From an uncultured Candidatus Saccharibacteria bacterium (GTDB lineage: Bacteria; Patescibacteriota; Minisyncoccia; Ryanbacterales; 2-02-FULL-48-12): a stretch of 64,000 nt of DNA. The notes under the pieces were generated by a model, which saw nothing but the letters and a program-made list of their open reading frames with translations, ran no database searches and was not told the origin of the DNA. The stretch spans positions 13,715-77,714 of the forward strand of contig CAYZNS010000004.1 in the NCBI GenBank assembly GCA_964479945.1. Direction: 5' to 3'. Positions 1 to 64,000 of this stretch are shown piece by piece. The position numbers were made by a program, and so were the translations under genes. Each line of letters starts with the position of its first letter. Positions within the stretch are counted from its first letter, which is position 1.

Positions 1-5
1 CCAGT

Positions 6-1382
6 TTGTATCATTTTCCATCAGGATTTTTATCTGCCCCGAAAGTAAAATACTTAAAAGCCCGTGAGGCGCCCCCGCCCGCGAATTTGCCGGAGAGCGG
101 CATTCTTTTGGGCGAAAACGTATTCCGCGGTGATCGTTCTCTGATACACATTCAACCGGATGACCGTCGTCGCCATCTTTATACTATCGGGCAGACAGGT
201 ACTGGGAAAACTAATTTCATGAAGAGTATGATCCATCAGGATATTATGGCGGGTCAGGGCGTATGTTTTATAGATCCGCATGGTGAGACAACAGAAGAAC
301 TTCTAGAGCTTATTCCCAAAGAGCGCGTGGACGACGTAATTTATTTTAATCCGGGCGACGTGGCGCGCCCGCTGGGCCTCAACATGCTGGAATACGATGC
401 GCGGTTTCCGGAGCAGAAAACGTTTGTGGTAAACGAGATGTTCAGCATTTTCCAGAAGCTCTACGGCGCGGTACCCGAATCCATGGGACCTATGTTTGAG
501 CAGTATTTCCGCAACGCCACCATGCTGGTGATGGACGATCCTGCATCCGGCAGCACGCTTATGGAAATTGAGCGCGTACTTTCTGACAAGGACTTCCGCG
601 CGTATAAACTCTCACGCACGAAAAACGTAGTAGTGCGCACGTTTTGGGAAGACGTAGCGGAGAAAGCGGGCGGGGAAGCCGCGCTTCAGAATATCGTCCC
701 CTATATTACATCCAAGTTTGACATTTTTCTTGCCAATGAAATCATGCGGCCTATTGTAGGGCAGGAGGCGTCCGCGTTTAATTTCCGTGAAGTAATGGAT
801 GCGCAAAAAATTCTTCTGGTGAATCTTTCCAAAGGGCGGCTTGGCGACATTAACTCCCATCTTTTGGGGCTTATTATAGTAGGCAAACTTCTTATGGCGG
901 CCCTTTCGCGCGGGGAGATGCCGCAACTGGAACGCAGGGATTTTTATCTCTATATTGACGAGTTTCAGAATGTTACCACGAAATCCATAGAGACGATTCT
1001 TTCCGAAGCCCGCAAGTACCGCCTGAACTTGACCGTTGCGCACCAGTTCATCGGGCAGTTGGAAGAGAATATAAAGAAAGCGGTGTTCGGCAACGTGGGG
1101 TCCATGGTTTCATTTCGCATCGGCGCGGATGATGCGGAATATATAGAAGATCAATTCGCGCCGGTGTTCAACGCGCATGATCTTATGAACATAGACAACT
1201 ACAATGCGTATGTGAAATTATTAATAAATGGGCAAACGTCGCGTCCGTTCAACATCCGCACGTTCGCCGTGCCGGAAGGGAACAAGGCGGTGGCGGAGGC
1301 GGTAAAGGAATTATCAAGCATAAAATACGGCAAGCCGCGCGAAGAGGTGGAGTGGAAAATAGCATCGCGCTTCCGCGCGTAG
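6..1382 (+). CDS. TraD/TrwB/VirD4-family P-loop ATPase (type IV secretion coupling-protein-like); probably 5'-truncated by window edge
   Basis: Walker A GQTGTGKT, Walker B LYIDEFQ, C-terminal RKYRLNLTVAHQFIGQL motif typical of the coupling-protein/FtsK-HerA clade; ORF opens with TTG 5 nt from the window start. Confidence 0.5.
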   Translation: MYHFPSGFLSAPKVKYLKAREAPPPANLPESGILLGENVFRGDRSLIHIQPDDRRRHLYTIGQTGTGKTNFMKSMIHQDIMAGQGVCFIDPHGETTEELLELIPKERVDDVIYFNPGDVARPLGLNMLEYDARFPEQKTFVVNEMFSIFQKLYGAVPESMGPMFEQYFRNATMLVMDDPASGSTLMEIERVLSDKDFRAYKLSRTKNVVVRTFWEDVAEKAGGEAALQNIVPYITSKFDIFLANEIMRPIVGQEASAFNFREVMDAQKILLVNLSKGRLGDINSHLLGLIIVGKLLMAALSRGEMPQLERRDFYLYIDEFQNVTTKSIETILSEARKYRLNLTVAHQFIGQLEENIKKAVFGNVGSMVSFRIGADDAEYIEDQFAPVFNAHDLMNIDNYNAYVKLLINGQTSRPFNIRTFAVPEGNKAVAEAVKELSSIKYGKPREEVEWKIASRFRA

Positions 1383-1390
1383 GATAGTAA

Positions 1391-1443
1391 CCCGTAAACC
1401 GTAACTCGTACAAAAAATTACGGATTACGAGTTATGAGTTACG
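1391..1443. repeat. hairpin spacer built from GTAACTCG / TTACGAG units
   Basis: ccgtaaaccgtaactcgta-caaaaaat-tacggattacgagttatgagttacg. Confidence 0.6.
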
Positions 1444-1446
1444 TTT

Positions 1447-2013
1447 ATGATTTTTCAAGATATCATAATAGGTTTTTCTGATATCGCAAGTGCATTAACT
1501 TCCGATTTGGGGGTGTGGTGGCTCTTGACTCCCATTATTTTTTTGTGGCTTGCCATGGAAGTGTATTTCGGCGAATATAAACAAGAGCAGTTGGGATTTT
1601 CCAGCACGCTTGCTAATGGGTTTTCTCTGTTCTGGATTTCCATTATGTCATTTCGCGTGTTCTTGTTATTTGAGCGCGCGTACGCGAACGGCGCGTATCG
1701 CGATATGCGGGTATATATTCTCGGCTTTCTTGTGCTGTATGCCCTTGCTATAATTTATTTTTCCTTTTCGCACCGGTTAAGCGCTGCTATTGTGCAAGTG
1801 CTTGCCGGCCCGTCGCTCACGTATTTCTTTTCCATCCTTTCCGTATTGTGGGGACAACGCCTGTTGAATGTTTCGTTGCCTATCATATACGCTTTATGTA
1901 TATCCTTCGGCATTCTTATCTTTATATTTTCCTTATTGCGCCATCAATTGGGATTACGGGGAGAAGTGGAACGCATCCGGCAGTTGGATGGTAATAATAT
2001 GAATCATGCGTGA
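1447..2013 (+). CDS. hypothetical integral membrane protein
   Basis: hydrophobic 188-aa ORF with multiple predicted TM helices; overlaps the following GtrA-like gene by 8 nt. Confidence 0.4.
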   Translation: MIFQDIIIGFSDIASALTSDLGVWWLLTPIIFLWLAMEVYFGEYKQEQLGFSSTLANGFSLFWISIMSFRVFLLFERAYANGAYRDMRVYILGFLVLYALAIIYFSFSHRLSAAIVQVLAGPSLTYFFSILSVLWGQRLLNVSLPIIYALCISFGILIFIFSLLRHQLGLRGEVERIRQLDGNNMNHA

Positions 2014-2728
2014 CGGAGATTACCGCATAGCAGCCATTGCCGGATTCTTCACCGGTGTTTTCATGTTGCCGGTGCTTTATAACCTTGCCATTGCATTCCC
2101 GTTTGGCTTGCCGTACGTGAGCATCGTTTTTATCATCCCTGTTTTCTGGGTAATTGGCATCTGGCTGGGAAAGGTTCTTTCCCGCTGGCTGGGCATCATG
2201 CCGCAGTTTTCGCGGTATGCGGCCGCCGGATTTTTGAGCTTCGCCATTGATTTCGGCATTACCAATACGCTTATATTCTTTACCGGCATTGCATCCGGGA
2301 GATGGTTTGCCGTATTTAAGGCGGCGGGTTATGTAGTGGCAAATGTTAACGCATATATATGGAACAAATATTGGGTATTCCGCCAATATACGCCGGACGA
2401 GCGTGTATCACTGCGCACAGTCGCGCGCGAATACGGCAAATTCCTGACGGTGAGCGTTATCGGTTTTGTTATCAATGTCTCCGTGGCGTCGCTGGTGGTG
2501 GATGTTATCCGGCCGCAGTTCGGTTTTGCGGAAAAAGCATGGGCAAATATTGCCCTTATAATAGCAACGGCAATAACCATCATTTGGAATTTCGCGGGGT
2601 ATAAATTGTTTGTTTTTAGAAAATCTGTGAATCAGCAAAACAATAATGGCAATGATGAGAGTACGGGTATTGATAATGAAATTCAAAAATCAATATTCAA
2701 AAATCAAAATTACAATTCAAAATTTTAA
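2006..2728 (+). CDS. GtrA-family membrane protein (polysaccharide synthesis/flippase-like)
   Basis: GtrA signature AYIWNKYWVF plus extra N-terminal TM segments; N/Q-rich low-complexity C-tail. Confidence 0.6.
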   Translation: MRDGDYRIAAIAGFFTGVFMLPVLYNLAIAFPFGLPYVSIVFIIPVFWVIGIWLGKVLSRWLGIMPQFSRYAAAGFLSFAIDFGITNTLIFFTGIASGRWFAVFKAAGYVVANVNAYIWNKYWVFRQYTPDERVSLRTVAREYGKFLTVSVIGFVINVSVASLVVDVIRPQFGFAEKAWANIALIIATAITIIWNFAGYKLFVFRKSVNQQNNNGNDESTGIDNEIQKSIFKNQNYNSKF

Positions 2729-2817
2729 ATTTTACACTGTAATTTTTCATTTTGCACTTTTAATTTTGCATTTCATAAGGTCTGGAATACCTGCATTTTT
2801 CGTGTTATCATGTCCTT

Positions 2818-3948
2818 ATGCAGAATCAAGTTTTATATAGAAAATACCGTCCCCAGAGCTTTGGCGACGTGGTGGGGCAGGCGCATGTTACAACCCTTCT
2901 AAAAAATGCCGTCAAGCTGAACCGGGTGGCGCACGCGTTTTTGTTTTCCGGTCCGCGCGGCACGGGAAAAACTACCGTCGCGCGGCTCTTGGCGAAAGCG
3001 GCAAGTTGCGAGAAGCCCAAAGACGGCGAGCCATGCAACACATGCGGCATATGCAAAGAATTTTCTTCCGGCGCCTCGCTTGATCTTATTGAAATAGACG
3101 CGGCCTCTTCCCGCGGCATTGACGATATTCGCGAACTGCGGGAGTCTGTGCGCTTGGCGCCCAGCCGCGGCAGGTATAAGGCGTACATCATCGACGAGGT
3201 GCATATGTTGACAAAAGAAGCATTTAATGCTCTCCTCAAAACTTTGGAAGAGCCGCCGGCGCACGCGATGTTCATTCTTGCGACCACGGAGTTTCAAAAA
3301 ATGCCGGAGACCATTGTATCCCGCACGCAGCATTATGAATTCCGTAAAATCGCAACGCTCGCCATTGTGGACCGCCTCTCCATGTTGGCAGAGAAGGAGG
3401 GGATCAGCGCCGAAAAAGATGCGTTGCGCCTTATAGGCATATTTGCAGACGGCGGCTTGCGCGACGCCGAGAGCATGCTGGGGCAGGTGGCAAGCGGCCG
3501 CGATAAGCTCACGGCGGAAGACGTGCGGCTGGTGCTGGGCGCGCCCAAGGAAGAACACGTACACGCGTTTATTGTCGCACTCTTTGCCAAAGACGCGGGA
3601 ACGGCGGCGCGCATTGCGAACGCCGCGATTGATGAAGGAACGGATCCGCAGATGTATCTTAAAATGAATATCCGCAATGTGCGGCATGTATTATTGCAAC
3701 GGCTTGACGCGAGCGCTGCGGTTCGTCTCAAGGACGATCTTACCGAAGCCGAACAGAAGTTTCTGGGTGCCGTGCCTGTAACGTTGAGTGTTCCGCAGTT
3801 GGAACACATGTTAAAATCCTTGATCGACGCCTACTGGATGAGTTATCGCGCTGTCTTCCCCCAGTTGCCGCTGGAGCTTGCCATTGTGGAAATTTTGCGG
3901 GATAGTTTTGGGGAGGAGAAAAAAGCAGTAAATCATATTGGGGAGTAG
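2818..3948 (+). CDS. dnaX: DNA polymerase III subunit gamma/tau, short form
   Basis: YRPQSFGDVVGQ..., Walker A GPRGTGKT, Zn-module CxxC, DEVHML box. Confidence 0.88.
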   Translation: MQNQVLYRKYRPQSFGDVVGQAHVTTLLKNAVKLNRVAHAFLFSGPRGTGKTTVARLLAKAASCEKPKDGEPCNTCGICKEFSSGASLDLIEIDAASSRGIDDIRELRESVRLAPSRGRYKAYIIDEVHMLTKEAFNALLKTLEEPPAHAMFILATTEFQKMPETIVSRTQHYEFRKIATLAIVDRLSMLAEKEGISAEKDALRLIGIFADGGLRDAESMLGQVASGRDKLTAEDVRLVLGAPKEEHVHAFIVALFAKDAGTAARIANAAIDEGTDPQMYLKMNIRNVRHVLLQRLDASAAVRLKDDLTEAEQKFLGAVPVTLSVPQLEHMLKSLIDAYWMSYRAVFPQLPLELAIVEILRDSFGEEKKAVNHIGE

Positions 3949-4009
3949 TGAAACGGTATCACGCGGGACTTTGGATCCCTAATTCCAGGTTCGAATCCTG
4001 GCTCCCCAG
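3939..4009 (+). tRNA. tRNA-Gln (anticodon TTG)
   Basis: manual cloverleaf: acceptor TGGGGAG/CTCCCCA, D-arm GTGA-AACGGTA-TCAC, anticodon loop CTTTGGA, T-arm CCAGG-TTCGAAT-CCTGG; 5' end overlaps the dnaX stop. Confidence 0.6.
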
Positions 4010-4072
4010 CCGCTAATATTGTTTACGTACAAACGTTCCAACTTTCCCCAAGCATAATCCTCGCGGTTACCA

Positions 4073-4099
4073 TTAGCACTCTTGACACAAGAGTGCTAA
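4073..4099 (+). promoter_or_regulatory. CIRCE operator (HrcA binding site)
   Basis: perfect TTAGCACTC-N9-GAGTGCTAA inverted repeat 23 nt upstream of hrcA. Confidence 0.9.
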
Positions 4100-4121
4100 T
4101 TTTTTATTATTGATACTATAA

Positions 4122-4787
4122 ATGCTTACGGCACGAGAACAGCATATATTAGAGCATGTAGTGCGGGAGTACATTGCAAACGCTACGCCCGTTTCATCAA
4201 AATGTGTTGCGGATAGCGGTATGATTGAGGCAAGTCCGGCCACTATACGCGCGGTGATGATGTATCTGGAAGACAAGGGGTTTCTGCGCCAGCCGCATAC
4301 GTCTGCCGGCCGTCTGCCAACGCAGCGCGGCTATCGGTATTTTGTGGATCACTGCCTGATACAGGAAGATGAAGCGCATGAGTTTGTAGATTTGCATGAA
4401 GCGCTACGTTTTGTAAGCGGGCGTTCGCGGCTCTTTACAGCCATGGTCAATCAGCGGGCGCATACGGTGGCATATTATGGCGTTGAGACAGTCCTACAGA
4501 GTCCTGAATTTACAGATCCGCACTGCCTGCGCATGTTTGGGCGCCTGGTGGATGCGTTGTATTCGTTTGCCGAATACTACGAGGAAGAATTGGAAGATGC
4601 GGAACAGACGCCGCGCGTATTTATTGAGCGTGAAAACCCGGCGCGGGAAGCGCAGTCGCTAGGCGTGGTAACGGCGCCGCTGCAGGATGAAGCCACATTG
4701 TTTTTCGCCATAGGGCCGTCGCGCATGGATTACGGATCTGCCATATCGGCCGTGCGAGCCATTGCGGAAAATCCTATGTGGCACTAA
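4122..4787 (+). CDS. hrcA: heat-inducible transcription repressor HrcA
   Basis: N-terminal winged-helix LTAREQHILEHVVREYI...SPATIRAVMMYLEDKGFL; CIRCE upstream; grpE-dnaK downstream. Confidence 0.85.
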   Translation: MLTAREQHILEHVVREYIANATPVSSKCVADSGMIEASPATIRAVMMYLEDKGFLRQPHTSAGRLPTQRGYRYFVDHCLIQEDEAHEFVDLHEALRFVSGRSRLFTAMVNQRAHTVAYYGVETVLQSPEFTDPHCLRMFGRLVDALYSFAEYYEEELEDAEQTPRVFIERENPAREAQSLGVVTAPLQDEATLFFAIGPSRMDYGSAISAVRAIAENPMWH

Positions 4788-4790
4788 CAT

Positions 4791-5348
4791 TTGTATATGA
4801 ATAACGAAGGACAAGAAAATGAGAAAGAACAGTATGAACCGGAAGAGGGAGGATTGGACGCAACAAACTTATCAGCCAGAGAGGTAGGGCTTCGGCGGGA
4901 CCTTGCACAGTGCCGCAAGGAGAAGCAGGAGTATCTGCAAGGCTGGCAGCGGTGCCAAGCGGATGCGGTAAATTTCCGGCAGGAAGAAGAGAGGCGGCGC
5001 AAAGAATACGCGCTGTTTGCGGCGGAAGGCATTATACGGGATATTCTGAACGTACTTGCCACATTTCATCACGCGTTTACAGGAAAGGATGATAAGGATC
5101 CTTATACCCGCGGCTTTCGGCACATATATGCGCAACTGGAAGCAGTGCTCCAGAGGCATGGGGTTGAGCAAATCATGACAAACGAGGAGCCGTTTAATGC
5201 GCTGCTTCACGAAGCTGTTGAAAATGTGCCGGTAGAAGATGCGGAGCAAGACAATATGGTTATGGAAGAAGTGGAAAAAGGATATATGCTGCATGGGAAG
5301 GTTATAAAGCCGGCAAAAGTGAAGGTGGGACAGTACAAAGAAAATTAA
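4791..5348 (+). CDS. grpE: nucleotide exchange factor GrpE
   Basis: GrpE coiled-coil plus C-terminal beta domain (…MEEVEKGYMLHGKVIKPAKVKV); operon position. Confidence 0.8.
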   Translation: MYMNNEGQENEKEQYEPEEGGLDATNLSAREVGLRRDLAQCRKEKQEYLQGWQRCQADAVNFRQEEERRRKEYALFAAEGIIRDILNVLATFHHAFTGKDDKDPYTRGFRHIYAQLEAVLQRHGVEQIMTNEEPFNALLHEAVENVPVEDAEQDNMVMEEVEKGYMLHGKVIKPAKVKVGQYKEN

Positions 5349-5469
5349 AAATGCAAAAATAAAAATGAAAAATTACAAATCAAAATGTGAAAATGGAAAA
5401 AGAGGAATAGCGGCAATTTTACAACTTTAACATTGTAAAATAAGATTACAGGTTTATAAATAAAAAAAT

Positions 5470-7371
5470 ATGTCAAAGATACTAGGAATTGACCTCGGTA
5501 CCACCAACTCCGCCATGGCGGTGATGCAGGCGGGGCAGCCGAAAATAATAGAAAACAAAGAAGGGAACCGCACCACGCCGTCCATGGTAGCGGTCTCTAA
5601 AACGGCCGAGCGCCTGGCCGGTTTGCTTGCCAAGCGTCAGGCAATTACGAATCCTAAAAACACCATTTATTCCGCGAAGCGTCTGATCGGGCGCACGTTC
5701 ACGGACGCGCAGCTGGATAAGGACAAAGAAACCCTGCCATATGACATCCGCGCGTCGGCAAGCGGCGGCGTTGAGATTCGCATGGCGGATAAATGGTATA
5801 GGCCGGAGGAGATCTCTGCTATGGTTCTCCAGAAACTCAAGCATGATGCCGAAGAATACTTGGGCGAGAAAATAACGGAAGCGATTATAACCGTTCCTGC
5901 GTATTTTGACGACGATCAGCGGCAGGCAACCAAAAATGCGGGTGAGATAGCGGGCCTTACCGTGCGCCGAATTATCAACGAGCCCACGGCGGCCGCGCTT
6001 GCGTACGGGTTTGATAAAAAGAAGAACGAAAAGATAGTAGTGTATGATTTCGGCGGCGGCACGTTTGACGTATCAGTGCTGGAAATCGGCGACAATACCA
6101 TTGAGGTGCGCGCCACAGGCGGAGATACGCATTTGGGAGGGGATGATTTTGATCAGAAAATTATTGATCACCTTGTCGTGGAATTCAAGAAGGAATCCGG
6201 CATAGATATCTCAAAGGACGGCCTTGCCCTTCAGCGTCTTAAAGAAGCGGCGGAGAAAGCAAAACATGAATTATCTACTACGGTAGAGACGGAAATAAAT
6301 ATTCCCTTTATAACTTCCGGCGCGGACGGGCCGCAGCATCTCCTAATCAAGCTCGCGCGCGCCAAGTTGGAATCCCTGGTGAGTGAATATGTCTTACGCT
6401 CCGTGGAAATAACCAGGCAGGTAGTGCGCGATGCAAAATTTGAACTACACGCGATAGACGAAGTCATTTTGGTGGGCGGACAAACGCGCATGCCAGCCAT
6501 TGTAAATGCGGTGAAGGAACTGTTCGGCAAAGAGCCGAACAAGTCCATCAACCCGGATGAAGTGGTGGCGGTTGGAGCAGCTATTCAGGGCGGCATTATG
6601 CAGGGAGACGTAAAGGATGTTCTCCTTCTGGATGTAACACCGCTTTCGTTTGGCATTGAAACATTAGGGGGGGTATTTACGCGCCTTATAGAAAAAAATA
6701 CCACCATTCCCACGGCCAAAAGCCAGATATTTTCCACCGCCGCGGACAATCAAACGTCCGTGGAAGTGCACGTGCTGCAAGGGGAGCGGGAATTCGCGCG
6801 GGACAACAAAAGCTTGGGCCGGTTTATATTGGACGGTATCCCGCCTGCCCCCCGCGGCATGCCGCAAGTGGAGGTTACGTTTGACATTGATGCGAACGGC
6901 ATCCTCAATGTGAAAGCAAAAGACAAAGCGTCCGGCAAAGAACAATCCATTCGTATTGAAGCGTCTACCGGACTCTCCAAGGAAGAGATAGAGCGCATGA
7001 AGCAGGATGCGGCCGCGCATGCCGAGGAAGACAAGAAACGCAAAGAGACTGTGGAAATGAAAAATACGGCAGACGCGCTTATCTACACGGCGGAGAAGTC
7101 TCTCCGCGACGCGGGCGACAAAGCGCCGGAAGATATCCGCAAAGACGTGGAGACGAAAATAGAGGATCTCAAAAAAGCGAAGGAAGGGGATGACGCGCAG
7201 CAGATTCAAAACGTGTCCAGCGCGCTGCAAGCATCGCTTTCAAAGATAGGCGAGTATCTCTACAAGCAGCAGCCGCAAGAGAACAAAGGCACGCAATCAA
7301 CTGATGATAAGAAAGACAATGTGAAAGATGCGGAGTTCAAGGATGTAGAAGATAAGAATAAAGAATCATGA
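5470..7371 (+). CDS. dnaK: molecular chaperone DnaK (Hsp70)
   Basis: [18 protein letters not shown], full Hsp70 architecture, 633 aa. Confidence 0.95.
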
Positions 7372-7569
7372 ATCATGAATCATGAATTATGAAATATGGA
7401 AAACGTAAAACTCTAAACTCTAAGTCCTAAACAAGTCTCAAGTTCAAAGTGCAAAGTTCAAAAAGAGGTTTTTATGCTTTATGTTTTTATCTTCGAGTTT
7501 GTTTAGAGTTTAGGGTTTGGAACTTAGAATTTTTGTCCTTGATTCATAATTCTTACTTCATAATTCAAA
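7372..7569. repeat. heptamer-based imperfect palindromic spacer (catgaat / aactcta motifs and their reverse complements)
   Basis: tandem atcatga x3 at left edge mirrored by ttcataa repeats at right edge; nested inverted repeats seen directly. Confidence 0.6.
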
Positions 7570-8544
7570 ATGCTTTATACTGAAAGCATTATGACGAATG
7601 TTAAATCTTTCATTGTCGGCATAATCATAGTTGCGTCTTCTGTCCCTTTTTGGTTTTTCTATCGCGAGGCAATCGGCCTCAATGCAGGTAACGGCCTTGC
7701 CGTGTCTTACGCGCTGATATTGCTGACAATTAATCTTGCCGCAACGGCGCTTTTGCTTCTGTTCGCGGAACGCGCGCGCATACTTATTGTGGTGGCCGTG
7801 CTGAACGCGTTTTCGTTTCTTTATTTTTTTGGCGCTTCCGTAATTACGGGCATAGGTGCGTTTTTTCTTTTGGCGGCCGTGTGGTACGCGTACGAGCGGG
7901 TGCATGCGGAGATTGAAAGCCGTATTACATTTAACGTGTCCATTCTGTTGCGGCAGGGCATGCCTTCCGTTCTTACGGCGCTTGCCATAGCGCTTGCATT
8001 GGGATATTTTGTGCAAACCGCGAAAACGCCCGAGCGCATTACCATACGCGATATTATTCCCCGCGCGGTGTTTGAGGCCGTATTTGAGAATACCGTTCCC
8101 TATATTGGCACTGCGGCGCTTGAGGGTTTTAGCGCCAATCTCACGGTTGACGAATACATAGAGCGGCAGCTTACAAAAGGCGGGCTGGATATAACACAGC
8201 TCCCCGCCGGCGAGCGGGAACAAGTTTTTGCCCGCGCCCGGGAAGAGCTGTTTCGGCAGGTTTCCGACACGCTGCCGGAAACTTCCATTCAGGGTGATAC
8301 GCGCATCGGCGACGTATTGTATGACATTATTATTGCGCGAAGCGAGCAGGTACTCGCACCCTATCAGCAGTTTATCCCTTTTGCGTTTGCATTCGGACTC
8401 TTTTTATTTCTTCGTACGGTTGCGCTGCCATATGGGTGGGCAATTTCATGGATTATCCGCGGCGCCATAGCGCTGCTTCGGCGCGGAGGAGTGGTGGTGC
8501 GAACGGAGGAACAGGCTGTGAAAGAACGCATGTCTTGGGCATGA
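7570..8544 (+). CDS. hypothetical polytopic membrane protein
   Basis: 324-aa ORF with multiple hydrophobic helices; no recognisable family. Confidence 0.45.
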   Translation: MLYTESIMTNVKSFIVGIIIVASSVPFWFFYREAIGLNAGNGLAVSYALILLTINLAATALLLLFAERARILIVVAVLNAFSFLYFFGASVITGIGAFFLLAAVWYAYERVHAEIESRITFNVSILLRQGMPSVLTALAIALALGYFVQTAKTPERITIRDIIPRAVFEAVFENTVPYIGTAALEGFSANLTVDEYIERQLTKGGLDITQLPAGEREQVFARAREELFRQVSDTLPETSIQGDTRIGDVLYDIIIARSEQVLAPYQQFIPFAFAFGLFLFLRTVALPYGWAISWIIRGAIALLRRGGVVVRTEEQAVKERMSWA

Positions 8545-8622
8545 AGGGGAGGGATATCCACAGGATTTTGGTTACGAGGCGCTTGACAAGCCAGACGCAT
8601 TTTTGATACATAAGAAAGTAAC

Positions 8623-8742
8623 ATGAATACGATAGGTCGCAGCTATTACATGGGCAGGGAGGCAAGCGCTCTCCTCTTTTGGGGCGTGCTTTTTATTACT
8701 CTCTTTGCCATCGTAACGGGGCGGCTTCAGGTGTTTTCCTAA
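8623..8742 (+). CDS. possible small hydrophobic peptide (39 aa)
   Basis: ATG ORF MNTIGRSYYMGREASALLFWGVLFITLFAIVTGRLQVFS following a TTGACA-like box; speculative. Confidence 0.2.
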   Translation: MNTIGRSYYMGREASALLFWGVLFITLFAIVTGRLQVFS

Positions 8743-8791
8743 AACAAAAGGAGGCAGAAAAAGGAAAACAAAAACAAGAGTATATCAAGCA

Positions 8792-8826
8792 GCCGATCCC
8801 GCAAAAACGGGATCGGTTTTTTTGTT
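8792..8826 (+). terminator. intrinsic terminator
   Basis: GCCGATCCCG-caaaaa-CGGGATCGG hairpin followed by T7 run. Confidence 0.6.
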
Positions 8827-8851
8827 CTTTAACAACAACATAGGAGGGTGT

Positions 8852-9223
8852 ATGCAGAAATGCGTAGATTGCGGAGCATTCACGGATGTTGTGGAAGGCG
8901 GTTTCCAGTGTCCGGCTTGCGGGTTGTTTTTCCAGCGAAGCGCCGGAAACCGTATTCGTATTTCCGGAAATGAATTACGGCGTATTGCGTCCAAAGCTAT
9001 GAAAACAGAAGAATGGAGGTGTCCTGTGCAGTGTAAATGCGGATCAGATATGGCGCCTATAGATCAGGGAGTATTTTTATGCCATGCATGCGGTATAACG
9101 CGGGAAGTGAAAAACAACGAATGGAAAGAGAATGACCTGATCGCCCGCATGGACAAGCGGTTTAAGGGATTTCGCGATCATGTAAACACATTTTTTTACC
9201 TGCTGCGGCAATCGCCGTTCTAG
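8852..9223 (+). CDS. hypothetical double zinc-ribbon protein
   Basis: four CxxC pairs (CVDCG, CPAC, CPVQCKCG, CHACG); strong SD AGGAGGG before ATG at 8852 (the track ORF begins at an upstream TTG at 8822). Confidence 0.5.
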   Translation: MQKCVDCGAFTDVVEGGFQCPACGLFFQRSAGNRIRISGNELRRIASKAMKTEEWRCPVQCKCGSDMAPIDQGVFLCHACGITREVKNNEWKENDLIARMDKRFKGFRDHVNTFFYLLRQSPF

Positions 9224-9235
9224 AGGAGGTCTGTC

Positions 9236-9517
9236 ATGAGTGATGTTATGTTTCTATTGTTGCAGGTTGGTGATTTGCAGTTAACTGGTTACTGGGTGAG
9301 GCAATATGATATAAGCTGTCCATTTCGCGACTGCAAGTCAGATGATGTGTATGTTTTGTTCGATGGCCAAAGCCGCACCAGTACGTATCCTTACCGCTGC
9401 TGGAAGTGTGAGCAGGTGTGGTATTTTGCATATTCCCAATTCCCCATACCGGATTTCTTTAGCTTAAAGCGGGAAGGGAAAGACACGCGCATACCACAAG
9501 TTAACGTAAAGAAATAA
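9236..9517 (+). CDS. hypothetical small Cys-containing protein
   Basis: 93-aa ORF with SD GAGGAGG; CPFRDC and CWKC motifs. Confidence 0.4.
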   Translation: MSDVMFLLLQVGDLQLTGYWVRQYDISCPFRDCKSDDVYVLFDGQSRTSTYPYRCWKCEQVWYFAYSQFPIPDFFSLKREGKDTRIPQVNVKK

Positions 9518-9530
9518 CAATCATGTATCA

Positions 9531-9560
9531 GGATTGCTTGGCAAAGAGCAATCCTTTTTT
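9531..9560 (+). terminator. intrinsic terminator
   Basis: GGATTGCT-tggcaaag-AGCAATCC hairpin plus T6. Confidence 0.55.
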
Positions 9561-9596
9561 CTTGAAAATATGCATGGAGTATAGTAGCTTTATGAA

Positions 9597-10682
9597 GTGC
9601 TGCAAAAAATACTCAAAAGGCTCATCTCCTTTCACTCCCTAAGCGGCGATCATGAGGCAAACGCGCGGCTTTTGGATTTTGCGGAAGATATTCTTGGGCA
9701 ACATCTTTTTGTGAGGCGGTTTTCTTCAAACGGTCATCCTTCACTAGTGGCAACCGTGCGGCGAACAAAGAAACCGAAGATGTTGCTGGTGGGACATACG
9801 GATGTGGTGCCGGGTCCGGAGAAATTATTTCGGTTACAGATGCGCGGTGGAAAACTTTTTGGCCGTGGAGTATTGGATATGAAGTTTGCAATAGCATGCT
9901 ACTTGCGGCTTGTGCAAGAGCTTGGTTCCGACATCAAAAAATATGATCTGGGCGTTATACTTACGTCCGATGAAGAAATAGGCGGTTTCAATGGCGTTGA
10001 GTATTTGTTGAAAAAAGGATACGGTGCGGAGTTTGCGTTTCTTCCCGACGGCGGCATAAATTGGCAGATTGAGCGCGGATCCAAAGGCATGTGGCATGTG
10101 GACTTTGAAGTTCATGGCAAAACGGCGCATGCGGCGCATCCGTGGGAAGGGGAGAGCGCGATTATGACATTTTTCAGGTTTCTGCAAGAATTGGAAAAGG
10201 AGTTTGCGCCAAATTTACCCTGTGACGGCAGGCATTACCATGACACCTTGACTATCACGCGCATTGCCGGCGGCGAGACGCCCAATCAGGTGCCGGGGTA
10301 TTTGAGCGCCTCCGTAAATATCCGCTATGTGCCGGAGACGACAAAAAAAGAATTGGAGCAGCGCATATTGCGCGCGGCGAAAAAATTTCCGGCAATTTCA
10401 TTCAAAGAGCGCGTGCATGGCCATGCATGGGTGACGAATCTTGCGCATCCGGTTATACGCGAGTATATTGCAGCGGCGCAAAAACAAGGTGTAGATGTAG
10501 GCGACACATTTTCGCACGGCTCATCCGACGCGCGGTTCTTCGCCGAACGCGGTATTCCGGTTCTTACCGTCTGGCCTCGCGGCGGGGGGCATCACAGCGA
10601 TGAAGAGTGGATAGAGAAGCAGGATTTTGAGAAATATTACCGTATTTTAAAGGAGTTGATAACGGGAGTTGCAAAAAGATAA
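9597..10682 (+). CDS. M20-family metallopeptidase (DapE/ArgE-like deacylase)
   Basis: HTDVV, GxLDMK, SDEEIGG, HGKTAHAAHPWEGESAI motifs; GTG start. Confidence 0.75.
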   Translation: MLQKILKRLISFHSLSGDHEANARLLDFAEDILGQHLFVRRFSSNGHPSLVATVRRTKKPKMLLVGHTDVVPGPEKLFRLQMRGGKLFGRGVLDMKFAIACYLRLVQELGSDIKKYDLGVILTSDEEIGGFNGVEYLLKKGYGAEFAFLPDGGINWQIERGSKGMWHVDFEVHGKTAHAAHPWEGESAIMTFFRFLQELEKEFAPNLPCDGRHYHDTLTITRIAGGETPNQVPGYLSASVNIRYVPETTKKELEQRILRAAKKFPAISFKERVHGHAWVTNLAHPVIREYIAAAQKQGVDVGDTFSHGSSDARFFAERGIPVLTVWPRGGGHHSDEEWIEKQDFEKYYRILKELITGVAKR

Positions 10683-10901
10683 TGTGGTGGTATAATAAGG
10701 ATAATTTTATATTGGAGGTGTCCTTATGCAGCAGGTAGATTGGAAACGAGTCCAGTCTTGCAGCGGTTTTGGCGAGAAGGTAATGATGCTGCGTCATCTC
10801 ACCGGTATTTCGGTGTACGCGGCAATGTTGGAGGTTGATAACCTGCTAAAAAGGAAAAAGGGAGGGAAAGTATTTAAAAAAGAAGGACACTAGGTAGTTT
10901 A

Positions 10902-10937
10902 AAGGAGGCACTAAAAATGCCTCCTTCAACTTTTTTG
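10902..10937 (+). terminator. intrinsic terminator
   Basis: AAGGAGGCAC-taaaaa-TGCCTCCTT hairpin plus T-run, after an unlisted 55-aa ORF (10726-). Confidence 0.5.
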
Positions 10938-11073
10938 ATCCATGTTCTAATATGTATGTAATTGGTGTGAGTAATTAGTAGTTAGGAAAATTTTTGCAGT
11001 GAAATATATCAACTAGTCCTAAATACTAAATACCAGTTACTAAGGACTCAAATTTTTGTGAGAGCAAAAATTT

Positions 11074-12678
11074 ATGACCCGCACGGAACTTCTACAAAAA
11101 TTAAAAGCAAAACGCAAAGAACTTGCTGACCGGGAAGGTATTGAGCTGTTTATGGTATGTACCAACAAGGCGCTGGAGGAGACGGTAAAAGCAATGCCGG
11201 CGACGCTTGCGGATCTGGCGTTGGTAAAAGGTTGGGGGAAGACAAAGATTGCGAAGTACGGCACAGATGTATTGGATATCATCGTGCATGGCAATTTGGA
11301 AGATCAATCGCCAAGTTCACTTGGACGTCCGGTTTCCAAGTCAGAGGGGGCGGTGTTTTCTGTTGCAGAATTTTTGGATGCCGTCAATATTACACTCGCG
11401 CGGTTGGGGGCCGTGCGCGTGCAGGGAGAGGTCAGCGAGCTTAAAACGAGAGGGGCCGCCGTGTATTTTACGCTCAAAGACACTGAAGGAGAGGCAAGCG
11501 TGAAGTGTGTATTGTGGGCCTGGAAATTTGAACGCGAGTACAGCTATTTGGAAGACGGCATGGAAATAGTGGTGGACGCGCTGCCGGAAGTATATGCAAA
11601 ATTTGGAACGTTTGACCTCAAGGTGGAGCGGGTGGAGCCAGTTGGCGAAGGGGCGCTGCAAAAAGCGTTTGAAGCATTGAAGAAAAAATTGGAAGCAAAA
11701 GGATATTTTAATGCTGCTCGCAAACGCCCTATTCCCGCCATAGTGCGGCGTATCGGGGTTATTACATCCGAGAAAGGGGAAGCCATAAACGATTTTCTAA
11801 AAAACATCGGGGCATACGGATTTGAAATTGTCCTCACTGATGTGCGTGTGGAAGGAGCACAGGCGGAAGATACGATAGTATCCGCATTCCATCGCATGAA
11901 TAAGGAACGCCACGACCTAGACGTAATCTGCCTTATTCGTGGCGGCGGCGGGCTCGAGAATTTAAAAGCATTTAATACGGAGCGTGTTGCGGAAGCGGTG
12001 GCAACATCGCGCATCCCCGTGATGACTGGCATCGGCCATGAGCGCGATGTAACCATTGCGAGCTTGTCGTCCGATGCGGATTTTTCCACGCCTACGAAGG
12101 TGGCGGACGCAATACGAAGAGGCAGAGAGGACATGTTGCGCGCTATAGAAAGGCAGGCGCAAGATGCGTCTCAATGTGTAAAAGAATTGTTGCGGGAAGC
12201 CCTGCAAGCAGCCGCACTTCTGGCAGGCGAGCTGCAGCGCACGCCGGATAGGGTACTGGAACGCGCGCGCGTGCGTATAAGCGGCGCGGCTCATAGAATG
12301 GAGTCCGCATTAGGGCGCGTTTTTGCGGCCTTTAACCTTCTGGAGCGCAGGATCCGGGATGGCATGCATAGATACACCCGCATGCTTCAAGAAGCGCAGC
12401 ACCTCATATCCCGCGAGGCCGCGGGTATGCGCGAATACATGCAGGGCGCGCTGCAAACTATGGGGAAACGTATTGCAGTGGCTTCAGCCGCTCTTGTGCC
12501 GTTGAATCCAGCCGCCCCGTTACAGCGCGGGTATAGTATTGTGTATGGACCGGATGGGAAGGTGGTAAAAGATTCTGAATGTGTTACTATTGGTGAATAT
12601 GTTACCGTACGGCTCTATAAGGGAAAGATCAAATCAAAAGTTGAAGGCATAGATTTAAATGAAAACATTAAAGCATGA
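11074..12678 (+). CDS. xseA: exodeoxyribonuclease VII large subunit with N-terminal HRDC domain
   Basis: N-terminal ~70 aa match HRDC consensus (ELLQKLKAKRKELADREGIELFMVCTNKALEE…LALVKGWGKTKIAKYG); OB fold plus IRGGGGLENLKAFN…GIGHERD XseA core; xseB follows. Confidence 0.8.
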   Translation: MTRTELLQKLKAKRKELADREGIELFMVCTNKALEETVKAMPATLADLALVKGWGKTKIAKYGTDVLDIIVHGNLEDQSPSSLGRPVSKSEGAVFSVAEFLDAVNITLARLGAVRVQGEVSELKTRGAAVYFTLKDTEGEASVKCVLWAWKFEREYSYLEDGMEIVVDALPEVYAKFGTFDLKVERVEPVGEGALQKAFEALKKKLEAKGYFNAARKRPIPAIVRRIGVITSEKGEAINDFLKNIGAYGFEIVLTDVRVEGAQAEDTIVSAFHRMNKERHDLDVICLIRGGGGLENLKAFNTERVAEAVATSRIPVMTGIGHERDVTIASLSSDADFSTPTKVADAIRRGREDMLRAIERQAQDASQCVKELLREALQAAALLAGELQRTPDRVLERARVRISGAAHRMESALGRVFAAFNLLERRIRDGMHRYTRMLQEAQHLISREAAGMREYMQGALQTMGKRIAVASAALVPLNPAAPLQRGYSIVYGPDGKVVKDSECVTIGEYVTVRLYKGKIKSKVEGIDLNENIKA

Positions 12679-12741
12679 AAACATAAAAACAAAACAACTT
12701 GTTTTTATGCTTTTGTGTTTTCATGTTTTAATGAATTACAT

Positions 12742-12993
12742 ATGTCTTCCCAAAAACAAACAATAGAACAATCCCTTAAACGCCTCGAAAAGATCGTGGA
12801 AGAACTTAACGCACGCGACGTGGATGTTGAGGAAGGGCTTGCCAAATTCAAAGAAGGCGTGGAATTAATAAAGGCGTGCCGCAGCCAGCTGGGTCAGGCG
12901 GAAAATGAGTTTAAGAAATTACAAAAGGAGTTAGATGCTGATGATAAAAGTACTTTTTTTGAAGGAGGAGAAAATAATAGTGATGAATTATGA
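12742..12993 (+). CDS. xseB: exodeoxyribonuclease VII small subunit
   Basis: SLKRLEKIVEELNARDVDVEEGLAKFKEGVELIKACRSQL; ATG at 12742 (the track ORF begins at an upstream GTG). Confidence 0.75.
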   Translation: MSSQKQTIEQSLKRLEKIVEELNARDVDVEEGLAKFKEGVELIKACRSQLGQAENEFKKLQKELDADDKSTFFEGGENNSDEL

Positions 12994-13106
12994 AGCATGA
13001 ATTATGAATTACGGAGAAAAAAGAATTGCGAGTTTTATAATACTTTTCCATAATTCCATATTCATGATTCATGTAAATAGATGAGTAATCGTATTGATAG
13101 AAAATA

Positions 13107-14897
13107 ATGGTAGAAAAAGTAGTTAATTCTCTCGGCAACCTGCCCTCCTGGGATCTCTCCGCTTTTTTCAGCGGCAAGGGCGATCCGCGCATAGCAGAAG
13201 TGTTGGCGGAGACACTGGCCCGCGCGGAGCGGTTTGAAAAAACTTGGCGCGGAACGGTAACTGATGCGTCTTCCGGCGAAGATATTCTTGCCGCTTTACA
13301 GGAATACGAAGCAATAATTCAGGAAGCGCAGAAACCGCAGCATTATGCGCATCTTCTGCAGACGGCGGATAGCACGGACGCGGAACATGGGGCGCTGGTG
13401 CAAAAAACAAGCGCGGGGTTTTTAGATATATACCGGCATCTGGTCTTTTTTGAGCTGGAACTGCTCCAGATTTCTCCTGATACGCCTCATCCAAATTATC
13501 GCCATTTTCTAGCAAATCTCCTCAAAACAAAACCCCATCGCTTGTCCGAATCCGAGGAACAGATCATGAACGATCTTTCTCTTACGGGACCGGCCGCGTT
13601 TACGCGGTTGTTTGACGAAGAGTTGTCGCAGAAAAAATTTATGGTTGCAGGGGAAGGCGGTACGGAAGAATGGCCGGAAGAAAAAGTGCTTAACTTGCTG
13701 TACGATTCTGACCGGGAACGGCGCAAAGCCGGCGCGGATGCAATGACGCGGGGTCTTTCAGCAGACTTGAGGCGCTTTACGTTTATTTTCAATACGCTGG
13801 GTGAAGATAAACATATCCGCGATCGGTATCAAAAGTTCGCCACACCGGAAGCATCCCGCCATCTTTTCAACGAGGTTACGCAGGAGATGGTGGACACCAT
13901 GAGTGAAGCCGTACACGAGAGCCGCGGCGTAGTCGCTGATTACTATAATCTGAAACGCGAAGTCCTGGGCCTCACAGAGCTGTATGATTATGACAGGTAT
14001 GCTCCCGTTTTGGAGACGCAGCGCCTGTATGCGTTTGATGAAGCCCGGGAGATGATGCTTGGTGCGTATGGCCGGTTTACGCCGGTGATGCGCGATGCGG
14101 CGCAGGAATTCTTCCGGGAAAGCTGGATAGACGCGGAGACGCGGCATGGTAAACGCGGCGGCGCTTTTTGCTCGTTCGGCACGCCCGATACGCATCCGGT
14201 GGTGTTTTTAAATTATCTTGGCACGGTAAAGCATGTTATGACGCTTGCGCATGAGCTGGGGCATGGCGTGCATGCGTCACTCATGCGGAAGCAAACAATG
14301 CTTAATTTTGATACGCCCCTGACTATAGCGGAGACTGCAAGCGTGTTCGGTGAGATGCTGGTATTTGACAGTTTGCGTTCCACCATGACAGGCCGCGATC
14401 TTCTGGCGCTTACCATGGGTAAAATTGAAGAGATTTTCGCCACCATTTTCCGCCAGCATGCAATGTATCAATTTGAACGCGATTTTCATGCAGCTCGTAG
14501 AAGTGAAGGCGAGCTGAAACCCGAGCGTATTAACGAGATGTGGATGAATCGCCAGAAAGAGATGTTCGGGGATTCCGTGATACTGCGCGACGATTACCGC
14601 ATCTGGTGGAGCTATATTCCGCATTTTCTCCATACGCCATTTTACGTATATGCATATGTGTTCGGTGAGTTGTTGACGCTTTCATTTTATGATATGTATC
14701 AGAAAACCGCCGACAAAGCGGCATTCGCGGAACAATATCTAGCCATGCTGGAGGCGGGAGGCACTAAAACGCCGGAAGAGCTGATGGAGCCGTTCGGTAT
14801 AGATTTAAATCGTAAAGAGTTTTGGCAGGGAGGCCTTTGTGTGATACAAGATCTTGTAAAGGAGGCAAAACAGCTATATATAATTCATAATTCTTAA
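13107..14897 (+). CDS. pepF: oligoendopeptidase F (M3B family)
   Basis: HEXXH zinc site LAHELGHGVH, 596 aa M3 architecture. Confidence 0.85.
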   Translation: MVEKVVNSLGNLPSWDLSAFFSGKGDPRIAEVLAETLARAERFEKTWRGTVTDASSGEDILAALQEYEAIIQEAQKPQHYAHLLQTADSTDAEHGALVQKTSAGFLDIYRHLVFFELELLQISPDTPHPNYRHFLANLLKTKPHRLSESEEQIMNDLSLTGPAAFTRLFDEELSQKKFMVAGEGGTEEWPEEKVLNLLYDSDRERRKAGADAMTRGLSADLRRFTFIFNTLGEDKHIRDRYQKFATPEASRHLFNEVTQEMVDTMSEAVHESRGVVADYYNLKREVLGLTELYDYDRYAPVLETQRLYAFDEAREMMLGAYGRFTPVMRDAAQEFFRESWIDAETRHGKRGGAFCSFGTPDTHPVVFLNYLGTVKHVMTLAHELGHGVHASLMRKQTMLNFDTPLTIAETASVFGEMLVFDSLRSTMTGRDLLALTMGKIEEIFATIFRQHAMYQFERDFHAARRSEGELKPERINEMWMNRQKEMFGDSVILRDDYRIWWSYIPHFLHTPFYVYAYVFGELLTLSFYDMYQKTADKAAFAEQYLAMLEAGGTKTPEELMEPFGIDLNRKEFWQGGLCVIQDLVKEAKQLYIIHNS

Positions 14898-14903
14898 AGA
14901 TAT

Positions 14904-15878
14904 ATGGCCTTGTTTTACGTTTCCGTATTTCTTCTCTCAAGCATTATGCTCGCCATCGCGGGCGACTGGTTGGTGCGCTCGCTTGCCCGTATTGCGCGCT
15001 ATTTCGGCTGGCAGGAATTTATTGCGGCATTTTTTATTATGTCTGTTGCCGTCTCCGTGCCGGAGTTGTTTATCGGCATTACCGCCGCCGCGGAAGGCAT
15101 TCCGGAGCTTTCATTCGGCAATATTGTGGGCGCTAATATTATCCACTTCACGCTTGCCCTCGCATTGGCAACCATTGTGTTGGGCGAGCTAAAGTTTGAA
15201 AGCGTGCAAATACGCACCAGCGTCAATTTTACCTTTCTTTTTGCGCTTCTGCCGTTTTTACTCATGATTGACGGCGACTTGTCGCGCGCGGATGGGGTTA
15301 TTCTTATGAGTTCTTTTTTTATCTATGTGCTGTGGGTTTTCTCCAAACGCGAGCGCTTTAGCCAACAGTACCAGCCATTGGCGTTAAACGGTCATCAACT
15401 GCTCTCGCCGTTGGAAAAATTTCGGCAATTCATGAAAGACGTGGGGCTGTTCGTGGCCGGCATTAGCGTGCTTATCGCGGCATCCCAGGGCATCGTAAAT
15501 TCAGCTGCGTTTTTCGCTGACATATTCAATATACCTCTTGTGGTAGTTGGCGTATTTATCGTGGGTTTGGGCACGGCGTTGCCGGAGACGTATTTTGCGG
15601 TTGCCTCTGCCCGCCGCGGCAACGCATGGATGGTAGTGGGAAATTTACTTGGATCAACCGTGCTCACCGCAAGTTTTGTGCTTGGCCTGGTCGCATTTAT
15701 CCACCCCATTGTCATCGTGGATTTTTCGCCGTATGTCGTTGCGCGCGCGTTTCTCGTGATGTCTGCGGTAGCGCTTCTGTTATTTTCGCGTACGGAACAT
15801 AAAATTACATCCCGCGAGGCATTTGCGATGCTGACGTTGTATATTCTCTTTGCAGTCGCGCAAGCAGCCGCGAAATAA
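14904..15878 (+). CDS. CaCA-family cation/Ca2+ exchanger (YrbG-like)
   Basis: two alpha-repeat motifs GNIVGANIIH and GNLLGSTVLT, ~10 TM. Confidence 0.75.
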   Translation: MALFYVSVFLLSSIMLAIAGDWLVRSLARIARYFGWQEFIAAFFIMSVAVSVPELFIGITAAAEGIPELSFGNIVGANIIHFTLALALATIVLGELKFESVQIRTSVNFTFLFALLPFLLMIDGDLSRADGVILMSSFFIYVLWVFSKRERFSQQYQPLALNGHQLLSPLEKFRQFMKDVGLFVAGISVLIAASQGIVNSAAFFADIFNIPLVVVGVFIVGLGTALPETYFAVASARRGNAWMVVGNLLGSTVLTASFVLGLVAFIHPIVIVDFSPYVVARAFLVMSAVALLLFSRTEHKITSREAFAMLTLYILFAVAQAAAK

Positions 15879-16058
15879 AATGTGGAAACGTATCTATACC
15901 ATCAGGCAAGAAACAATTGAGCGGCGCCTATTCCCCCTTATGATACTATGTTTATTATAAACGGTTATTTTTAAGATAGGCTCTATTTACTTTATATAAA
16001 AAATAAGGTAGTGTCTAGACAAGTTTGAAATTCATGTCTTATATAGTAAGGAGAGCGT

Positions 16059-16424
16059 ATGAGTTATTTGGATCAAGAAGGTGTAAGCGGCATATTTCTG
16101 TCGGAAATCATCATTCAAGCAACACCAGGGTACGCGTCGTGGGAGCTCGTCAAGAAAAATATACAGCATTCAGGCGAAACGCGGCTCATCTGGGCAGTTT
16201 TTTATGAAGCCGTTGGGTATCTTCTAAAACACTATCAAGAACATGTCTGCAATGCCGCCGTAAAGCGGGAGATCAAAGATGTGGAAGATTGGATTAACAA
16301 CAATGATGATGCTTGGCCATTTAGTTTTATAAATATTTGCAGAAATCTTGGATTAGATCCTGACTATGTTCGGAGCGGGATCGCGCGCAAAAAGCGAGTC
16401 CTTTCTGGACTAGTACCCCATTAA
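16059..16424 (+). CDS. hypothetical protein, paralog 1 of a tandem pair
   Basis: shares C-terminal W..F.F.NIC..LGL.P.Y.R.G block with the following ORF; SD present. Confidence 0.5.
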   Translation: MSYLDQEGVSGIFLSEIIIQATPGYASWELVKKNIQHSGETRLIWAVFYEAVGYLLKHYQEHVCNAAVKREIKDVEDWINNNDDAWPFSFINICRNLGLDPDYVRSGIARKKRVLSGLVPH

Positions 16425-16440
16425 ATTAATTTTGTCGTTG

Positions 16441-16515
16441 TTTTTCTGCGTTTTTCTGCGTAAAGTCTGCGAATTTCTGCGAGTACTTCCGACAAATTTA
16501 TTTTAAGGAAGTACT
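16441..16515 (+). promoter_or_regulatory. periodic TTCTGCG repeat array plus 9-bp inverted repeat over the RBS of paralog 2
   Basis: CTGCG at 16447/16457/16468/16478 (10-11 bp phasing); AGTACTTCC…GGAAGTACT perfect inverted repeat. Confidence 0.4.
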
Positions 16516-16526
16516 AGAGGTGTCAC

Positions 16527-16928
16527 ATGGGTGTCAATGATTCATGGAAGGGCGCTAATACATTAGGAAACTGCACAATCTTGCCGGAACAATTTTTTCC
16601 GGTGCAAAGCCACAAATTCACGCCTGAGATGAGATTGTTGGTCGCCATCCTTGAAGATGCTCTTCACATTTTTCAACGATGTGCGCATGCAAGAACAAGG
16701 CGTGAACGGCGCCTTTGGGAGGAAGTACGGGATTGGTTCTGGGATAAGGAGGAGTCAATATGGTTGTGTAATTTTGAAAATATTTGCGGCATATTGGGGT
16801 TGGAACCCGGGTATCTCCGATGCGGGCTAACCGCATGGCTAGAAAAGGCAAAACAAGATCCTCAACTTAAAATACCTCTCCGGCAGCGCGTAAATAGATG
16901 CGGCAGTCATCGCGTCTCTGATGAATAA
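16527..16928 (+). CDS. hypothetical protein, paralog 2 of a tandem pair
   Basis: EMRLLVAILEDALHIF…WLCNFENICGILGLEPGYLRCG aligns to paralog 1. Confidence 0.5.
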   Translation: MGVNDSWKGANTLGNCTILPEQFFPVQSHKFTPEMRLLVAILEDALHIFQRCAHARTRRERRLWEEVRDWFWDKEESIWLCNFENICGILGLEPGYLRCGLTAWLEKAKQDPQLKIPLRQRVNRCGSHRVSDE

Positions 16929-16938
16929 ACTGTCCCAT

Positions 16939-16968
16939 ATGACCCTGAATTTCGGGGTCATTTTTTTG
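16939..16968 (+). terminator. intrinsic terminator
   Basis: ATGACCC-tgaatttc-GGGGTCAT hairpin plus T7. Confidence 0.6.
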
Positions 16969-17068
16969 TGCAACACCGAATGCCGCACAGGTACCGGCAC
17001 GGGACTTGACTTTTATTTTTCAATTTGCTAGCATTTTTAAAGCTGTGGATAACTTTTTTGGCAGGGCT

Positions 17069-17097
17069 TTGCCAAAAGGCATCCTGTGTGTTACTAT
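17069..17097 (+). promoter_or_regulatory. candidate sigma70-like promoter for rpoB (TTGCCA-17-TACTAT)
   Basis: hexamer match and spacing only; ~185-nt leader follows. Confidence 0.3.
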
Positions 17098-17281
17098 ATT
17101 AATACAAGCTAATCAACGTTGGTTTTTTGAATACAAAAGGGGTATATTGCTAAAAGTCCGAGAAGTCCTGTCGTTGGAAGGGGATAGGGCTTTTTGATGT
17201 TTTCATTATAATCTCCTTATCATAAAGCCCCTGCTTTAACCCCTGTTTTGCATAGGGGAGGGGCGCTCACATTCAAACATA

Positions 17282-20200
17282 ATGCAAAAGAAATATTTTT
17301 CGCGGTATAAAGAGCCGCTTATGCCGCTGCCTGACTTGGTGGATATGCAGGTCAGCTCTTTTCGGTGGATGCTGGAGAAAGGTATGCATGAGCTTTTTAG
17401 CGATTTCTTTCCGGTAGAGGACTACTCGGGCGGCCTTCGGTTGGAATTTGCCGAATTTGCCCTGGAAGACCCGAAACACGATGAATACCACGCGCGCGAT
17501 CACAATCTTTCTTATGAAGCTCCGTTGCGGCTTCGCTTGCGGCTGGTAAACAAAAAAACAGGAGAGTTAAAAGAGCAGGAAGTTTTTTTGGGGGATTTTC
17601 CCCTGATGACGAAACGCGGCACCTTTGTTATAAACGGCGTTGAGCGGGTTATAGTTTCGCAGCTTGCCCGTTCATTCGGCGTATACTTTACGGAATATTA
17701 TCTCCGCGGCAAAAAGTTTTTTGGCGCAAAAATTGTGCCTTCGCGCGGCGCATGGCTGGAGTTTGAGACGGATATTGACGGCGCCATTTATGTAAAAATA
17801 GACCGCAAGCGGCGCATACCCGTCTCTTCACTGCTGCGGATACTTGGCCTTCATACGGATGATGAAATAAAAAACGCGTTTGGAACGGTAGACAACACGG
17901 ACGTATCGTATATCGGCCGCACGTTGGAAAAAGATACGGCGCGCACTCTGGATGAAGCATATGTGGAGCTCTACAAGCGCATTCGGCCGGGGGATCTTGC
18001 CACGGTGGATAATGCGCGCGAACTTTTGCAGAGCATGTTCGGCTCGGATCGGTACGATCTTTCCCTGGTGGGGCGGTATAAGTTTAATCAGCGCTTGCAG
18101 TTGGAAAGCGGGACAAAAGCAGGGACCCGCGTTTTAGACGCGCAAGATATAACGGCGGTTGTATCGGAGATTATCCGCATGAACCAGAATCCGCATCTAA
18201 CGGCAGACGATATTGACCATCTTGGAAACCGGCGGGTTCGCGGCATCGGCGAGATGCTGCAAAGCAGGCTTCGTATTGGCTTGGCGCGCATGGAGCGCAT
18301 TATCAAAGACCGCATGTCAACGCTAGATGCAAGCTTGCTCACGCCGGTTCAACTGGTAAACGCGCGGCCGTTTATGGCGGCTATGAAAGAATTTTTCACC
18401 ACGAACCAACTGTCCCAATTCATGGACCAGACAAATATCTTAGCCGAGTTGGAACACAAGCGGCGCGTATCTGCCCTTGGTCCCGGCGGGCTTACGCGGG
18501 AGCGCGCTGGTTTTGAAGTGCGCGACGTGCATCCGTCCCACTATGGCCGCATCTGTCCCATTCAGACGCCGGAAGGCCCGAACATCGGGTTGGTAGGCCA
18601 CCTTGCCAGCTACGCGCGCATAAGCGAATACGGCATTATTGAAACGCCATATCGCAAGGTTGAAGACGGAAAGCTTACCAGTGAAATTCAATATCTGACG
18701 GCATTTGAGGAAGCGCGGTTTAATATTGCGCATGCGGGCGTTCCGTATCTCTCTGATGGCACTATTGCCGAGGATCTGGTGGAAGCGCGCGTCAAAGGCC
18801 AGCCGGGCGTTGTCTCAAAGAGCGACATACAATATATGGATATCTCGCCCCAGCAGGCAATCAGTATTGCCACGTCCCTTATTCCGTTTCTGGAGCACGA
18901 TGACGCAAACCGTGCCTTGATGGGCTCCAACATGCAGCGCCAGGCCGTTCCCAATATTTTGCCGCAAGCGCCGTTGGTGGCGACTGGCGTAGAAGGCCGC
19001 GTGGCGCGCGACTCGGGCTTGGTGGTGGTAGCTGAAGAAGCGGGAACGGTAACCGCCGTGGACGCGCGGGAAATCATCGTAAAAGAAAGCAAGCAGGAGC
19101 GTACATATCAACTTATCACGTATCTGCGTTCAAACAATGCCACGGCTTTGCATCACCGGCCACTGGTGCACGTGGGCGAAAAGATAGAAAAAGGCCAAGT
19201 GCTTGCCGATAATCTCTCTACGAACAACGGCCAGCTGGCGCTGGGGCAGAATATATTGGTATCGTTTCTTTCCTGGGGCGGATCAAACTATGAAGACGCT
19301 ATTATCTTGTCGGAGCGGTTGGTGCAGCGGGACGCCTTCAGCACGGTACACATTGAAGATTTTACCATCAACGTGCGCGACACAAAGCTTGGTCCGGAAG
19401 TAACCACCCACGATATTCCGAACGTGGGCGAAGACAAGTTAAAGGACCTTGACGAAGAAGGAATTGTGCGTATTGGTGCGGAAGTGCGGCCGGGAGACAT
19501 TTTGGTAGGAAAAATATCGCCGAAGGGCGAGTCTGACTTAACGCCGGAGGAGCGGCTCTTGCGCGCGATTTTCGGTGAGAAAGCGCGGGACGTAAAAGAC
19601 TCTTCGCTGCGCATGCCGATCGGCAAACAGGGGCGCGTGGTAGGGGTGAAAGTGTTCTCGCGCGATCAGGGCGACCGTTTGGAGTCGGGTGTAATTAAAA
19701 GCGTGCGCGTGGAAGTGGCACAGCTTCGTAAAGTTCTGGTGGGCGATAAGCTTGCAGGGCGGCACGGAAACAAAGGCGTTATTTCAAGAATTCTGCCGGT
19801 GGAAGATATGCCGCATCTCAAGGACGGCACGCCGGTTGACATTATATTAAATCCGCTGGGCGTGGCATCGCGCATGAATATCGGTCAGATTTTAGAGACG
19901 CATCTTGGCTGGGCGGCGGGCACGGCGGGATATCAAGCTATAACGCCGTCGCTTCTGGGCGCTTCGGACGAAGAAATTCACGCGGAGCTTGAAGCGGCCG
20001 GCTTGCCGGAGGATGGCAAGGTGGAACTGTACGACGGCCGCAGCGGCGAGCTCTTCGGCCAGCGCGTAACCGTAGGCATTATTTATATGATGAAGCTCAC
20101 ACACATGGTGGAAGACAAAATCCACATGCGCTCCATCGGGCCGTATTCACTTATTACTCAGCAGCCGCTCGGCGGAAAAGCGCAAGGCGGCGGGCAGCGG

Positions 20201-20446
20201 TTCGGCGAGATGGAAGTATGGGCGCTGGAAGGATTCGGCGCCGCACACACGCTGCAGGAGATGCTTACCATAAAATCTGACGACGTTGCCGGGCGCGTGT
20301 CCACATATGACGCCATTGTGCGCGGGGAGCCGTTTAAGAATCCAAATATTCCGGCGTCATTTCATGTGCTTGTAAATGAACTTAAAGGATTAGCTTTAGA
20401 CGTGGATCTTGTACATGAAGCCAAGCATGAACTTGAGAGAGAATAA
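17282..20446 (+). CDS. rpoB: DNA-directed RNA polymerase subunit beta (compact)
   Basis: full RpoB motif set, 1054 aa. Confidence 0.95.
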   Translation: MQKKYFSRYKEPLMPLPDLVDMQVSSFRWMLEKGMHELFSDFFPVEDYSGGLRLEFAEFALEDPKHDEYHARDHNLSYEAPLRLRLRLVNKKTGELKEQEVFLGDFPLMTKRGTFVINGVERVIVSQLARSFGVYFTEYYLRGKKFFGAKIVPSRGAWLEFETDIDGAIYVKIDRKRRIPVSSLLRILGLHTDDEIKNAFGTVDNTDVSYIGRTLEKDTARTLDEAYVELYKRIRPGDLATVDNARELLQSMFGSDRYDLSLVGRYKFNQRLQLESGTKAGTRVLDAQDITAVVSEIIRMNQNPHLTADDIDHLGNRRVRGIGEMLQSRLRIGLARMERIIKDRMSTLDASLLTPVQLVNARPFMAAMKEFFTTNQLSQFMDQTNILAELEHKRRVSALGPGGLTRERAGFEVRDVHPSHYGRICPIQTPEGPNIGLVGHLASYARISEYGIIETPYRKVEDGKLTSEIQYLTAFEEARFNIAHAGVPYLSDGTIAEDLVEARVKGQPGVVSKSDIQYMDISPQQAISIATSLIPFLEHDDANRALMGSNMQRQAVPNILPQAPLVATGVEGRVARDSGLVVVAEEAGTVTAVDAREIIVKESKQERTYQLITYLRSNNATALHHRPLVHVGEKIEKGQVLADNLSTNNGQLALGQNILVSFLSWGGSNYEDAIILSERLVQRDAFSTVHIEDFTINVRDTKLGPEVTTHDIPNVGEDKLKDLDEEGIVRIGAEVRPGDILVGKISPKGESDLTPEERLLRAIFGEKARDVKDSSLRMPIGKQGRVVGVKVFSRDQGDRLESGVIKSVRVEVAQLRKVLVGDKLAGRHGNKGVISRILPVEDMPHLKDGTPVDIILNPLGVASRMNIGQILETHLGWAAGTAGYQAITPSLLGASDEEIHAELEAAGLPEDGKVELYDGRSGELFGQRVTVGIIYMMKLTHMVEDKIHMRSIGPYSLITQQPLGGKAQGGGQRFGEMEVWALEGFGAAHTLQEMLTIKSDDVAGRVSTYDAIVRGEPFKNPNIPASFHVLVNELKGLALDVDLVHEAKHELERE

Positions 20447-20738
20447 CACAATTTACCATGAATCAAGAATTATGAATTATGGGATTTGAAAGTAATAAGA
20501 GCCTATCTCAAAAATAATGAGGAGCTGAAATCCTTAAAATTCGTTGCGAAAATTGCAAAAAATGAGGAGGCATAGCGAGCTATGGCGACGAGTTTTTTGC
20601 AATTTGCAGCCGAATTTTAAAGATTTCAGCCCTCAAGTGCCATAATTTGTTATATTTGCACGGTTATTTTTGAGATAGGCTCAAGTTAATGCTTCTTTTT
20701 TCCTTAATTCATAATTCAAGATTCATAATTCATATTTC
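20447..20738. repeat. 292-nt nested near-perfect palindrome forming the rpoB-rpoC spacer
   Basis: outer catgaatcaagaattatgaatt / aattcataattcaagattcataattcat; perfect 19-bp GAGCCTATCTCAAAAATAA/TTATTTTTGAGATAGGCTC; further nested arms. Confidence 0.7.
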
Positions 20739-23700
20739 ATGAACACTTTAGAAAAAGACAACATAATAGTAGATCAGAATTTTGACGCAATTGCCTTGCG
20801 GCTGGCTTCGCCCGCGCGCATGTTGGAGTGGTCGCATGGGGAAGTCTTGAAACCGGAAACCATCAACTACCGCACCCAGCGGCCGGAGCGCGACGGTTTG
20901 TTTTGCGAGCGCATATTCGGGCCAGAGAAGGATTACGAGTGTTACTGCGGAAAATACCGCCGCATCCGTTTTAAAGGCATCATCTGCGACAAATGCGGCG
21001 TTGAAGTTACGCGCGCGGTGGTGCGAAGAGAACGCATGGGGCATATTGCGCTGGCGTCTCCCGTTTCGCACATTTGGTTCTTACGCGGCGTGCCTTCCAA
21101 AATGAGCTTGCTCTTGGGCGTCTCCGTCAGCGATCTGGAGAAAGTAATTTATTTCGCGGGCTATATTGTACAGCATGTGGACGAGGATCGGCGCCGGGAG
21201 GTTTTGTCAGAGATTGAGCGCGAGTATAAATTGAAATTGAAAGCGGGCGTGCGGGACAAAGACACGCTGAAAGAGGCGGCTGACCAGGCAAAGTCGGAAG
21301 TAAAAAGCATCACGCGCATGCAGGTGCTCTCGGAAGTGGAATATCACCACATCAGCATGAAATACGCCAATCTCTTCCGCGCGGGCATAGGTGCCGAAGC
21401 GTTGTACGATATTTGCACGGGTGTTGATTTTACCGTGTTGGAATCAAGCTTGAATGAAGAAGCGGAGCGCTCTTCAAATCCGGTGCAGAAGCGAAAAATA
21501 TTAAAACGCTTGCAGCTTGTCCGGGCCATGCAGACTACCGGCATACGTCCCGAATGGATGTTTCTTACCATTATTCCAGTTATTCCGCCGGCGCTGCGGC
21601 CCATGGTTCCCCTTGATGGCGGGCGGCACGCAACCAGCGATGTCAACGATTTATACCGGAGAGTAATCAACCGGAACAACCGCTTGAAACGCCTCTATGA
21701 ACTCAAAGCGCCTGAAGTAATATGCCGCAATGAAAAGCGCATGCTGCAGGAAGCGGTGGACGCGTTGATAGACAACTCTATCCGGCGGGGACAGGCAGTG
21801 GTAACGTCGCAGGCGCAAAAGCGCCCGCTGCGTTCTCTCGCCGACATGCTCAAAGGCAAGCAAGGGCGGTTCCGGCAAAATTTGCTGGGCAAGCGCGTGG
21901 ATTACTCCGGGCGTTCCGTTATTGTGGTAGGGCCTGACTTGAAACTGCATCAGTGCGGCTTGCCGAAGCATATGGCATTAGAGTTGTTTCGTCCATTCGT
22001 AATCCGAAAAATCATTGAGCGCGGGCTTGCGTTTAACATCCGCGGCGCCGGACGCCTTATTGAAGACGCGACCCCCGACGTATGGGCGATTTTGGAAGAG
22101 GTGGTGGATGGCAAATACGTGCTCTTAAATCGCGCGCCCACGCTGCATCGCTTGGGAATCCAGGCATTCCAGCCGAAACTTATTGAAGGCCGCGCTATAC
22201 AGCTGCATCCGCTCTCGTGCGAAGCGTTTAATGCCGATTTCGACGGCGACCAGATGGCGGTGCACGTGCCGCTTACGAAAGAAGCGCAGTATGAGGCGCG
22301 TGAAATTATGGCGGCGGAAAAAAATTTGCTCAAACCCGGCACGGGCGATGCCATCGCGCGGCCGCAGCAAGATATCGTGCTTGGCTGCTACTGGCTGACG
22401 CAAGTAAAGGATGGCGCGCAAGGGGAGGGCAAAATATTTTCCGACCGCCAAGAAGCGTTGATGGCGCTGGAACACGGCGCGGTGAGTCTGCAGGCGAAGA
22501 TTAAAGTGCGGTTAACCGAGAATGAATTGGAGCTTACGGAAACAACCCCCGGTCGCATTATTTTCAATAACGCCCTGCCGGATGGATTTGAGTTTGTTAA
22601 TAACGGGCTCAATAAAAAATTTCTCACGGCGCTTACGAGTAAAATCGTACGCCAGTACGGCGCGGAGGGATCGGCCCCCATTCTGGACAGCATAAAAGAT
22701 ATTGGTTTCGAGTATGCCACGCGTTCGGGTATAAGCTGGGGCATCAGCGATCTGCCGGAGTTGACCCGCAAGAAAGAGATTATTGATCAAGCGCTCGCGG
22801 ATGCGCAAGTGGTTCGCGATCAGTTTGAGCGCGGACTGCTTACGGACACAGAGCGCTATGCCAAGGTGGTGGAAATTTGGAATACGAAAGTAAAGCCTCA
22901 AATAGACAAAGAGGTGCGGGAATCTTTGGATAAGGCAGGCCCTATTTTCTCCATGATCGATTCCGCCGCGCGCGGCTCTTGGGTACAGGTAAACCAAATG
23001 GCGGGCATGAAAGGCATGGTCGTCAATCCATCCGGCCGGATTATTGAGCTTCCCATTGTTTCCAGTTATAAAGAAGGCCTCAATGTGCTTGAATATTTCA
23101 TATCTACGCACGGCGCGCGTAAAGGCACGGCGGATACGGCATTAAAAACCGCGGCGGCCGGCTATTTGACGCGGCGTTTGGTTGATGTGGCCCAGGATGT
23201 GGTGGTAACGGAGGAAGATTGCAATGATGATAACGGCCTCATTGCGTACCGGAAGGATGTGGAAGAGGTAAATAAAAGTTTCGCTTCGCGCATATTCGGG
23301 CGCACGCTGCTGGCCGATGCGCGGCATCCGGAAACAAAGAAGGCGCTTGCGCGCGCCGGCGAAATAATTACCATTGACATGGCGGAACTTATTGATAAGT
23401 CCGGGCTTTCTACGGTGCATCTGCGCTCTCCCGTAACGTGCAAGACGCGCCGCGGCGTGTGCCAGGCATGTTATGGCTATGATTTGGGGACAAATTCGCA
23501 AGTGCGTATCGGCGAGGCGGTTGGCATTGTAGCGGCCCAGGCGATCGGCGAGCCCGGCACCCAGCTTACCATGCGCACATTCCATATCGGCGGCGTGGCG
23601 GGCGGCGGCGATATCACGCTTGGCTTGCCCCGCGTGGAAGAAATATTTGAAATACGCACGCCGAAGACGAAGGCGATTATTTCCGAGGTAAACGGAAAGG

Positions 23701-24410
23701 TGTTGGAGATTAAGGATGAAAACCGCGACCGCATCGTACGCGTTCTTCCCGATGACGACGACGGCACAAAGCGCGATGTGCAGGAATATACGATTCCGTT
23801 CGGCAAGGGTGTGGTGGTAAGCGAACATGATGTGATAACAAAAGGCCAGCCGGTCTCTGACGGCATTGTGGATACGAAAGATCTCTTTAAGGTGGCCGGC
23901 ATAGCCGAAGCGCAGAATTATATTATTCGGGAAATCGGCAAAGTATACGCGCTGCAGGGCTCTCCTATTAACGAAAAGCATATTGAAGTCATTGTGCGCC
24001 AGATGTTTTCGCGCATACGGGTGAAGACCGCGGGTTCCACGCGTTTCAGCGAAGACGAAATAGTGGAGCGCGACCGCTTTCTGGAAGAAAATGACCGCGC
24101 GCTTGCCGCGAACGGCGATCCCGCAAAAGGCGTGCGGCTTTTGATAGGCATTTCCAAGACGGCGCTTTCGGTTTCCAGCTTCCTCTCGGCCGCAAGCTTC
24201 CAGGAGACCACGCGTGTTCTTATTAATGCGGCCATAGAAGGGCAGGTTGATCATCTGCGGGGCCTTAAGGAAAACGTAATAATCGGGCGCCTGATACCGG
24301 CTGGCACGGGATACCGCAAAGACATTCCAAAAACGATCGGACCGACCTACACCGAAGACGAAGAAGCGGAGGTGGAGATAGAAGAGATGGCAATGGAAGA
24401 ACAGGTGTAA
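20739..24410 (+). CDS. rpoC: DNA-directed RNA polymerase subunit beta'
   Basis: NADFDGD catalytic motif, Zn-binding CxxC N-terminus, 1223 aa. Confidence 0.95.
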
Positions 24411-24469
24411 GCAGTTGTAAGTAGTAAGTTGTAAGTTCTAAATAAAAAAACTGATAAATAAACAGTAAA

Positions 24470-24540
24470 AACCCCCTTCTCTGACCCCACCGTAATCCTC
24501 CCCTTATGAAGGGAAGGAAAGAGGAGGGGTTTTTTGTTTT
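24470..24540 (+). terminator. two-tier GC hairpin plus T-run (rpoC terminator)
   Basis: CCCCTTCTCT…AGAGGAGGGG stem then GGTTTTTTGTTTT. Confidence 0.55.
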
Positions 24541-24674
24541 GAATAATGGGACTGTTGCCGAATGGCACTTTTAGCGATTTTTGCCCGAAAATATCCTTAT
24601 TTTTCAACAGGCAAATTTAAAAAAACGGCATTCGGCAACAGTCCCATAATACAAGAGCTCATAAACATTTGCGA

Positions 24675-24708
24675 ATTACGAAACTCCACCAACGTTGTCA
24701 TTGCGAGG
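24675..24708 (+). repeat. 34-nt dispersed motif ATTACGAAACTC(C/T)(ACC/GTC)AACGTTGTCATTGCGAGG, copy 1
   Basis: second copy at 53575-53608 with 4 mismatches. Confidence 0.6.
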
Positions 24709-24857
24709 GCTATCCGCGCCTAGGCGGATCCGCCTTGGGCGGAAAATTCGTACGTTTTTATTCCCAATTTATCCAAATGAAAACCGCCCGACCAATGCCA
24801 GACGGTTTAATGGCAAGAACTCGCAAATCAGAGCAAGTGCCAGGATTGTGATCAGTT

Positions 24858-25034
24858 AGAAAGTGTTTACAAACCCTTCGTAGCGAAGCTTTCCTGCTTT
24901 GAGCTGATACAAGGAAGGCAAGTAAAACGGCATAAGGCGTAGCAACGCTACGGTGAAATGCTGTTTTACGCAGCCTGACGCCGTAGCAGCCAAAGCAGGA
25001 AAGCTGCAGTAGAAGGGGTTTGTAAACACTTTCT
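24858..25034. repeat. 177-nt rod-like hairpin element with 5' GCCAGGATTGTGA box
   Basis: perfect 19-bp outer stem AGAAAGTGTTTACAAACCC/GGGTTTGTAAACACTTTCT, 14-bp second stem, internal GCTACGG/CCGTAGC stem. Confidence 0.6.
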
Positions 25035-25076
25035 TAGTGACTTACAACTTACAACTTTTTTTGCTATACTATACTC

Positions 25077-27335
25077 ATGTTTTGGAGCAGGAAAAAGGCA
25101 AAAAAGAAGCGGCGGGAGCAACGGCGGGAAATTGAGGAAGAAGAGGAGGAGCGTGCGCCCTGGCATGCTGATTTGCATACGGAGACGAAGCGGTCGGTAT
25201 GGGCGGTTCTTTCGTTTTGCATGGCGCTTATATTTCTTCTGGCATGGTTTGGAAAAGCGGGGCTTGCGGGGGAGCGCATCTCGTCGTTTTTCACGCTCTT
25301 GTTCGGCAACGCTTTTCTCGTAGTGCCGATTATGTTTCTTCTTGCAGGCATATCTTTTTTGTTTGGCATGCGCCAACGCGTGATGGGGGGTACCTTTTTC
25401 GGAGCGCTTCTGTTTTTAGTAAGCGTGCTGGGATTAGGCGAGATTATCGGCGGCCCGGAGACAAGCGGCTATGTGGGGCTTGGCATTGCGTTGGCGCCCC
25501 TGAAATTTTTTGACGTTGCCGCAAGCAGTATAATATTCGGTACCATTCTTTTAATATCGCTTCTCCTCATGTTTAACAAAGCGCTGGTGCCGCGGCGGAT
25601 AGAGAAGGAAGAACCGCAGAAAGAGATGCCGGTAAACGAAATGAATACCACAGATGAGGAGCATGCTGCCACAGAGAAGAGAGGACTCTTCGCGCGCATG
25701 GTACGTTTTTTGTTTGGCAAACGGCAGTTTCAAGCAGATATGCCCGCCGCGCTGGAACCTGTTGCAACGAGTGAAGAGATGGCGCCGGCATCTGCGGCAA
25801 TAGAACCGGCGCTGCAGGAGATGCCGGCCCCGTTGGATGATGGGGTGCTGCCGATAAAAGATGATAAGCCGGTTGCCTATCGGCGCGTTCCCTCAAGCTA
25901 TAAGCCGCCGCCGCTGAATCTGTTGGAAGAGGATCGCGGCAAGCCATCATCGGGCGATGTGCGTGCGAATGCGAATATCATCCAGCGCACGCTTCAGAAC
26001 TTTGACATTGACGTGGACATGGGAGAGGTGAATATAGGTCCCTCGGTAACACAATATACCTTAAAGCCCGCCGAAGGCATAAAACTTGAGCGCATTACAA
26101 ATCTTGCCAGCAACCTTGGCATGGCGTTGGCAGCTCATCCGTTACGCATTGAAGCGCCTATTCCCGGCAGATCGCTCGTGGGTGTTGAAGTACCGAATAA
26201 ATCTATCTCATTTGTGGGACTGCGAAGGCTGATGGCAGAATTTACCGCGAAAAAACGTGAAATGGTACTCGGATTCGCGTTGGGACGGGATGTTACGGGC
26301 ACCGCCGTGTTTACAGATATTGCGCGTATGCCGCATCTGCTCATCGCCGGCAGCACGGGATCTGGTAAATCTGTTACCATTCATTCTTTACTCTTAAGTC
26401 TTTTATTTTCTAATCCGCCGGAGATGCTGCGGTTTATTATGATAGATCCAAAGCGCGTGGAGATGGTGTATTACAGCGATATTCCGCATTTGCTCACGCC
26501 CGTGGTAACGGAAGCCAAGAAAGCGATTGTCGCGCTTCGGTGGGCAGTCAGGGAAATGGAACAGCGGTACAAAATGCTCCAGGATGCGCGTGCCCGCGAT
26601 ATTGTTTCTTACAACAGCGATGCCGCCAATGCTGATATATTGCCGCATGTTGTGATAATAGTAGACGAGCTTGCGGAGTTGATGGCAATCTATCCGCGGG
26701 AAGTGGAAGCAAACATCACGCGGTTGAGTTCAATGGCGCGCGCGGTAGGAATTCACCTTGTGGTTTCCACGCAGCGGCCATCGGTGAATGTTATAACCGG
26801 CCTTATCAAAGCGAATATCACCACGCGCATTGCGCTTCAAGTGGCGTCCCAGATAGATTCGCGGACCATTCTGGGCGCCGCGGGCGCCGAGAAGCTTTTG
26901 GGGAAAGGGGATATGTTGTATCAACAGGGCGATGGCGCCAAACCGCGGCGCATCCAAGGCGTGTTTGTATCGGAATCGGAAGTAAAGCGTGTTACGCAAT
27001 ATTTGCAGCAATTGGCAGGAGATGTGTATCCGGCTGCCGTAGATGATCAGGACGTTATTTTCGGCGGGCAGAGCTCGGAGGAAATTAAACTTGAAGGTGA
27101 AGAAGCAGACGATGAAAAATATGAAGAAGCGCGAGAGCTTGTAATTGCCGCGGGGAAGGCGTCTATTTCCATGCTTCAACGGCGGCTTGGACTAGGGTAT
27201 GCGCGGGCCGGGAAACTTATTGATATGCTTGAAGACCGCGGCGTGGTTGGGCCGGGCGATGGAGCTAAGCCGCGGGATGTGCTGGTAAGCCGTGAGGCGG
27301 AGAACGTGCTTGAGCGGGATTTGCATGAAGCGTAG
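25077..27335 (+). CDS. ftsK: DNA translocase FtsK/SpoIIIE
   Basis: N-terminal TM region, Walker A GSTGSGKS, C-terminal gamma winged-helix domain. Confidence 0.9.
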   Translation: MFWSRKKAKKKRREQRREIEEEEEERAPWHADLHTETKRSVWAVLSFCMALIFLLAWFGKAGLAGERISSFFTLLFGNAFLVVPIMFLLAGISFLFGMRQRVMGGTFFGALLFLVSVLGLGEIIGGPETSGYVGLGIALAPLKFFDVAASSIIFGTILLISLLLMFNKALVPRRIEKEEPQKEMPVNEMNTTDEEHAATEKRGLFARMVRFLFGKRQFQADMPAALEPVATSEEMAPASAAIEPALQEMPAPLDDGVLPIKDDKPVAYRRVPSSYKPPPLNLLEEDRGKPSSGDVRANANIIQRTLQNFDIDVDMGEVNIGPSVTQYTLKPAEGIKLERITNLASNLGMALAAHPLRIEAPIPGRSLVGVEVPNKSISFVGLRRLMAEFTAKKREMVLGFALGRDVTGTAVFTDIARMPHLLIAGSTGSGKSVTIHSLLLSLLFSNPPEMLRFIMIDPKRVEMVYYSDIPHLLTPVVTEAKKAIVALRWAVREMEQRYKMLQDARARDIVSYNSDAANADILPHVVIIVDELAELMAIYPREVEANITRLSSMARAVGIHLVVSTQRPSVNVITGLIKANITTRIALQVASQIDSRTILGAAGAEKLLGKGDMLYQQGDGAKPRRIQGVFVSESEVKRVTQYLQQLAGDVYPAAVDDQDVIFGGQSSEEIKLEGEEADDEKYEEARELVIAAGKASISMLQRRLGLGYARAGKLIDMLEDRGVVGPGDGAKPRDVLVSREAENVLERDLHEA

Positions 27336-27352
27336 ATATAAGTAGATATAAT

Positions 27353-27733
27353 ATGATTTTAACTTCCGACTATCTTAAAGAATCACGCAGGACGCTCCTT
27401 AAAAAACGGGTGCGGCTGTTCGTTGCAATAAGTACTATTTTCTTGGTGGGCGCCTATTTTGCTTATCAGACGAGCGACGCCATGCGTCCGCCGGAACTTG
27501 AGATAGCGCAGCCCGCCGACGGCGCCACGCTTGACGGGCCGGTAGTTGTGGTGGAAGGTTTTGTCACGCCCGGCATCCGATTGACAGTGTATGGCGTAGA
27601 AGCGTATAGTGGGAACGATGGACGGTTCTACGTAGAGCTGCTGTTACCGGCGGGGTTGCATGTTATAGGTATCAGCGCGGAAAACAGGTTTGGTAAAACA
27701 AGTTCCCTGGAGCGCAGAATAGTGGTGAAATAA
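27353..27733 (+). CDS. hypothetical membrane-anchored protein with beta-rich extracytoplasmic domain
   Basis: single N-terminal TM helix, 126 aa. Confidence 0.4.
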   Translation: MILTSDYLKESRRTLLKKRVRLFVAISTIFLVGAYFAYQTSDAMRPPELEIAQPADGATLDGPVVVVEGFVTPGIRLTVYGVEAYSGNDGRFYVELLLPAGLHVIGISAENRFGKTSSLERRIVVK

Positions 27734-27855
27734 CTTTGAATAACGAAAACCGCAGGGAATGTGACTAACCGAGCTCTGCACACAAGCGAAGCGAAGTGTG
27801 AATAGCTCGGTTTGGCACATTCCAGATGTCAAATAATGCGTTTCGTTATTCAAAG
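27734..27855. repeat. long palindromic element, copy A of the GTGACTARCCGAGCT family
   Basis: outer inverted repeat CTTTGAATAACGAAA/TTTCGTTATTCAAAG; core boxes GTGACTAACCGAGCTC and AGCTCGGTTTGGCAC; inner hairpin CACAC…GTGTG. Confidence 0.75.
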
Positions 27856-27871
27856 TAAATAAGCAATACGT

Positions 27872-28912
27872 ATGCAAAAAACAGCCCAAAAGGAACAAAA
27901 ACAAAAAAAAGCGGAGGTCGCAGTGGATAAAGTCGCGGCAGTTGATGAAGTAGTAAAAGAAATTCAGGGCCGGTACGGCGAAGGGTCGCTTATGCGGCTG
28001 GGCGGCATGCGCAAGGTTGATGTGGAGGTGATACCCACCGGCTCTTTTACGCTGGATATGGCTTTGGGCGTAGGCGGCATACCGCGCGGACGCATTGTAG
28101 AGATTTTCGGACCTGAATCTTCCGGCAAAACGACGTTGGCTTTGCACGTTGTGGCTAATTCCCAGCGAATGGGCGGCATATGCGCTTTTATTGACGCGGA
28201 GCATGCGCTGGATCCCGAATACGCGAAGCGCATAGGTGTCAAAACGGAAAACCTGCTTGTCTCGCAGCCTGACAGCGGCGAGCAGGCGCTTGAGATTGCC
28301 GAGAGCTTAGTCCGAAGCGGCGGCATTGACCTTATTGTCATAGACTCTGTCGCGGCATTGACCCCGCGGGCTGAAATTGAAGGAGACATGGGCCAACAGC
28401 ATGTGGGCCTGCAGGCGCGCTTGATGTCGCACGCGCTCCGGAAGCTCACGGGAGCAGTATCACGCACGCACACCACCATTATTTTTACCAACCAGGTACG
28501 CATGCAGATTGGCATGATGTATGGAAACCCGGAAACCACGCCGGGCGGCAAAGCGCTTAAATTCTATGCATCAGTGCGCGTAGAAGTGCGGCGTGCGGCA
28601 AAAATCCAGAAAGGAGAGGAGGTTATCGGCAGCCGTACGCGGGCAAAGGTGGTGAAAAATAAAGTGGCGCCGCCATTTCGCACGGCCGAGTTTGATATTA
28701 TGTACAATCAGGGCATCTCCTATGAGGGTGATGTTATTACCGTGGGCGCAAAATACGGCATCATAAAAAAGGCGGGCGCGTCGTTCTCCTATGGTGATAT
28801 AAAGTTAGGGCAAGGGATGGAAAATGCAAAAAAGTTTCTCCGCGAGAACAAAAAAACAACCGACGAGGTTGTAAGGGAAGTAAAAAAGAAGCTGGACGAG
28901 GAGAAAGAATAA
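27872..28912 (+). CDS. recA: recombinase RecA
   Basis: GPESSGKTT Walker A, L1/L2 loops, 346 aa. Confidence 0.95.
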
Positions 28913-28919
28913 TAACCGA

Positions 28920-29120
28920 TTATCTCAATGTAAACGGGAGCAGTGCCAAGTGCCGCGCGTGTTTTATGGCGCGCGTAAGACGGCGCTGGCACGAAGCACA
29001 AGTGCCTGTTTTGCGGCGGGGCTGTATTTTTGCCTGCGTATTTATAAACCCGCGCAAAATCTCCGTATCTTTATAATCAATAAGCTGTACGTTATTTACG
29101 CAAAATTGACATTGTTTCAT
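28920..29120 (-). CDS. rpsR: 30S ribosomal protein S18
   Basis: CQFC…IDYKD…PRRKTG…ALLP signature. Confidence 0.85.
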   Translation of the reverse strand: MKQCQFCVNNVQLIDYKDTEILRGFINTQAKIQPRRKTGTCASCQRRLTRAIKHARHLALLPFTLR

Positions 29121-29124
29121 AAAT

Positions 29125-29217
29125 CTCGTAACTCGTAATCCGTAACTCGTAATCCGTACCAGGAAGATTAATAAGATAAAATTCCTTTGTACGAGTTACG
29201 GTTTACGGATTACGAAT
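29125..29217. repeat. hairpin of CTCGTAA/TTACGAG heptamer repeats between rpsR and ssb
   Basis: ctcgtaactcgtaatccgtaactcgtaatccgta … tacgagttacggtttacggattacga inverted arms. Confidence 0.7.
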
Positions 29218-29226
29218 CCCTGTTTT

Positions 29227-29679
29227 TTAAAACGGTATTTCTTCCGGATTAACGTCGTCTTCGGGGTATTCCACGGTTGCAACATCTTCTTGTGGCGCTT
29301 TCCTTGCCGACGCCGCACCTGTGGTACCCCCGAGAGATGATCCGGTTGCGCGCGGGCCAAACTGGAAATTCTCCACAATTATCTCCGTGCGCGACTTTTT
29401 CTGCCCGTCCTGCCCGTCCCATGATCGCGTCTGCAGGCGGCCTTCTACATAGAGCGACCCGCCTTTTTTCATGTATTGGTGGATTAACTCTGCCGGTTTT
29501 CCGAATGCAACAAGATTATGAAATTCAGCCTGCTGCTGCTTCTGGCCGCTTTGATCCGTCCAGGTACGGTTTGTTGCCAAGCCAAAATTCACAACCGGTT
29601 TGCCGGAAGGAAGCGTTTTTAATTCCGGATCCCGCGTGAGATTTCCAATAAGAAGCGCTTTGTTTAGATTCATATTCAC
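29227..29679 (-). CDS. ssb: single-stranded DNA-binding protein
   Basis: OB fold, Gly/Gln-rich linker and acidic EEIPF C-terminal tip. Confidence 0.9.
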   Translation of the reverse strand: MNMNLNKALLIGNLTRDPELKTLPSGKPVVNFGLATNRTWTDQSGQKQQQAEFHNLVAFGKPAELIHQYMKKGGSLYVEGRLQTRSWDGQDGQKKSRTEIIVENFQFGPRATGSSLGGTTGAASARKAPQEDVATVEYPEDDVNPEEIPF

Positions 29680-29767
29680 GTATAACGTGTAACATGTAAC
29701 GTATAACGCAAGAAAAATATATGTATTGTTTCTTCACGTTCTACGTTCTACGCTTCACGTTTTATGA

Positions 29768-30217
29768 TTAATTTCCTAATATTTCATCCAACTTTTTATC
29801 CAACTCTTTTTCATCAACTTTTTCCGCTTGCTTTTCGGGCGTGTCCGCCGGAGGCACGCTGCCTGCAGCTGTTTTTAGTCCCGGCGCGCGTCCGCGCCGT
29901 ACTATCGGCTGGGCAGTTGTGCGCTCCCACGACAGCACTAAATGCCTTACAATGGTATCGTGCGTTTTTACTTCCCGTTCAATGCCGCCAATTGCGGGGG
30001 GTGCGATGGAAAATTGCAGCGCGGCGAAATAGGCCTGCTCTATTTTACGAATGGGATAAGAAAGCTTGCGGATTTTCGGATCCGTGGTTCTCTCGAGCAT
30101 ACCGTTGTATTTTTCAATAATGGACCGAACATTGCCAAGTTCCGCCGCAGCTTCCTCTTCCGATAGCTCCGATTTTATAAGCAGGCCTATTTCATATAAC
30201 TGCGGCTCTTGTGCCAT
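29768..30217 (-). CDS. rpsF: 30S ribosomal protein S6 with acidic/Lys-rich C-terminal extension
   Basis: YEIGLLIKSELSEEE… S6 fold; rpsF-ssb-rpsR order. Confidence 0.75.
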   Translation of the reverse strand: MAQEPQLYEIGLLIKSELSEEEAAAELGNVRSIIEKYNGMLERTTDPKIRKLSYPIRKIEQAYFAALQFSIAPPAIGGIEREVKTHDTIVRHLVLSWERTTAQPIVRRGRAPGLKTAAGSVPPADTPEKQAEKVDEKELDKKLDEILGN

Positions 30218-30223
30218 AAGGGC

Positions 30224-30252
30224 ATTGTACTATAAGGGATCTCTTATAGCAA
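30224..30252 (-). promoter_or_regulatory. candidate rpsF promoter (TTGCTA-17-TACAAT) with embedded 20-bp perfect palindrome
   Basis: minus-strand hexamers; CTATAAGGGATCTCTTATAG fills the spacer; -10 lies ~7 nt from the ATG. Confidence 0.4.
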
Positions 30253-30338
30253 GCAGGTATTTGCCTCGCAGGGCTTGACAAATATTTTATAACATGCTAT
30301 TCTGTCGGCAGAATTAAGAACAAGTGTCTCACCAAAGG

Positions 30339-30482
30339 GGTAAGAGTTCACAAACTCGAGTAAGCGCCAGGATTGTGACTAGCCGAGCTTTACACACACG
30401 CCAAGGCGGTGTGGATAGCTCGGCTTGGCACATCCGGAAATGGAGAAAAGCAATTATTGCTCGAGTTTGTGAGCTGTTACCC
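30339..30482. repeat. long palindromic element, copy B (GCCAGGATTGTGACTAGCCGAGCTT … AGCTCGGCTTGGCACATCC)
   Basis: outer inverted repeat GGTAAGAGTTCACAAACTCGAG/CTCGAGTTTGTGAGCTGTTACC; inner hairpin CACACACGCC…GGCGGTGTGG. Confidence 0.75.
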
Positions 30483-30491
30483 AAAGAGAAC

Positions 30492-30520
30492 TTGACAAGA
30501 ATAGTATAACATGCTATAAT
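30492..30520 (+). promoter_or_regulatory. consensus promoter TTGACA-17-TATAAT
   Basis: perfect hexamers with 17-nt spacer; ~300-nt leader to the next ORF. Confidence 0.55.
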
Positions 30521-30824
30521 ATATCCATAAAAAGAGGATGTACTTCCTAACCGCTTTTCTTTTGTGGAAAGAATGATGGAGGAGAGAGGGCAAATAGGAT
30601 CGGCACTAAATATACATAAGAGGCCGTTACTCCTTACAATCGCCTTCATCGTTCTCTCTATGAAATGAGAGGAGAGATTGGAATAGTTCTTTGTTGAAAT
30701 AACATAAGCGTTCAAACGTGGAACGTAAAGCGTAAAGCGTTAAAACGAATAGCCGGAGAAGTTCTTTGAATTAAATAGTGCTGTTGCTCATATAGATTTC
30801 TGGCCGCTTTTGAGGAGATAGAAA

Positions 30825-31256
30825 ATGTCTTTTCAAACGCGGCTGGAAACTATATTAACCAGCCCGTCAGCTTACCGAGCTACAGAAGCTGAAACGCCAG
30901 AGGAGGCACCAATGGCACGAATAGATTGCACGAAGACAAATTGCGAAACTTTTCGGCAGTTGATTGAAAAACTCAATACCGAAGGGTTCGATATAGATCA
31001 CTTTCATGCGGTTGACCTTATTGAGGTCGATGCTGACTATAGTGGAGGAGAAAAGGTGGTCTATGTCCTCGAGGGCGATATCTTGAAAAAAGGGATAGAG
31101 ATGGTCGTTCATCTCAATTTCGTCTTCGATAAAAACGGCGTCGTAGAAGATGCCGCATGGTCTTCGGGAAATGAGTTGGACGAGAGGATTCACCCTCTCG
31201 ATCAAGATCCGAGAGGCTGGTTCAAGCTTGTTGCCGACGAGTGGCACGAACGATAG
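30825..31256 (+). CDS. hypothetical acidic protein (143 aa)
   Basis: SD GAGGAG; no recognisable family; C3-rich codon usage unlike core genes. Confidence 0.45.
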   Translation: MSFQTRLETILTSPSAYRATEAETPEEAPMARIDCTKTNCETFRQLIEKLNTEGFDIDHFHAVDLIEVDADYSGGEKVVYVLEGDILKKGIEMVVHLNFVFDKNGVVEDAAWSSGNELDERIHPLDQDPRGWFKLVADEWHER

Positions 31257-31266
31257 GAGGGGTGTC

Positions 31267-31623
31267 ATGAAAGAGTTAGATAAGTTTTTTTCGGGTCTCC
31301 AGTCTTGGTACCGGACCCCCATTCGCACCATCTGCCCGTCGTCCCCCTGCCTGTATAAGGGTTGTATTCTCGAGGTTTTGCTCTCAGACCTCGAGATGGA
31401 TTGCCCTGACACAGGGCATCAGGGCTTCCTCTGCTCGGCAGAGGATGGGACGATGGTAGTCTTCGACGAAGCAGGCGGATTGGCTCGGGTCGCCGTTTTC
31501 TGTGGAAATGTGGAAACGGCGAAAAGTCTTTGCCCGGAGGAGCTCCAATGGAGCTTCTACTGGGCAGAAATGAGGGGAGGTGAAATTCACCTCCTGCCGA
31601 GCAAGAACCCCTTCCTGGAGTAA
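31267..31623 (+). CDS. hypothetical Cys-containing protein (118 aa)
   Basis: SD AGGAGGGG 7 nt upstream of ATG; immediately follows the preceding ORF. Confidence 0.45.
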   Translation: MKELDKFFSGLQSWYRTPIRTICPSSPCLYKGCILEVLLSDLEMDCPDTGHQGFLCSAEDGTMVVFDEAGGLARVAVFCGNVETAKSLCPEELQWSFYWAEMRGGEIHLLPSKNPFLE

Positions 31624-31907
31624 CCCCCGTTACAGAAACTCCTCAAAAAATTAATCCGGCCATGCACTGGCTGGCGGCAAGGAAAAGCACTTTTCCTGCG
31701 GGCATTGGTAGGTTCCGAAGCATTTCGGAAGTCCGTTCTCAACGACATCGAGAGAACAAAAACCTACTCTTCTACAAAGCTTTCAAAATGTTTTGAAGGC
31801 TTTGAGAGGAAAGTTCTTCAAAATTACATTATCTCCACTTGTTGGGATGTGTAAGGCGATAGTAGTCGCTTTATATATCTCAATAAGAAAGGAGGTGATA
31901 CTCTACC

Positions 31908-32123
31908 ATGGGCCGGTGGGTCCGATATTTTATCGGCACCCCCGAGCGGTTCATGAGGACGGTGGTTGTCTTCGGACTGATCATTGTCATCCTGAACCCG
32001 GGCTTGCTCGCGTCAGCTGCGAACCAGCTGATTGCCGAGTTAAGCCCGCTCCTCGGGCCCGCGTTGACGATCTTGATCGTCCTCGCGGGAATCCGGATGA
32101 TCCTTGGGGGTCGCCGGAAGTAA
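31908..32123 (+). CDS. hypothetical small membrane protein (71 aa, 2 TM)
   Basis: SD AAGGAGGTGA; hydrophobic; followed by GTCCAC-ttcg-GGTGGAC hairpin. Confidence 0.5.
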   Translation: MGRWVRYFIGTPERFMRTVVVFGLIIVILNPGLLASAANQLIAELSPLLGPALTILIVLAGIRMILGGRRK

Positions 32124-32328
32124 CCGTTGGACTCGGGGACGGCCTGTCCACTTCGGGTGGACGGAGGCGCGCGGATATGCGTCTTGGCAACGGAAGAGGG
32201 TTTCTGGAATTGGCCAGAACACTTCAAAAATATCAGAGGGCGACAGAGGTCCCTCCGCACAAAAACCTCTCCACAACCGAGTTTTCAAAAAAAGTTTGAA
32301 GACTCAAAGTGGAAGTTCTTTGAAACAA

Positions 32329-32449
32329 CCCAGCACTAAATTTTTGGTTTAAATAGTGTGTGACTAACCGAGCTCTATCCCGGTGCAACCGCGGATGGAC
32401 AGCTCGGTTTGGCACTATACAAATATCGAACCAAAAATTTAGTGCTGGG
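32329..32449. repeat. long palindromic element, copy C
   Basis: outer inverted repeat CCCAGCACTAAATTTTTGGTT/AACCAAAAATTTAGTGCTGGG; core GTGACTAACCGAGCTC…AGCTCGGTTTGGCAC. Confidence 0.75.
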
Positions 32450-32536
32450 CAAAAAATCAGTGATTATGTTTGCGCGGTTCATAAAAGAGCGCAATGGCTA
32501 GCATGCCAAGCATGAATAAAAAAATAATTGCTTCAA
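32438..32536 (-). CDS. possible tiny hydrophobic peptide (32 aa)
   Basis: MPVSLFEAIIFLFMLGMLAIALFYEPRKHNH; speculative, no SD. Confidence 0.2.
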
Positions 32537-32557
32537 AAAGTGACACGGGCATAGTTT

Positions 32558-32650
32558 ATTCTTTATGACGCATGGCCCATATAAAAATAATGGTTCCCAT
32601 AGCTCCGATGGCAAGATATGCAAGCATGAGTTTTTGGTTTATGTCCATGG
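32558..32650 (-). CDS. possible tiny hydrophobic peptide (30 aa)
   Basis: MDINQKLMLAYLAIGAMGTIIFIWAMRHKE; tandem with the previous one; speculative. Confidence 0.2.
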
Positions 32651-32769
32651 AATGTTTAAAATTTAACCAGCAGCGGAGATTCGGAAAAACCTCTCCCGCG
32701 AGGAGTATGTGCGGGGTCAGCTGGAGGAGTGGGAGAGAAGAAAAAAGAATTTAAACTGAGGAGGAAAAT

Positions 32770-33027
32770 ATGCCGTTTGAGTTTCCCTACTGCCAGACCC
32801 CAGACGGGGATGATTATGTCTGCCATTGCGGGGTGGCGCTGGTGAAAATCGGCGAGGATGACATGGAGTGGGAAGAAGATGATGATACCCCTCGATCGCA
32901 CATCCGATTCTTCGAGTGCACCGCATGCAAAGAATATTGCGCGGACTGCACAGGAGAATGGGTGCAAGAGGGGATATCAGGACTCGTCCCACTTAACCCG
33001 GCAGACGACAACATCCACGCCAGCTAG
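32770..33027 (+). CDS. hypothetical acidic Cys-rich small protein (Zn-ribbon-like)
   Basis: SD GAGGAGG; CHCG…CTACKEYCADC. Confidence 0.45.
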   Translation: MPFEFPYCQTPDGDDYVCHCGVALVKIGEDDMEWEEDDDTPRSHIRFFECTACKEYCADCTGEWVQEGISGLVPLNPADDNIHAS

Positions 33028-33267
33028 AGGCGGCCTGTCTAGCGCCCTTGCCATGTAAAATAAATCACGCCCCGCAACGGGATGCGTGATGTGCTCCGAC
33101 ATGGCGGAGACGGATCTCTCCACAAAGAGAGGCATCCGTGAGTGGGGACCCTGCCGAAGCAATAAGGCACGGGCGGGACCACAGCGCATGTATGGGAGGG
33201 TTACACACAAAACTCTCCCTACCTTTCTTGAGTACATGTTCTATAATGAAGATGTACTCAAATCAGG

Positions 33268-33573
33268 TTCACCCACACACCTTTTAGGAACATAGCAATG
33301 CATTATTTTTACATCCTTAAAAGTCAGATTGATAAGAAACTATACCGAGGATTTACCGGTAATCTTCGCAGACGATTTGACGAACATCAAAATGGCCGTG
33401 CTCTTTCAACGAAAAATCGTAGACCTTTTAGTTTGGTATATTATGAAGCATATAGATCAAAAACAGATGCGACCCGTCGTGAACAGCAGATGAAATTGAA
33501 TGCGAAGGCTTGGAGTCAGCTTAAGCGGCGTATTGCAACGAGTATAGAAGATACCTAAAAGGTGTGTGGGTAA
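33268..33573. repeat. 17-bp inverted repeats bracketing the GIY-YIG gene
   Basis: TTCACCCACACACCTTTTA (33268-86) vs TAAAAGGTGTGTGGGTAA (33556-73, overlapping the stop codon). Confidence 0.6.
33298..33558 (+). CDS. GIY-YIG nuclease-family small protein
   Basis: YFYILKS…KLYRGFTGNLRRRFDEHQNG…FSLVYYE…RRE matches the GIY-YIG core. Confidence 0.8.
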   Translation: MHYFYILKSQIDKKLYRGFTGNLRRRFDEHQNGRALSTKNRRPFSLVYYEAYRSKTDATRREQQMKLNAKAWSQLKRRIATSIEDT

Positions 33574-33759
33574 ACCGCCACAAGGCTGTTGAGTCAGTAC
33601 AACGGAATCGGGTTAAAGCGACGTTGTGAGATTTTTTAAAGATCTCTCTCCTCTAAACAATGTTTCTTGACCCGTATAATTTCTGTTTGCTGGCTCACAG
33701 CCTTGTGGCGGTACATAAAAAACCGCCTCGGATAATCGAGGGGGCACGTATCTCCATAC

Positions 33760-34785
33760 CTATATCTTAAACTCAATTACGTCGCCGTCTTGCACGATAT
33801 AGTCTTTTCCTTTCGTTTGCAGCATGCCAAGTTCACGGGCTTTTGCGTATGAGCCTGCTTTCACAAGATTTTCATAACTTACAACTTCCGCACGGATAAA
33901 TTTTTCTTCAAAATCGGAGTGGATAGCGTGGCCCGCTTGCGGAGCGGACGATCCTTTGGGAATTGCCCACGCGCGCGTTTCTTTCTCGCCCGTGGTAAGG
34001 AATGTGATAAGTCCGACTACCTCATACGCTTTCGTAATAAGCTCGCCCAAGCGGGATTCGTTTTGCAACTCTCTGGCGTCATCGCCGAGCTCCACGATCT
34101 CTGCTTCAAGTTTGATATTAAGTTGAATGGTGTGCAATGCTCGGCTTTGCACATTTTGGTTTGCAACATTCAAAATGTATATGAATGGTTTGGCGGTCAG
34201 CAGATGCATTTCACGAAGAACTTCCTCCGCTTGCGTCTCCGGCGGGGTGTATGCGGATGCGAGCTTGCCTTCTTGAAGCAGCTGTTTGATTGCGCGGGCA
34301 GCTTCCATGCGTTTTCTCTCGTTGCCGCCTCCCGTTTTCGCTTCTTTCTCAAGCCGGGCTGCTGTTTTTTCTGCAGTTGCGAGATCAGCCAGCGCAAGTT
34401 CCGTGTGAATGGTATCTATGTCATCTTCCGGGTCAATGCGCCCGGCGACGTGGTGTATATCAGGGTTTTCAAATGCGCGTACTACTTCCACTATTGCATC
34501 AACTTCGCGTATGTGCGAGAGGAATTGATTGCCAAGCCCTTCGCCTTCGTGAGCGCCTTTGACGAGTCCCGCGATGTCCACGAATTCTATTGCCGCGGGA
34601 ATAATTTTTTGCGAATGTGAAAGAACGGCAAGCTTTTGCAATCGTTCGTCCGGTACCGTAACAACGCCCACATTCGGATCAATGGTGGCAAAGGGATAAT
34701 TAGAGGTATCCACTTGTTTTTTTGTGAGTGCCTGGAACAGCGTGGATTTACCTACGTTGGGAAGGCCGACGATACCGATTTTCAT
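33760..34785 (-). CDS. ychF: ribosome-binding ATPase YchF
   Basis: GLPNVGKST, NxxD, C-terminal TGS domain. Confidence 0.9.
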
Positions 34786-34808
34786 AGATTGATGATAGTA
34801 TAAAGCTC

Positions 34809-36203
34809 ATGGAAATCAACCCTTCAATATTCAAAACCTACGATATCCGTGGCACGGTGCCGGATCAATTAACGCCGGAAGCAGCTTACCGCATCGGGCG
34901 GGCATTCGGGCAGTATATTTGGATAACGGTTCTCAATAAGGAACGGGATCCGGTAATTGTTGTGAATGCGGATGCGCGCGCATCCTCACCGGAACTCAAA
35001 GCAGAACTCCTGCGCGGTTTATTGGATGAACAGTGCCATGTTATTGACTGTAGCCTCAGTACAACGCCAATGCATTATTTTGCCATAAACCATCTCAAAG
35101 CGGACGGCGGCGTTATGGTAACCGCGTCTCATAATCCCGCGCAATACAACGGCTTTAAACTTTCGCGGCGTGGCGCGGAACCGATAGGCGAGGGATCCGG
35201 CATGGAGGAGATCCGCAATACCGTGCTCCGGGGCATTTTTCTGGTACCGGCGCGACAGGGATCGGTGCGGGGGGAGGAGAGCGTGATAGAAGCGTACATG
35301 GAATATATCTGCTCGCTTGTTGACATGGCCGCGTTTAAAAAAATGAATGTGGTGTTTGATGTAGGAAATGGCATGGTGGGGCTTGTGCTGCCAAAACTGC
35401 TGGAACGCCTGCCGATTGTCGCCGATGTTTTGTATGGAGATATTGACATGACGTTTCCGAATCATGAAGCAAACCCACTCAAGGACGAGACGCTTATTGC
35501 ATTAAAAAACGCCGTTGCAGAGAAACAAGCCGATTTGGGCGTTGCGTTTGACGGCGACGGCGATCGCGTACGGTTCATAACACCGAAAGGGTTTGCAATA
35601 CCTGGTGATATTATGGCGGCATTGTTCGCGCAGAATATTCTCCAAAATTCCAGAAGTGGTACATCCGGCGATTCTCCTTTGTCAGTTGTGGTTTACACTG
35701 TTAATTCATCGCGTATCGTCAGAGAGGTGATCGAACAAGCCGGAGGAGACGCGATAGAATCGCGGGTGGGGCACGCGCTTATCAAAAAAGTGATGCGCGC
35801 ACGGGATGCGCTTTTCGGCGGGGAAGTGAGTGGACACTTTTACTGGCGGGATTATTATTATGCGGAATCTGCGCTTTTGGCAACGCTTCGTATGCTTGCC
35901 ATCCTTTCCGCGAGCGGGAAGACGCTGGATGAACTTGTGCGGCCATTGCTCCGCTATGCTTCTTCCGGTGAAATAAACATTACGGTTCCCGACAAAGACA
36001 AGGCGCTGGATGCGGTTGCTGCGCACTATCAAGATGCAAAAGAAATAAAATATGTGGACGGCATTTCCGTCGCGTACGAGGATTTTTGGTTCAATGTCCG
36101 CCCCTCAAACACGGAGTCGCTCTTGCGCATAACCATGGAAGCCAAAGAAAAAAGCGTGCTTGATGCACGTTTAGACGAGCTTCTACAGCTTGTGAGGCAG
36201 TAG
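34809..36203 (+). CDS. phosphomannomutase/phosphoglucomutase
   Basis: active-site TASHNP, four-domain PGM/PMM fold. Confidence 0.85.
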   Translation: MEINPSIFKTYDIRGTVPDQLTPEAAYRIGRAFGQYIWITVLNKERDPVIVVNADARASSPELKAELLRGLLDEQCHVIDCSLSTTPMHYFAINHLKADGGVMVTASHNPAQYNGFKLSRRGAEPIGEGSGMEEIRNTVLRGIFLVPARQGSVRGEESVIEAYMEYICSLVDMAAFKKMNVVFDVGNGMVGLVLPKLLERLPIVADVLYGDIDMTFPNHEANPLKDETLIALKNAVAEKQADLGVAFDGDGDRVRFITPKGFAIPGDIMAALFAQNILQNSRSGTSGDSPLSVVVYTVNSSRIVREVIEQAGGDAIESRVGHALIKKVMRARDALFGGEVSGHFYWRDYYYAESALLATLRMLAILSASGKTLDELVRPLLRYASSGEINITVPDKDKALDAVAAHYQDAKEIKYVDGISVAYEDFWFNVRPSNTESLLRITMEAKEKSVLDARLDELLQLVRQ

Positions 36204-37187
36204 TAGTTGTAATGCTTCCTCTTTTGTTTTTACCCAATGAATCCGTTTGTCGCGCTTAAACCATGTTATTTGGCGCTTTGCGTAGCGCCAGGTTTCTATT
36301 TCAATCTTATTACATAGGTACTTGGCGGCCATACGTCCAAGCATACTTGGACGTCCGGTTTCCAAGTAATCAAGCGCAAGGCGGTACTCAAACCCGAGTT
36401 CTCGGATACGCCTCTTTGGAATATGCAAGGCAAGAAGCCGTTTTGTTTCTTTCAAAATTGCCGGTACCAGTTTTTTCGTGCGTTTTTCAATGGCGCGCCG
36501 CAGTTCGGCGGGATCTTTTTTTATGCCAATCATCAAAACGCGATTATCATTATGATATACGATCGTGTTTTGAAATAATACTTTGGAATTAGACGGGACC
36601 GGTTTTCCGGATGCCTTTATAATTTCCAGGGCGCGCATAAGCCGCCGTGGATTTTTTGCATCAATTTGTTTTGCGCGCCGGGGGTCCCGTTTTTTGAGCA
36701 TGGCGAATAATTCTTCTTTAGATTTCTTTGCAAGTTCCTTGCGGAGTTTTATATTTGGCGGCATTTCCGGCAGTACTAAATTGTCAACAACTGCCTGAAT
36801 ATAAAACCCCGTCCCGCCGACGAGTATTGGCACATTGCCGCGCGCGGTTATTTCCGTAATTGCCTTGTCCGCGCATTTTTTATATTCCGCAACTGTGAAT
36901 GTTTTGCGCGGGTGCACAAAGTCTATGCAGTGGTGAGGGATGTTTTTGTATATAAAACAATATGTTAGTTTAGCCGCTATAGCTGCTAAACTAACATTAC
37001 TCCATGTGCCGGGGACTTTGTTGGTGCCTATATCTAAATATTTATATACCTGCCGGGAGTCGGCGGAGATTATCTCGGCGCCGCGGTACCCGCCCAGTTT
37101 ATGTCTTTTTATCTCGCGCGCAAGAAAAATGGCAAGATCAGACTTGCCGGACGCGGTGGGGCCGACTATTGCAATGAGTTTTTGCAT
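36183..37187 (-). CDS. miaA: tRNA dimethylallyltransferase with ~24-aa in-frame insertion
   Basis: GPTASGKS P-loop, DSRQVYK; insertion encoded by a 34-nt quasi-palindrome at 36963-36996. Confidence 0.85.
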   Translation of the reverse strand: MQKLIAIVGPTASGKSDLAIFLAREIKRHKLGGYRGAEIISADSRQVYKYLDIGTNKVPGTWSNVSLAAIAAKLTYCFIYKNIPHHCIDFVHPRKTFTVAEYKKCADKAITEITARGNVPILVGGTGFYIQAVVDNLVLPEMPPNIKLRKELAKKSKEELFAMLKKRDPRRAKQIDAKNPRRLMRALEIIKASGKPVPSNSKVLFQNTIVYHNDNRVLMIGIKKDPAELRRAIEKRTKKLVPAILKETKRLLALHIPKRRIRELGFEYRLALDYLETGRPSMLGRMAAKYLCNKIEIETWRYAKRQITWFKRDKRIHWVKTKEEALQLLLPHKL

Positions 37188-37188
37188 A

Positions 37189-38457
37189 TTATAAGGAAGA
37201 AACCACCGACTTCTGAAGAAACTCCTCCGGCTGCATAGTCTGCGTCTCCGCTTTCCCCCGCTCGCGCACGTTCACTGATCGTGCGCTTTTTTCTTTCTCG
37301 CCTACTACCAAAAGGTAGGGGATTTTTTGCATCTCTGCTTCGCGGATTTTTTTGCCGAGGGATTCATTGCGCGCGTCCAGTTCAACGCGGATATTGTTTT
37401 TTGTAAGTTCCTGCTCAACTTCTTTTGCATAATCCGCAACTTTTTCATTTATGGTGAGAATGCGCGCCTGCACGGGAGCAAGCCAGTAGGGAAGCGCGCC
37501 GCTGAAGTGTTCCAATAAAATGCCGATGAACCGTTCAAAAGAGCCGAAGATGGCGCGGTGAATTACCCACGGCATTTTTTTATTTCCGGCCTCATCTATA
37601 TACGAAAGATCAAATTGTTTCGGTAGCATTACCAAGTCAAGCTGGGCGGTGCCCATTTGCCAGTCGCGGCCCTGGGAATCTTCCATATGGACTTCAATTT
37701 TGGGACCGTAAAAGGCGCCTTCACCTTTATCAATGGTGTATGCCGTTTTTTGTCTTTGTAACGCTTGTTCCAGAGCATGCTCCGCTACATCCCACACTTT
37801 TTTTGCACCCAGCGCTTTTTTCGGCCGCGTGGCCAATACATAGCGGGGTGTGAATCCGAATGATCCGTAGAATTCTTCTATTATTTTCACTACGGTGGCA
37901 ATCTCATCTTCCACCTGATCGGGACGTACAAAAATATGCGCGTCGTCCATGGTAATCTGTCGTACGCGAAAGAGTCCGCCCAATGTGCCAGAGAGTTCAT
38001 TGCGGTTTAAGCGCCCGATTTCCGCAAGGCGCAAGGGAAGGTCTTTATAGCTTCGTACATCGGAGTTGTATAGGTAAGTAGATTCCGGGCAGTTCATCGG
38101 TTTTACCACCAGCGTTTCTTTTTTATCGCGCGGGTTTGTAAACCAGAACATGTTGTCGCGGTAAAAATCCCAGTGGCCGGATTTTTCAAAGACTTCTTTT
38201 TTTACCAGAATGGGCGTGCTGATTTCCTGATACCCGTTCTCGTCGTTTACGCGGCGGGCATAGCGCTCCAGCTCGCGGAAAACAATCATGCCTTTGTGAT
38301 GCCAAAACGGCGCCCCCGGCGCTATCTCATGGAATGAAAACAAATCCAGCGCTTGCCCCAGCGCTCTATGGTCATTCGGCGGGAGTTCTTTTGGTTCTTC
38401 AGCAGCTTTTTTCCTTGGCATGCGCTTTATCATACTATCAAAGCCGTTATGCTTCAA
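37189..38457 (-). CDS. thrS: threonyl-tRNA synthetase, catalytic plus anticodon-binding domains only
   Basis: class II motifs, DHRALGQALDLF, HWDFYRDNMF; 422 aa lacks N1/N2 editing region. Confidence 0.8.
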   Translation of the reverse strand: MKHNGFDSMIKRMPRKKAAEEPKELPPNDHRALGQALDLFSFHEIAPGAPFWHHKGMIVFRELERYARRVNDENGYQEISTPILVKKEVFEKSGHWDFYRDNMFWFTNPRDKKETLVVKPMNCPESTYLYNSDVRSYKDLPLRLAEIGRLNRNELSGTLGGLFRVRQITMDDAHIFVRPDQVEDEIATVVKIIEEFYGSFGFTPRYVLATRPKKALGAKKVWDVAEHALEQALQRQKTAYTIDKGEGAFYGPKIEVHMEDSQGRDWQMGTAQLDLVMLPKQFDLSYIDEAGNKKMPWVIHRAIFGSFERFIGILLEHFSGALPYWLAPVQARILTINEKVADYAKEVEQELTKNNIRVELDARNESLGKKIREAEMQKIPYLLVVGEKEKSARSVNVRERGKAETQTMQPEEFLQKSVVSSL

Positions 38458-41400
38458 GCTTCTTCACTGCATCCGCCACTATGGAAACCACGCCGTCCCG
38501 CTCGTTCGTTTTTCCTTTTATAAACACGCATGTATCCGGCTGCAGGAGATTGGCATATTTCTCCATGATGCGGGGGAATGCGATTGCCTCGATTTCATCC
38601 GTGAAATCCTGCAGCTTAAGGAACATCATAACCTCGCCTTTCTTGGTGAGGATTTTTTTTGCGTTGGTGATAAGTCCCGCGGTGGTAATAAGCGCCCCGG
38701 GCCGGAATGATTTTATGGTAGCTATTTTAGAACACGCTTTTGGGATTTTTGCACGGTAGTCGTCCAACGGATGTCCGGAGACATACAAACCTAGCAGTTC
38801 TTTCTCCCATGTAAGGCGCTCCATCGCGGTCGCAGGTACGGTCGTGTGCAGGCGAAGCGTCAAAGCGTTTGAATCGGGCAAGTCGCCAAACAGGGAAGTT
38901 TGGTTCCGTTCCCGCGTACGCGCGGCCTCGCGGTTGTATTCCAAAATGGCGTCTATGTTTTGCAGTACCTGATTTCGTTCTATCAAATCATCCAGCGTGC
39001 CGGACTTTACGAGCGCTTCCAGGGATTTCTTGTTAAGCTCGCGCGAGGGCATGCGATGCAGCAGATCGTCCAGCGAACCGAATAGTCCGCGCGCGGTACG
39101 CTCCGCAAGAATGGCTTCCACCGTATTGGAGCCCAAGTTTTTTATGGTATAGAGTCCGAAGCGTATGTTATCTGTCTCTCCTTTTATAATGGTAAAGTTT
39201 TTCTGCGAGGTGTTAATATCGGGCGGCAGCACGGGGATTCGCATGCGGCTGCATTCGGCGATTATTTCGGCAATTTTTTCTACGTCGCCCGCTTCCGCGG
39301 TAAGCACCGCGCACATATATTCGGCCGGATAATTTGCTTTCATGTATGCCGTCTGATACGCCACGCGCCCGTAGCAGGCCGCGTGCGCTTTATTGAAGCC
39401 ATACCCTTGGAACGGTTCAAACAATTGCCAGATGTGTTCCGCTTCTTCTTTTGTCATGCCGCTGTGAGTCTGACAGCCCGCGACGAATATTTCATGTTGC
39501 TTGGCCATCTCCGCCGGAATTTTTTTACCGACTGCCTTGCGGAATTTATCTACCGTTTCCCATGTGTAACCGGCAAGTTCCAGCGCTGTGAACAGCAGAT
39601 CATCCTGATACACCAAGATGCCGTAGGATTTTGCCAAAAAGTTTTCCGCCTTCGGATGAAAATAGGTAATGGGTTTACGGCCGTGCTTGCGCGCAATGTA
39701 CTCGGGGATGTTGCTCATGGGCCCCGGCCGGTAGAGCGCCACCATGGCATTTATGTCGTAGATGGTTGTTGGTTTTAATTCTTTGAGATAATTCGTCATC
39801 TGCTCGCCTCCCAACTGGAATAATCCTTCCGTCTCGCCGCGGGCAAGCAGGGCAAATGTCTTTGCGTCATCAAATGGTATTTGTTCTATTTCAATCTCAA
39901 CATTGCGATGCTTGCGGACCAATTGTACGGCATCTTCTAGAATGGCGAGGTTCCGGATGCCCAGGAAATCCAGTTTGGTAAGCCCCACGCCATCTTCTCC
40001 CACGGTGTACATGTCATATTGCGTGATGAGTTTGGTGTTTTCTTTGGGGTCGTATTGAATAGGCACATATTCCGCTAGCGGTTTGGGCGCTATGACCACG
40101 CCCGCCGCATGCACGGATACATGCCGCACGGTTCCTTCCAGTTTTTTTGCCACGTCAAGAATGTGTTTTACTTCCGCGTTGGTATTGTAAAGATTTTGCA
40201 ATTCTGTCTGCATTTCCATGGCGTGGTCAATGGTCATGGGAAACCCTTGCGACCCAAAAGGAACAAGTTTTGCAATAGTGTTTCCCATCTCATACGGTTT
40301 GCCCAATGCGCGGGCTACGTCCCGAATCGCGCCCCGTGCCATCATGGTGCCGAATGTGCCGATTTGCGCGACTTTATCTTCGCCATATTTTTCCTTGGCA
40401 TATGCTATCACTTCCTCACGGCGGTTATCGGCAAAGTCCATATCAATATCAGGCGCGGACGGACGGTAGGGATTCAAAAACCGCTCAAACGGGAGTTGGA
40501 ATTCCAGGGGGTTTACGTTGGTAATGCCGGAAAGGTACGCAACTAAAGATCCAGCCGCGGACCCGCGCACGGTGCTGTAGATGCCATGCTCTCGCGCGAA
40601 CCGTAGAAGATCAGCCACCACCAAAAAATACGGCGCGTAGTTTTTTTGGCGAATAATATCCAGTTCAAATAGCCGGCGTTCTTCCACTTCGGGCAATGCA
40701 TGCAATTTTTGTTCTTTGGCGCCCGCGCGGGTAAGTTCATCCAACATTTGATCTGCAGTCTTATCTGGTTCCAGGGGAAAATCGGGGAAAATAAACGTGC
40801 CAAGCCGCAGCGTTACATTGCATTGTTCGGCAATGCGTTCCGTGTTGGCGACTGCTTCCGGAATATCTTTAAATAATTCCAGCGCTTCTTCGGTTGATAT
40901 AAAATGATACTGCCCGTTGCCGTTGAATAGGGCGGTGTCTGCAACGTCGCTGTTCGTGGAGATTGCTATGAGCGTTTTATGCGCTTCCGTGTCGTCCTGA
41001 TGAAGATAATGGGAATCTTGCGTGGCTGCCAGCGGCACGCCGAGCTTGCGGGACAAATCTATCAGAGCGTTGCGCCATTCCTGAAAGTTTTCCACTTCCG
41101 GATGATGCATTATCTCTATGTAGTAACTGTCTTTGCCGAATATATCTTGGTGCTCGCGGATTATGGTTTCGGCGCGATCAATGGCGCCCGCTTGGATTGT
41201 CCGTGCGAGTTCGCCTGCCATACAGCCGGAAAGCGCTATAAGGCCGTCCGCATGCGCGTGCAGCAGATCTTTGTCCACTCGCGGCTTATAATAGTATCCC
41301 TCCACATGCGCCGCCGTGGTAAGCTTTATGAGATTTTGATACCCCGTATTGTTTTTGGCAAGGACGGTCAGATGATACCGTTTATTGTCAATGCCCGGCT

Positions 41401-41635
41401 CCTTGTCAAAACGCGTGCGGTTCGCAATGTAGAGCTCCACGCCGATGATGGGTTTTATGTCGTTCTTTACGCAGGTACTATAAAACTCGATGATGCCATA
41501 CATGGCGCCGTGATCAGTAAGGCCGATTGCTGGCATACCGTGCTGTTTTGCAAGCGCCACCATGTCCTTAACTTTAGAGAGACCGTCAAGGAGAGAGTAG
41601 TGAGAATGGGTGTGCAGGTGAATAAAAGATGCCAT
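38447..41635 (-). CDS. dnaE: DNA polymerase III alpha subunit
   Basis: PHP domain HLHTHSHYSLLDG, palm/fingers, 1062 aa. Confidence 0.95.
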   Translation of the reverse strand: MASFIHLHTHSHYSLLDGLSKVKDMVALAKQHGMPAIGLTDHGAMYGIIEFYSTCVKNDIKPIIGVELYIANRTRFDKEPGIDNKRYHLTVLAKNNTGYQNLIKLTTAAHVEGYYYKPRVDKDLLHAHADGLIALSGCMAGELARTIQAGAIDRAETIIREHQDIFGKDSYYIEIMHHPEVENFQEWRNALIDLSRKLGVPLAATQDSHYLHQDDTEAHKTLIAISTNSDVADTALFNGNGQYHFISTEEALELFKDIPEAVANTERIAEQCNVTLRLGTFIFPDFPLEPDKTADQMLDELTRAGAKEQKLHALPEVEERRLFELDIIRQKNYAPYFLVVADLLRFAREHGIYSTVRGSAAGSLVAYLSGITNVNPLEFQLPFERFLNPYRPSAPDIDMDFADNRREEVIAYAKEKYGEDKVAQIGTFGTMMARGAIRDVARALGKPYEMGNTIAKLVPFGSQGFPMTIDHAMEMQTELQNLYNTNAEVKHILDVAKKLEGTVRHVSVHAAGVVIAPKPLAEYVPIQYDPKENTKLITQYDMYTVGEDGVGLTKLDFLGIRNLAILEDAVQLVRKHRNVEIEIEQIPFDDAKTFALLARGETEGLFQLGGEQMTNYLKELKPTTIYDINAMVALYRPGPMSNIPEYIARKHGRKPITYFHPKAENFLAKSYGILVYQDDLLFTALELAGYTWETVDKFRKAVGKKIPAEMAKQHEIFVAGCQTHSGMTKEEAEHIWQLFEPFQGYGFNKAHAACYGRVAYQTAYMKANYPAEYMCAVLTAEAGDVEKIAEIIAECSRMRIPVLPPDINTSQKNFTIIKGETDNIRFGLYTIKNLGSNTVEAILAERTARGLFGSLDDLLHRMPSRELNKKSLEALVKSGTLDDLIERNQVLQNIDAILEYNREAARTRERNQTSLFGDLPDSNALTLRLHTTVPATAMERLTWEKELLGLYVSGHPLDDYRAKIPKACSKIATIKSFRPGALITTAGLITNAKKILTKKGEVMMFLKLQDFTDEIEAIAFPRIMEKYANLLQPDTCVFIKGKTNERDGVVSIVADAVKKLEA

Positions 41636-41680
41636 AAGGAAAATTATAGCAGTATTTATGCAAATTCAAAGTTAAAACAA

Positions 41681-41704
41681 ATATCCCGCTGAAAGCGGGA
41701 TACC
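41681..41704 (-). terminator. GC hairpin terminator (ATCCCGC-tttcag-GCGGGAT family)
   Basis: stem-loop with A/T flanks downstream of prfA on the minus strand. Confidence 0.5.
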
Positions 41705-41736
41705 AAAATTTTGCATTTTGATTTTTAAATTTTGAA

Positions 41737-42456
41737 TTATTTTCTGAACGCCTTCACAATCTTCCCGAAATCGCCGGCGAGAATGTTTTCAATGTTATGC
41801 CAATTTTTTTTGATGCGGTGGTCGGTAATGCGGTCTTGTAGAAAATTATAGGTGCGGATTTTCTCGGAGCGGTCTCCGGTGCCGATTTGTTCTTTGCGCG
41901 CCTGCGCTACGTTGCCGTATTTTTGCTCATGTTCCATGTCGTATAATTTTGCGCGTAGAATGCCAAGTGCTCGCTCGCGGTTTTGCTGTTGCGAACGCTC
42001 GGCCTGGGAGCGGACCACAATACCGGTAGGTTTATGAAGTATACGCACGGCCGTTTCTACTTTGTTCACATTCTGCCCGCCGGCGCCGCCCGCGCGCGAA
42101 AACGTAACTTCAAGCTCATCGGACTTGAGTTCAACTTCGGATGCTTCCACTTCCGGCAATACCGCCACAGAGACGGTGGACGTATGGATGCGCCCGGACT
42201 TTTCGGTTTTGGGAACGCGCTGCACCCGGTGTACGCCGGATTCCTGCCGGTAGTCTTCAAAAGCGTCTTCGCCGCGAATGCTGAAAATAAGCTCGCGGAT
42301 GCCGCCCAAATCGTTTGCCGATTCATCCAGCGCCGCCGCGCGCCAGCCGCGCTGCTGGGCATAGCGGATGTACATATCGGCAAGCGTGCGCGCAAACAGG
42401 GCGGCCTCCAAACCACCTGCCCCTGCGCGGATTTCTATAATGATGGCGTCCCTCAT
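41737..42456 (-). CDS. prfA: peptide chain release factor 1 lacking N-terminal domain 1
   Basis: PKT tripeptide and GGQ motif; start ATG overlaps the rpmE stop in TAATG; a longer in-frame ORF upstream would run antisense-frame through rpmE. Confidence 0.7.
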
Positions 42457-42701
42457 TATTTTCTCGTTTTCCCGGCTTTCTTCTTGGGCGCCGCTTTCTT
42501 TGCTTTTGCCACTCGCGCCTTGAATTTCTCTACGCGGCCGGCCGTATCCACCAGCTTTTCCTTGCCGGTGTAGAAAGGGTGGCACGCGCTGCAAATTTCC
42601 ACCGTCATATCTTTTTTGACAGCGCCCGTGCGTATAATATTCCCGCATGCGCAGGTTATTTTTGCATCCGCAAAGTACGTAGGATGAATATCCGTTTTCA
42701 T
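42456..42701 (-). CDS. rpmE: 50S ribosomal protein L31
   Basis: MKTDIHP…CxC…[11 protein letters not shown]…[10 protein letters not shown]. Confidence 0.9.
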
Positions 42702-42732
42702 AGTGGATATACTATACTATAATTAGAACTAT

Positions 42733-43608
42733 ATGCAAGATGTTGATGCTAATAGGTATAAAAGCGGGTTTTCGGTAATAGAGCTTTTAGTGGTTATTGC
42801 GATCATCGGTATATTGTCGAGTATTGTGCTTGTCTCGCTTCGCACTTCGCGCGAAAGCGCGCGCGTGGCAAGTATTATTGAACACGCTTGGTCTTTGCAC
42901 ACCCTGCTGAACGTGAATTGTATCGCGGGATGGGATTTTGAAGGAGTTGCAGGTGTTACCGTGCCGGATGAATGCGGCGGGTATAACGGCACCATAAACG
43001 GCGCTACGGTGTCAACAGACGGCGTTAATAAGGGCGCGGCGCTGGCATTTGACGGTGTGGACGATTATGTTGATCTCGGTGTAATTGATATTGACGCTGA
43101 TGGGCCAGGTGAGGACGGCATGACGATAAGCGCATGGTTCAAAGCGGACGCGTGGACGAACGGCATTTATCACGATGGGCGCATTATTGAAAAATCCTGG
43201 AACCATTACAACAACGGCATATTCTGGATGCTCAGCACAATTGCCGTTGGCAGCGATACCCGCTTGCGGTTCCGTCTGAAAACGGGTGGCGTTACGGACG
43301 TACTCATTGCGGACAGAGGCAACCTGGATCTGGACCGCTGGTACTTTGCGGTTGCTACATACAACGGCAGCGAGATGAAGCTTTATCTAGACGGTCAGCT
43401 CGTCGGCAGTATGGCAAAGACGGGTATCGTTGATAAAGACAGCAATTATCCGGCGTTTATCGGAAACAGTTCCGACTTGGTGCGTCCCTGGTCCGGTCTC
43501 ATTGATGATGTGCGGATATATGCGGAAGCCGCACCCTTGGCCGCTATACAACATTGGTATGCTCGAGGCATAAGGGAACGCATGCTTGCGCGCGCCGGTT
43601 CGCTATGA
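42733..43608 (+). CDS. type IV pilin-like protein with LamG/concanavalin-like domain
   Basis: prepilin leader GFSVIELLVVIAIIGIL; LamG-like DGVDDYVDLG…ISAWFKADAW…LYLDGQLVGS. Confidence 0.75.
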   Translation: MQDVDANRYKSGFSVIELLVVIAIIGILSSIVLVSLRTSRESARVASIIEHAWSLHTLLNVNCIAGWDFEGVAGVTVPDECGGYNGTINGATVSTDGVNKGAALAFDGVDDYVDLGVIDIDADGPGEDGMTISAWFKADAWTNGIYHDGRIIEKSWNHYNNGIFWMLSTIAVGSDTRLRFRLKTGGVTDVLIADRGNLDLDRWYFAVATYNGSEMKLYLDGQLVGSMAKTGIVDKDSNYPAFIGNSSDLVRPWSGLIDDVRIYAEAAPLAAIQHWYARGIRERMLARAGSL

Positions 43609-43621
43609 TAGTATATATTGT

Positions 43622-44365
43622 ATGGCAGAAACCGCAACTATGAAAGAAATTCTGACTCCTTCTGCGGAGGTAAACCCCGAAATACTTGCTATGTACCATG
43701 CGGGGATGCATTTTGGGTATTCAAAAACGCAGCGGCACCCCGGCATGCGGCCTTATATTTTCGGCACGAAAAACAACATTGAAGTTTTTGATTTGTATAA
43801 AGTCCTGCCAAAGCTTGATGAGACGTTGGAGGGCATACGCGCGTTAGGGGAGCAGGCCAAGATGATGCTCCTTGTCGGCACCAAGGCATCGGCAAAGGAC
43901 GCCGTACGCGCCGCCGCGGAAGATTTAGGGATGCCCTATGTAACGGAGCGGTGGATCGGCGGCACGCTTACGAATTTTAAGGTCATATCGGAACGCGTAC
44001 AATATTGGCAGGAATTAAAGCGCCAGAAAGAAGCGGGAGAGCTTAAAAAATATACCAAGCATGAACAGACCAAGCTTGCGCAGCACATAGAAAGATTGGA
44101 ATATATGTTTAAGGGTCTGGAAGGCATGAAGCGCCTGCCTCATGCATTGGCGGTTATAGATTTAAAGGAAGAAGCGCTGGCTGTACGCGAGGCGCGGCGC
44201 CGTGAAATTCCCGTTGTGGCGCTATCCAATACCGATACGGATCCATCGCTGGCAACGCATATTATTCCCGGCAACGACAATGCAAAGGCAAGCATAACGT
44301 ATGCCCTGAACCGCATGGTAACCGCATATAAAGAAGGGAAAGCGATACAGCCTGCGCTACATTAA
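43622..44365 (+). CDS. rpsB: 30S ribosomal protein S2
   Basis: HFGYSKTQRHPGMRPYIFG…LLVGTK…; ATG at 43622 chosen (the track ORF begins at an upstream TTG). Confidence 0.85.
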   Translation: MAETATMKEILTPSAEVNPEILAMYHAGMHFGYSKTQRHPGMRPYIFGTKNNIEVFDLYKVLPKLDETLEGIRALGEQAKMMLLVGTKASAKDAVRAAAEDLGMPYVTERWIGGTLTNFKVISERVQYWQELKRQKEAGELKKYTKHEQTKLAQHIERLEYMFKGLEGMKRLPHALAVIDLKEEALAVREARRREIPVVALSNTDTDPSLATHIIPGNDNAKASITYALNRMVTAYKEGKAIQPALH

Positions 44366-44367
44366 TT

Positions 44368-44820
44368 ATGGCAGTAGAAGTATCAGTATTAAAACAATTG
44401 CGCGAGCGGACGGACGCTTCGGTGGGCGCTTGCAAGGATGCGCTGGAGAAGGCGCAAGGGGATATTGACAAAGCGGCAGAATTATTACGCAGCGAAGGCA
44501 GCCGAATTGCCGAGAAAAAATCCGCGCGGGAAACCGGCATCGGCATCGTAGAAGCGTACGTGCACACCACGCAGCGCTTGGGCGCCTTGTTGGAATTGCG
44601 CTCCGAGACGGATTTCGTCGCCCGCAATGCGGAGTTTCAGAAATTGGCGCATAACATTGCCATGCATGTTACCGCCGCTGGTCCGCAAAACGTGGAAGAA
44701 CTGCTTGCCCAACCCTATATCCGCGATGAAAGCAAAACCATTCAGGATGTTGTAAACGAATCCATTGCGCGGTTTGGAGAAAATATACAGATAGCGCGGT
44801 TCAGCCGGTTTGAAATTTAA
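44368..44820 (+). CDS. tsf: elongation factor Ts, short form
   Basis: VKQLRERTDASVGACKDAL UBA-like N-terminus plus dimerisation core; 150 aa. Confidence 0.8.
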   Translation: MAVEVSVLKQLRERTDASVGACKDALEKAQGDIDKAAELLRSEGSRIAEKKSARETGIGIVEAYVHTTQRLGALLELRSETDFVARNAEFQKLAHNIAMHVTAAGPQNVEELLAQPYIRDESKTIQDVVNESIARFGENIQIARFSRFEI

Positions 44821-44884
44821 ATAAAAAGGGGGGACTCACAACTTGTAATCAGTAACGAGAAAACGCATCCGAAAAATAAAACAT

Positions 44885-45277
44885 ATGCTACTAGGAACTG
44901 CCATCACTATAGCCGCCTTGAGTCTTATGGGAATATGCGTCCTCTACTTGCGGCATGTTCCCGCCGTTGCCCGTATGACGCCGGAAGAGCTTGCCGGCGT
45001 GTTGCAGCGGGAACGGCCCTTGCTTACGCAGGCATTGTATAATGCACGGGGGGTATCAAGGAAAATTTGGCACCAGTATCTGCGCGCAAGAATACTTACA
45101 TTCCTGGTAAGAAAGATTTATCAGGTTCGGATTGTGATATTGCGTACAGAGCAGGCGTTGTTTCGTGCCGCCCGGGGGTTGCGGAAACGTTCACAAACTA
45201 ATCAGCCGCCTTCGGATTATTGGCAGGACATCCACGGCTGGCGTAAAACCGTGCATTGGCGAAAGAAAGAGGAGTGA
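44885..45277 (+). CDS. hypothetical membrane-anchored basic protein
   Basis: N-terminal TM helix, Arg/Lys-rich remainder. Confidence 0.4.
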   Translation: MLLGTAITIAALSLMGICVLYLRHVPAVARMTPEELAGVLQRERPLLTQALYNARGVSRKIWHQYLRARILTFLVRKIYQVRIVILRTEQALFRAARGLRKRSQTNQPPSDYWQDIHGWRKTVHWRKKEE

Positions 45278-45284
45278 TCTGCTC

Positions 45285-45481
45285 GCCACCTTAGCTCAGC
45301 GGCAGAGTCCCGTCTACATTGACTATTGTGGTAAGCCGAAGTAGCTCAGCGGTAGAGCAACTGTTTTGTAAACAGTAGGTCGCGAGTTCGAATCTCGCCT
45401 TCGGCTCATTATTCGGCTTACCACATAATGAATGTTGACGGGATAAAGCATGTGTCCTCGGTTCGAATCCGAGAGGTGGCT
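45285..45481 (+). tRNA. tRNA-like gene interrupted between anticodon-stem halves by a 116-nt insert
   Basis: 5' half GCCACCT-TA-GCTC-AGCGGCA-GAGT-C-CCGTC and 3' half GACGG…CTCGG-TTCGAAT-CCGAG-AGGTGGC-T pair as acceptor/D/T arms; TTGAC direct repeat at both junctions; no canonical anticodon loop reconstructable. Confidence 0.45.
45335..45406 (+). tRNA. tRNA-Thr (anticodon TGT) nested inside the interrupted tRNA-like gene
   Basis: GCCGAAG-TA-GCTC-AGCGGTA-GAGC-A-ACTGT-TTTGTAA-ACAGT-AGGTC-GCGAG-TTCGAAT-CTCGC-CTTCGGC-T. Confidence 0.8.
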
Positions 45482-45510
45482 CTTCTCATTATTAATTAAT
45501 TTTTAAAAAA

Positions 45511-46026
45511 ATGATCAAAATAGGAGAATCCGCGCCAGACTTTAAGTTGAAAGGATATTTCAACGGCAAGTTCAAAGAATACGCGCTGAAAGATTATAAG
45601 AACAAATGGGTAGTGATATTTTTCTATCCGCTGGATTTTACGTTCGTCTGCCCCACGGAAATTAAGGAGTTTTCGGCAAAGTACGCAAATTTCAAGAAAT
45701 TGAACGCGGAAGTGGTCGGCGTGTCCGTTGACTCGGAACACTCGCACAAGGCATGGGTGGAAGGGCCGCTCGGCAAAATTAATTTTCCGCTGCTGTCGGA
45801 CTTTCACAAACGCATGGCGGAGGATTACGAAGTGCTTATTGAAGATGAAGGCACTGCGTTGCGGGGGACATTCATCATTGATCCATATGGGAAACTGAAG
45901 TACGCAGTACTATCTCATAACGATGTCGGCCGTTCCGTTGACGAGACGCTTCGCGTGCTCGCCGCGCTCCAGACCGGAAAGCTCTGCCCCGTAGAATGGA
46001 AACCCGGGGAGAAGACATTAAACTAA
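45511..46026 (+). CDS. peroxiredoxin (AhpC/TSA family)
   Basis: peroxidatic Cys motif FYPLDFTFVCPTEI. Confidence 0.85.
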   Translation: MIKIGESAPDFKLKGYFNGKFKEYALKDYKNKWVVIFFYPLDFTFVCPTEIKEFSAKYANFKKLNAEVVGVSVDSEHSHKAWVEGPLGKINFPLLSDFHKRMAEDYEVLIEDEGTALRGTFIIDPYGKLKYAVLSHNDVGRSVDETLRVLAALQTGKLCPVEWKPGEKTLN

Positions 46027-46037
46027 GCAAAGCAGAC

Positions 46038-46722
46038 GCCAGGATTGTGACTAGCCGGGCTTCGCACACGCCCTGCAAGGGCGCTGTGAGTAGCCAGGCT
46101 TGGCACACTCCCCCACCAAAATTTTTGGTGGGGGAGCACATCCGGAAAAAGGTGGACAAAAAATTAAAAGTATGCTAAAAACTATGCAGACAGCAAACTG
46201 CATAGTTTTTTTGAAAGGGGGATTTGAAATGTCTGATCAGGAAAAAATACATGTTGCGTTATGCAATATTGGCAACATACATCTCACTAGAAAGATGGGC
46301 GAAATTATAGTATTTTGCTCCTTTAATAACCATATCAATTTCTATTTTAATGAGTCGGGAGTGCTTGAGGAGATTGAACTTTATAATTCACCTTCGTATC
46401 ATAGAAATATCCTCCAAGCCAGACATGAGTGGACAGGAACGCTTATCGGCGTCCGGTTGGAAGGAGATGAGTTATATCTCTATCCAAATAACGCTGGACT
46501 CGTGAAAGTGAATCTGAGAACTGGTTTCTTATACACAAAGTAACATTGATTGGGAGAGGGTGATATTCTCTCCTTTTTTATTGACATTTTTGATGTGTGC
46601 GTATATCATATTGATATTAATCTATATGTAATTTATTTTTGAAGTTTCTGTATCAATGCATTCTGGATGTGCTCCCCAACCAAAATTTTTGGTGGGGGAG
46701 TGTACCAAGCCGGGCTACTCGC
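46038..46722. mobile_element. palindromic element copy D split by a ~520-nt insertion with 58-nt terminal inverted repeats and a cargo ORF
   Basis: left TIR 46086-46143 and right TIR 46665-46722 each contain the 29-nt palindrome CTCCCCCACCAAAATTTTTGGTGGGGGAG; interior has its own terminator, SD, low-GC ORF, second terminator and a TTGACA-17-TATCAT promoter. Confidence 0.5.
46229..46543 (+). CDS. hypothetical protein (104 aa), cargo of the inserted element
   Basis: SD AAGGGGGA; AT-rich codon usage; no family recognised; the track ORF begins at an upstream ATG (46100) inside the repeat. Confidence 0.45.
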   Translation: MSDQEKIHVALCNIGNIHLTRKMGEIIVFCSFNNHINFYFNESGVLEEIELYNSPSYHRNILQARHEWTGTLIGVRLEGDELYLYPNNAGLVKVNLRTGFLYTK

Positions 46723-46749
46723 ATCGCCATTTAAATTAGCCACATCACT

Positions 46750-47031
46750 ATGCAAAATACTAAAAAAACATGTGCCGGCTGTTTCCGCGTATTGGCGGAT
46801 GCCACGCGTATGGGGATTATTAAGCATTTGCAGGAAGGGGGCGCTCAAAATGTAAGCGCGCTCACGAAGCTTCTGCGCGTCTCGCAGCCGACGGTGTCGC
46901 ACCATCTGCACCGCCTCGCGGATGCCGGGTATGTAACGCGCACGCGCTTAGGAAAGCAAATACGGTATGAGTTTCGGAAAGATTATCCGTGCCGGGGATG
47001 CGGGGTGTTTTCAGCTCCTATACGGAGCTGA
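46750..47031 (+). CDS. ArsR/SmtB-family transcriptional regulator
   Basis: HTH ADATRMGIIKHLQEG…VSALTKLLRVSQPTVSHHLHRLADAGYV. Confidence 0.8.
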   Translation: MQNTKKTCAGCFRVLADATRMGIIKHLQEGGAQNVSALTKLLRVSQPTVSHHLHRLADAGYVTRTRLGKQIRYEFRKDYPCRGCGVFSAPIRS

Positions 47032-47067
47032 CAAGTTAAAAGTTAAAAGTGCAAAATGCAAAGTTAT

Positions 47068-47090
47068 GGTATCCCGCTTTCAGCGGGATG
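47068..47090 (+). terminator. GC hairpin terminator (GGTATCCCGC-tttcag-GCGGGATG) inside an A/T heptamer palindrome
   Basis: stem-loop flanked by gttaaaagtgcaaaatgcaaag / ttttgcactttgcactttg inverted arms. Confidence 0.5.
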
Positions 47091-47165
47091 ATTATATAAA
47101 TCCGTGAGCGAAGCGAACACCAAAATTTTGCACTTTGCACTTTGAATTTTGAACTAATATAGCAT

Positions 47166-48425
47166 ATGTCACAGCATGTAATCAAAGAAAATCATAAGCA
47201 AAAAACAACTATCAAACGCATATATGTAGACCATGCTGCCGCAACGCCGCTTGATCCGGTTGTGCTAAAGAAAATGATGCCGTATTTTACCAAGCAGTAC
47301 GGCAATCCATCATCCATTCATGCCGAGGGACGTGCCGCGCGTGCTGTCGTGGAGAATGCGCGGCGTGCTGTCGCGGATGTTTTGGGCGTCCGGCGCCAAG
47401 AAATTATATTTACCGGATCCGGCACTGAATCAATTGCTTTGGCACTCCGTGGTGTTTTGAGCGCGTATCCTGGCTCGCATCTGATCACCAGCGTGCTGGA
47501 ACATCCCGCCGTTGAGAAAAACGCGAAGCTTCTTTCCGAGGAGGGATATGCCGTATCTTTTGTGGGCGCCTCTGCCGCCGGCATTGTAGATACAAAGCGG
47601 CTAGCCGCTTCCATAACGCCGCAAACGACACTTGTATCTATAATCTACGTTAATAACGAAATAGGGTCGGTACAGCCTATAAAGGAAGTTGCGCGCGTAG
47701 TGCGGCGGGAGCGCAATCGGCGGCGCGCGGTGAGGGAGCAATTGCCGCTTTGGTTTCATATCGATGCCAGCCAGGCGCCTGCATATCATCCCTTGCGCGT
47801 AGATACATTGGGTGTTGATTTAATGACGCTCAACGCTTCAAAAATCTATGGTCCGAAAGGGATCGGTTTGTTATACAAGCGCAGCGCCGTTTCATTGCAG
47901 GCGCTTTGGGAAGGCGGCGGGCAGGAGGGCGGCATGCGCAGCGGCACGGAACATGTGGCAGGTATCGTAGGGTTTGCCGCAGCTTTGGGGCAGTTGATAC
48001 GGATGCAGTCGAAAGAATGCGCGCGCATGAAGCAACTGCAGGCATATTTTCTCTCTCGCCTGCAGGGCATGATTCCCGCAGCCGTTCTCAACGGCCCGCC
48101 GGCAGGAAACATACGTACGCCAAATAACGTGCATGTTTCTATTCCTGGCATTGCGGCAGAAAGCCTTGTTTTGTACCTTGACGCAAAGGGTGTTTCTGCG
48201 TCCACAGGTTCCGCTTGCAGCGCTCATAGTAACGAGGTGTCTCGTGGTATACTGCATATATTACAAAAGAGCTACGCGAATGACGGTGGCGTGCGGTTTA
48301 CTATGGGGCGCGGTACGACGAAGCGCGATGTTGATTATGTCGTAGGCACGCTTCGTAAGTGCGTGGACATATTAAAACGGGCACCGACGTTGGGAAGAAT
48401 TGAGAAAAACGTTATATGGCATTAG
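47166..48425 (+). CDS. cysteine desulfurase (NifS/IscS-like class V aminotransferase)
   Basis: IYVDHAAATP…, PLP Lys in …SKIYGPKGIG…, catalytic Cys loop. Confidence 0.85.
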   Translation: MSQHVIKENHKQKTTIKRIYVDHAAATPLDPVVLKKMMPYFTKQYGNPSSIHAEGRAARAVVENARRAVADVLGVRRQEIIFTGSGTESIALALRGVLSAYPGSHLITSVLEHPAVEKNAKLLSEEGYAVSFVGASAAGIVDTKRLAASITPQTTLVSIIYVNNEIGSVQPIKEVARVVRRERNRRRAVREQLPLWFHIDASQAPAYHPLRVDTLGVDLMTLNASKIYGPKGIGLLYKRSAVSLQALWEGGGQEGGMRSGTEHVAGIVGFAAALGQLIRMQSKECARMKQLQAYFLSRLQGMIPAAVLNGPPAGNIRTPNNVHVSIPGIAAESLVLYLDAKGVSASTGSACSAHSNEVSRGILHILQKSYANDGGVRFTMGRGTTKRDVDYVVGTLRKCVDILKRAPTLGRIEKNVIWH

Positions 48426-48649
48426 AAAGAAAAAAAGTGGGAAAAATTTTTGTTGACCGTGATTTATGCATTGGCGCGGCAAGCTGCATTGCGGTCGCGC
48501 CAGATACGTTTGAATTGGATCGGGAAAACAAAGCAATTGTGAAAGACAAGAACGCATCAGATGATGAAACGCTGCTGTTGGCAGCGCAATCGTGCCCGAC
48601 CAAGGCAATAATTGTTTATGATGAAGAGGGGAATCAGATATACCCGTAA
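48416..48649 (+). CDS. small 4Fe-4S ferredoxin
   Basis: DxCIGAASC…CP motif, 77 aa. Confidence 0.6.
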   Translation: MALERKKVGKIFVDRDLCIGAASCIAVAPDTFELDRENKAIVKDKNASDDETLLLAAQSCPTKAIIVYDEEGNQIYP

Positions 48650-48687
48650 AAAATGCAAAATGTAAAAATCAAAATGTAAAATTTTTG

Positions 48688-48709
48688 TATTCCGGCGAAG
48701 CCGGAATCA
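48688..48709 (+). terminator. GC hairpin terminator (TTCCGGC-gaa-GCCGGAA) inside an aaatg/cattt heptamer palindrome
   Basis: seen directly; between ferredoxin and SOD genes. Confidence 0.5.
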
Positions 48710-48778
48710 TTTTAGCATTTTACATTGTCATTTTGCATTTTGATTTTTACATTTTAAATTATAAACTAACAAGAAAAT

Positions 48779-49366
48779 ATGCATACTATAAAACCACTAA
48801 ACTATAAGGAGTTGCAAGGACTCTCGGAGAAACAGCTCACGGAGCATCATGACGTTCTGTATGCTGGCTATGTTAAAAAAATCGGCGAGATTGACGAAAA
48901 GCTTAAAACAACAGACAAATCTGCGGCCAATGCGACATACAGCGAATTCGGCGAGTTAAAGCGGGAAGAAACCTTCGCATTGAACGGCGTTAAGCTGCAT
49001 GAAGGATATTTTGACAACATGAAGCCGGACGGTTCACCGTGTTCCGGAAAAATCCGCGAACTTATTGAGCGCGATTTTGGATCCTATGAGGCATGGGAAG
49101 AGGAATTCCGCGCGGCGGGCATTGCGGGCCGCGGCTGGGTAGTGCTGGGATACGACCTTGAGGAAGGCAAGCTGCGCAACGTGTTATGCGATGCGCACAA
49201 CCATGGCGGCGTGTGGAATATGATAGCATTGTTCATTATGGACATCTATGAGCATGCCTATTTTCTTGACTATGGCACTGGAAGGAAAGCATATATTGAA
49301 GCGTTTTTCAAAAATCTAAACTGGGAACATGTGAATGGGTTATTGGAGAAATATAAAATAGGGTGA
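48779..49366 (+). CDS. Fe/Mn superoxide dismutase
   Basis: H…H metal ligands, C-terminal DxYEHAYFLDY…NW motif. Confidence 0.85.
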   Translation: MHTIKPLNYKELQGLSEKQLTEHHDVLYAGYVKKIGEIDEKLKTTDKSAANATYSEFGELKREETFALNGVKLHEGYFDNMKPDGSPCSGKIRELIERDFGSYEAWEEEFRAAGIAGRGWVVLGYDLEEGKLRNVLCDAHNHGGVWNMIALFIMDIYEHAYFLDYGTGRKAYIEAFFKNLNWEHVNGLLEKYKIG

Positions 49367-49418
49367 AGCGAAATGTGTAGATTGATCTTTACAGCCGTTC
49401 TATTTTGAGATATAATAT

Positions 49419-50624
49419 ATGCCAATGGAAGACCTTACCAAGAAACAAATGGTACTCCTGATGCTACTGGTCAGTTTTGTTACGTCGCTTTCTACCGTAG
49501 TGGTAACGCTCTCCATTTTAGACGAGGTTCCGGAAGCCGCACCGCAGACAATTTTACAGCGCGTGATACAGCGCGTTACGGATAAATCGGAGGACGTTTC
49601 AGAGAGAGGCGAAGTTGTTATTAAAGAAGAGGACCTTGTTATAGAAGTTGCTGCGCAAGCGTCGCCCGCCGTGGTAAGTATTGTGGCCGCAAAGGATCTT
49701 CCGGTGGTTCAGCGTTTTTTCTTTGATCCGTTCGGCAGCGGAGATATCAGTGGTGGGACGGAACATCGCGAAATAGGCCGCGGATCCGGTTTTATCGTCT
49801 CAAAAGACGGCATGCTGGTGACCAACCGTCATGTAGTGAGCGATTTGGAAGCGGAATATACCGTTATTTTAAGTTCCGGAAATACCTATCAGGCAAACGT
49901 ATTAGCGCGCGATCCTGTTCACGATATTGCTATCCTTACAATTGACGGCGGCCCGTTTCCTTTCGTGCCGCTGGGAAATTCAGATACCATCCGCATCGGA
50001 CAGACGGTTATTGCAATTGGCAATGCTTTGGGCGAGTTTGATAATACCGTGTCGGTGGGTATATTATCGGGGAAAGAGCGTACGCTGACGGCATTCGGCG
50101 GCAGCGCGGGTCCCAGTGATCTGCAGCGGGTTTTGCAGACGGATGCCGCAATTAACCCGGGAAACTCCGGCGGACCGCTGTTGAATACCGCGGGCGAAGT
50201 AATTGGCATCAATACGGCAATCGTCTCGGGCGCCGAGAATATTGGGTTTGCCGTACCCGTAAATATCGCGCGGCGCGATATAGAACAAGTAAAGAAAACT
50301 GGGCGCATTATCTATCCCTTTCTCGGCGTGCGTTATGTTACTATTACCGATGCCATACGCCAAGAGAATGGTATACATGCCAAGTTCGGCGTATTGGTGG
50401 TAGGCAGCGCGCAAAATCCGGCGGTACTGCCCGGATCGCCTGCGGATAAAGCGGGGTTGCGTGAAGGCGATATTATTACGCACGCGGGTGGCACGATGCT
50501 TGATCGTGATACATCACTTGCGGAGATTATCCAGATGAAAAATGTCGGCGACACGGTGACGCTCACCGTACAGCGAGAAGGCAAGAATATGTTGATGACG
50601 GTTACGCTGGCGGAACGCCCCTAG
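49419..50624 (+). CDS. htrA: HtrA/DegP-family serine protease with PDZ domain
   Basis: catalytic triad context GSGFIV…NRHVV…GNSGGPLLN, C-terminal PDZ. Confidence 0.85.
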   Translation: MPMEDLTKKQMVLLMLLVSFVTSLSTVVVTLSILDEVPEAAPQTILQRVIQRVTDKSEDVSERGEVVIKEEDLVIEVAAQASPAVVSIVAAKDLPVVQRFFFDPFGSGDISGGTEHREIGRGSGFIVSKDGMLVTNRHVVSDLEAEYTVILSSGNTYQANVLARDPVHDIAILTIDGGPFPFVPLGNSDTIRIGQTVIAIGNALGEFDNTVSVGILSGKERTLTAFGGSAGPSDLQRVLQTDAAINPGNSGGPLLNTAGEVIGINTAIVSGAENIGFAVPVNIARRDIEQVKKTGRIIYPFLGVRYVTITDAIRQENGIHAKFGVLVVGSAQNPAVLPGSPADKAGLREGDIITHAGGTMLDRDTSLAEIIQMKNVGDTVTLTVQREGKNMLMTVTLAERP

Positions 50625-50660
50625 AAAATTAAAAGTTAAAAATTAAAAGTGCAAAGTGTT

Positions 50661-50684
50661 GGTATTCCGGCTGCGCCGGAATGA
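50661..50684 (+). terminator. GC hairpin terminator (TTCCGGC-tgc-GCCGGAA)
   Basis: same family as 48688 with compensatory loop change. Confidence 0.5.
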
Positions 50685-50806
50685 ATGTACTGTGAATTAC
50701 GAAATGCATTATTTGACATCTGGAATGTGTCATTTCGTAATTCACAGAATGTATATAATCCGTGAGCGAAGCGAACACCAAAATTTTGAATTTTGCACTT
50801 TAAATT

Positions 50807-53500
50807 TTGAATTTATATATGACTCCATTTCATAATTTTACGGTAAAAGCCCAGGAAGCGCTCAAGCGGGCCCACGAGCTCGCCATTGAGCGCGGGCACA
50901 ATCAGATAGACGCGCTCCATCTTTTAAGCGCGCTGTTGCTGCAGGATGACGGCGTTGTCATTTCTCTTTTGGATAAGCTGGAAGTGGATACGCAGCTGAT
51001 GCTGGATTCTATTCTTGATAAGCTCAACGGCGGCACGCGCGGCGACCTTTTGACGCCCTCGCCGCAGATCTACCTGACGCAGGAATTAGCGCGGGTTTTG
51101 GAAGAATCGCATAAAGCTGCGGCCCAGCTCAACGACGAATTTATCTCAACGGAACATTTATTTATAGCGCTTTTGGACGTGCCGTCCCGTGCGGCCGATA
51201 TGCTTTCCAAATTCCGCATAGATAAAGAAGTTGTGTTACGGATCCTTCACGAAATCCGCGGATCGCAGACCGTTACCGACATGGAGCCGGAGACAAAATA
51301 CCAATCGCTGGAAAAATACGCGCGCAATTTGACGCGCCTTGCCAAAGAAGAAAAGCTGGACCCGGTCATCGGCCGGGAAGAAGAAGTGCGCCGCGTGATG
51401 CAGATTCTCTCGCGCCGCACCAAAAATAATCCCGTGCTCATCGGCGAGCCCGGCGTGGGGAAGACGGCTATTGTGGAGGGCTTGGCCCAGCGCATCGTAA
51501 TGGGCGACGTGCCAGAAAGCTTAAAAGAGAGGGAACTCATCGCGCTGGATCTTGGCGCGTTGGTTGCGGGTACTAAGTATCGGGGCGAATTTGAAGAGCG
51601 CTTGAAAGCGGTGCTTCGGGAAATTGACCGCGCGGCGGGGAAAATACTCTTGTTCATAGATGAGCTTCATACGCTGGTTGGCGCGGGTGCGGCCGAGGGC
51701 GCCATTGACGCCTCTAACATGTTGAAGCCCGCGCTTGCCCGCGGGGAATTGCATGCCATAGGAGCTACCACGCTAAAGGAATATCAAAAATATATTGAAC
51801 GCGATATGGCGTTGGCGCGGCGATTCCAGCCCGTGTATGTGGAAGAGCCATCAATAGATGACGCTATCGCCATCCTCCGCGGCTTAAAGCAGAAATACGA
51901 GCTTCATCACGGCGTGCGCATCACCGATAGCGCAATTGTAGGGGCGGTACAGCTCTCAAGCCGATACATTGCAGACCGGTTTCTGCCGGACAAAGCGGTT
52001 GATTTGATAGATGAAGCCGCCTCCTCTCTGCGGTTGGATATTGATTCCATGCCGAAAGATCTTGACCGGGCGCGCCGCGAGATTATGCGCCTGGAGATTG
52101 AGAAAGAAGCGCTCAAGCGCGAGGCGGAGCCGTCGGCTAAGCAGAAAGTCAAGAAAATTCAAAAACAAATTGAGGAGCTCAAGGAAAAAACGGGGGGACT
52201 GGAGCTCAAATGGAAAAATGAAAAGGAGGCGATCGTCGGCATCCGCGGAATGAAAAAGGAACTCGACGCGATGCGCCAGGAATCCGATGCGGCGGAACGC
52301 GCGGGGAATTTGGCGAAAGTTGCCGAAATCCGCTACGGCCGTATTCCCGCGTTGGAAAAAAATATCAGCGATGAAGAGGCGCGCCTGGGCAAACTGCAAT
52401 CCGCGCGCCATATATTGAAAGAAAGCGTTGCGGAAGAAGACATCGCCGAGGTAATTTCCCGATGGACGGGGGTACCCGTGATGCGCATGCTGGAGGAGGA
52501 GGCAAAGAAATTGCTCACCATGGAGGACGTGCTTCAAAAACGCGTGGTGGGGCAGGAAGAAGCAATCTCCAAAGTAGCGCAGGCAATCCGCCGTTCGCGC
52601 GCGGGCGTAGGAGAAGAGGACCGGCCGGTTGGCTCGTTTATGTTTTTGGGCCCCACGGGTGTCGGGAAAACTGAGCTTGCTCGCGCCTTGGCCGAGTTTC
52701 TTTTCAACGATGAAAAATCGCTTATCCGCGTGGATATGTCTGAATATATGGAGCGTCACACGGTGTCTAAGTTTATCGGATCTCCTCCCGGATACGTGGG
52801 GCATGAAGAAGGCGGGCAGCTGACTGAGCTTATCCGCCACCGGCCGTATTCCGTGGTGCTGTTTGACGAAATTGAAAAAGCGCATCCAGAGGTGTTTAAC
52901 ATCATGCTGCAAGTGCTTGACAATGGCCGGCTTACGGACGCGAAAGGTCGGCATGTTAATTTCAAAAATTCTGTCATTATCATGACGTCCAATATCGGCT
53001 CCGAGTACGTGCGCGAGATGGAACGCTTGGGATTTGCGGCCGGCGAGGAAGATACAAAAGAGCGCCGTGAAGATAATTTGAAATCAAAAATCCGGCAGGC
53101 ATTGGAGCGCAACTTCCGCCCCGAGTTCTTAAACCGCCTTGATGAAATTTTGATATTCAACAGCTTATCGCCTGAAATTTTGAGCGAGATAGTGAAAATC
53201 CAGCTTGACCGCGTTGCGCGTCGTCTGGAGCAAAAACAAATTGCGCTTAAAGTAAGCGCGGAAGCTCGCAAGTTCTTAGCGCGCGAAGGCCATGATCCGC
53301 ATTATGGCGCGCGGCCGCTTAAGCGTTATATTCAAAATCACATCCTAAACCCGCTTGCGGAACATATTGTAGGCGGCAAAATCAAGCCGGACAGCGCCAT
53401 ACGTGTGGAAATTCGCGATGGACGGCTGGTACTGGAGACCGATCGCAGGCACGTGAAAAAGGAAGCGCGCAAAGAAGAGCCGGTTGCCGCAGGGGTGTAA
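50807..53500 (+). CDS. clpB: ATP-dependent chaperone ClpB
   Basis: Clp-N, two AAA+ modules with Walker motifs, middle coiled-coil domain, 897 aa. Confidence 0.95.
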
Positions 53501-53574
53501 ACTTGTTGTGAATAGTTACCCAACTTCCTCTTGAGAAGTCGGGCCTTTTGTGATATAGTAGATGTATACTATGA

Positions 53575-53608
53575 ATTACGAAACTCTGTCAACGTTGTCA
53601 TTGCGAGG
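53575..53608 (+). repeat. 34-nt dispersed motif, copy 2, followed by GAGCGAAGCGA box and CTCGCAATGAC inverted partner
   Basis: seen directly. Confidence 0.6.
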
Positions 53609-53693
53609 AGCGAAGCGACGTAGCAATCTCATAATTTTCAATACGCTCGCAATGACAATATTCTGATGTTTCATAAATCAAAAAATTATATGT

Positions 53694-53777
53694 GGGTCGG
53701 TGGCGGAGCGGTCAATCGCACTAGACTGTAAATCTAGCGCCTATATGGCTACGCAGGTTCGAATCCTGCCCGGCCCA
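53694..53777 (+). tRNA. tRNA-Tyr (anticodon GTA), class II long variable arm
   Basis: GGGTCGG…CTAGA-CTGTAAA-TCTAG-CGCCTATATGGCTAC-GCAGG-TTCGAAT-CCTGC-CCGGCCC-A. Confidence 0.8.
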
Positions 53778-54081
53778 CAAAACAGGATTTTGTAAAATTT
53801 TGATGCCCACCCCATCCTCGCTTTCCGATTTTGTTTTAAAAACTTGATTTTTTCTATGTTTTTGGTTATATGCATTAGAGGGTGGTCAAGCTGGTGCTTG
53901 GCTCAATTTGTATCTTGAAAATTAAACAATGGAATATGCAATACGTTCCCTACGTGTTGCAACTTGCAACTGATGTTGAAAAAAATTACGGCGATTTAAA
54001 TATTGTCCAGGTGGCTCGCGCAGTCGCTGTGGTTCGTTCAACATCTACTTCATTGGGCTTAGCCCGGAAAGGAGAATAGTT

Positions 54082-54843
54082 ATGATCTGTAACACGACGT
54101 TGGATCGGCTGGCTCTTGAAGTTTTAAGGGCCGATGCACTGGAACTTAGAGATGTTCCGAAAAAGGTGACTAACGAAGAAGTGGAGTACTTGCCTCTTAA
54201 CACGCAACCATTTCTTTACGCCTCGGGTAACTGGGGTCCCGGTTACCTCATGATTAAGGGTCTGGTCGGCAATAAGCCGTTGATCAGGTGCCTTGGCCGC
54301 TACTTGGCGTTTGAAATCGGCGAGAAATGGTCGACCGAAATCGACTTTGTTGCCGGCAACGTTACCGGCGGCATGATCCTTGGGTGGTTGATCAGCGAGG
54401 AATTGGAGGTTCTTCTCGGCAAGCGGATCCCATTCGTTTACATTCGTGAACTTCGGAAAACTGGCGGCCAAAAGGAACTCATCACCGGATATCAAAAGAA
54501 TCAGGAAATCCCCCCCGGCTCCAGCGGCTTGGACATGGAAGAACTGGTCAACTTCGCCCAGACCATTGTCAACGGCGCGGTTTGCCTTCGCGAAGCGGGC
54601 TTCGTTTGCACGAAGGGTGCTTGCGTCCTTTACTACGACAACCCCGTCGCGAACAGGAATTTGGCCGAAGCCGGAATCGAAATGGTTTCATTGCTTACTC
54701 TTCCCAGGGTCATCGACGTGGCCGAGCGGTTTAGCACGCATCCCAAGGAACTCTTGGCTGAGTACCGCGAATTCTTGAGGAATCCGCTACAATGGCAGGC
54801 TGATCGCGGTTTGACGCATGTAGAGAAGGGGGGCACGAAATGA
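54082..54843 (+). CDS. type I phosphoribosyltransferase, orotate-PRTase-like with divergent PRPP loop
   Basis: VAGNVTGGMILGWLISEEL and GSSGLDMEELVNFAQTIVNGAVCLREAGF align to PyrE blocks but the PRPP-binding loop (GSSGLDMEELVNFAQT) lacks the canonical acidic (V/L)(V/I)DD(V/I) signature; strong SD AAAGGAG; ATGA overlap with pyrF. Confidence 0.55.
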   Translation: MICNTTLDRLALEVLRADALELRDVPKKVTNEEVEYLPLNTQPFLYASGNWGPGYLMIKGLVGNKPLIRCLGRYLAFEIGEKWSTEIDFVAGNVTGGMILGWLISEELEVLLGKRIPFVYIRELRKTGGQKELITGYQKNQEIPPGSSGLDMEELVNFAQTIVNGAVCLREAGFVCTKGACVLYYDNPVANRNLAEAGIEMVSLLTLPRVIDVAERFSTHPKELLAEYREFLRNPLQWQADRGLTHVEKGGTK

Positions 54844-55532
54844 AGAGTCCATTGCTTTTCATGGCCCTCGACGATCTCAACAACAAGGAACAGGAAACCC
54901 TGAAGGCAGTTCGAGAACTCGATCAAGTGCCTGGCAACTTCGGGTACAAGATCAATCTTGACTGTATGATGGCAGAAGGTGTCTGCGCGATCATCCGCAA
55001 ACTACCGGTCTCGCGTCCGATTTTTGCCGACACCAAGACATGGAATGGCAAACGGACAATGACCGACCTTGCCAAAATGCTGGTTGATGCCGGCGTGGAC
55101 TATTTCAACGTCTGGGTTCAGGCGGACGATCAGCTCGCAGGCGCGGTCAAGGCCACTGAGGATTCTAATACCAAAATTCTTGGAGTTACTGTGCTCACTC
55201 ATTACAGCGATGATTGGTGCAGGATGTATTTCCGCCGTTCGCTTGAGGAGACAGTTGTATTTCTTACTCAACGAGCCAAGGATCTCGGTTTGCACGGTGT
55301 CGTTCTGCCGGGGACTTGCTTGTCCGCGGTCAAAGACAGCGATCTGATCAAGACTGTGCCCGGAATCCGCATGGAGGATTTCAAGGACGACAGGCACAAG
55401 CAGGAGATCACTCCGGAATTCGCCGCTCAAAACGGAGCGGACATAGTCGTGTGCGGAAGCCCGATTATGAAGGTTCTCAACAAAGCGGACGCGCTTCGTC
55501 GGGTTCTTTCGCGATTAACTATCGCACCGTGA
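54840..55532 (+). CDS. pyrF: orotidine 5'-phosphate decarboxylase
   Basis: MALDDL, FADTKTWN(K), C-terminal VCGSPI motif. Confidence 0.75.
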   Translation: MKSPLLFMALDDLNNKEQETLKAVRELDQVPGNFGYKINLDCMMAEGVCAIIRKLPVSRPIFADTKTWNGKRTMTDLAKMLVDAGVDYFNVWVQADDQLAGAVKATEDSNTKILGVTVLTHYSDDWCRMYFRRSLEETVVFLTQRAKDLGLHGVVLPGTCLSAVKDSDLIKTVPGIRMEDFKDDRHKQEITPEFAAQNGADIVVCGSPIMKVLNKADALRRVLSRLTIAP

Positions 55533-55757
55533 ACAACAAGAGGTTCAGCGGCACCTTGTCACAACAAGACAAAGCCGCTTTTTTCTTTGCTAAAAACTTT
55601 CCCTTAAGAAACAGGGCTGTTGGGGCGAAATTATGATAAAAACGCCCCGACACGGTCGTGGCGCTTCCTTTTCTCAAGCGTTTTTGATAAAGTGAGTCCG
55701 AGCAGAGTTGTATAAAGACGCCAATCAGATAAAAAAGATAAAAGTCAGATTTAAAAA

Positions 55758-55829
55758 GCCGGAGTAGTTCAGTGGCAGAACGCCATCTTGGTAAGATGGA
55801 AGTCGAGAGTTCGATTCTCTCTTCCGGCT
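55758..55829 (+). tRNA. tRNA-Thr (anticodon GGT)
   Basis: GCCGGAG-TA-GTTC-AGTGGCA-GAAC-G-CCATC-TTGGTAA-GATGG-AAGTC-GAGAG-TTCGATT-CTCTC-TTCCGGC-T. Confidence 0.8.
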
Positions 55830-55887
55830 CTGTACTTTGCGTGATAGATATGATATATTACGAATATTATTTTTCAACACCCAATCT

Positions 55888-56046
55888 ATGAGTCAGGATA
55901 ATCTCATTAAATTTCAATGCAGCGCTTGTAAGCGCGTTAATTATTGGTCAAGCAAAAACCGCCGGAACGTAGAGCGGAAAATTGAACTTGCCAAATTTTG
56001 CCGCTGGTGCAAAAAACATACATCTCACAAGGAATCCAAGAAATAA
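55888..56046 (+). CDS. rpmG: 50S ribosomal protein L33
   Basis: FQCSACKRVNYWSSKNRRN…KFCRWCKKHTSHKE; between tRNA-Thr and tRNA-Trp. Confidence 0.8.
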   Translation: MSQDNLIKFQCSACKRVNYWSSKNRRNVERKIELAKFCRWCKKHTSHKESKK

Positions 56047-56050
56047 ACAG

Positions 56051-56122
56051 GGGGGTATGGTGAAACGGCTATCACGACGGTCTCCAAAACCGTTGTTCTA
56101 GGTTCGAGTCCTAGTATCCCCG
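56051..56122 (+). tRNA. tRNA-Trp (anticodon CCA)
   Basis: GGGGGTA-TG-GTGA-AACGGCTA-TCAC-G-ACGGT-CTCCAAA-ACCGT-TGTT-CTAGG-TTCGAGT-CCTAG-TATCCCC-G. Confidence 0.8.
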
Positions 56123-56315
56123 CATAAAATTTGAGCGAGCGAAAATTTTATCTCTACCTACAAATTACTCACACTAATTACAAATTTTAGTTTTAAAATT
56201 TGTTTTCGCTCAAATTTTGAGTAATTAGTAATTAGTATTTTGTAATTAGGACAAGGAAGATTAAGCAGAGAAAGCAAATATTGCTTTATTTCTACGTTTT
56301 GGTATACTATCCACC

Positions 56316-57038
56316 ATGACAAACAATAAAATACGCTTTTTCGTAGGATTGGGGGTTGTTGCGCTTATTGCTGCTGCAAGCGGTGTTTTTATGTGGCAAA
56401 ACGATTTCTTTTCCAGCGGCGGATCATCCGCGGCAGGCGATTTTCCGCGCGGGTATAATAAAATAAACGAGGATCCGGCCGTGGTTGCTGAATTGCCGGA
56501 AGCCCGGCGGCAGCAATACCGCAAAGAGTTTGAGGAATTGCTAAATACCATAAAAGAACATCCCGATTCTTTTGCCGCATGGTATAACTTGGGTTCTGTT
56601 AAAAGTGCCCTCGGTGACTATAAAGGCGCGGAGGCGGCATGGCTGTATGCAACGGCAATTACGCCTAATCAGGGGCGCACATACATGAACTTGGGCGATT
56701 TGTATTGGAATAAGATTAAAGACTACGAGAAGGCGGAATGGGCATATATCACGGCAATAGGAATAGAAGGCGGGCAATTGGAACGCACCCGCGCCTTCCG
56801 TGATTTGGCGACGTTATACCGCTTCTCGCTAAACCAGCATGATAAATCATTCGGCGTATTGCGCCTAGGCATTGAAGATTTGGATGATAACGGCGAGCTT
56901 TTAGCGCTCGCGGGCATGTGGGCATGGCAAGACGGCTTGCTCAAGGAAGCTGAAGAGTTTTATGTACAGTATCTCGCCCAAAATCCGGATCAAGAACAGG
57001 CGCAAAAGGACTTAGCGCAAATACGCGCTCAAATGTAA
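56316..57038 (+). CDS. membrane-anchored TPR-repeat protein
   Basis: N-terminal TM helix; repeated AWYNLG / AEAAW…A TPR-like helices. Confidence 0.6.
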   Translation: MTNNKIRFFVGLGVVALIAAASGVFMWQNDFFSSGGSSAAGDFPRGYNKINEDPAVVAELPEARRQQYRKEFEELLNTIKEHPDSFAAWYNLGSVKSALGDYKGAEAAWLYATAITPNQGRTYMNLGDLYWNKIKDYEKAEWAYITAIGIEGGQLERTRAFRDLATLYRFSLNQHDKSFGVLRLGIEDLDDNGELLALAGMWAWQDGLLKEAEEFYVQYLAQNPDQEQAQKDLAQIRAQM

Positions 57039-57128
57039 GTGCCTGCTCATAAATCTTCCACGTTGACAGTACGGATTTGTATACGGTAAGATAATTATAC
57101 AAAAAGGGGAATATAATGAGATATCTTT

Positions 57129-58646
57129 ATGATATTTATATTCTCTTTATTTCTCGTTTTACTCGCCCTCCCGGCTTTTGCCTCGGGGGCTGTTGTCGGT
57201 AATGAAATAGCATGGATGGGAACTGAAACAAGCGCGAATGACGAGTGGATTGAGTTATACAACAACGGCAGTGAAAGTATTGATTTGAGCGGTTGGCGCA
57301 TAGTGGATGCCATAAACGGATCGCCGGATATTGCCATAGGTGATGCATGTATAAAAACAACCATCTCAGCCGGAGGTTATTTCCTACTTGAACGGTCCGA
57401 TGATGATTCGGTTCCTGGTATATCTGCCGATTGCATCTATACGGGCGCATTAAGTAACAGCGGCGAACATTTGCAGTTGATAGATGCGGGCGGGAATATC
57501 ATGGATTCTGTTAATGCGGCAGATGGATGGCCTGCCGGTGATAACACAACCAAAGAGACCATGCAAAAATCTGGCGGTGGATGGGTAACGGCTCAGGCAA
57601 CGCCGAAAGCAGCAAATGCCGTAGGCGGCAGCACTGATGATCCTTATGATTCCGGCTCTGAAACTAATACCGGCGATACGAGCAAATCATCAAATTCGTC
57701 AAACCAAAGCGGGTCATCATCAGGAGGCAGTAGCGCGTATGTCCCGCCGGAAGATCTGCCGCGCATCACAGCGAATGCAGGGAAGGATACAAGCGCAATA
57801 GTGGGTGAGGAGATAGAATTTCGCGGCATGGCGTTCGGGTTAGAAGGCGAACCAATGGAACATGTACGGTATCTGTGGAATTTTGGTGATGGCGGTACGC
57901 GCGAGGGGCAGAATGTAGGGCATGCCTATATGTTCCCGGGTACGTATATGGTACGCCTTACGATTTCTTCAGGAAAATATACTGCGTTTGACGGCCTCGC
58001 CGTATCAATAGGCGAAGGAGGCATGATAATAAGCGAAGCCAAACCCGGCATGGATGGTTGGATTGAACTGCAAAACAAAGGAATCCAAGCCATTCATGTG
58101 GGGAATTGGATTATAGAATCATCCGCGCAACGGTTTATATTTCCGCAGGGTACCACTATAGCGCCCGGGAGTTTCGCGGTGCTTTCCGCGGCAACAACGA
58201 AACTTATCTTAGAAGAAGCTGGTGATGCTGTGCATCTGTTCTATCCGAACGGATCTTTCGCAAATGGTTTCTCCTATGTGTTCCAAGTTCCGGCAGGGAT
58301 GAGCATTTCAAACAACGAGGGCGTTGCAATATTTACAAATCCGACGCCGGGCAAGCCGAATGCTGTGCCGGCGCTGCCGCCAGTACAAGAACCGTTGGTA
58401 CAAAAGCGCTCTGTTGCGGCAAATGTTTTGCCGCCGACAAGCACAAAGCCAACCATTGCAACCAAAATTACTTTGCCGGCGCCGCCTATAGAGCCACTTG
58501 CCCGCGCGTCCGTGTTTGACGCCGCGCCTCCGCCATCCCAAAAAAACAGCGAAACCATCTGGTTCGCCGGAAGCCTGATAGCTGGCGGCCTCCTTGCCGT
58601 TGCAGTGGTATTTTTAAGGCGGAAAAGAAATAGCGTGGATATTTAA
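57129..58646 (+). CDS. cell-surface protein with two lamin-tail domains and a PKD domain, C-terminal TM anchor
   Basis: signal peptide; EWIELYNNGSESIDLSGWRI and GWIELQNKGIQAIHVGNWII lamin-tail motifs; PKD YLWNFGDGGT…GTYMVRLTIS; Ser-rich linker; C-terminal hydrophobic helix plus RRKR. Confidence 0.7.
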   Translation: MIFIFSLFLVLLALPAFASGAVVGNEIAWMGTETSANDEWIELYNNGSESIDLSGWRIVDAINGSPDIAIGDACIKTTISAGGYFLLERSDDDSVPGISADCIYTGALSNSGEHLQLIDAGGNIMDSVNAADGWPAGDNTTKETMQKSGGGWVTAQATPKAANAVGGSTDDPYDSGSETNTGDTSKSSNSSNQSGSSSGGSSAYVPPEDLPRITANAGKDTSAIVGEEIEFRGMAFGLEGEPMEHVRYLWNFGDGGTREGQNVGHAYMFPGTYMVRLTISSGKYTAFDGLAVSIGEGGMIISEAKPGMDGWIELQNKGIQAIHVGNWIIESSAQRFIFPQGTTIAPGSFAVLSAATTKLILEEAGDAVHLFYPNGSFANGFSYVFQVPAGMSISNNEGVAIFTNPTPGKPNAVPALPPVQEPLVQKRSVAANVLPPTSTKPTIATKITLPAPPIEPLARASVFDAAPPPSQKNSETIWFAGSLIAGGLLAVAVVFLRRKRNSVDI

Positions 58647-59788
58647 TATTTATATAATGCAATAGTTTTTTGCATCATCGTTTCAAGTGAAAATTCCGCC
58701 GTGACGCGCCTTTTATTTTCTTCCCCCATTTGTTTGCGCAAGTCCGCGTTTTGGCAAAGCTGAATAATTGAATCGGCAAGATCGGTAAGAGAAATAGGGG
58801 ACACAAGAAATCCGTTTTTTTCGTGTTCAATAATATCCGGCACGCCGCCAACGCGCGTTGCTACCACCGGCAAACCGGCAAGACCTGCCTCCAGAAGCGT
58901 GTACGGCAGTCCTTCTTTAAGCGACGGAAGTACGAATATGTCAAATGCTTTAAGATAAGGAGCGGCCGGCGATTTAGAAATAAAGAAAACATGGTTTTCC
59001 AACCCCAACTTTGCACTTTGCACTTTGCACTTTGCACTTTCTTCTCCCCATCCTATAAGGCAAAGTTTCGCTTCCGGAAACTTCTGAAGAACCGCCGGCA
59101 GAGCAACTATCAAAAAATCAAGCCCTTTATTTTTGGTCCACTCCGCGATAGTGCCAATTACCAGTGGATATTCCTGGCCGAACAATTCATGCTGTGCTTG
59201 GGCGCGCGGCAAGAATTGCAAGACCTCGATGCCATTGTGTATCAGCGTTACTTTGGAGGATGGCGCGACGTTGTATGATAACGCGGCTCGCCGATCGTTT
59301 TCGGAAATAACAATAACATGATCATGCAGGAGTACCGTTATTTTGCTTGCATAGCGTATAAGCAAGCGCTGCCAATGCGGACGCCATGTTTCTTCAAAAG
59401 GCAAGCCGTGCACTGTGAACACGCGCATGATGTTTTTGGCGGCAAGCGCGTTATAAAAAAAAGCAGCCGCTCCCGCGATACCTCCTGCTTTGGAGCTGTT
59501 CGTATGTATAATGTCCGGTTGGAAACGGCGGTATACGGCAAGAAGTTCAAAAAAAGAGATGATATCTTTGAGCGGATTGATTGATTTTTGAAATCCGGCA
59601 ATGGGGAAGACCACTACGTGTTCTTCGGCTAGTTTTTCCGTAAGCGCGCCACCGGGAACGGTTGCAACCGCTGTTTCAAATTCTTCCCGCGGCAGATGTG
59701 TGGCAAGATCAAACACATACCGCTGGGCGCCCCCCCATACGGATTTTGTGATGACAAACAGGATTTTTTTTCGTTTATCGTTTTGCAT
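58643..59788 (-). CDS. GT4-family glycosyltransferase carrying an in-frame TGCAAAG heptamer tract
   Basis: GT-B fold, EX7E-like …LPSLKEGLPYTLLEAGLAGLPVVAT; CTTTGCA x4 at 59009-59036 encodes ESAKCKVQSAK. Confidence 0.8.
   Translation of the reverse strand: MQNDKRKKILFVITKSVWGGAQRYVFDLATHLPREEFETAVATVPGGALTEKLAEEHVVVFPIAGFQKSINPLKDIISFFELLAVYRRFQPDIIHTNSSKAGGIAGAAAFFYNALAAKNIMRVFTVHGLPFEETWRPHWQRLLIRYASKITVLLHDHVIVISENDRRAALSYNVAPSSKVTLIHNGIEVLQFLPRAQAQHELFGQEYPLVIGTIAEWTKNKGLDFLIVALPAVLQKFPEAKLCLIGWGEESAKCKVQSAKLGLENHVFFISKSPAAPYLKAFDIFVLPSLKEGLPYTLLEAGLAGLPVVATRVGGVPDIIEHEKNGFLVSPISLTDLADSIIQLCQNADLRKQMGEENKRRVTAEFSLETMMQKTIALYKY
59009..59036 (-). repeat. CTTTGCA x4 heptamer tandem repeat inside a coding sequence
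   Basis: seen directly; the same heptamer builds intergenic hairpins at 47120-47150 and 7450-7465. Confidence 0.9.
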
Positions 59789-59809
59789 TATGGATGCATC
59801 ACGGACTTC

Positions 59810-59887
59810 GCTGAAGGATATGCGCTTCAGGAGGGTTTACTTGGCCAAGCGGCCGTGAGCGCCCTCCTGAAGCGCATATCCTTCAGC
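59810..59887. promoter_or_regulatory. perfect 26-bp inverted repeat with 26-nt spacer between divergent glycosyltransferase genes
   Basis: GCTGAAGGATATGCGCTTCAGGAGGG … CCCTCCTGAAGCGCATATCCTTCAGC; spacer contains CTTGGCCAAG palindrome. Confidence 0.6.
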
Positions 59888-59907
59888 AAATAATTACATA
59901 TGTTACA

Positions 59908-61062
59908 ATGTATAATACACTGTTTATGCATAATAAAAAAACTATTCTTATTTTCTCAACTGCCTATCTGCCCCTGATAGGCGGCGCGGAGCTTGCCATG
60001 CAAGAAATAACCGGCCGCATACGCGATTTTGATTTTGTTTTAATAACAGCGCGCATGCGGCGCGCGTATCCGCCGCAGGAACGCATCGGCAATGTTGAGG
60101 TGCGCCGCATTGGCGTTGGGCTTCCGGCGCTGGATAAAATCCTTGTTGGTATCGGCGGCATGCTAACAGCACGTCGCTTGATGCGCGAACGGCCTGTCTG
60201 CCTCTTTTGGGGTATGATGGCAAGTTACGCGAGCATGGCGCCGGCGCTCCTTTCTCTTCTGCGCCTCAATCAAGGCGTACCGTTTTTGCTTACGCTTCAA
60301 GAGGGAGATTCGGAAGTACATATCGCGCGCGGACGGCTTGGACTCGTACGATACGGATGGCGTTTTATGCTTCGCCACGCAAGTCATATACAGGTGATAA
60401 GCAATTATCTTGACGGTATGGCGCGGACATATGGGTACACCGGGGATATAACGCTCGTACCCAATGGAGTGGACACAAATCGTATAACGCGAAACGTAGA
60501 ACGTAGAACGCAAGAAAAAAAAGTTATTATTACAGTGTCGCGACTCGTAGAGAAAAACGGGGTTGATACATTGATTCGAGCTTTTGCGGAGGTTTATAAA
60601 AAATATCCGCTCTCCGAATTGCATATAGTGGGGGACGGCCCGTTGCGGTTTGAGCTTGAGGCGCTTTCGCGCGTGCTTGGCGTAGGGAAGGCAACAACGT
60701 TTTTTGGCGCCGTACCGTATGAGAAAGTGCCGGAACATTTGGCGGAGGCAGATATTTTTGCGCGCCCGTCACGGTCGGAAGGGTTAGGCACCGCGTTTCT
60801 GGAAGCGATGGCCGCCGGTTTGCCGATACTAGGCACGCCGGTAGGCGGCATTGTGGACTTTTTGCGGGATGGCGAGACGGGTTTGGTGTGCAACGTTGAC
60901 GATGCAGACGATCTTGCGGATAAAATATGCGCGCTTTTGGAAAATAGGGAACTTTACGAACGATTGCAAAAAAACGGCAGACAACTCGTGGAGAGTGAGT
61001 ATAGCTGGGATAGCGTCGCGGAACGGATGAAAAACATAATGAACTCGCTATGCGCATCGTAA
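59908..61062 (+). CDS. GT4-family glycosyltransferase
   Basis: N-terminal STAYLPLIGGAE, C-terminal PSRSEGLGTAFLEAMAAGLPILGT; contains ACGTAGA x2 (60494-60510); likely start at the second ATG (59926). Confidence 0.8.
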   Translation: MYNTLFMHNKKTILIFSTAYLPLIGGAELAMQEITGRIRDFDFVLITARMRRAYPPQERIGNVEVRRIGVGLPALDKILVGIGGMLTARRLMRERPVCLFWGMMASYASMAPALLSLLRLNQGVPFLLTLQEGDSEVHIARGRLGLVRYGWRFMLRHASHIQVISNYLDGMARTYGYTGDITLVPNGVDTNRITRNVERRTQEKKVIITVSRLVEKNGVDTLIRAFAEVYKKYPLSELHIVGDGPLRFELEALSRVLGVGKATTFFGAVPYEKVPEHLAEADIFARPSRSEGLGTAFLEAMAAGLPILGTPVGGIVDFLRDGETGLVCNVDDADDLADKICALLENRELYERLQKNGRQLVESEYSWDSVAERMKNIMNSLCAS

Positions 61063-62216
61063 TCGCAACGGGCATATTCCCGCCGGATATCGGAGGACCG
61101 GCGACATACAGCAAGGTATTGGCTGAAGAGCTTGTTAAGCGCGGGCACACAGTTACGGTTGTTACATACGGTAGCAATGAATCAAGAAGTAAGAATCAGG
61201 AATCAAGGAATAATAATTACGAGTTACGAGTTACGAGTTACGAGTTACGAAAAGGTATCCGGCACATGGTTTATTTCTGGCGCGTATACCGCGCGGGCCG
61301 CAATGCCGATGTAATCTACGCGCAGGATGCGGTAAGCGCGGGGTTTCCGGCGGCAGTGGCCGCACTTCTGCTCAAGCGGCGTTTTATACTTAAAATTGTG
61401 GGGGACCATGCATGGGAGCAAGGTGTGCAGCGCTTCGGCGTGCGGGACTTGCTGGATGATTTTCTTGGGAAATCATATGGCGCGCGCGTCGGCATGCTGC
61501 GCATGGTACAACGGTTTGCGGGCCGAAGAGCAAAGCACATTATCGTGCCAAGCGAATATTTAAAATCTGTGGTAGAACGGTGGGGCTTGAAGCCGGACAA
61601 AATAACAGTTATCCCGAACGCGGTTTCCATTTCACAGAATCTCGTATCAAAAAAGGAAGCGCGCGCGAAATTGGGATTGGATAGTGAAGCTTTTATTCTT
61701 CTTTCCATAGGCCGCCTTGTACCATGGAAAGGATTTGGGATGCTGATTGAATTGATGCCTCGAATTACCGCGAAAATTTCTGACGCAAAACTTATTATCA
61801 TAGGAAATGGTCCTGATGAAGATATATTACGAGTTACGAGTTACGAGTTACGAGTTCCCGTTATATTTACAGGTGGTATTCCAAAAGAAAATATTGCTCT
61901 GTATCTTGCGGCGGCTGATATGTTCTGCCTCAACACGGCTTATGAGGGTTTCTCTCATCAGCTTATTGAAGCTATGACCGCCGGTATTCCGGTGATAACA
62001 ACGAATGCGGGGGGTAATAAAGAAATCATACGGGATGGAGAAAATGCGTTGGTAGCGCGGTATAATGATGATGCAGACTGGCAAGAGAAAATTTTCTTAC
62101 TGTATCATAATGAGGCGTTGCGCCTTCGTCTGTCCCGTGGAGGAGAACATATTGCGGATCATTATTCTCTGGAGCGCATGGTTATAAAGACAGAATCCAT
62201 AATCCGTAATTCATGA
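61050..62216 (+). CDS. GT4-family glycosyltransferase with two in-frame TTACGAG tracts
   Basis: IFPPDIGGPATY…, C-terminal EGFSHQLIEAMTAGIPVITT; repeats encode …NNYELRVTSYELRKG… and …DILRVTSYELRVPV…. Confidence 0.8.
   Translation: MRIVIATGIFPPDIGGPATYSKVLAEELVKRGHTVTVVTYGSNESRSKNQESRNNNYELRVTSYELRKGIRHMVYFWRVYRAGRNADVIYAQDAVSAGFPAAVAALLLKRRFILKIVGDHAWEQGVQRFGVRDLLDDFLGKSYGARVGMLRMVQRFAGRRAKHIIVPSEYLKSVVERWGLKPDKITVIPNAVSISQNLVSKKEARAKLGLDSEAFILLSIGRLVPWKGFGMLIELMPRITAKISDAKLIIIGNGPDEDILRVTSYELRVPVIFTGGIPKENIALYLAAADMFCLNTAYEGFSHQLIEAMTAGIPVITTNAGGNKEIIRDGENALVARYNDDADWQEKIFLLYHNEALRLRLSRGGEHIADHYSLERMVIKTESIIRNS
61217..61251 (+). repeat. TTACGAG x4 (+1 degenerate) heptamer tandem repeat inside a coding sequence
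   Basis: seen directly. Confidence 0.9.
61827..61854 (+). repeat. TTACGAG x4 heptamer tandem repeat inside a coding sequence
   Basis: seen directly. Confidence 0.9.
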
Positions 62217-63250
62217 AAATCGTAATGTTCACATCCGATCCCCAGGCATTTGTTTCCGGATCGCATACCTGGAACCGCATGCGTCTGTATGAAGCTGCAC
62301 TGGAGAAATTGGAACTTGTCCGCATGGACCGGTCACAAGGAAGATATGCAAGATTTTGGCGCGGATATAAGAAAGCAAAGCTGCTTGTACGCGGCGAGCG
62401 CTATGATCTTATAGTGGCACAGGATGTGGAGCACGCATTCCTTGCGTGGCATCTTTCCCGGCGCTGCGGCGTGCCGTTTCAAATGCAGATTCATACGGAT
62501 ATATTCAGCCCATACGTTTGGAGGGGCAGCATGTTGAACAAGGCGCGCGTTCTGTTCGCCATGTTCCTGATCCCGCGGGCATCATGCATACGGGTTGTAT
62601 CAGAGCGCATACGGCGTTCCATTACGGCGCGATACCCTGATACGCATATATCTATTACGGTGCTCCCCGTTATTCCCGCATATTCCGGAACTCCGGAAGC
62701 AAAACTTCCGGAATTTTTTACCGTACTTATGGTTGCGCGGCTGGAGAAGGAAAAAAACATTCCCTTAGCGCTGCGCGTATTCGCCAAGTTTTTACGGGGG
62801 CATCCGGGGGCGCGTCTGCGCATTGTTGGAAACGGATCGCAAAGAGCGGCATTGAAACGCATGTGCGCTGCTTTGGGAATTGAACATTCGGTGGAGTTCC
62901 GGGAAGCGTTTTCTATGAAGGAATATGAAACCGCCCATGTTTTGCTGCTCACCTCAAATTATGAGGGATACGGAATGGTGGCGCTGGAAGCGTTGCGGAG
63001 CGGTTTGCCGGTGATTATGACTAATGTCGGCGTGGCGGGTGAAGTTGTGCTGGATGGCGTAAATGGCCTGGTGGTGCCCGTGGGAGACGAAGAAAAACTG
63101 CTGGAAGCGCTTACTCGCTATGCAGGGGATAGCGCGGTGCAAGATCGGCTGCGCCGGGGGGCTAAGGCAACGCAGGCGCCCTATGCATCGCAGGAAGAAT
63201 ACAGGGATAAGCTTTTGGCGTCATGGCGAACATGCGGCATGAAAAATTAA
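62213..63250 (+). CDS. GT4-family glycosyltransferase
   Basis: LTSNYEGYGMVALEALRSGLPVIMTNVGVAGEVV; ATGA overlap upstream. Confidence 0.75.
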   Translation: MKIVMFTSDPQAFVSGSHTWNRMRLYEAALEKLELVRMDRSQGRYARFWRGYKKAKLLVRGERYDLIVAQDVEHAFLAWHLSRRCGVPFQMQIHTDIFSPYVWRGSMLNKARVLFAMFLIPRASCIRVVSERIRRSITARYPDTHISITVLPVIPAYSGTPEAKLPEFFTVLMVARLEKEKNIPLALRVFAKFLRGHPGARLRIVGNGSQRAALKRMCAALGIEHSVEFREAFSMKEYETAHVLLLTSNYEGYGMVALEALRSGLPVIMTNVGVAGEVVLDGVNGLVVPVGDEEKLLEALTRYAGDSAVQDRLRRGAKATQAPYASQEEYRDKLLASWRTCGMKN

Positions 63251-64000
63251 AAGTCTGTTATATAGTGCCGGAAATTGCGGAAGATGCCTCAACGCATTTT
63301 GAGCATAAGCGGGAAATTATACAGGAGCTTCGGGGCGATATTGAATTTTTTGTATATGCTCCGACTCTTATAAGCATCGTGAAAATCAAATTTGCTTATT
63401 TTTTCCGCGGCGTTCGCATATTCTATGTGCATTATTCATTCAAGGGCGCGCTCGTTGCCATACTCCTTACAAAACTTTTTGGCGGCAGGGTCTTTTACTG
63501 GAACTGCGGTATGCCATGGTTGTATAAGCGCGGGTGGCTGGAGGAGAAATTATTTAGATTTATTTTACGGAACTCGATATTTGTTACCGGCACGAATTCT
63601 CTTGCGGAACACTATGCTGATCGGTATGGGCTTGATCGCGCGCGCGTACGCGTAGTGCCGAATTATATTCGCGTCTCGCATATGCAGGGAATTACGCGCG
63701 ATTCAGCGCGTAGGGAACTTGAGATTCCATCGGGTAAAAAGGTTGTACTTTTTCTGCATCGCCTCTCGCGGCGCAAGGGGGCGCATTTTTTGCCGGATAT
63801 TTTAAAAGAGTTTGCGATCAGGGAAGACGTACTATTTTTGATAGTCGGCGACGGCCCCGAACGTACCAATACCGAGTTACGAGTTACGAGTTACGAGTTA
63901 CAAAACAGGGTTCGTTTTGAGGGAAATGTGCCAAATAATCGTGTGCCAATTTATTTCGCAGCCGCGGATGTTTTTCTTATGCCTTCCGAAGAAGAGGGGA
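63238..64000 (+). CDS. GT4-family glycosyltransferase (3'-truncated by window) with in-frame TTACGAG tract
   Basis: ATG at 63238 overlapping the upstream stop; …LFLIVGDGPERTNTELRVTSYELQNRVRF…FLMPSEEEG; not in the ORF track because it has no in-window stop. Confidence 0.65.
63877..63897 (+). repeat. TTACGAG x3 heptamer tandem repeat inside a coding sequence
   Basis: seen directly. Confidence 0.9.

Follow-up and report, generated by a model that had tools for sequence, protein, structure and literature searches.

Between rpoB and rpoC, which encode the beta and beta' subunits of RNA polymerase, this genome of a Patescibacteria/Parcubacteria (CPR) bacterium has a spacer that is palindromic at several nested levels, and the question raised by the locus is what such a structure is doing between two essential genes. 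The original prediction had offered two answers, namely an RNase III processing or attenuation site, or a selfish palindrome that the operon tolerates. In the current study, we describe the spacer, its counterparts at other loci, and its surroundings in the window, that is, the whole 64-kb stretch of DNA that was analysed; the coordinates of the features are collected in Table 1.

The spacer occupies 292 nt (20447-20738), and none of the 78 others measured between rpoB and rpoC is as long (median 52 nt, maximum 237 nt). Both genes are intact and the insert is wholly intergenic; the gene calls in L081 and L082 place the rpoB start at 17321, giving a product of 1041 aa. Upon inspection of the sequence, no Shine-Dalgarno motif is visible upstream of rpoC in the window.

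A nested palindrome within the 292 nt is confirmed, with all four of the expected inverted-repeat tiers present: 20458-82 with 20702-26 (tier 1, 88% complementary), 20499-517 with 20664-82 (tier 2, complementary at 19/19 positions), 20524-43 with 20611-30 (tier 3, 95%), and 20550-76 with 20579-605 (tier 4, only 78%). The 19-mer arm of tier 2 occurs three times, compared with 0.01 occurrences expected by chance. In the minimum free energy fold, the spacer RNA forms one long imperfect hairpin of -122 kcal/mol, against -59 +/- 4.5 kcal/mol for dinucleotide shuffles of the same sequence (z = -14). The main stem contains ~94 long-range pairs (61 A-U, 27 G-C, and 6 G-U) and the entire structure 107 pairs, so that the hairpin of ~140 bp anticipated earlier proves too long, the main stem reaching only ~94-100 pairs. 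An asymmetric segment of ~28 nt in the right arm (20636-20663) is unpaired, and the base of the helix lies ~11 nt from the rpoB stop codon and ~12 nt from the rpoC ATG. Although the tiers themselves are present, the description of the spacer as a single multi-tier palindrome around a unique centre is better replaced by that of two elements, the loop of one housing the other.

Table 1. Coordinates of the genes, repeat elements, and element parts discussed in the text (window numbering)
Feature	Position	Strand	Evidence or remark
rpoB (RNA polymerase beta)	17282..20446	+	Pfam Rpb2 domains 1-7
rpoB stop codon TAA	20444-20446	+	
Left arm of outer hairpin repeat, ATGAATC AAGAATT ATGAATT ATGG	20458..20482	+	pairs with 20702-20726
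Outer loop, left part (MITE landing site)	20483..20496	+	
Left 2-bp flanking direct repeat AA	20497..20498	.	alignment of 9 copies with flanks
Palindromic MITE-like element of 184 nt (centre and tiers 2-4)	20499..20682	+	blastn, alignment of copies
Left terminal inverted repeat GAGCCTATCTCAAAAATAA	20499..20517	+	19/19 with 20664-20682
Asymmetric unpaired A+T-rich segment AAGTGCCATAATTTGTTATATTTGCACG, right arm only	20636..20663	+	variable columns 141-169, copy alignment
Right terminal inverted repeat TTATTTTTGAGATAGGCTC, includes -35-like hexamer TTGAGA	20664..20682	+	
Right 2-bp flanking direct repeat AA	20683..20684	.	alignment of 9 copies with flanks
Outer loop, right part, includes T6 run 20696-20701	20685..20701	+	sequence, MFE structure
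Right arm of outer hairpin repeat CCTTAATTCATAATTCAAGATTCATAATTCAT	20702..20733	+	pairs with 20458-20482
rpoC (RNA polymerase beta')	20739..24410	+	Pfam Rpb1 domains 1-5
ATGAATY-armed hairpin repeat copy, dnaK to next ORF	7363..7568	+	nests other heptamer hairpins
Simple ATGAATY-armed hairpin repeat copy, xseB to M3 peptidase gene	12983..13073	+	
Solo right-end MITE fragment (asymmetric segment, flanking TA, and right terminal repeat mismatched at one position)	15941..15985	+	

Comparison with related genomes indicates how the junction looked without the insert. In the closest relative with a contig (L083, GCA_007375985.1), whose RpoC is 86% identical over the N-terminal 500 aa, the rpoB stop codon TAA is followed by aaacgtat and the ATG of rpoC, which leaves a spacer of 8 nt. 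The corresponding spacers are 6 nt in L084, an intermediate match, and 16 nt in L085, which is 71% identical over the same part of RpoC; across 16 Patescibacteria species representatives, rpoB-rpoC spacers range from ~0 to 89 nt. Neither of the two elements described below is found in the 6-16-nt spacers of these relatives, and a Shine-Dalgarno motif upstream of rpoC is likewise not visible in L083 or L085. Because the spacers of relatives are short and both genes are intact, the whole palindrome is best explained as a lineage-specific insertion into a once very tight junction. The insertion is recent only in a relative sense, since rpoB and rpoC of the closest relative compared, L083, are only ~76% identical in DNA to those of the window. 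The original prediction had held that uninterrupted transcriptional read-through, together with absence of the spacer from close relatives, would speak against a regulatory role, and had proposed a comparison of spacers among related genomes; on the genomic half of this argument, the insert proved absent from all close relatives examined.

The inner part of the spacer recurs elsewhere as a discrete unit. When the metagenome was scanned with the 21-nt right end GGTTATTTTTRAGATAGGCTC, at least 15 loci were recovered, each of which resembles the window for ~165 nt leftwards, with the match ending exactly at GGCTC. At least eight distinct full copies and at least four partial copies lie on metagenome contigs among mutually unrelated flanking genes; these counts are lower bounds, as the scan did not return the L082 contig. 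According to pairwise blastn and flank alignment, the homology unit of the full copies (L087, L089, L090, L092, L095, L097, L098, and L100, with unrelated flanks) measures 184-190 nt, with 81-95% identity among copies; the window copy is 97.3% identical to that of L095, 96.8% to that of L087, and 80-89% to the others. The 19-bp terminal inverted repeats are nearly invariant over nine copies, and the asymmetric bulge of the right arm is the most variable part of the element. Every copy is intergenic and occupies a tight junction, for example beside genes for RNase H/ComEC, metK, a ZIP transporter, or 6PGD, with gaps of -1 to 13 nt from the other copies to the adjacent ORFs. No tRNA was found by ARAGORN downstream of the L095 copy.

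The boundaries of the unit are marked by flanking dinucleotides, which are TA on both sides in 8/8 other copies, whereas AA flanks the rpoBC copy left and right; that is, the former read TA-GAGCC...GGCTC-TA and the latter AA-...-AA. Were the dinucleotide a part of the inverted repeat, two independent, non-complementary mutations would have been needed in the window copy, whereas a direct target duplication of 2 bp explains the AA/AA versus TA/TA pattern in one step. The AA flanks of the window copy depart from the canonical TA. As a separate observation, the L089 and rpoBC copies share flanking sequence, ~22 nt on the left and 6 nt on the right, which simple TA-targeted insertion does not explain.

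The hairpin of the inner element is itself conserved. Alone, the element folds at -90 kcal/mol, and a consensus hairpin of 65 pairs is formed across nine independent copies, in which 98.5% of cells are paired, compared to 34-47% when the partners are slid against one another. Eight of the pairs carry double-sided compensatory changes (for example, CG in four copies and GC in four, or AU in five and GC in four), and the covariation score of 0.123 exceeds that of shuffles (0.070) and was reached by 0/500 of them. Compensatory substitutions thus maintain the hairpin. The element is non-coding: its sole ORF, in the centre, comprises 12 codons. A small peptide encoded there (an SD-like GAGGAGG followed by ATG and the 12 codons) was considered and rejected, as the ATG is absent, being replaced (GCTACG), in 4/9 copies. 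Bacterial MITEs were described by Delihas as non-coding, A+T-rich sequences of <200 bp with terminal inverted repeats and TA at their termini, and with target duplications and long stem-loop transcripts (PMC2229807). The inner 184-nt element has the defining features of bacterial MITEs as given there.

Truncated copies of the MITE are found as well. The recurrence of a motif from the spacer at 15961-15983 had been seen correctly by the original prediction; the 19-mer arm is present there with one mismatch (15965-83), and the homology extends over ~45 nt, from 15941 to 15985. This fragment lies 75 nt upstream of ORF 16059 and shares 88-97% identity with the L089, L097, and L100 copies (blastn), and fragments that retain only the right end also occur in L086 (606-654), L088, and L096. 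The 15961-83 motif is a truncated MITE right end, and a regulatory role shared with the rpoBC spacer is not demonstrable.

The same comparisons bear on the possibility that the palindrome arose locally, by inverted duplication of the region upstream of rpoC, or artificially, as an assembly or amplification chimera. Fold-back artefacts can indeed yield near-perfect palindromes, and the right half of the structure recurs singly at 15941-85. However, two assemblies made independently, ENA ERZ27245644 and JGI 3300017437, agree at 100% identity over the 331-nt rpoB-rpoC junction and also encode identical RpoC, and hence the palindrome is not an assembly artefact; moreover, the complete palindrome recurs at many other loci with its asymmetry and sharp boundaries. 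An origin by chimera or local duplication was rejected on these grounds, and we assign it next to no probability.

Once the MITE and one AA are removed from the spacer, a simple hairpin of 106 nt remains (-28.5 kcal/mol), and it too has counterparts. The same type of left arm is found at 7363-7403 and 12983-13020 in the window and at 468-503 in L089; at the second of these sites, the stop codon of xseB falls within the left arm of the 12983-13073 repeat. With at most one mismatch, AATTCATAATTC occurs 11 times, compared to 0.9 times expected. A stand-alone copy of the outer repeat, ~80 nt long, is present in an unrelated context at L089 468-545, and its right arm CCCTTAATTCATAATTCCAGATTCATAATTCAT is nearly that of the rpoBC spacer, with about two positions that differ and one extra base. 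In total, three copies were found in the window and one in L089, none with a recognisable target duplication; by sequence, these copies, only four in number, suggest that the outer heptamer-armed repeat is dispersed and probably mobile. The rpoB-rpoC spacer of L012 was examined as a candidate member of the outer family and rejected, because it contains different heptamers (TTCAAAT, four times) and no large hairpin.

Taken together, we consider it highly probable that the 292-nt spacer represents two nested non-autonomous repeat elements, with the MITE seated in the loop of the outer hairpin, tolerated at an operon junction. The suggestion of a selfish palindrome in an essential operon is thereby supported, as the inner 184 nt are a dispersed MITE-like element, the outer arms are those of another hairpin repeat that is likewise dispersed, and the insert is missing in the close relatives examined. 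In a first step, a hairpin repeat of ~100 nt with tandem ATGAATY arms would have occupied the very short rpoB-rpoC junction; in a second, a MITE of ~185 nt, with the ends GAGCCTATCTCAAAAATAA and TTATTTTTGAGATAGGCTC, would have inserted into the loop of that hairpin, duplicating a 2-bp target that is normally TA and here AA. Insertion of small bacterial repeats and MITEs into one another has been described (PMC10969869).

The 2-bp (usually TA) duplication and the long terminal inverted repeats point to mobilization in trans by a cut-and-paste DDE transposase of the IS630/Tc1-mariner type, which would duplicate 2 bp at the target; we infer this from IS biology and from the precedent of RUP and IS630 (PMC2229807). 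RUP, from Streptococcus pneumoniae, has been linked to IS630 and to TA targets (PMC2229807), and RUP and other IS630-mobilized MITEs resemble the present element in TA insertion, 2-bp duplication, and a presumed DDE transposase acting in trans (PMC2229807). In contrast to the TA target of RUP, the rpoBC copy is flanked by AA, and whereas the terminal repeats of RUP resemble those of its partner IS630-Spn1, the searches yielded no such IS for this MITE. No IS630-type transposase was found in the 64-kb window or in ~100 kb of copy-bearing contigs, no transposase of any kind was detected among the window ORFs (Pfam, NCBIfam), and matching MITE ends more than 200 nt apart, as in an autonomous parent, were not found in 100 fetched loci. 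Viral contigs gave 0 matches to the MITE, and plasmid records gave no blastn match.

A different mobilization route has some footing in the clade itself. The palindrome could be of the REP/BIME type or derived from IS200/IS605 (PATE) and moved by a Y1 (HUH) transposase or RAYT, in which case one would look to a Y1 transposase gene bounded by GAGCCTATCTC-type ends. Hairpin repeats are plentiful in the intergenic regions of the window, and Y1_Tnp genes do occur in the clade, at 5527-6222 of L085 and at 7822-8433 of the copy-bearing contig L087. These genes, however, are flanked by their own unrelated palindromes of 17-23 nt, which are absent from the window (one of them was found only in L087 among the fetched loci), and tblastn returned no Y1 homolog in the window. 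To our knowledge, Y1 systems make no 2-bp flanking duplication, and the MITE has such a duplication as well as long terminal inverted repeats. Its similarity to REP/BIME-RAYT systems extends to abundant intergenic repeats that form hairpins, and RAYT-like genes with flanking short palindromes exist in related contigs, although those of L087 and L085 are unrelated to the MITE. REPs are units of ~20-40 nt that lack terminal inverted repeats and target duplications; at 184 nt, with terminal repeats and a 2-bp duplication, the MITE falls outside the group. We regard a Y1- or RAYT-based origin as very unlikely.

Among known repeats, the Correia elements of Neisseria (NEMIS, CREE) offer a close description: like the MITE, they are small, non-coding, and A+T-rich, end in long terminal inverted repeats, and duplicate a TA target, and both are dispersed at gene junctions and inside operons, where their transcripts fold into long stem-loops. 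The two differ in length (~185 nt versus ~107 or 155 nt), in the extent of the palindrome (almost the entire element versus only the ends of Correia), and in the Patescibacteria host and the lack of a recognised IHF site in the MITE. We know of no sequence relationship between them, and the Correia elements are likened to the MITE by description, as a functional analogue rather than a fellow member. Clusters of BOX, RUP, and SPRITE in pneumococci are similar in that repeats have inserted into one another; compared with them, the sequences and the host are different here, and the nesting is strictly loop-in-stem, leaving the composite as one long hairpin. In E. coli, the rplKAJL-rpoBC operon carries an attenuator and an RNase III site in the rplL-rpoB spacer that modulate downstream expression. 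That site and the present spacer share the property of a structured intergenic RNA within an RNA polymerase operon, but the E. coli element lies upstream of rpoB, is positionally conserved, and is not dispersed, whereas the present one lies between rpoB and rpoC, is lineage-specific, and is repeated at unrelated loci.

The possibility that the spacer is a dedicated cis-regulatory RNA of rpoBC, selected as an RNase III site or as an attenuator that sets the beta:beta' ratio, draws on the extreme stability of the hairpin, on the T6 run directly 3' of the extended inner stem, and on the precedent of MITE hairpins that are cut by RNase III within operon transcripts (PMC10969869, PMC2649163). Against it, the same 185-nt unit adjoins unrelated genes at no fewer than eight other loci, and the palindrome is absent from every relative examined. 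Furthermore, a consensus scan of 20440-20760 yields no terminator, and the spacer has no Rfam match at the gathering score; at that threshold only tRNAs were found in the whole window, and a permissive Rfam scan of the spacer returned only miRNA-precursor hairpins far below threshold (the best, MIR444, with 35.7 bits compared to a gathering score of 110). We therefore judge a dedicated regulator to be unlikely, while a secondary exaptation of the insert as a regulator is conceivable. Attenuation at the T6 run is a weaker possibility; the base of the extended inner stem is rich in A-U and G-U pairs, and the T6 run pairs again within the outer stem.

The MITE might instead act as an 'insulating' cassette, whose hairpin terminates upstream transcription and whose right half carries an outward promoter that re-initiates into rpoC, the promoter candidates being TGnTATTAT or, within the right terminal repeat, the -35-like TTGAGA. 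The A+T-rich bulge of the right arm is conserved in position and contains TGnTATTAT-like strings in most copies (in the window, 20636-20663 includes TGnCATAAT, an extended -10-like string); the right end faces downstream in 7/8 co-directional contexts; truncated copies keep this end upstream of ORFs (15941-85 in the window, 606-654 in L086); and Correia elements have been reported to create promoters at their ends (PMC2649163). However, no part of the MITE varies more than the bulge, and the bias in orientation has a binomial p of ~0.035 in a small sample (n = 8). Consensus scans of the window copy and three others gave no consistent promoter among the four and at most the shuffled expectation, with the caveat that the sigma-70 consensus may not be that of the host, and a built-in promoter or terminator was rejected as a candidate on this basis. 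An outward promoter in the right arm is thus a weaker possibility, and the insulating cassette as a whole is rather unlikely.

Under the preferred reading of two nested, tolerated repeats, the insert is probably co-transcribed with both genes, since the predictions give neither a consistent promoter nor a terminator within its sequence. The RNA of both palindromes would then fold into a single stem that keeps out of the way and roughly restores the stop-to-start proximity of the relatives, whose spacers are 6-16 nt long and whose rpoC also lacks a Shine-Dalgarno motif; any coupling by termination and reinitiation would be roughly preserved. Such proximity would account for the tolerance of very tight junctions towards repeats that are palindromic throughout. 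Both cleavage of host mRNA by RNase III and promoters created by element ends have been documented for Correia elements (PMC2649163, PMC2229807, PMC10969869), and transcripts that contain these elements are cut by the enzyme (PMC10969869, PMC2649163). By this analogy, RNase III is likely to accept the double-stranded RNA of ~100 bp as a substrate and may then cut the rpoBC mRNA there, and processing or attenuation at the spacer is a plausible side-effect (PMC2649163, PMC10969869). Such a role cannot be the reason for which the structure exists, because the same palindrome is found at unrelated loci.

The rpoBC palindrome is one case of a general property of this genome. Of the 37 intergenic spacers in the window, 10 fold with z < -6, and the gene junctions of the 64 kb hold no fewer than six families of dispersed hairpin repeats. 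The 666-nt rpoC-ftsK spacer (z = -17) is a cluster of at least three dispersed modules, and 50625-50806 corresponds to 47032-47165 with an extra hairpin nested within it. The MITE-bearing contigs have no coding sequence in common with the window, yet they match it at 24543-24650, 24858-25037, 47095-47151, and 48661-48755 with 84-99% identity. Many of the hairpin arms are quasi-repeats of ~7 nt whose sequences differ between families, and the excess of lag-7 autocorrelation in pooled intergenic DNA is +0.043 in the window, whereas related contigs give +0.008 to +0.009 and other bacteria -0.006. Beyond this, heptamer hairpins and nested MITEs could form lineage-specific 'junction cassettes' that spread by a period-7-generating process and are tolerated or even used: the stem would keep stop and start adjacent and preserve the coupling of genes without a Shine-Dalgarno motif, such as rpoC, while adding an RNase III processing point through which the rpoB and rpoC segments of the mRNA could decay independently. 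This extension is speculative, and we hold it to be rather unlikely.

CPR genomes are usually described as highly streamlined, whereas here hairpin repeats fill the junctions between genes. A full-text literature search found no paper that describes MITEs in Patescibacteria, and what is reported here is a previously undescribed MITE family in this group rather than a regulatory structure of a new kind. In practice, palindromes like these disrupt both assembly and gene calling, and strains might be told apart by them. Should the RNA of the spacer undergo processing or attenuate transcription, the expression ratio would be set by a selfish element, that ratio being the one between two essential, stoichiometric subunits of RNA polymerase.

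The hairpin arms in the intergenic spacers of the window are composed of quasi-repeats of about 7 nt, the sequence of which differs from family to family (example spacers and motifs are listed in the table below). In pooled intergenic DNA of the window, autocorrelation at lag 7 was in excess by +0.043, with a further peak at lag 14; in the same intergenic analysis, related contigs showed only a weak lag-7 excess and other bacteria none. With three such heptamers in tandem, each of the three reading frames contains TAA or TGA.

The 666-nt rpoC-ftsK spacer (24411-25076) folds about as strongly as the rpoB-rpoC spacer (z ~ -17 and -14, respectively), and consists of clustered dispersed modules nested within outer arms of GTAAGTW heptamers. 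Copies of these modules were found at L090, L095, and L097, three metagenome loci that also carry copies of the palindromic MITE of the rpoB-rpoC spacer.

Other hairpin modules are likewise dispersed or nested. The elements at 47032-47165 and 50625-50806 form a homologous pair, the latter carrying, relative to the former, an extra nested hairpin with perfect 17-nt arms (50690-50747), and positions 47095-47151 are matched at 98% by 3697-3753 of L089, another MITE-bearing locus. An inner hairpin module, GTGACTAACCGAGCT...AGCTCGGTTTGGCAC, is common to three spacers (~27770-27830, 32370-32425, and 46050-46095), and the module GAATTACGAAACTC..CAACGTTGTCATTGCGAGG(A)GC to two (~24680-24720 and 53580-53630). 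A 29-nt inverted repeat (97% complementary; hairpin of about -66 to -76 kcal/mol) lies between two glycosyltransferase genes (59807-59890), a divergent spacer in which a terminator is not expected.

Features of the window and of related loci
Feature	Coordinates	Details
rpoC-ftsK spacer module	24543-24650	copies: L095 (99%), L090 (95%)
rpoC-ftsK spacer module	24673-24746	copy: L097 (84%)
rpoC-ftsK spacer module	24858-25037	copies: L095 (98%), L097 (96%)
Heptamer-type arms, example spacers	7404-7520, 29126-29215, 47033-47149, 48650-48760, 50640-50800	
Arm heptamers by family		AAACTCT; TCGTAAY; AAGTTAA/AAGTGCA; AATGYAA
Inverted repeat around GIY-YIG ORF	33266-88 / 33554-76	23 nt, 96% complementary
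Left flank common to L089 / window	6387-6408 / 20477-20498	
Right flank common to L089 / window	6592-6597 / 20683-20688	
Palindrome at L087 Y1 gene		TGTCAAACACTWAGTGTTTGACA, x4
Palindrome at L085 Y1 gene		CCAAGGTCSGACCTTGG, x3

Unusual rpoB-rpoC spacers also occur elsewhere in Patescibacteria: the spacer of L012 (5955-5988) holds four tandem copies of the heptamer TTCAAAT immediately followed by the rpoC ATG, and that of L004 (187-273) a hairpin of ~70 nt (z ~ -4). Two proteins of relatives, P0005 and P0082, each combine RpoB C-terminal domains (Rpb2_6/7) with RpoC N-terminal domains, and may represent either rpoB-rpoC ORF fusions or read-through gene calls. Upstream of rpoB, where rplJ and rplL are often found, two ORFs (16059-16424 and 16527-16928) follow the solo MITE end; these are paralogs of weak similarity to one another, 32% identical across 76 aa (E = 6e-10), and neither matched a family in Pfam or NCBIfam.

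The MITE copies of L089 and of the rpoB-rpoC spacer share ~22 nt of flank on the left, formed in L089 by the 3' terminus of an ORF of 89 aa, and ~6 nt on the right; this could reflect mobilisation as a composite or preference for a particular target sequence. The copy counts from the metagenome scan for the MITE right end are lower bounds, because the scan missed contig Ga0185320_10487386 despite an exact pattern match there.

An 86-aa ORF with a GIY-YIG nuclease domain (33298-33558) has an inverted repeat on both sides, and the whole (33266-33576) may be a small mobile cassette. Y1 (IS200/RAYT-type) transposase genes occur in the MITE-bearing locus L087 (7742-8973) and in the relative L085 (5488-6228), with short perfect palindromes flanking and interspersed. 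These palindromes are unrelated to the rpoB-rpoC element, and the layout of gene and palindromes is REP-RAYT-like, here in Patescibacteria contigs.

What the first reader, a model, noticed from the sequence alone, without database searches (positions are those of the whole stretch)
24411..25076. 666-nt gene-free, highly structured region between rpoC and ftsK
The region contains a two-tier terminator (24470-24540), a 23-bp-stem hairpin AATAATGGGACTGTTGCCGAATG…CATTCGGCAACAGTCCCATAATA (24543-24650), the 34-nt dispersed motif (24675-24708), a CCGCGCCTAGGCGG-ATCC-GCCTTGGGCGG palindrome, and a 177-nt rod-like hairpin (24858-25034) beginning with the GCCAGGATTGTGA box. The whole region is bracketed by GTAAGTTGTAAGT (24420-24440) and ACTTACAACTTAC (25040-25060) heptamer arrays. 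No ORF of 60 aa or more lies on the sense strand. It is a candidate for one or more structured non-coding RNAs. A 6S-like rod was considered and not confirmed. Alternatively it is a cluster of selfish palindromic elements.
Basis: seen in the sequence. Interest (0 to 1): 0.55.

Follow-up and report, generated by a model that had tools for sequence, protein, structure and literature searches.

The report
Nest of small mobile hairpin elements
The long, heavily folded gap between rpoC and ftsK in this Parcubacteria genome is an ordinary terminator-plus-promoter spacer swollen by several small, non-coding, multi-copy mobile DNA elements, and it is not a conserved RNA gene.

Summary
The described features are all present. 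The spacer folds far better than shuffled sequence on both strands (z about -13). Most of that signal comes from two palindromes.

- **H3 (24859-25033, 175 nt)** is a MITE. It has perfect 18-nt terminal inverted repeats and a direct TTA duplication on each side. At least nine other copies (91-100% identical) lie next to unrelated genes in groundwater metagenome contigs, each with its own TAA or TTA duplication.
- **H2 (24543-24650)** has a 99% identical copy in another context.
- **A 74-nt module (24673-24746)** is also dispersed.
- **24812-24851** is a fragment of a REP-like hairpin family.

Relatives keep the rpoB-rpoC-ftsK-recA order, but their spacers are only 235-275 nt. Only the last 35 nt align, and those hold the ftsK promoter.

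The native parts are the rpoC terminator and an extended -10 promoter seven bases before the ftsK ATG, which implies a leaderless mRNA. The heptamer bracket is a genome-wide habit of this lineage and is not special to this locus.

Rfam finds nothing. I found no evidence for a conserved ncRNA. This is a new member of a known kind and of modest interest.

The parts
24413..24441 (.). Left heptamer array (AGTTGTA-type, about 4 units). It sits directly after the rpoC stop codon and is followed by an A-run.
   Evidence: TRF. It is complementary to 25040-25057 at 17/18 positions. Such arrays are genome-wide.
24466..24540 (+). Intrinsic terminator of rpoC. The outer stem CCCCCUUCUCU/AGAGGAGGGG encloses a second hairpin and is followed by UUUUUUGUUUU.
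   Evidence: Fold (-28 kcal/mol, z = -2). The simple scanner missed it because the loop is longer than 8 nt. The relative L003 has a different terminator at the same place.
24543..24650 (.). H2, a 108-nt palindromic dispersed element (MITE-like). It has 19-bp perfect terminal arms TGGGACTGTTGCCGAATG.. and TAA on both sides (24544-24546 and 24647-24649).
   Evidence: z = -9.1 on + and -8.4 on -. A 99% identical copy lies in the opposite orientation at L111 5049-5156 with unrelated flanks. Contig L118 breaks inside it.
24673..24746 (+). 74-nt dispersed module (GAATTACGAAACTCC...GGGCGGAAAA) that contains the CCGCGCCTAGGCGGATCCGCCTTGGGCGG palindrome. It has no terminal inverted repeats.
   Evidence: 89% identical copies occur in L107, L113 and L115 with different flanks. 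Its first 36 nt recur at window 53573-53608, just after a TATACT box and upstream of a tRNA. Its folding is not unusual (z = -1.2).
24812..24851 (+). Fragment homologous to the 5' outer strand of a REP-like hairpin element, including the GCCAGGATTGTGA box. The conserved hairpin core that follows the box in complete copies is missing here.
   Evidence: 78% identical to window 30339-30378. The box is exact at 30366 and 46038. Complete family members are described.
24856..24858 (.). Left copy of the TTA target-site duplication of H3.
   Evidence: Alignment A2.
24859..25033 (+). H3, a 175-nt MITE with terminal inverted repeats GAAAGTGTTTACAAACCC. It folds into a rod of -98.9 kcal/mol.
   Evidence: Ten metagenome contigs carry copies at 91-100% identity with unrelated flanks. 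Contigs assembled with k = 141 break exactly 140 nt in from each border.
25034..25036 (.). Right copy of the TTA target-site duplication of H3.
   Evidence: Alignment A2.
25040..25057 (.). Right heptamer array (ACTTACA, 2.6 units), followed by T7. It overlaps the -35 region of the ftsK promoter.
   Evidence: TRF. It is conserved in relative L003 as ACTTACCACTTAAAAC + T7.
25041..25076 (+). ftsK promoter: -35 CTTACA, 18-nt spacer, extended -10 TGcTATACT (25062-25070). The ATG at 25077 lies 7 nt after the -10 and there is no Shine-Dalgarno sequence, which implies a leaderless mRNA.
   Evidence: Scan. Conserved at 33/35 positions in L003. L004 and L006 show the same -10-to-ATG geometry. The same pattern occurs across the window's genes.

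Best explanation
The rpoC-ftsK spacer of this Parcubacteria genome began as an ordinary spacer of about 250 nt. That spacer held a heptamer array, the rpoC intrinsic terminator, a second complementary heptamer array and the ftsK promoter, which abuts the ATG.

In this lineage about 400 nt of non-coding dispersed repeats were added:
- H3, a 175-nt MITE inserted at a TTA four bases upstream of the ftsK -35.
- H2, a 108-nt palindromic MITE-like element just after the terminator.
- A 74-nt dispersed module.
- A broken piece of a REP-like hairpin element.

H3 moves by cut-and-paste or copy-in transposition, catalysed in trans by a DDE transposase. That transposase recognises the GAAAGTGTTTACAAACCC ends and duplicates a T(A/T)A target. 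This behaviour fits some IS5-family elements such as IS1237.

The strong predicted folding is a by-product of the palindromic build of these elements. It is not the signature of an RNA gene.

**Shown:** multi-copy dispersal, terminal inverted repeats, target duplication, absence from the syntenic spacer of relatives, and sequence exchange between copies.

**Inferred:** the transposase family, the order of insertions, and that the elements have no host function here.
For: **Synteny and spacer size**
- The order rpoB-rpoC-ftsK-small protein-recA is kept in relatives L003, L004 and L006.
- Their spacers are 259, 235 and 275 nt, against 666 nt here.
- Only 25039-25073 aligns with L003.
- The four repeats sum to about 400 nt, which matches the excess.

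**H3 dispersal**
- A 19-mer from its arm hits 18 metagenome stretches.
- Ten of them align to H3 at 91-100% identity while their flanks do not match the window.
- The neighbouring genes are unrelated: peptidyl-tRNA hydrolase, a P-type ATPase, GroEL, a DEAD helicase, an HhH-GPD glycosylase and a T4SS pilin.

**H3 target-site duplication**
- In alignment A2 the trinucleotide on the two sides is a direct repeat in 5 of 6 flank sets: window TTA/TTA, L100 TAA/TAA, L103 TTA/TTA, L113 (identical to L115) TAA/TAA, L114 TAA/TAA.
- L107 has TAA/TGA. It shares its left flank with L113 and L115, so these six sets are not fully independent loci.
- None shows the TTA/TAA arrangement expected if these bases belonged to the inverted repeat.
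- In L100, H3 sits inside a copy of another palindromic element at a TTA that is single in the window's copy (20534-20536). The window copy therefore acts as a diverged empty site.

**Element borders**
- Contigs L117 and L001 were assembled with k = 141. L117 ends at 24995 and L001 starts at 24896.
- These positions are exactly 140 nt in from 24855/24856 and 25036/25037. That is where a de Bruijn graph branches at a repeat border.

**Exchange between copies**
- L117 and L001 differ from the window at 5 positions, all within 24923-24962. There are no differences in about 11 kb of flanks.
- Two of the five variants are shared with another copy, L101.

**Other elements**
- H2 has a 99% identical copy in L111.
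- The 74-nt module has 89% identical copies.

**Transposase lead**
- IS1237 (IS5 family) makes TTA/TAA 3-bp duplications, and its inverted repeats start GAGGTGGTTTCA (PMC2516522).
Against: - No autonomous IS with matching ends was found in any sequence held, so the mobilising enzyme is unknown.
- No true empty-site allele of this exact locus was recovered.
- H2 has only one other copy in hand, and its flanking triplets are TAA/TAA here but TAA/TGA there. Its duplication is therefore unproven.
- The 74-nt module has no inverted ends and may be something other than a transposon.
- Changes that keep pairing through G-U on the strand shown outnumber breaking changes among H3 copies (11 cells against 3, about 7 events against 3). 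One compensatory pair is seen (24940/24950). The + strand folds 8 kcal/mol better than the - strand. Selection on a single-stranded form is therefore not excluded.
Confidence: 0.82

Rival explanations
1. The region encodes one or more bona fide structured small RNAs. Candidates are a 6S-like rod (H3), or an sRNA of about 90 nt that starts near 24673 and ends at the U-rich run after 24756.
For: - Folding is extreme.
- H3 folds 8 kcal/mol better on the + strand and shows a wobble-tolerant substitution pattern plus one compensatory pair.
- The 36-nt start of the 74-nt module recurs at 53573, right after a TATACT box.
- 24677-24756 can close a stem that is followed by GUUUUUAUU.
Against: - No Rfam family matches, even at E <= 10, beyond hairpin noise.
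- Both strands fold almost equally well.
- The hairpins are absent from the syntenic spacer of relatives.
- H3 is multi-copy with target duplications, and its orientation is mixed: about 4 copies co-oriented and 3 anti-oriented with neighbouring genes.
- No sense-strand promoter is predicted other than ftsK's.
- The 74-nt stretch folds no better than shuffles (z = -1.2).
- The H3 rod has no large central bubble.
Confidence: 0.08
2. The elements are mobile in origin but have been co-opted here. The hairpins after the terminator would act as back-up terminators or 3' stabilisers for rpoBC mRNA. H3, sitting 4 nt upstream of the -35, would modulate or insulate the ftsK promoter.
For: - Position: H2 starts 6 nt after the terminator U-run, and H3 ends 4 nt before the -35.
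- Relative L003 also has unrelated long hairpins at the equivalent two positions, which suggests that a hairpin there is tolerated or favoured.
- From general knowledge (not tested here): REP/BIME and Correia elements are known to act as terminators, RNA stabilisers and RNase III sites.
Against: - There are no expression data.
- The same elements sit in many unrelated contexts and in both orientations.
- Relatives L004 and L006 manage with short spacers.
Confidence: 0.2
3. The two complementary heptamer arrays pair across the whole spacer, in read-through RNA or as a DNA cruciform. The 600-nt insert would then be the loop of a giant stem that ends in a U-run and acts as an insulator, terminator or RNase III processing site. 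On this view the bracket, not the hairpins, is the functional unit.
For: - The arrays are 17/18 complementary, and the right arm is followed by T7.
- The ends of 11 of 35 spacers in the window are significantly complementary, most of them built from locus-specific heptamers.
- 29 of 36 period-7 arrays lie in the 15% of the window that is non-coding.
- L003 keeps both arrays.
Against: - Across 13 array pairs between co-directional genes, G-T and A-C mismatches on the sense strand are equal (19 against 20). There is therefore no sign of selection for RNA pairing.
- The right arm lies downstream of a good terminator and overlaps the -35, so it would rarely be transcribed.
- A 600-nt loop is a poor terminator.
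- More distant relatives lack the arrays.
Confidence: 0.12

Closest known systems
Bacterial MITEs (for example Correia elements of Neisseria, RUP of Streptococcus pneumoniae, ERIC/IRU of enterobacteria)
   Same: - Short (about 100-200 nt) and non-coding.
- Terminal inverted repeats and a short target-site duplication.
- Many dispersed intergenic copies that fold into long hairpins.
- They nest within one another and cluster at gene ends.
- They break short-read assemblies.
   Different: - There is no sequence similarity to any of these families.
- The duplication is T(A/T)A, not the TA of Correia and RUP (that detail is from memory).
- The host is a small-genome Parcubacteria (candidate phyla radiation) bacterium.
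- No cognate transposase has been identified.
IS5-family insertion sequences of the IS427/IS1031 type, such as IS1237 of Leifsonia xyli (PMC2516522)
   Same: They make a 3-bp TTA/TAA direct repeat. Their inverted repeats begin GAGGTGGTTTCA, compared with GAAAGTGTTTACA in H3.
   Different: H3 carries no transposase gene. The similarity of the ends is short and could be chance. No such IS was seen in the window or in any fetched locus.
REP / BIME elements (repetitive extragenic palindromes mobilised by RAYT transposases)
   Same: The GTGACTARCCGAGCT...AGCTCGGYTYGGCAC family, which supplies the GCCAGGATTGTGA box, is a palindrome of about 60-75 nt. It is multi-copy and intergenic, often occurs as inverted pairs, and shows compensatory changes in 9 of 19 stem pairs.
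   Different: - Only a 40-nt 5' fragment of this family lies in the finding.
- The units are longer and three-tiered.
- No RAYT gene was looked for.
- The sequence is unrelated to enterobacterial REP.
Intergenic heptamer direct repeats (TAACTGA repeats of marine Beggiatoaceae, PMC4679880; STRR heptamers of heterocystous cyanobacteria, the latter from memory)
   Same: Tandem arrays of 7-nt units confined to intergenic DNA, at high density across the genome.
   Different: Here the unit differs from spacer to spacer. The arrays come as complementary inverted pairs, one directly after a stop codon and the other directly before the next start codon.
6S RNA
   Same: A rod-like hairpin of about 175 nt.
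   Different: - No match to the Rfam 6S model.
- No large central bubble.
- Multi-copy with target duplications.
- Not conserved in position.

Membership tests
MITE (miniature inverted-repeat transposable element), tested for H3 | Short and without a transposase gene | tested here: met
   H3 is 175 nt. The only ORF within it (57 aa, - strand) has no Pfam match and no homologue in the protein database.
MITE, tested for H3 | Terminal inverted repeats | tested here: met
   GAAAGTGTTTACAAACCC is present perfectly at both ends, here and in the other full-length copies.
MITE, tested for H3 | Target-site duplication flanking each copy | tested here: met
   A direct TTA..TTA or TAA..TAA is present in 5 of 6 flank sets, and one set has TAA..TGA. 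The six sets are not fully independent, because L107 shares its left flank with L113 and L115. A nested insertion in L100 sits at a TTA that is single in the window's copy of the host element.
MITE, tested for H3 | Multiple dispersed copies with unrelated flanks | tested here: met
   Ten metagenome contigs carry copies at 91-100% identity, and their flanking genes are unrelated.
MITE, tested for H3 | A cognate autonomous IS with matching ends | tested here: inconclusive
   None was found in the window or in 119 fetched loci. Whole genomes of this lineage could not be scanned.
MITE, tested for H2 | Inverted ends, dispersed copies and a target duplication | tested here: inconclusive
   The inverted ends are present, and there is one 99% identical copy elsewhere. 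The flanking triplets are TAA/TAA here but TAA/TGA in L111, and only two copies are in hand.
IS5-family-derived element | 3-bp TWA duplication and IS5-type ends | tested here: inconclusive
   The duplication matches that of IS1237 (PMC2516522). The resemblance of the ends is short, and no transposase was found.
6S RNA | Match to the family covariance model | tested here: not met
   There is no RF00013 hit at the gathering threshold or at E <= 10.
6S RNA | Single-copy gene conserved in position, with a rod that has a large central bubble | tested here: not met
   H3 is multi-copy and absent from the relatives' spacers. Its fold has only small internal loops.
Intrinsic (rho-independent) terminator, tested for 24466-24540 | G+C-rich stem immediately followed by a U-run, downstream of a gene | tested here: met
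   A 10-bp G/C-rich outer stem is followed by UUUUUUGUUUU, 56 nt after the rpoC stop codon. Actual termination cannot be tested with these tools.
REP/BIME-like hairpin family, tested for 24812-24851 | A complete palindromic unit | tested here: not met
   Only the 5' outer strand and the box are present. The GTGACTARCCGAGCT core and the 3' half are missing.
REP/BIME-like hairpin family | An associated RAYT (Y1) transposase | not tested
   No search was made.
Genome-wide intergenic heptamer repeats (TAACTGA or STRR type) | One conserved heptamer unit used throughout the genome | tested here: not met
   The units differ by locus, for example AGTTGTA, GAATCAT, TTACGAG, ACTTTGC and AAAATGC.

The most novel reading that the evidence does not exclude
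The heptamer bracket is the interesting part. In this Parcubacteria lineage, many spacers are closed by a pair of locus-specific, mutually complementary heptamer arrays. One array sits at the stop codon and the other at the next start codon. These pairs could form a previously undescribed punctuation system. They might act as processing or insulating stems that release downstream cistrons as leaderless mRNAs, in an organism where only about 5 of 52 genes have a Shine-Dalgarno motif. They might instead mark a DNA-level inverted-duplication process. On this reading, MITEs such as H3 and H2 accumulate in the loops because the loops are neutral landing pads.
Probability: 0.12. Interest if true: 0.65.

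Novelty: new member of a known kind. Interest (0 to 1): 0.3.

Why it matters
The result removes a false lead. A spacer that folds at z = -13 and looks like an RNA gene is in fact a pile-up of mobile palindromes. A de novo ncRNA screen of candidate phyla radiation genomes would flag such regions repeatedly.

It also shows that a very small, streamlined Parcubacteria genome carries several active or recently active families of non-autonomous elements:
- H3.
- H2.
- A 185-nt palindrome inside the rpoB-rpoC spacer.
- A REP-like hairpin family.

These elements exchange sequence between copies and break short-read assemblies at exactly their borders. That matters for the quality of metagenome-assembled genomes in this group. 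The full-text library I searched held no paper on MITEs in Patescibacteria.

Tried and rejected
- **Rfam, gathering threshold on the whole window and E <= 10 on the region.** Only tRNAs elsewhere and sub-threshold microRNA-type hits on the hairpins. Rejected as noise.
- **Rfam on the related gene-free region 30200-30900.** Nothing.
- **Protein search with the 57-aa ORF inside H3, hoping gene callers had annotated other copies.** No hit.
- **Viral-contig scan with the H2 arm.** A single chance match inside a phage coding region, with no hairpin.
- **Search for a full-length IS with H3-type ends in all held sequence.** None found.
- **Test of whether the long form of the REP-like element at 30321-30491 is a syntenic ncRNA gene.** The similar long forms in L049 and L098 are not next to rpsF, ssb or recA. 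Orthology is unsupported and the question is left open.
- **Test for wobble bias in the heptamer stems.** 19 G-T against 20 A-C mismatches, so there is no support for RNA-level selection.
- **Diversity-generating retroelement as the source of the five clustered substitutions in H3.** I considered this and set it aside, because two of the five are present in another H3 copy (L101). That points to exchange between copies.

Full report
**Observation**

The window position 24411-25076 is a 666-nt gap. It lies between an rpoC gene (20739-24410, all five Rpb1 domains) and an ftsK gene (25077-27335, FtsK alpha, motor and gamma domains).

- the two-tier terminator;
- the 108-nt hairpin, here called H2;
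- the motif at 24673-24708;
- the CCGC/GCGG palindrome;
- the long rod, here called H3;
- the GCCAGGATTGTGA box;
- the two complementary heptamer arrays.

The whole spacer folds at -262 kcal/mol on the + strand and -268 kcal/mol on the - strand. Shuffled sequence gives about -165 and -175, so z is about -13 on both strands.

Folded piece by piece, the excess comes from H2 and H3:
- H2: z = -9.1 on the + strand and -8.4 on the - strand.
- H3: z = -13.7 on the + strand and -11.6 on the - strand.
- Terminator: z = -2.0.
- 24673-24768 and 24769-24855: z about -1, which is ordinary.

One detail of the finding is wrong. A 60-aa TTG-start ORF does lie on the sense strand (24669-24851), although it has no Pfam match. 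The region is real: four independent public contigs reproduce it at 99.9-100% identity.

**Context**

The best FtsK matches are Parcubacteria, close to Candidatus Ryanbacteria. The nearest relative is 80% identical and the next ones about 65%.

The gene order rpoB-rpoC-ftsK-small protein-recA is kept in relatives L003, L004 and L006. Their rpoC-ftsK spacers are only 259, 235 and 275 nt. Against the 80% relative L003, only 25039-25073 aligns (33 of 35 bases). That stretch holds the right heptamer array, a T-run and the promoter.

L003 has the same layout built from unrelated sequence: an array, a different terminator, two different hairpins, an array and the promoter. The hairpins of the finding are therefore not conserved at this locus.

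**H3 is a MITE**

I scanned the JGI metagenome contigs with a 19-mer from the H3 arm and obtained 18 stretches. Ten of them align to H3 at 91-100% identity, and their flanks do not match the window.

The genes next to these copies are unrelated to one another. They include a methyltransferase with peptidyl-tRNA hydrolase, indoleamine dioxygenase with a P-type ATPase, a T4SS pilin, a DEAD helicase, GroEL and an HhH-GPD glycosylase.

Aligning the full-length copies fixes the element as GAAAGTGTTTACAAACCC...GGGGTTTGTAAACACTTTC, at window 24859-25033.

The trinucleotide just outside each end is a direct repeat, not an inverted one:
- window: TTA / TTA
- L100: TAA / TAA
- L103: TTA / TTA
- L113 (identical to L115): TAA / TAA
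- L114: TAA / TAA
- L107: TAA / TGA

L107 shares its left flank with L113 and L115, so these are not six fully independent loci. This pattern is what a 3-bp T(A/T)A target-site duplication looks like. A 4-bp TWAG duplication parses the same sequence equally well.

In L100, H3 sits inside a copy of a second palindromic element, at a TTA. The window's own copy of that element (20498-20682) has that TTA only once, at 20534-20536. The two BLAST segments flanking the insertion overlap on exactly that TTA.

The assemblies give independent support for the borders. Contigs L117 and L001 were assembled with k = 141. L117 ends at 24995 and L001 starts at 24896. These are 140 nt in from 24855/24856 and 25036/25037, which is where an assembly graph branches at the edge of a repeat. 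L118 breaks inside H2 and L002 breaks inside H3.

**Exchange between copies**

L117 and L001 come from another sample. They differ from the window at five positions, all within 24923-24962 at the apex of H3, and at no position in about 11 kb of flanking sequence. Two of the five are shared with a different H3 copy, L101. Gene conversion between copies is the simplest explanation.

Of the five changes:
- two form a compensatory pair (24940 T>C with 24950 A>G);
- one turns a G-U pair into G-C;
- one lies in a loop;
- one breaks a pair.

Across seven copies, substitutions that keep pairing through G-U on the strand shown outnumber those that break it. The count is 11 cells against 3, or about 7 events against 3. 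The + strand also folds 8 kcal/mol better than the - strand.

This is a weak hint that a single-stranded form matters. It is not significant. The orientation of H3 relative to neighbouring genes is mixed, with about four copies co-oriented and three anti-oriented.

**The other pieces**

- **H2 (24543-24650).** It has a 99% identical copy in the opposite orientation at L111 5049-5156, with unrelated flanks. TAA flanks both ends here, while L111 has TAA and TGA. I call it MITE-like, with its duplication unproven.
- **The 74-nt module (24673-24746).** L107, L113 and L115 carry 89% identical copies with different flanks. Its first 36 nt recur at 53573-53608, right after a TATACT box and upstream of a tRNA. 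It has no inverted ends, and its nature is open.
- **24812-24851.** This stretch is 78% identical to the 5' outer strand of the hairpin at 30339-30378. That hairpin belongs to a family with the core GTGACTARCCGAGCT-[variable hairpin]-AGCTCGGYTYGGCAC. The window has four complete copies. The Parcubacteria MAG Gr01-1014_29 has at least fourteen units in eleven loci, often as inverted pairs. Compensatory changes occur in 9 of 19 stem pairs. Only a broken 5' piece lies in the finding.

Together H2, the 74-nt module, this fragment and H3 with its duplication add about 400 nt. That is the size of the excess over the relatives' spacers.

**What is native**

The terminator (24466-24540) sits 56 nt after the rpoC stop codon.

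The ftsK promoter is CTTACA, an 18-nt spacer, then TGcTATACT, with the ATG 7 nt after the -10 and no Shine-Dalgarno sequence. L003, L004 and L006 show the same -10-to-ATG geometry. ftsK is therefore very likely transcribed as a leaderless mRNA from a promoter at the extreme right end of the spacer.

It follows that the hairpins are not a 5' UTR. They lie beyond a good terminator, so they are unlikely to be much of a 3' UTR either.

**The heptamer bracket**

The window holds 36 period-7 arrays, and 29 of them lie in the 15% of the window that is non-coding. The ends of 11 of 35 spacers are significantly complementary. Most of these use a heptamer unit specific to that spacer.

The bracket here is one instance of that habit. 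It predates the insertions, because L003 has it too. More distant relatives lack the arrays.

Across 13 array pairs between co-directional genes, 315 of 395 positions are Watson-Crick. Among the mismatches, G-T and A-C are equal on the sense strand (19 against 20). I see no sign of selection for RNA pairing. I cannot explain the arrays.

**Tests of the ncRNA reading**

- Rfam gives nothing at gathering thresholds. At E <= 10 it gives only microRNA-precursor models, which any long hairpin attracts.
- No sense-strand promoter is predicted other than ftsK's.
- The hairpins are not conserved in position.
- The rod is multi-copy with target duplications and has no large central bubble of the 6S kind.

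**Mechanism**

H3 is a non-autonomous element. It is moved in trans by a transposase that binds its 18-nt ends and makes a staggered cut at T(A/T)A.

IS5-family elements such as IS1237 make exactly this TTA/TAA duplication, and their ends begin GAGGTGGTTTCA (PMC2516522). This is a lead only. No such transposase was found in the sequence I hold.

**Comparison with known systems and verdict**

The closest known things are bacterial MITEs (Correia, RUP, ERIC) and REP/BIME clusters. This case works like them. For H3 it meets four of the five defining features of a MITE, and the fifth (a cognate IS) could not be settled.

It is a new member of a known kind in a host group where the full-text library I searched held no paper on such elements. 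Interest is modest. The heptamer-array architecture and the apparent dominance of leaderless starts are the parts most worth a further look.

Noticed in passing
window 1-64000; for example 1387-1443, 7363-7571, 12983-13073, 20458-20740, 29125-29214, 47033-47155, 48650-48760, 50625-50814: Tandem heptamer arrays occur genome-wide: 36 period-7 arrays, 29 of them in the 15% of the window that is non-coding. Typically one array sits right after a stop codon and its complement right before the next start codon. The unit differs from spacer to spacer. Mismatches show no wobble bias (19 G-T against 20 A-C). The arrays are present in the 80% relative L003 and in L100, and absent from L004 and L036. Their function is unexplained.
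   Followed up: partly
window 20498-20682 (rpoB-rpoC spacer): A 185-nt palindromic element with ends AGAGCCTATCTCAAAAATAA sits inside the rpoB-rpoC spacer, which is 292 nt here. In relatives the two genes overlap or are 96 nt apart. A 97% identical copy lies at L111 2310-2494 in another context, and a diverged copy in L100 carries H3 nested at a TTA. This is a second MITE-like family, and it lies inside an operon that is normally co-transcribed.
   Followed up: partly
window 27751-27826, 30365-30440, 32357-32420, 46037-46110 (plus an inverted partial copy at 46661-46731): A REP-like hairpin family has the conserved core GTGACTARCCGAGCT-[variable hairpin]-AGCTCGGYTYGGCAC. All four complete copies in the window are on the + strand. 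At least 14 units occur in Parcubacteria MAG Gr01-1014_29 (VMFT01), often as inverted pairs. Compensatory changes occur in 9 of 19 stem pairs. The family is not in Rfam.
   Followed up: partly
window 30274-30520: A rod of about 170 nt (30321-30491, -92.5 kcal/mol, z = -9.7) contains one REP-like core. It is flanked by two nearly identical sigma-70 promoters (CTTGACAA..ATAACATGCTAT at 30274 and 30491). Similar long forms with covarying outer stems occur in L049 and L098, but not in synteny with rpsF, ssb or recA. It could be an ncRNA gene or a long subfamily of the repeat.
   Followed up: partly
window, starts of about 52 genes; for example 25077, 38447(-), 56316, 36183(-), 49419, 47166: Only 5 of 52 crude gene starts have a GGAG, GAGG or AGGA motif upstream. 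Many ATGs lie 0-8 nt after a TATAAT- or TATACT-like box, often with an extended TG. This suggests that leaderless mRNAs are the norm in this organism. No paper in the held library pairs the words 'leaderless' and 'Parcubacteria'.
   Followed up: partly
window 24923, 24934, 24940, 24950, 24962, compared with L117 and L001: Two otherwise identical haplotypes (0 differences in about 11 kb) differ at five positions, all within 40 nt at the apex of H3. Two of these variants are shared with another H3 copy (L101). One pair of changes is compensatory. This looks like gene conversion between dispersed copies.
   Followed up: yes
window 46077-46147 and 46661-46731: A 71-nt inverted repeat (89% complementary), partly made of the REP-like element, brackets a small ORF (about 46231-46543) downstream of a peroxiredoxin-like gene. 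It is possibly a composite mobile unit.
   Followed up: no
window 27813-27860 and 50685-50732: A 48-nt segment downstream of the REP-like copy in front of recA recurs, inverted and 90% identical, inside a hairpin at 50690-50747. This is another dispersed module.
   Followed up: no
window 53566-53660: The 36-nt motif shared with the finding starts 2 nt after a TATACT box. It runs into a hairpin (TTGTCATTGCGAG...CTCGCAATGACAA) about 35 nt upstream of the tRNA at 53694-53777. It is possibly a tRNA precursor leader.
   Followed up: partly
L111 4671-6073: A second gene-poor stretch of about 1.4 kb in another contig carries both H2 and a truncated H3 about 465 nt apart. This is a similar pile-up of the same elements at a different locus.
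   Followed up: no

Follow-up and report, generated by a model that had tools for sequence, protein, structure and literature searches.

A putative family of mobile palindromic repeats built around a shared hairpin core in a groundwater Parcubacteria lineage

Results

Palindromic elements in the window

The window (the whole stretch of DNA analysed here, 64 kb) contains four full copies of a hairpin core of 52–62 nt (GTGACTARCCGAGCT ... AGCTCGGYTTGGCAC). All four (A, B, C and D) lie on the + strand; besides them there are a single truncated copy in inverted orientation and a single remnant of 13 nt. The four copies had been recognised in an earlier note made from the sequence, and both their positions and their intergenic placement were confirmed: the paired boxes could be located in each, and chance was excluded by shuffling and by a covariance model. 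The 5′ box pattern occurs 11 times in the window, against 2.4 expected, a count reached in none of 100 shuffles; the covariance model, run over the 64 kb, recovered A–D at 53–72 bits (E 1e-12 to 1e-17) and no other copy. The full elements A–D have predicted folding energies of −54 to −79 kcal/mol (z = −6 to −12), and no open reading frame (ORF) lies inside A, B or C.

Element A (A-type; 27734–27855, + strand; 122 nt; −54.4 kcal/mol, z −8.3) is situated at the ftsK–recA junction, with a 126-aa gene on one side and recA on the other. Its core hairpin (27761–27818, +; covariance-model match 71.1 bits), whose GTGACT-first boxes occupy 27761–27775 and 27804–27818 (+), is enclosed by a 15-nt outer inverted repeat (CTTTGAATAACGAAA/TTTCGTTATTCAAAG). 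The hexamer AAATAA stands on both sides, at 27728–27733, where the TAA stop of the preceding gene falls within it, and at 27857–27862; as this repeat is only 6 bp long and AT-rich, it is no more than suggestive of a target-site duplication. Excising A with one AAATAA repeat leaves a 9-nt spacer resembling the spacers of relatives. In five relatives with RecA identities of 82–88%, the locus rpoC-ftsK-small gene-recA-ssb-rpsF-ychF is conserved and A is missing, the spacer between the small gene and recA measuring 13–35 nt, as compared with 138 nt when A is present. One of the five, the metagenome-assembled genome (MAG) Gr01-1014_29, carries the family at other sites, with at least seven cores across four contigs. 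A whole A-type element was also found in an unrelated gene context (L040).

Elements B and C both lie within a 3.5-kb lineage-specific segment (30254–33745) that relatives lack between rpsF and ychF. Element B (30340–30480, +; 141 nt), a MITE-like element of the B type, has GTAAG...CTTAC terminal inverted repeats of about 21–23 nt (GTAAGAGTTCACAAACTCGAG / CTCGAGTTTGTGAGCTGTTAC) and carries at its tip a core hairpin (30375–30431, +; 72.4 bits) with GTGACT-first boxes at 30375–30389 and 30417–30431 (+). It is bordered by an 8-bp target-site duplication, CCAAAGGG on the left (30332–30339) and CCAAAGAG on the right (30481–30488), identical at 7 of 8 positions, and in full-length relatives of B (L004 and L008) similarity stops exactly at the GTAA.../...TAC termini. 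Strong promoter-like boxes flank B directly, at 30275–30303 and 30492–30520; the observation that such boxes often adjoin the copies applies to B, the sole copy so placed, and is not general, that of A lying about 150 nt upstream. Element C (32329–32449, +; 121 nt; −66.9 kcal/mol, z −12.5) has a perfect 21-nt outer inverted repeat (CCCAGCACTAAATTTTTGGTT, 100% complementary) around a core of the short apical stem type (32360–32415, +; 53.2 bits; GTGACT-first boxes 32360–32374 and 32401–32415, +), and its flanks contain no target-site duplication.

Element D (46038–46143, +) begins 12 nt past an ahpC-like gene and combines B-type linkers (GCCAGGATT ... CACATCC) with an absence of terminal repeats. 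Copy-specific outer inverted repeats had been ascribed to all four elements; these are present in A (15 nt), B (about 23 nt) and C (21 nt), whereas the outer pairing of D is confined to a short closing stem, GGATTGTG/CACATCC, into which an additional hairpin (46108–46136, +; CTCCCCCACCAAAATTTTTGGTGGGGGAG) intrudes, nested between core and closing stem. The core hairpin of D (46047–46106, +; 64.2 bits) has its GTGACT-first boxes at 46047–46061 and 46092–46106 (+). A truncated inverted copy of the 3′ half of D, here called D′ (46665–46728, −), comprises the 3′ box, the nested hairpin and the closing stem, with about 92% identity to D over roughly 75 nt; it had previously been missed. A gene encoding an ArsR-family regulator follows D′.

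The 13-nt remnant (24839–24851, +; GCCAGGATTGTGA) consists of the B/D-type left linker and the first 4 nt of the core, and this exact 13-mer has three copies in the window. A proposed fifth variant at 24839–25034 does share the 13-mer, but it has no boxes, and its long hairpin is a separate 185-nt palindromic element (24857–25043) without a core, outside which the remnant falls. The ends of this element (AGAAAGTGTTTACAAAC) resemble the terminal repeat of B, and a version 95% identical to it (L040, 839–1022) has unrelated flanks.

Structure and covariation of the core

Pattern scans of related Parcubacteria MAGs and groundwater metagenomes, using a search pattern that fixed 22 core positions, yielded 45 distinct cores in three MAGs and 39 metagenome contigs. 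The host of the family is a groundwater Parcubacteria (CPR) lineage near Candidatus Ryanbacteria. In our model, the module shared by all copies is an imperfect hairpin of 52–62 nt, which occurs solo, in inverted pairs, or as the tip of outer inverted repeats of several unrelated kinds. The core starts with (A/T)T-GTGAC, and its outer stem pairs GUG-A-C-U-AGCCGAGCU with AGCUCGGCU-U-G-G-CAC, retaining conserved A.G and U.U mismatches (R.G at position 4 and Y.Y at position 6, each in 44 of 45 cores). Above it follow a conserved 3×3 internal loop (Y.Y and R.R on either side of one Watson-Crick pair), a CACA/UGUG helix, and an apical stem that varies between cores and mostly ends in a GNA triloop. 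Both arms share one pseudo-palindrome, GTG-N3-AGC-N3-GCT-N3-CAC, and the stem, about 21–22 bp long, is pseudo-two-fold symmetric. Two divergent cores have an optional extra stem in the internal loop.

Compensatory substitutions maintain the core hairpin, and its mismatches remain conserved. Across the 45 cores, 99.1% of cells in the proposed stem are paired and 11 of 18 pairs show double changes, although counts of covarying cells overestimate how many events were independent, and ascertainment explains part of the invariance at the 22 fixed positions, since the sequences are related and the search pattern held those positions constant. None of 500 shuffles matched the real cores in the share of cells paired, in the number of pairs or of cells with double changes, or in covariation score, and controls in which the stem register was slid were just 19–43% paired. 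Pair 8-55 is G-C in 34 cores and A-U in 11, with no exceptions. It accounts for the A-T to G-C swap noticed earlier, A and C having A-T and B and D having G-C; the second swap reported in D is likewise real (pair 12-51, G-C in D), and D also has an uncompensated G.A mismatch at pair 11-52 that the earlier note did not mention. These results support the proposal that selection acts on the fold rather than on the sequence. Template-switch 'correction' inside hairpins could nevertheless produce some of the double changes without selection.

Copies persist at some orthologous sites, for instance downstream of groEL, where, between two copies from genomes with 89% amino acid identity (L006 and L013), both sides have changed at pairs 11-52 and 12-51, as well as at three apical-stem pairs. 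Such persistence, at groEL and other genes, is equally expected of an element useful to its host. A second comparison, between copies lying between a 130-aa and a 356-aa gene (L009 and L043), is confounded by an extra gene and was left out.

Mobility and genomic context

Copies of the family insert and get lost, as seen in target duplications, in the empty site of A, and in differing sites among related genomes. Flanking 8-bp duplications, matching at 7–8 of 8 positions, border four of the six complete copies with terminal inverted repeats (B-type or composite), an outcome with a chance probability of about 3e-13; solo cores have neither a target duplication nor a conserved 5′ tag such as GTAG. 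The family has the general features of MITEs: A, B and C are short, non-coding and bounded by terminal inverted repeats, target-site duplications accompany most of the complete B-type or composite copies, A varies in presence and absence, and A-type and other palindromic elements recur in unrelated contexts. The flanks of the window copies showed no orthology to the pattern-derived loci. Inverted (convergent) core doublets occur at five loci (L002, L003, L005, L022 and L038). The composites of L002 and L038 both adjoin sufB; they are oppositely oriented, which makes their orthology uncertain.

The genes flanking the copies are unrelated housekeeping genes (recA, rpsF, ahpC, groEL, sufB, cysS, dnaB and a gatA-like gene), and at six copies the preceding gene takes its stop codon from the element. 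Neither a transposase nor a HUH/RAYT gene was detected beside the copies or among the window ORFs tested. The 27 flanking or island ORFs compared with Pfam, NCBIfam and PHROGs encode housekeeping proteins, toxin-antitoxin components, ORFans, a small GIY-YIG protein and an ArsR regulator, and include no transposase and no IS66 protein (DDE_Tnp_IS66); nor did any long terminal inverted repeat pair mark a full-length insertion sequence in the roughly 370 kb of loci examined.

At the gathering score, Rfam 15 returned tRNAs only, with no family matching the repeats, and at E values up to 10 it added merely chance microRNA-like matches to the long hairpins. A literature search for the box sequences, a scan of viral contigs for the repeats, and a blastn comparison of element B with plasmid and phage records all gave no match.

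Strand specificity

Constraint appears to act on one strand, that which reads GTGACT first. Apical triloops on this strand comprise 24 GNA and 4 TNC (22 versus 3 when distinct apical segments are counted, p = 1.6e-4), G.U pairs outnumber A.C by 12 to 2–3, and the forward-strand fold is the more stable in 42 of 45 cores. The element lies on the G-rich strand at 18 of 23 loci, although in these short contigs the orientations of replication and transcription are inseparable. Copies antisense to both neighbouring genes are conserved like sense ones (69.0 versus 69.6 bits), which argues against a purely mRNA-level role. In favour of DNA over RNA, the C(GNA)G motif forms extraordinarily stable DNA mini-hairpins and is far less stable as RNA (PMC13037366, PMC3201870).

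Discussion

A new family of a familiar type

We consider it probable, at roughly 70%, that A–D truly belong to a previously undescribed family of palindromic DNA repeats, small, non-coding and mobile, with MITE-like outer parts and a REP-like core. The hairpin common to all copies, and the retention of its shape through compensatory mutations, point to a new family of familiar type rather than to a gene-specific regulatory RNA. Among the candidates put forward in the earlier note, REP/BIME-like and MITE-like elements are supported by the terminal inverted repeats with 8-bp duplications (4 of 6), by the A-less site in five relatives, and by the inverted core pairs; its third candidate, a structured regulatory RNA, is the least supported, given equal conservation in both orientations, unrelated housekeeping neighbours and presence/absence polymorphism.

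Like REP, BIME and REPIN sequences, the repeats are extragenic, multi-copy, lineage-specific imperfect palindromes with conserved irregularities, found mostly just after genes and in both orientations, and their inverted doublets form a longer hairpin. The resemblance has limits: REPs and their relatives are proteobacterial and RAYT-mobilised, whereas the present host is a CPR bacterium, and terminal inverted repeats with 8-bp target duplications occur in some of its copies. In one account, REPs are defined as imperfect palindromes of 20–40 nt with a GTAG or CGTC end tag (PMC3733652), and the present cores have neither that size nor that tag.

Other 100–150 bp non-coding palindromic insertions near or between genes include Correia/NEMIS in Neisseria and ERIC/IRU in enterobacteria, which also vary in presence between strains, are transcribed together with genes as long hairpins and in some cases supply the ends of genes. 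The RNA hairpins of these elements are cleaved by RNase III or RNase E. Correia and ERIC elements show no sequence similarity to the present family, and in Correia elements the terminal repeats are conserved and 26 bp long, with duplication of TA in place of the 8-bp duplication seen here. Unusually for MITEs, it is the centre that is conserved in this family, the ends differing between subfamilies.

Integron attC sites are imperfect palindromes of similar length, read as folded single strands, with conserved unpaired bases, variable apical structure and pseudo-symmetric protein-binding boxes; the present copies differ in adjoining core housekeeping genes, some on the opposite strand, with no integrase. 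Orientation-specific hairpins are found as well in the sso origins of rolling-circle plasmids, and in the phage G4 origin, RSF1010 ssiA and the N4 early promoters, where DNA hairpins bear C(GNA)G caps such as CCGAAGG and GCGAAGC (PMC13037366). Those signals are single-copy features of phages and plasmids, in contrast to the dispersed chromosomal repeats with evidence of transposition described here.

Candidate mechanism

The mobilising enzyme is hypothetical, because the ORFs tested in the window and those next to the copies include no transposase or HUH gene. A DDE transposase acting in trans, possibly an IS66-family one, may mobilise those copies that have GTAAG...CTTAC ends and 8-bp duplications: B-type ends begin GTAAGAG.../GTAACCC..., and the IS66 target duplication is likewise 8 bp. 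Terminal repeats of IS66 elements begin GTAAGCG or GTAACCG (PMC12888890), a likeness limited to the first 4–5 nt of the ends.

The core would be the binding site of a dimeric protein reading a folded single strand, the pseudo-two-fold symmetry of its 21-bp stem suggesting a dimeric binder; the strand read would more likely be lagging-strand-template ssDNA than RNA, as in REP/RAYT or IS200/IS605 hairpins. A further reading, in which the core is the recognition site of a candidate dimeric protein, acting on a strand-specific, pseudo-symmetric hairpin with fixed A.G and U.U mismatches, and is neither a passenger nor a decayed repeat, we put forward tentatively, as a possibility on the unlikely side. 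Such a site may belong to a new hairpin-dependent mobilisation system of CPR bacteria, in which insertion preferentially at the tips of other palindromes would generate the nested architecture. Alternatively, it may be a CPR-specific signal, for RNA processing or ssDNA priming, that several unrelated MITEs have captured. Where transcribed, the elements would fold into highly stable stem-loops, located between genes or behind them (in this window, in the recA leader and following ahpC), and any influence on mRNA stability or processing would probably be a side effect.

Competing explanations

The core might instead be a host-functional structured RNA, a cis-acting stem-loop of 3′ UTRs or intercistronic regions that the mobile outer parts merely spread; such an RNA could, for example, protect 3′ ends, be processed by a dimeric dsRNA enzyme (RNase III, for instance), or signal termination with no U tract. 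Strong covariation with conserved non-canonical pairs fits this view, as do the excess of G.U over A.C on the GTGACT strand, the usual coincidence of that strand with the local coding strand (at 18 of 23 loci), and the retention of copies after groEL, a 356-aa gene and a 401-aa gene in genomes whose proteins are about 89% identical. At 22 bp, the pseudo-symmetric core stem is as long as a minimal RNase III substrate, and the optional extra internal-loop stem of the two divergent cores resembles those of modular RNAs. Another point in its favour, that 19 of 27 sense copies start within 30 nt of the upstream stop codon, is offset by the very short spacers of these genomes, which make such proximity expected anyway. 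About one third of the copies, moreover, are antisense to both neighbours and equally conserved, the copies are associated with no gene family, A is missing from the 13–35 nt gaps before recA in five relatives, a T run follows only 6 of 52 copies, the apical loops are mostly GNA triloops of the stable-DNA-hairpin type rather than GNRA or UNCG tetraloops, and Rfam holds no match. We regard a host RNA as improbable.

A purely REP/RAYT or IS200/IS605 origin, with an HUH tyrosine transposase moving every copy as an ssDNA hairpin and the outer repeats incidental, would suit the imperfect hairpin with its conserved irregularities, the solo copies lacking target duplications, the BIME- or REPIN-like doublets, the bias to the G-rich strand and the DNA-type GNA triloops. 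HUH transposition, however, yields neither target duplications nor terminal inverted repeats, and B-type copies clearly have both. With no RAYT gene among the ORFs examined, no GTAG or CGTC tag, and a core of 52–62 nt as against the 20–40 nt given for REPs (PMC3733652), we judge this origin very unlikely. Because the arms read as the same pseudo-palindrome, each could also be a 21-bp palindromic site for a dimeric DNA-binding protein, the hairpin being a by-product, and the ArsR-family gene that follows D′ would be in keeping with that; yet coordinated changes between the arms, even inside the 'AGC' (pair 8-55), are needed by a hairpin and not by a duplex operator, the loops are strand-asymmetric, and copies are as frequent after genes as before them, so that paired operators are highly improbable. 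Four copies within 18 kb on the same strand might suggest decayed products of a single recent local duplication, or chance palindromes. Against this, the 45 distinct cores come from many contigs and at least three MAGs, have unrelated flanks, show compensatory changes in place of random mismatches and, in the window, score E values of 1e-12 to 1e-17, leaving this explanation a negligible probability.

Significance and minor observations

Genomes of the CPR/Patescibacteria are small and are usually called streamlined and poor in mobile DNA. The window points the opposite way: nested palindromic elements of several families crowd its intergenic space; they vary between close relatives and sit inside conserved operons, for example directly before recA, and one module is held in shape by compensatory evolution. 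In practical terms, the repeats provide a marker for typing strains and lineages in groundwater metagenomes, and are a likely cause of assembly breaks and of changes in gene ends. The core also offers a defined hairpin with which to seek, in unculturable organisms, a protein that binds or mobilises it; should it be read as ssDNA, REP/IS200-type hairpin biology would extend to the CPR.

Several other identities were considered for the core and rejected. Intrinsic terminators were discounted on the grounds that a run of four or more T occurs within 15 nt downstream in just 6 of 52 copies, and no core in the window is terminator-like. Integron attC sites were set aside for want of RYYYAAC...GTTRRRY boxes and of a cassette array, the neighbours being recA, ssb, rpsF and ahpC. 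A K-turn does not agree with the sequence, which has a single A.G and no 3-nt bulge. The mini-hairpin CCTGCCTACCGGTAGGCAGG, examined as a possible independent repeat, occurs solely within two cores.

Results

Copies in the window

Four full copies of a palindromic repeat family, A (27734-27855), B (30340-30480), C (32329-32449) and D (46038-46143), lie where the earlier note had placed them, with GTGACTARCCGRGCT ... AGCYNGGYTTGGCAC as paired boxes on the + strand in each. Matches to the 5' box pattern number 11 versus 2.4 expected, a count reached by none of the shuffles, and the whole elements have folding energies of -54 to -79 kcal/mol, which lie 6-12 standard deviations under those of shuffled sequences. 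A covariance model scores the four window cores (the core being the hairpin common to all copies, read on the GTGACT strand) at 53-72 bits; a search of the 64 kb with it turned up no additional full copy. The compensatory swap claimed between copies maps to pair 8-55, where A and C have A-T and B and D have G-C. The second one, seen in D, maps to pair 12-51; pair 11-52 of D is an uncompensated G.A. The supposed 'fifth variant' (24839-25034) does have an exact 13-mer, GCCAGGATTGTGA, in common with the family, and nothing else: the long hairpin adjoining it (24857-25043) is a different element, and the 13-mer (at 24839) represents a remnant B/D linker.

Structure and evolution of the core

The 45 distinct cores (52-62 nt) share the consensus (A/T)U-GUGACUAGCCGAGCU-(CUA/UUA/UCG)-CACA-variable hairpin-(U)-UGUG-(GAU/GAC/AGU)-AGCUCGGCUUGGCAC-AU, in which the search pattern fixed 22 positions, whose invariance is therefore partly ascertainment. 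When column i is paired with column 63-i across these cores, standard pairs account for 99.1% of cells, changes occur on both sides in 11 of 18 pairs, and covariation is 0.264 versus 0.116 in shuffles (0/500 reaching the observed value); in control registers slid by 1-3 columns, pairing falls to 19-43%. The register is fixed by pair 8-55, which without exception is G-C (34 cores) or A-U (11). This register includes two mismatches: A.G (42), G.G (2) or C-G (1) at position 4, and Y.Y at position 6 (44/45). Because the internal loop contains a mirror-order repeat of the same triplet (Y.Y; a Watson-Crick pair that covaries, U-A in 33 and C-G in 12; R.R, A.G in 33 and G.A in 12), each strand of the 21-bp stem reads GTG-RNY-AGC-NNN-GCT-YNR-CAC, a pseudo-two-fold symmetry. 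Sequence and length of the apical stem are free to vary, and 40 distinct versions of it occur.

Two divergent cores (L038, 201-282; L043, 1370-1448) carry an identical extra stem, CCTGCC-N-GGCAGG, on the 3' side of the internal loop (CCTGCCTACCGG(T/AC)AGGCAGG), resulting in a three-way junction variant; this mini-hairpin was not found elsewhere in the analysed sequences. Another variant (L026, 1458-1513) has both conserved mismatches turned Watson-Crick (ATGCCAAGCC ... GGCTTGGCAT), and its 5' arm looks copied from the 3' arm, possibly by template-switch correction.

Some copies are kept at the same place in genomes whose flanking proteins are ~89% identical: after groEL (L006 versus L013), after a 356-aa gene (L009 versus L043) and after a 401-aa gene (L028 versus L043). 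Between the groEL copies there are double changes at pairs 11-52 (G-C to A-U) and 12-51 (A-U to G-C) and at three pairs of the apical stem, as well as one C.A and one G.U; the mismatches and internal loop are the same. These differences could have arisen by compensatory evolution in place, or a copy could have been replaced by another member of the family; with either origin, the fold is preserved across the diversity of the family. Erasure of the A.G and U.U mismatches in only 1/45 copies argues against intra-hairpin template switching as the main force. Evolution of this strand-specific hairpin preserves its structure, including fixed irregularities and pseudo-dyad symmetry.

Host and distribution

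The window RecA has an identical counterpart in an NCBI MAG; closest to it otherwise are those of Parcubacteria group bacteria Gr01-1014_29 and Gr01-1014_66 (85-88% identity) and of Candidatus Ryanbacteria (~82%). A scan of 185,579 representative genomes with a loose pattern, in which the covarying positions were unconstrained, identified 7 loci, four being contigs of Gr01-1014_29 and the others MAG Bin_46_1 and a contig labelled Saccharibacteria, and the same pattern matched 39 metagenome contigs, from groundwater-type samples, and none of the viral contigs scanned. No Rfam family matched, plasmid and phage records searched with element B contained nothing resembling it, and a literature search found the box sequences in no paper. 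The 1.7-kb contig L006 (CAYHZD010000119.1, labelled Saccharibacteria) encodes a groEL protein sharing 89% identity with its L013 counterpart, and the gene is followed by the same element; this contig may be mis-binned, rather than evidence for the family in Saccharibacteria.

Strand specificity

The constraint on the core is strand-specific. In 34/45 cores the apical loop is predicted to be a triloop, GNA in 24 and the complementary TNC in 4 (22 versus 3 among distinct apical segments, p = 1.6e-4); one-sided changes are G.U in 12 cells versus A.C in 2-3; and the GTGACT strand gives the more stable fold in 42/45 cores. It is also the G-rich strand, and the majority coding strand, in 18 of the 23 loci with clear GC skew (p = 0.01).

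The sense bias of the copies and their location just after stop codons favour a constraint acting on RNA; spacers of 13-35 nt place any insertion near a stop, and gene direction is confounded with replication direction. Fifteen apical loops are of the form C(GNA)G (e.g. CCGAAGG, GCGAAGC, GCGTAGC), a motif that is extraordinarily stable as a DNA mini-hairpin, considerably less stable as RNA, and known from single-strand initiation signals (PMC13037366, PMC3201870). Covariance scores are 69.0 bits for copies antisense to both neighbours versus 69.6 bits for sense copies just after stops. Such loops and the equal antisense and sense conservation favour single-stranded DNA over RNA, and on balance there is a modest lean to DNA. 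The 'structured regulatory RNA' option of the earlier note is the least supported of its candidates, and the family is not a gene-specific regulatory RNA; the genes adjoining copies are unrelated housekeeping genes. Classical terminators were also rejected, as a T run follows only 6/52 copies.

Insertion of the elements

Likeness between B and its full-length relatives in L004 and L008 runs exactly from GTAAG... to ...(C/G)TAC, with none beyond. Complete copies with such ends number six, four of which have 8-bp flanking direct repeats matching at 7-8/8 positions: CCAAAGGG / CCAAAGAG (B), CATAATGC / TATAATGC (L003), GGCCATGA / GGCCATGG (L008) and CCCATCAA / CCCATCAA (L038), with a chance probability of ~3e-13. 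GTAA-ended copies insert with an 8-bp duplication, and relatives differ in the presence and the sites of copies.

The gene order rpoC-ftsK-small gene-recA-ssb-rpsF-...-ychF is kept in five relatives, where the small gene-recA spacer is 13-35 nt versus 138 nt in the window, 122 nt of which is element A; AAATAA occurs on both flanks of A, and removal of A with one repeat leaves a 9-nt spacer. No cores were detected in the five syntenic loci, including that of Gr01-1014_29, which has the family at other sites. The rpsF-ychF distance is 26-66 nt in two relatives versus 3.5 kb in the window, the extra segment (30254-33745) containing B, C, an 86-aa GIY-YIG nuclease-domain protein (33298-33558) and several ORFans that match no family. 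L040 has a whole A-type element (outer stem and core) located between unrelated genes. Six sense copies overlap the stop of the upstream gene, a TGA or TAG inside GTGACTAG supplying the codon. No transposase adjoins the copies.

Discussion

The elements form a real, previously undescribed family of a kind already known, the MITE/REP-like palindromic repeats, in a host phylum for which such elements are little documented. The REP/BIME-like or MITE-like candidates put forward earlier proved apt: the elements are short and non-coding, with terminal inverted repeats (TIRs), target duplication and insertion polymorphism, as expected of MITEs generically. The family works like REP/BIME/REPIN elements, but lacks a GTAG or CGTC tag and has a hairpin longer than REP; it also works like Correia- and ERIC-type MITEs, but Correia's conserved ends and TA duplication are absent, as are the boxes, cassette array and integrase of integron attC systems. 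A conserved centre with ends that differ between subfamilies is unusual. The structured module is well supported, and the conserved asymmetric hairpin and nesting behaviour are the features deserving attention.

TIR-bearing forms would be moved by a DDE transposase acting in trans. The target duplication of IS66 is 8 bp, and IS66 provides a lead because GTAA ends with 8-bp duplications are its hallmark. Its GTAA ends are documented (PMC12888890). The core may be the binding site of a putative dimeric protein that reads the folded single strand. Transcribed copies would fold into very stable stem-loops, including those in the recA leader and downstream of ahpC, and may affect mRNA incidentally.

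Nested architecture and flanking features

Cores occur alone (e.g. 6-11 nt beyond groEL), in convergent doublets enclosed by GTAAC...GTTAC ends (L002, L003, L005, L022, L038), and at the tip of outer inverted repeats that are unrelated, namely A-type (CTTTGAATAACGAAA), B-type (GTAAGAGTTCACAAAC), C-type (CCCAGCACTAAATTTTTGGTT) and the AT-rich ATGAATTATGAA-type hairpins of L030 and L033. Element D has B-type linkers without the ends, and an extra hairpin wedged between core and closing stem. Three other palindromic families (20477-20688, 24544-24649, 24857-25043) are shared with CPR contigs L012, L023 and L040 at 89-95% identity, over the element only, the flanks being unrelated; the ends of the 185-nt one among the three (AGAAAGTGTTTACAAAC) resemble B's terminal repeat. 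Most longer intergenic regions contain long hairpins with 25-50 nt arms (2676-2776, 7355-7581, 12659-12733, 20457-20742, 29126-29215, 47034-47155, 48650-48760, 50630-50817, 56126-56218, 59807-59890), many of them AT-rich and made of short repeated words (ATGAATTATGAA..., AAAATGCAAAATG..., TCGTAATCCGTAAC...), which are candidate terminators, insertion targets or further MITEs. Given these other families and many further hairpins, the region looks like a field of palindromic-element insertion, decay and nesting.

Element B is flanked by two near-identical promoter-like 30-mers (CTTGACAA-N-TATAACATGCTAT...; 30274-30303 and 30491-30520) as direct repeats, the second matching TTGACA-17-TATAAT perfectly. 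In L003, L005 and L007, too, related elements have TATAAC- or TATAAT-like boxes next to their ends. Some 520 nt downstream of D, its 3' half recurs as a truncated inverted copy, D' (46665-46728, - strand). Between D and D' lies a 104-aa ORFan (46229-46543), and an ArsR/SmtB-family regulator gene (46750-47031) comes directly afterwards.
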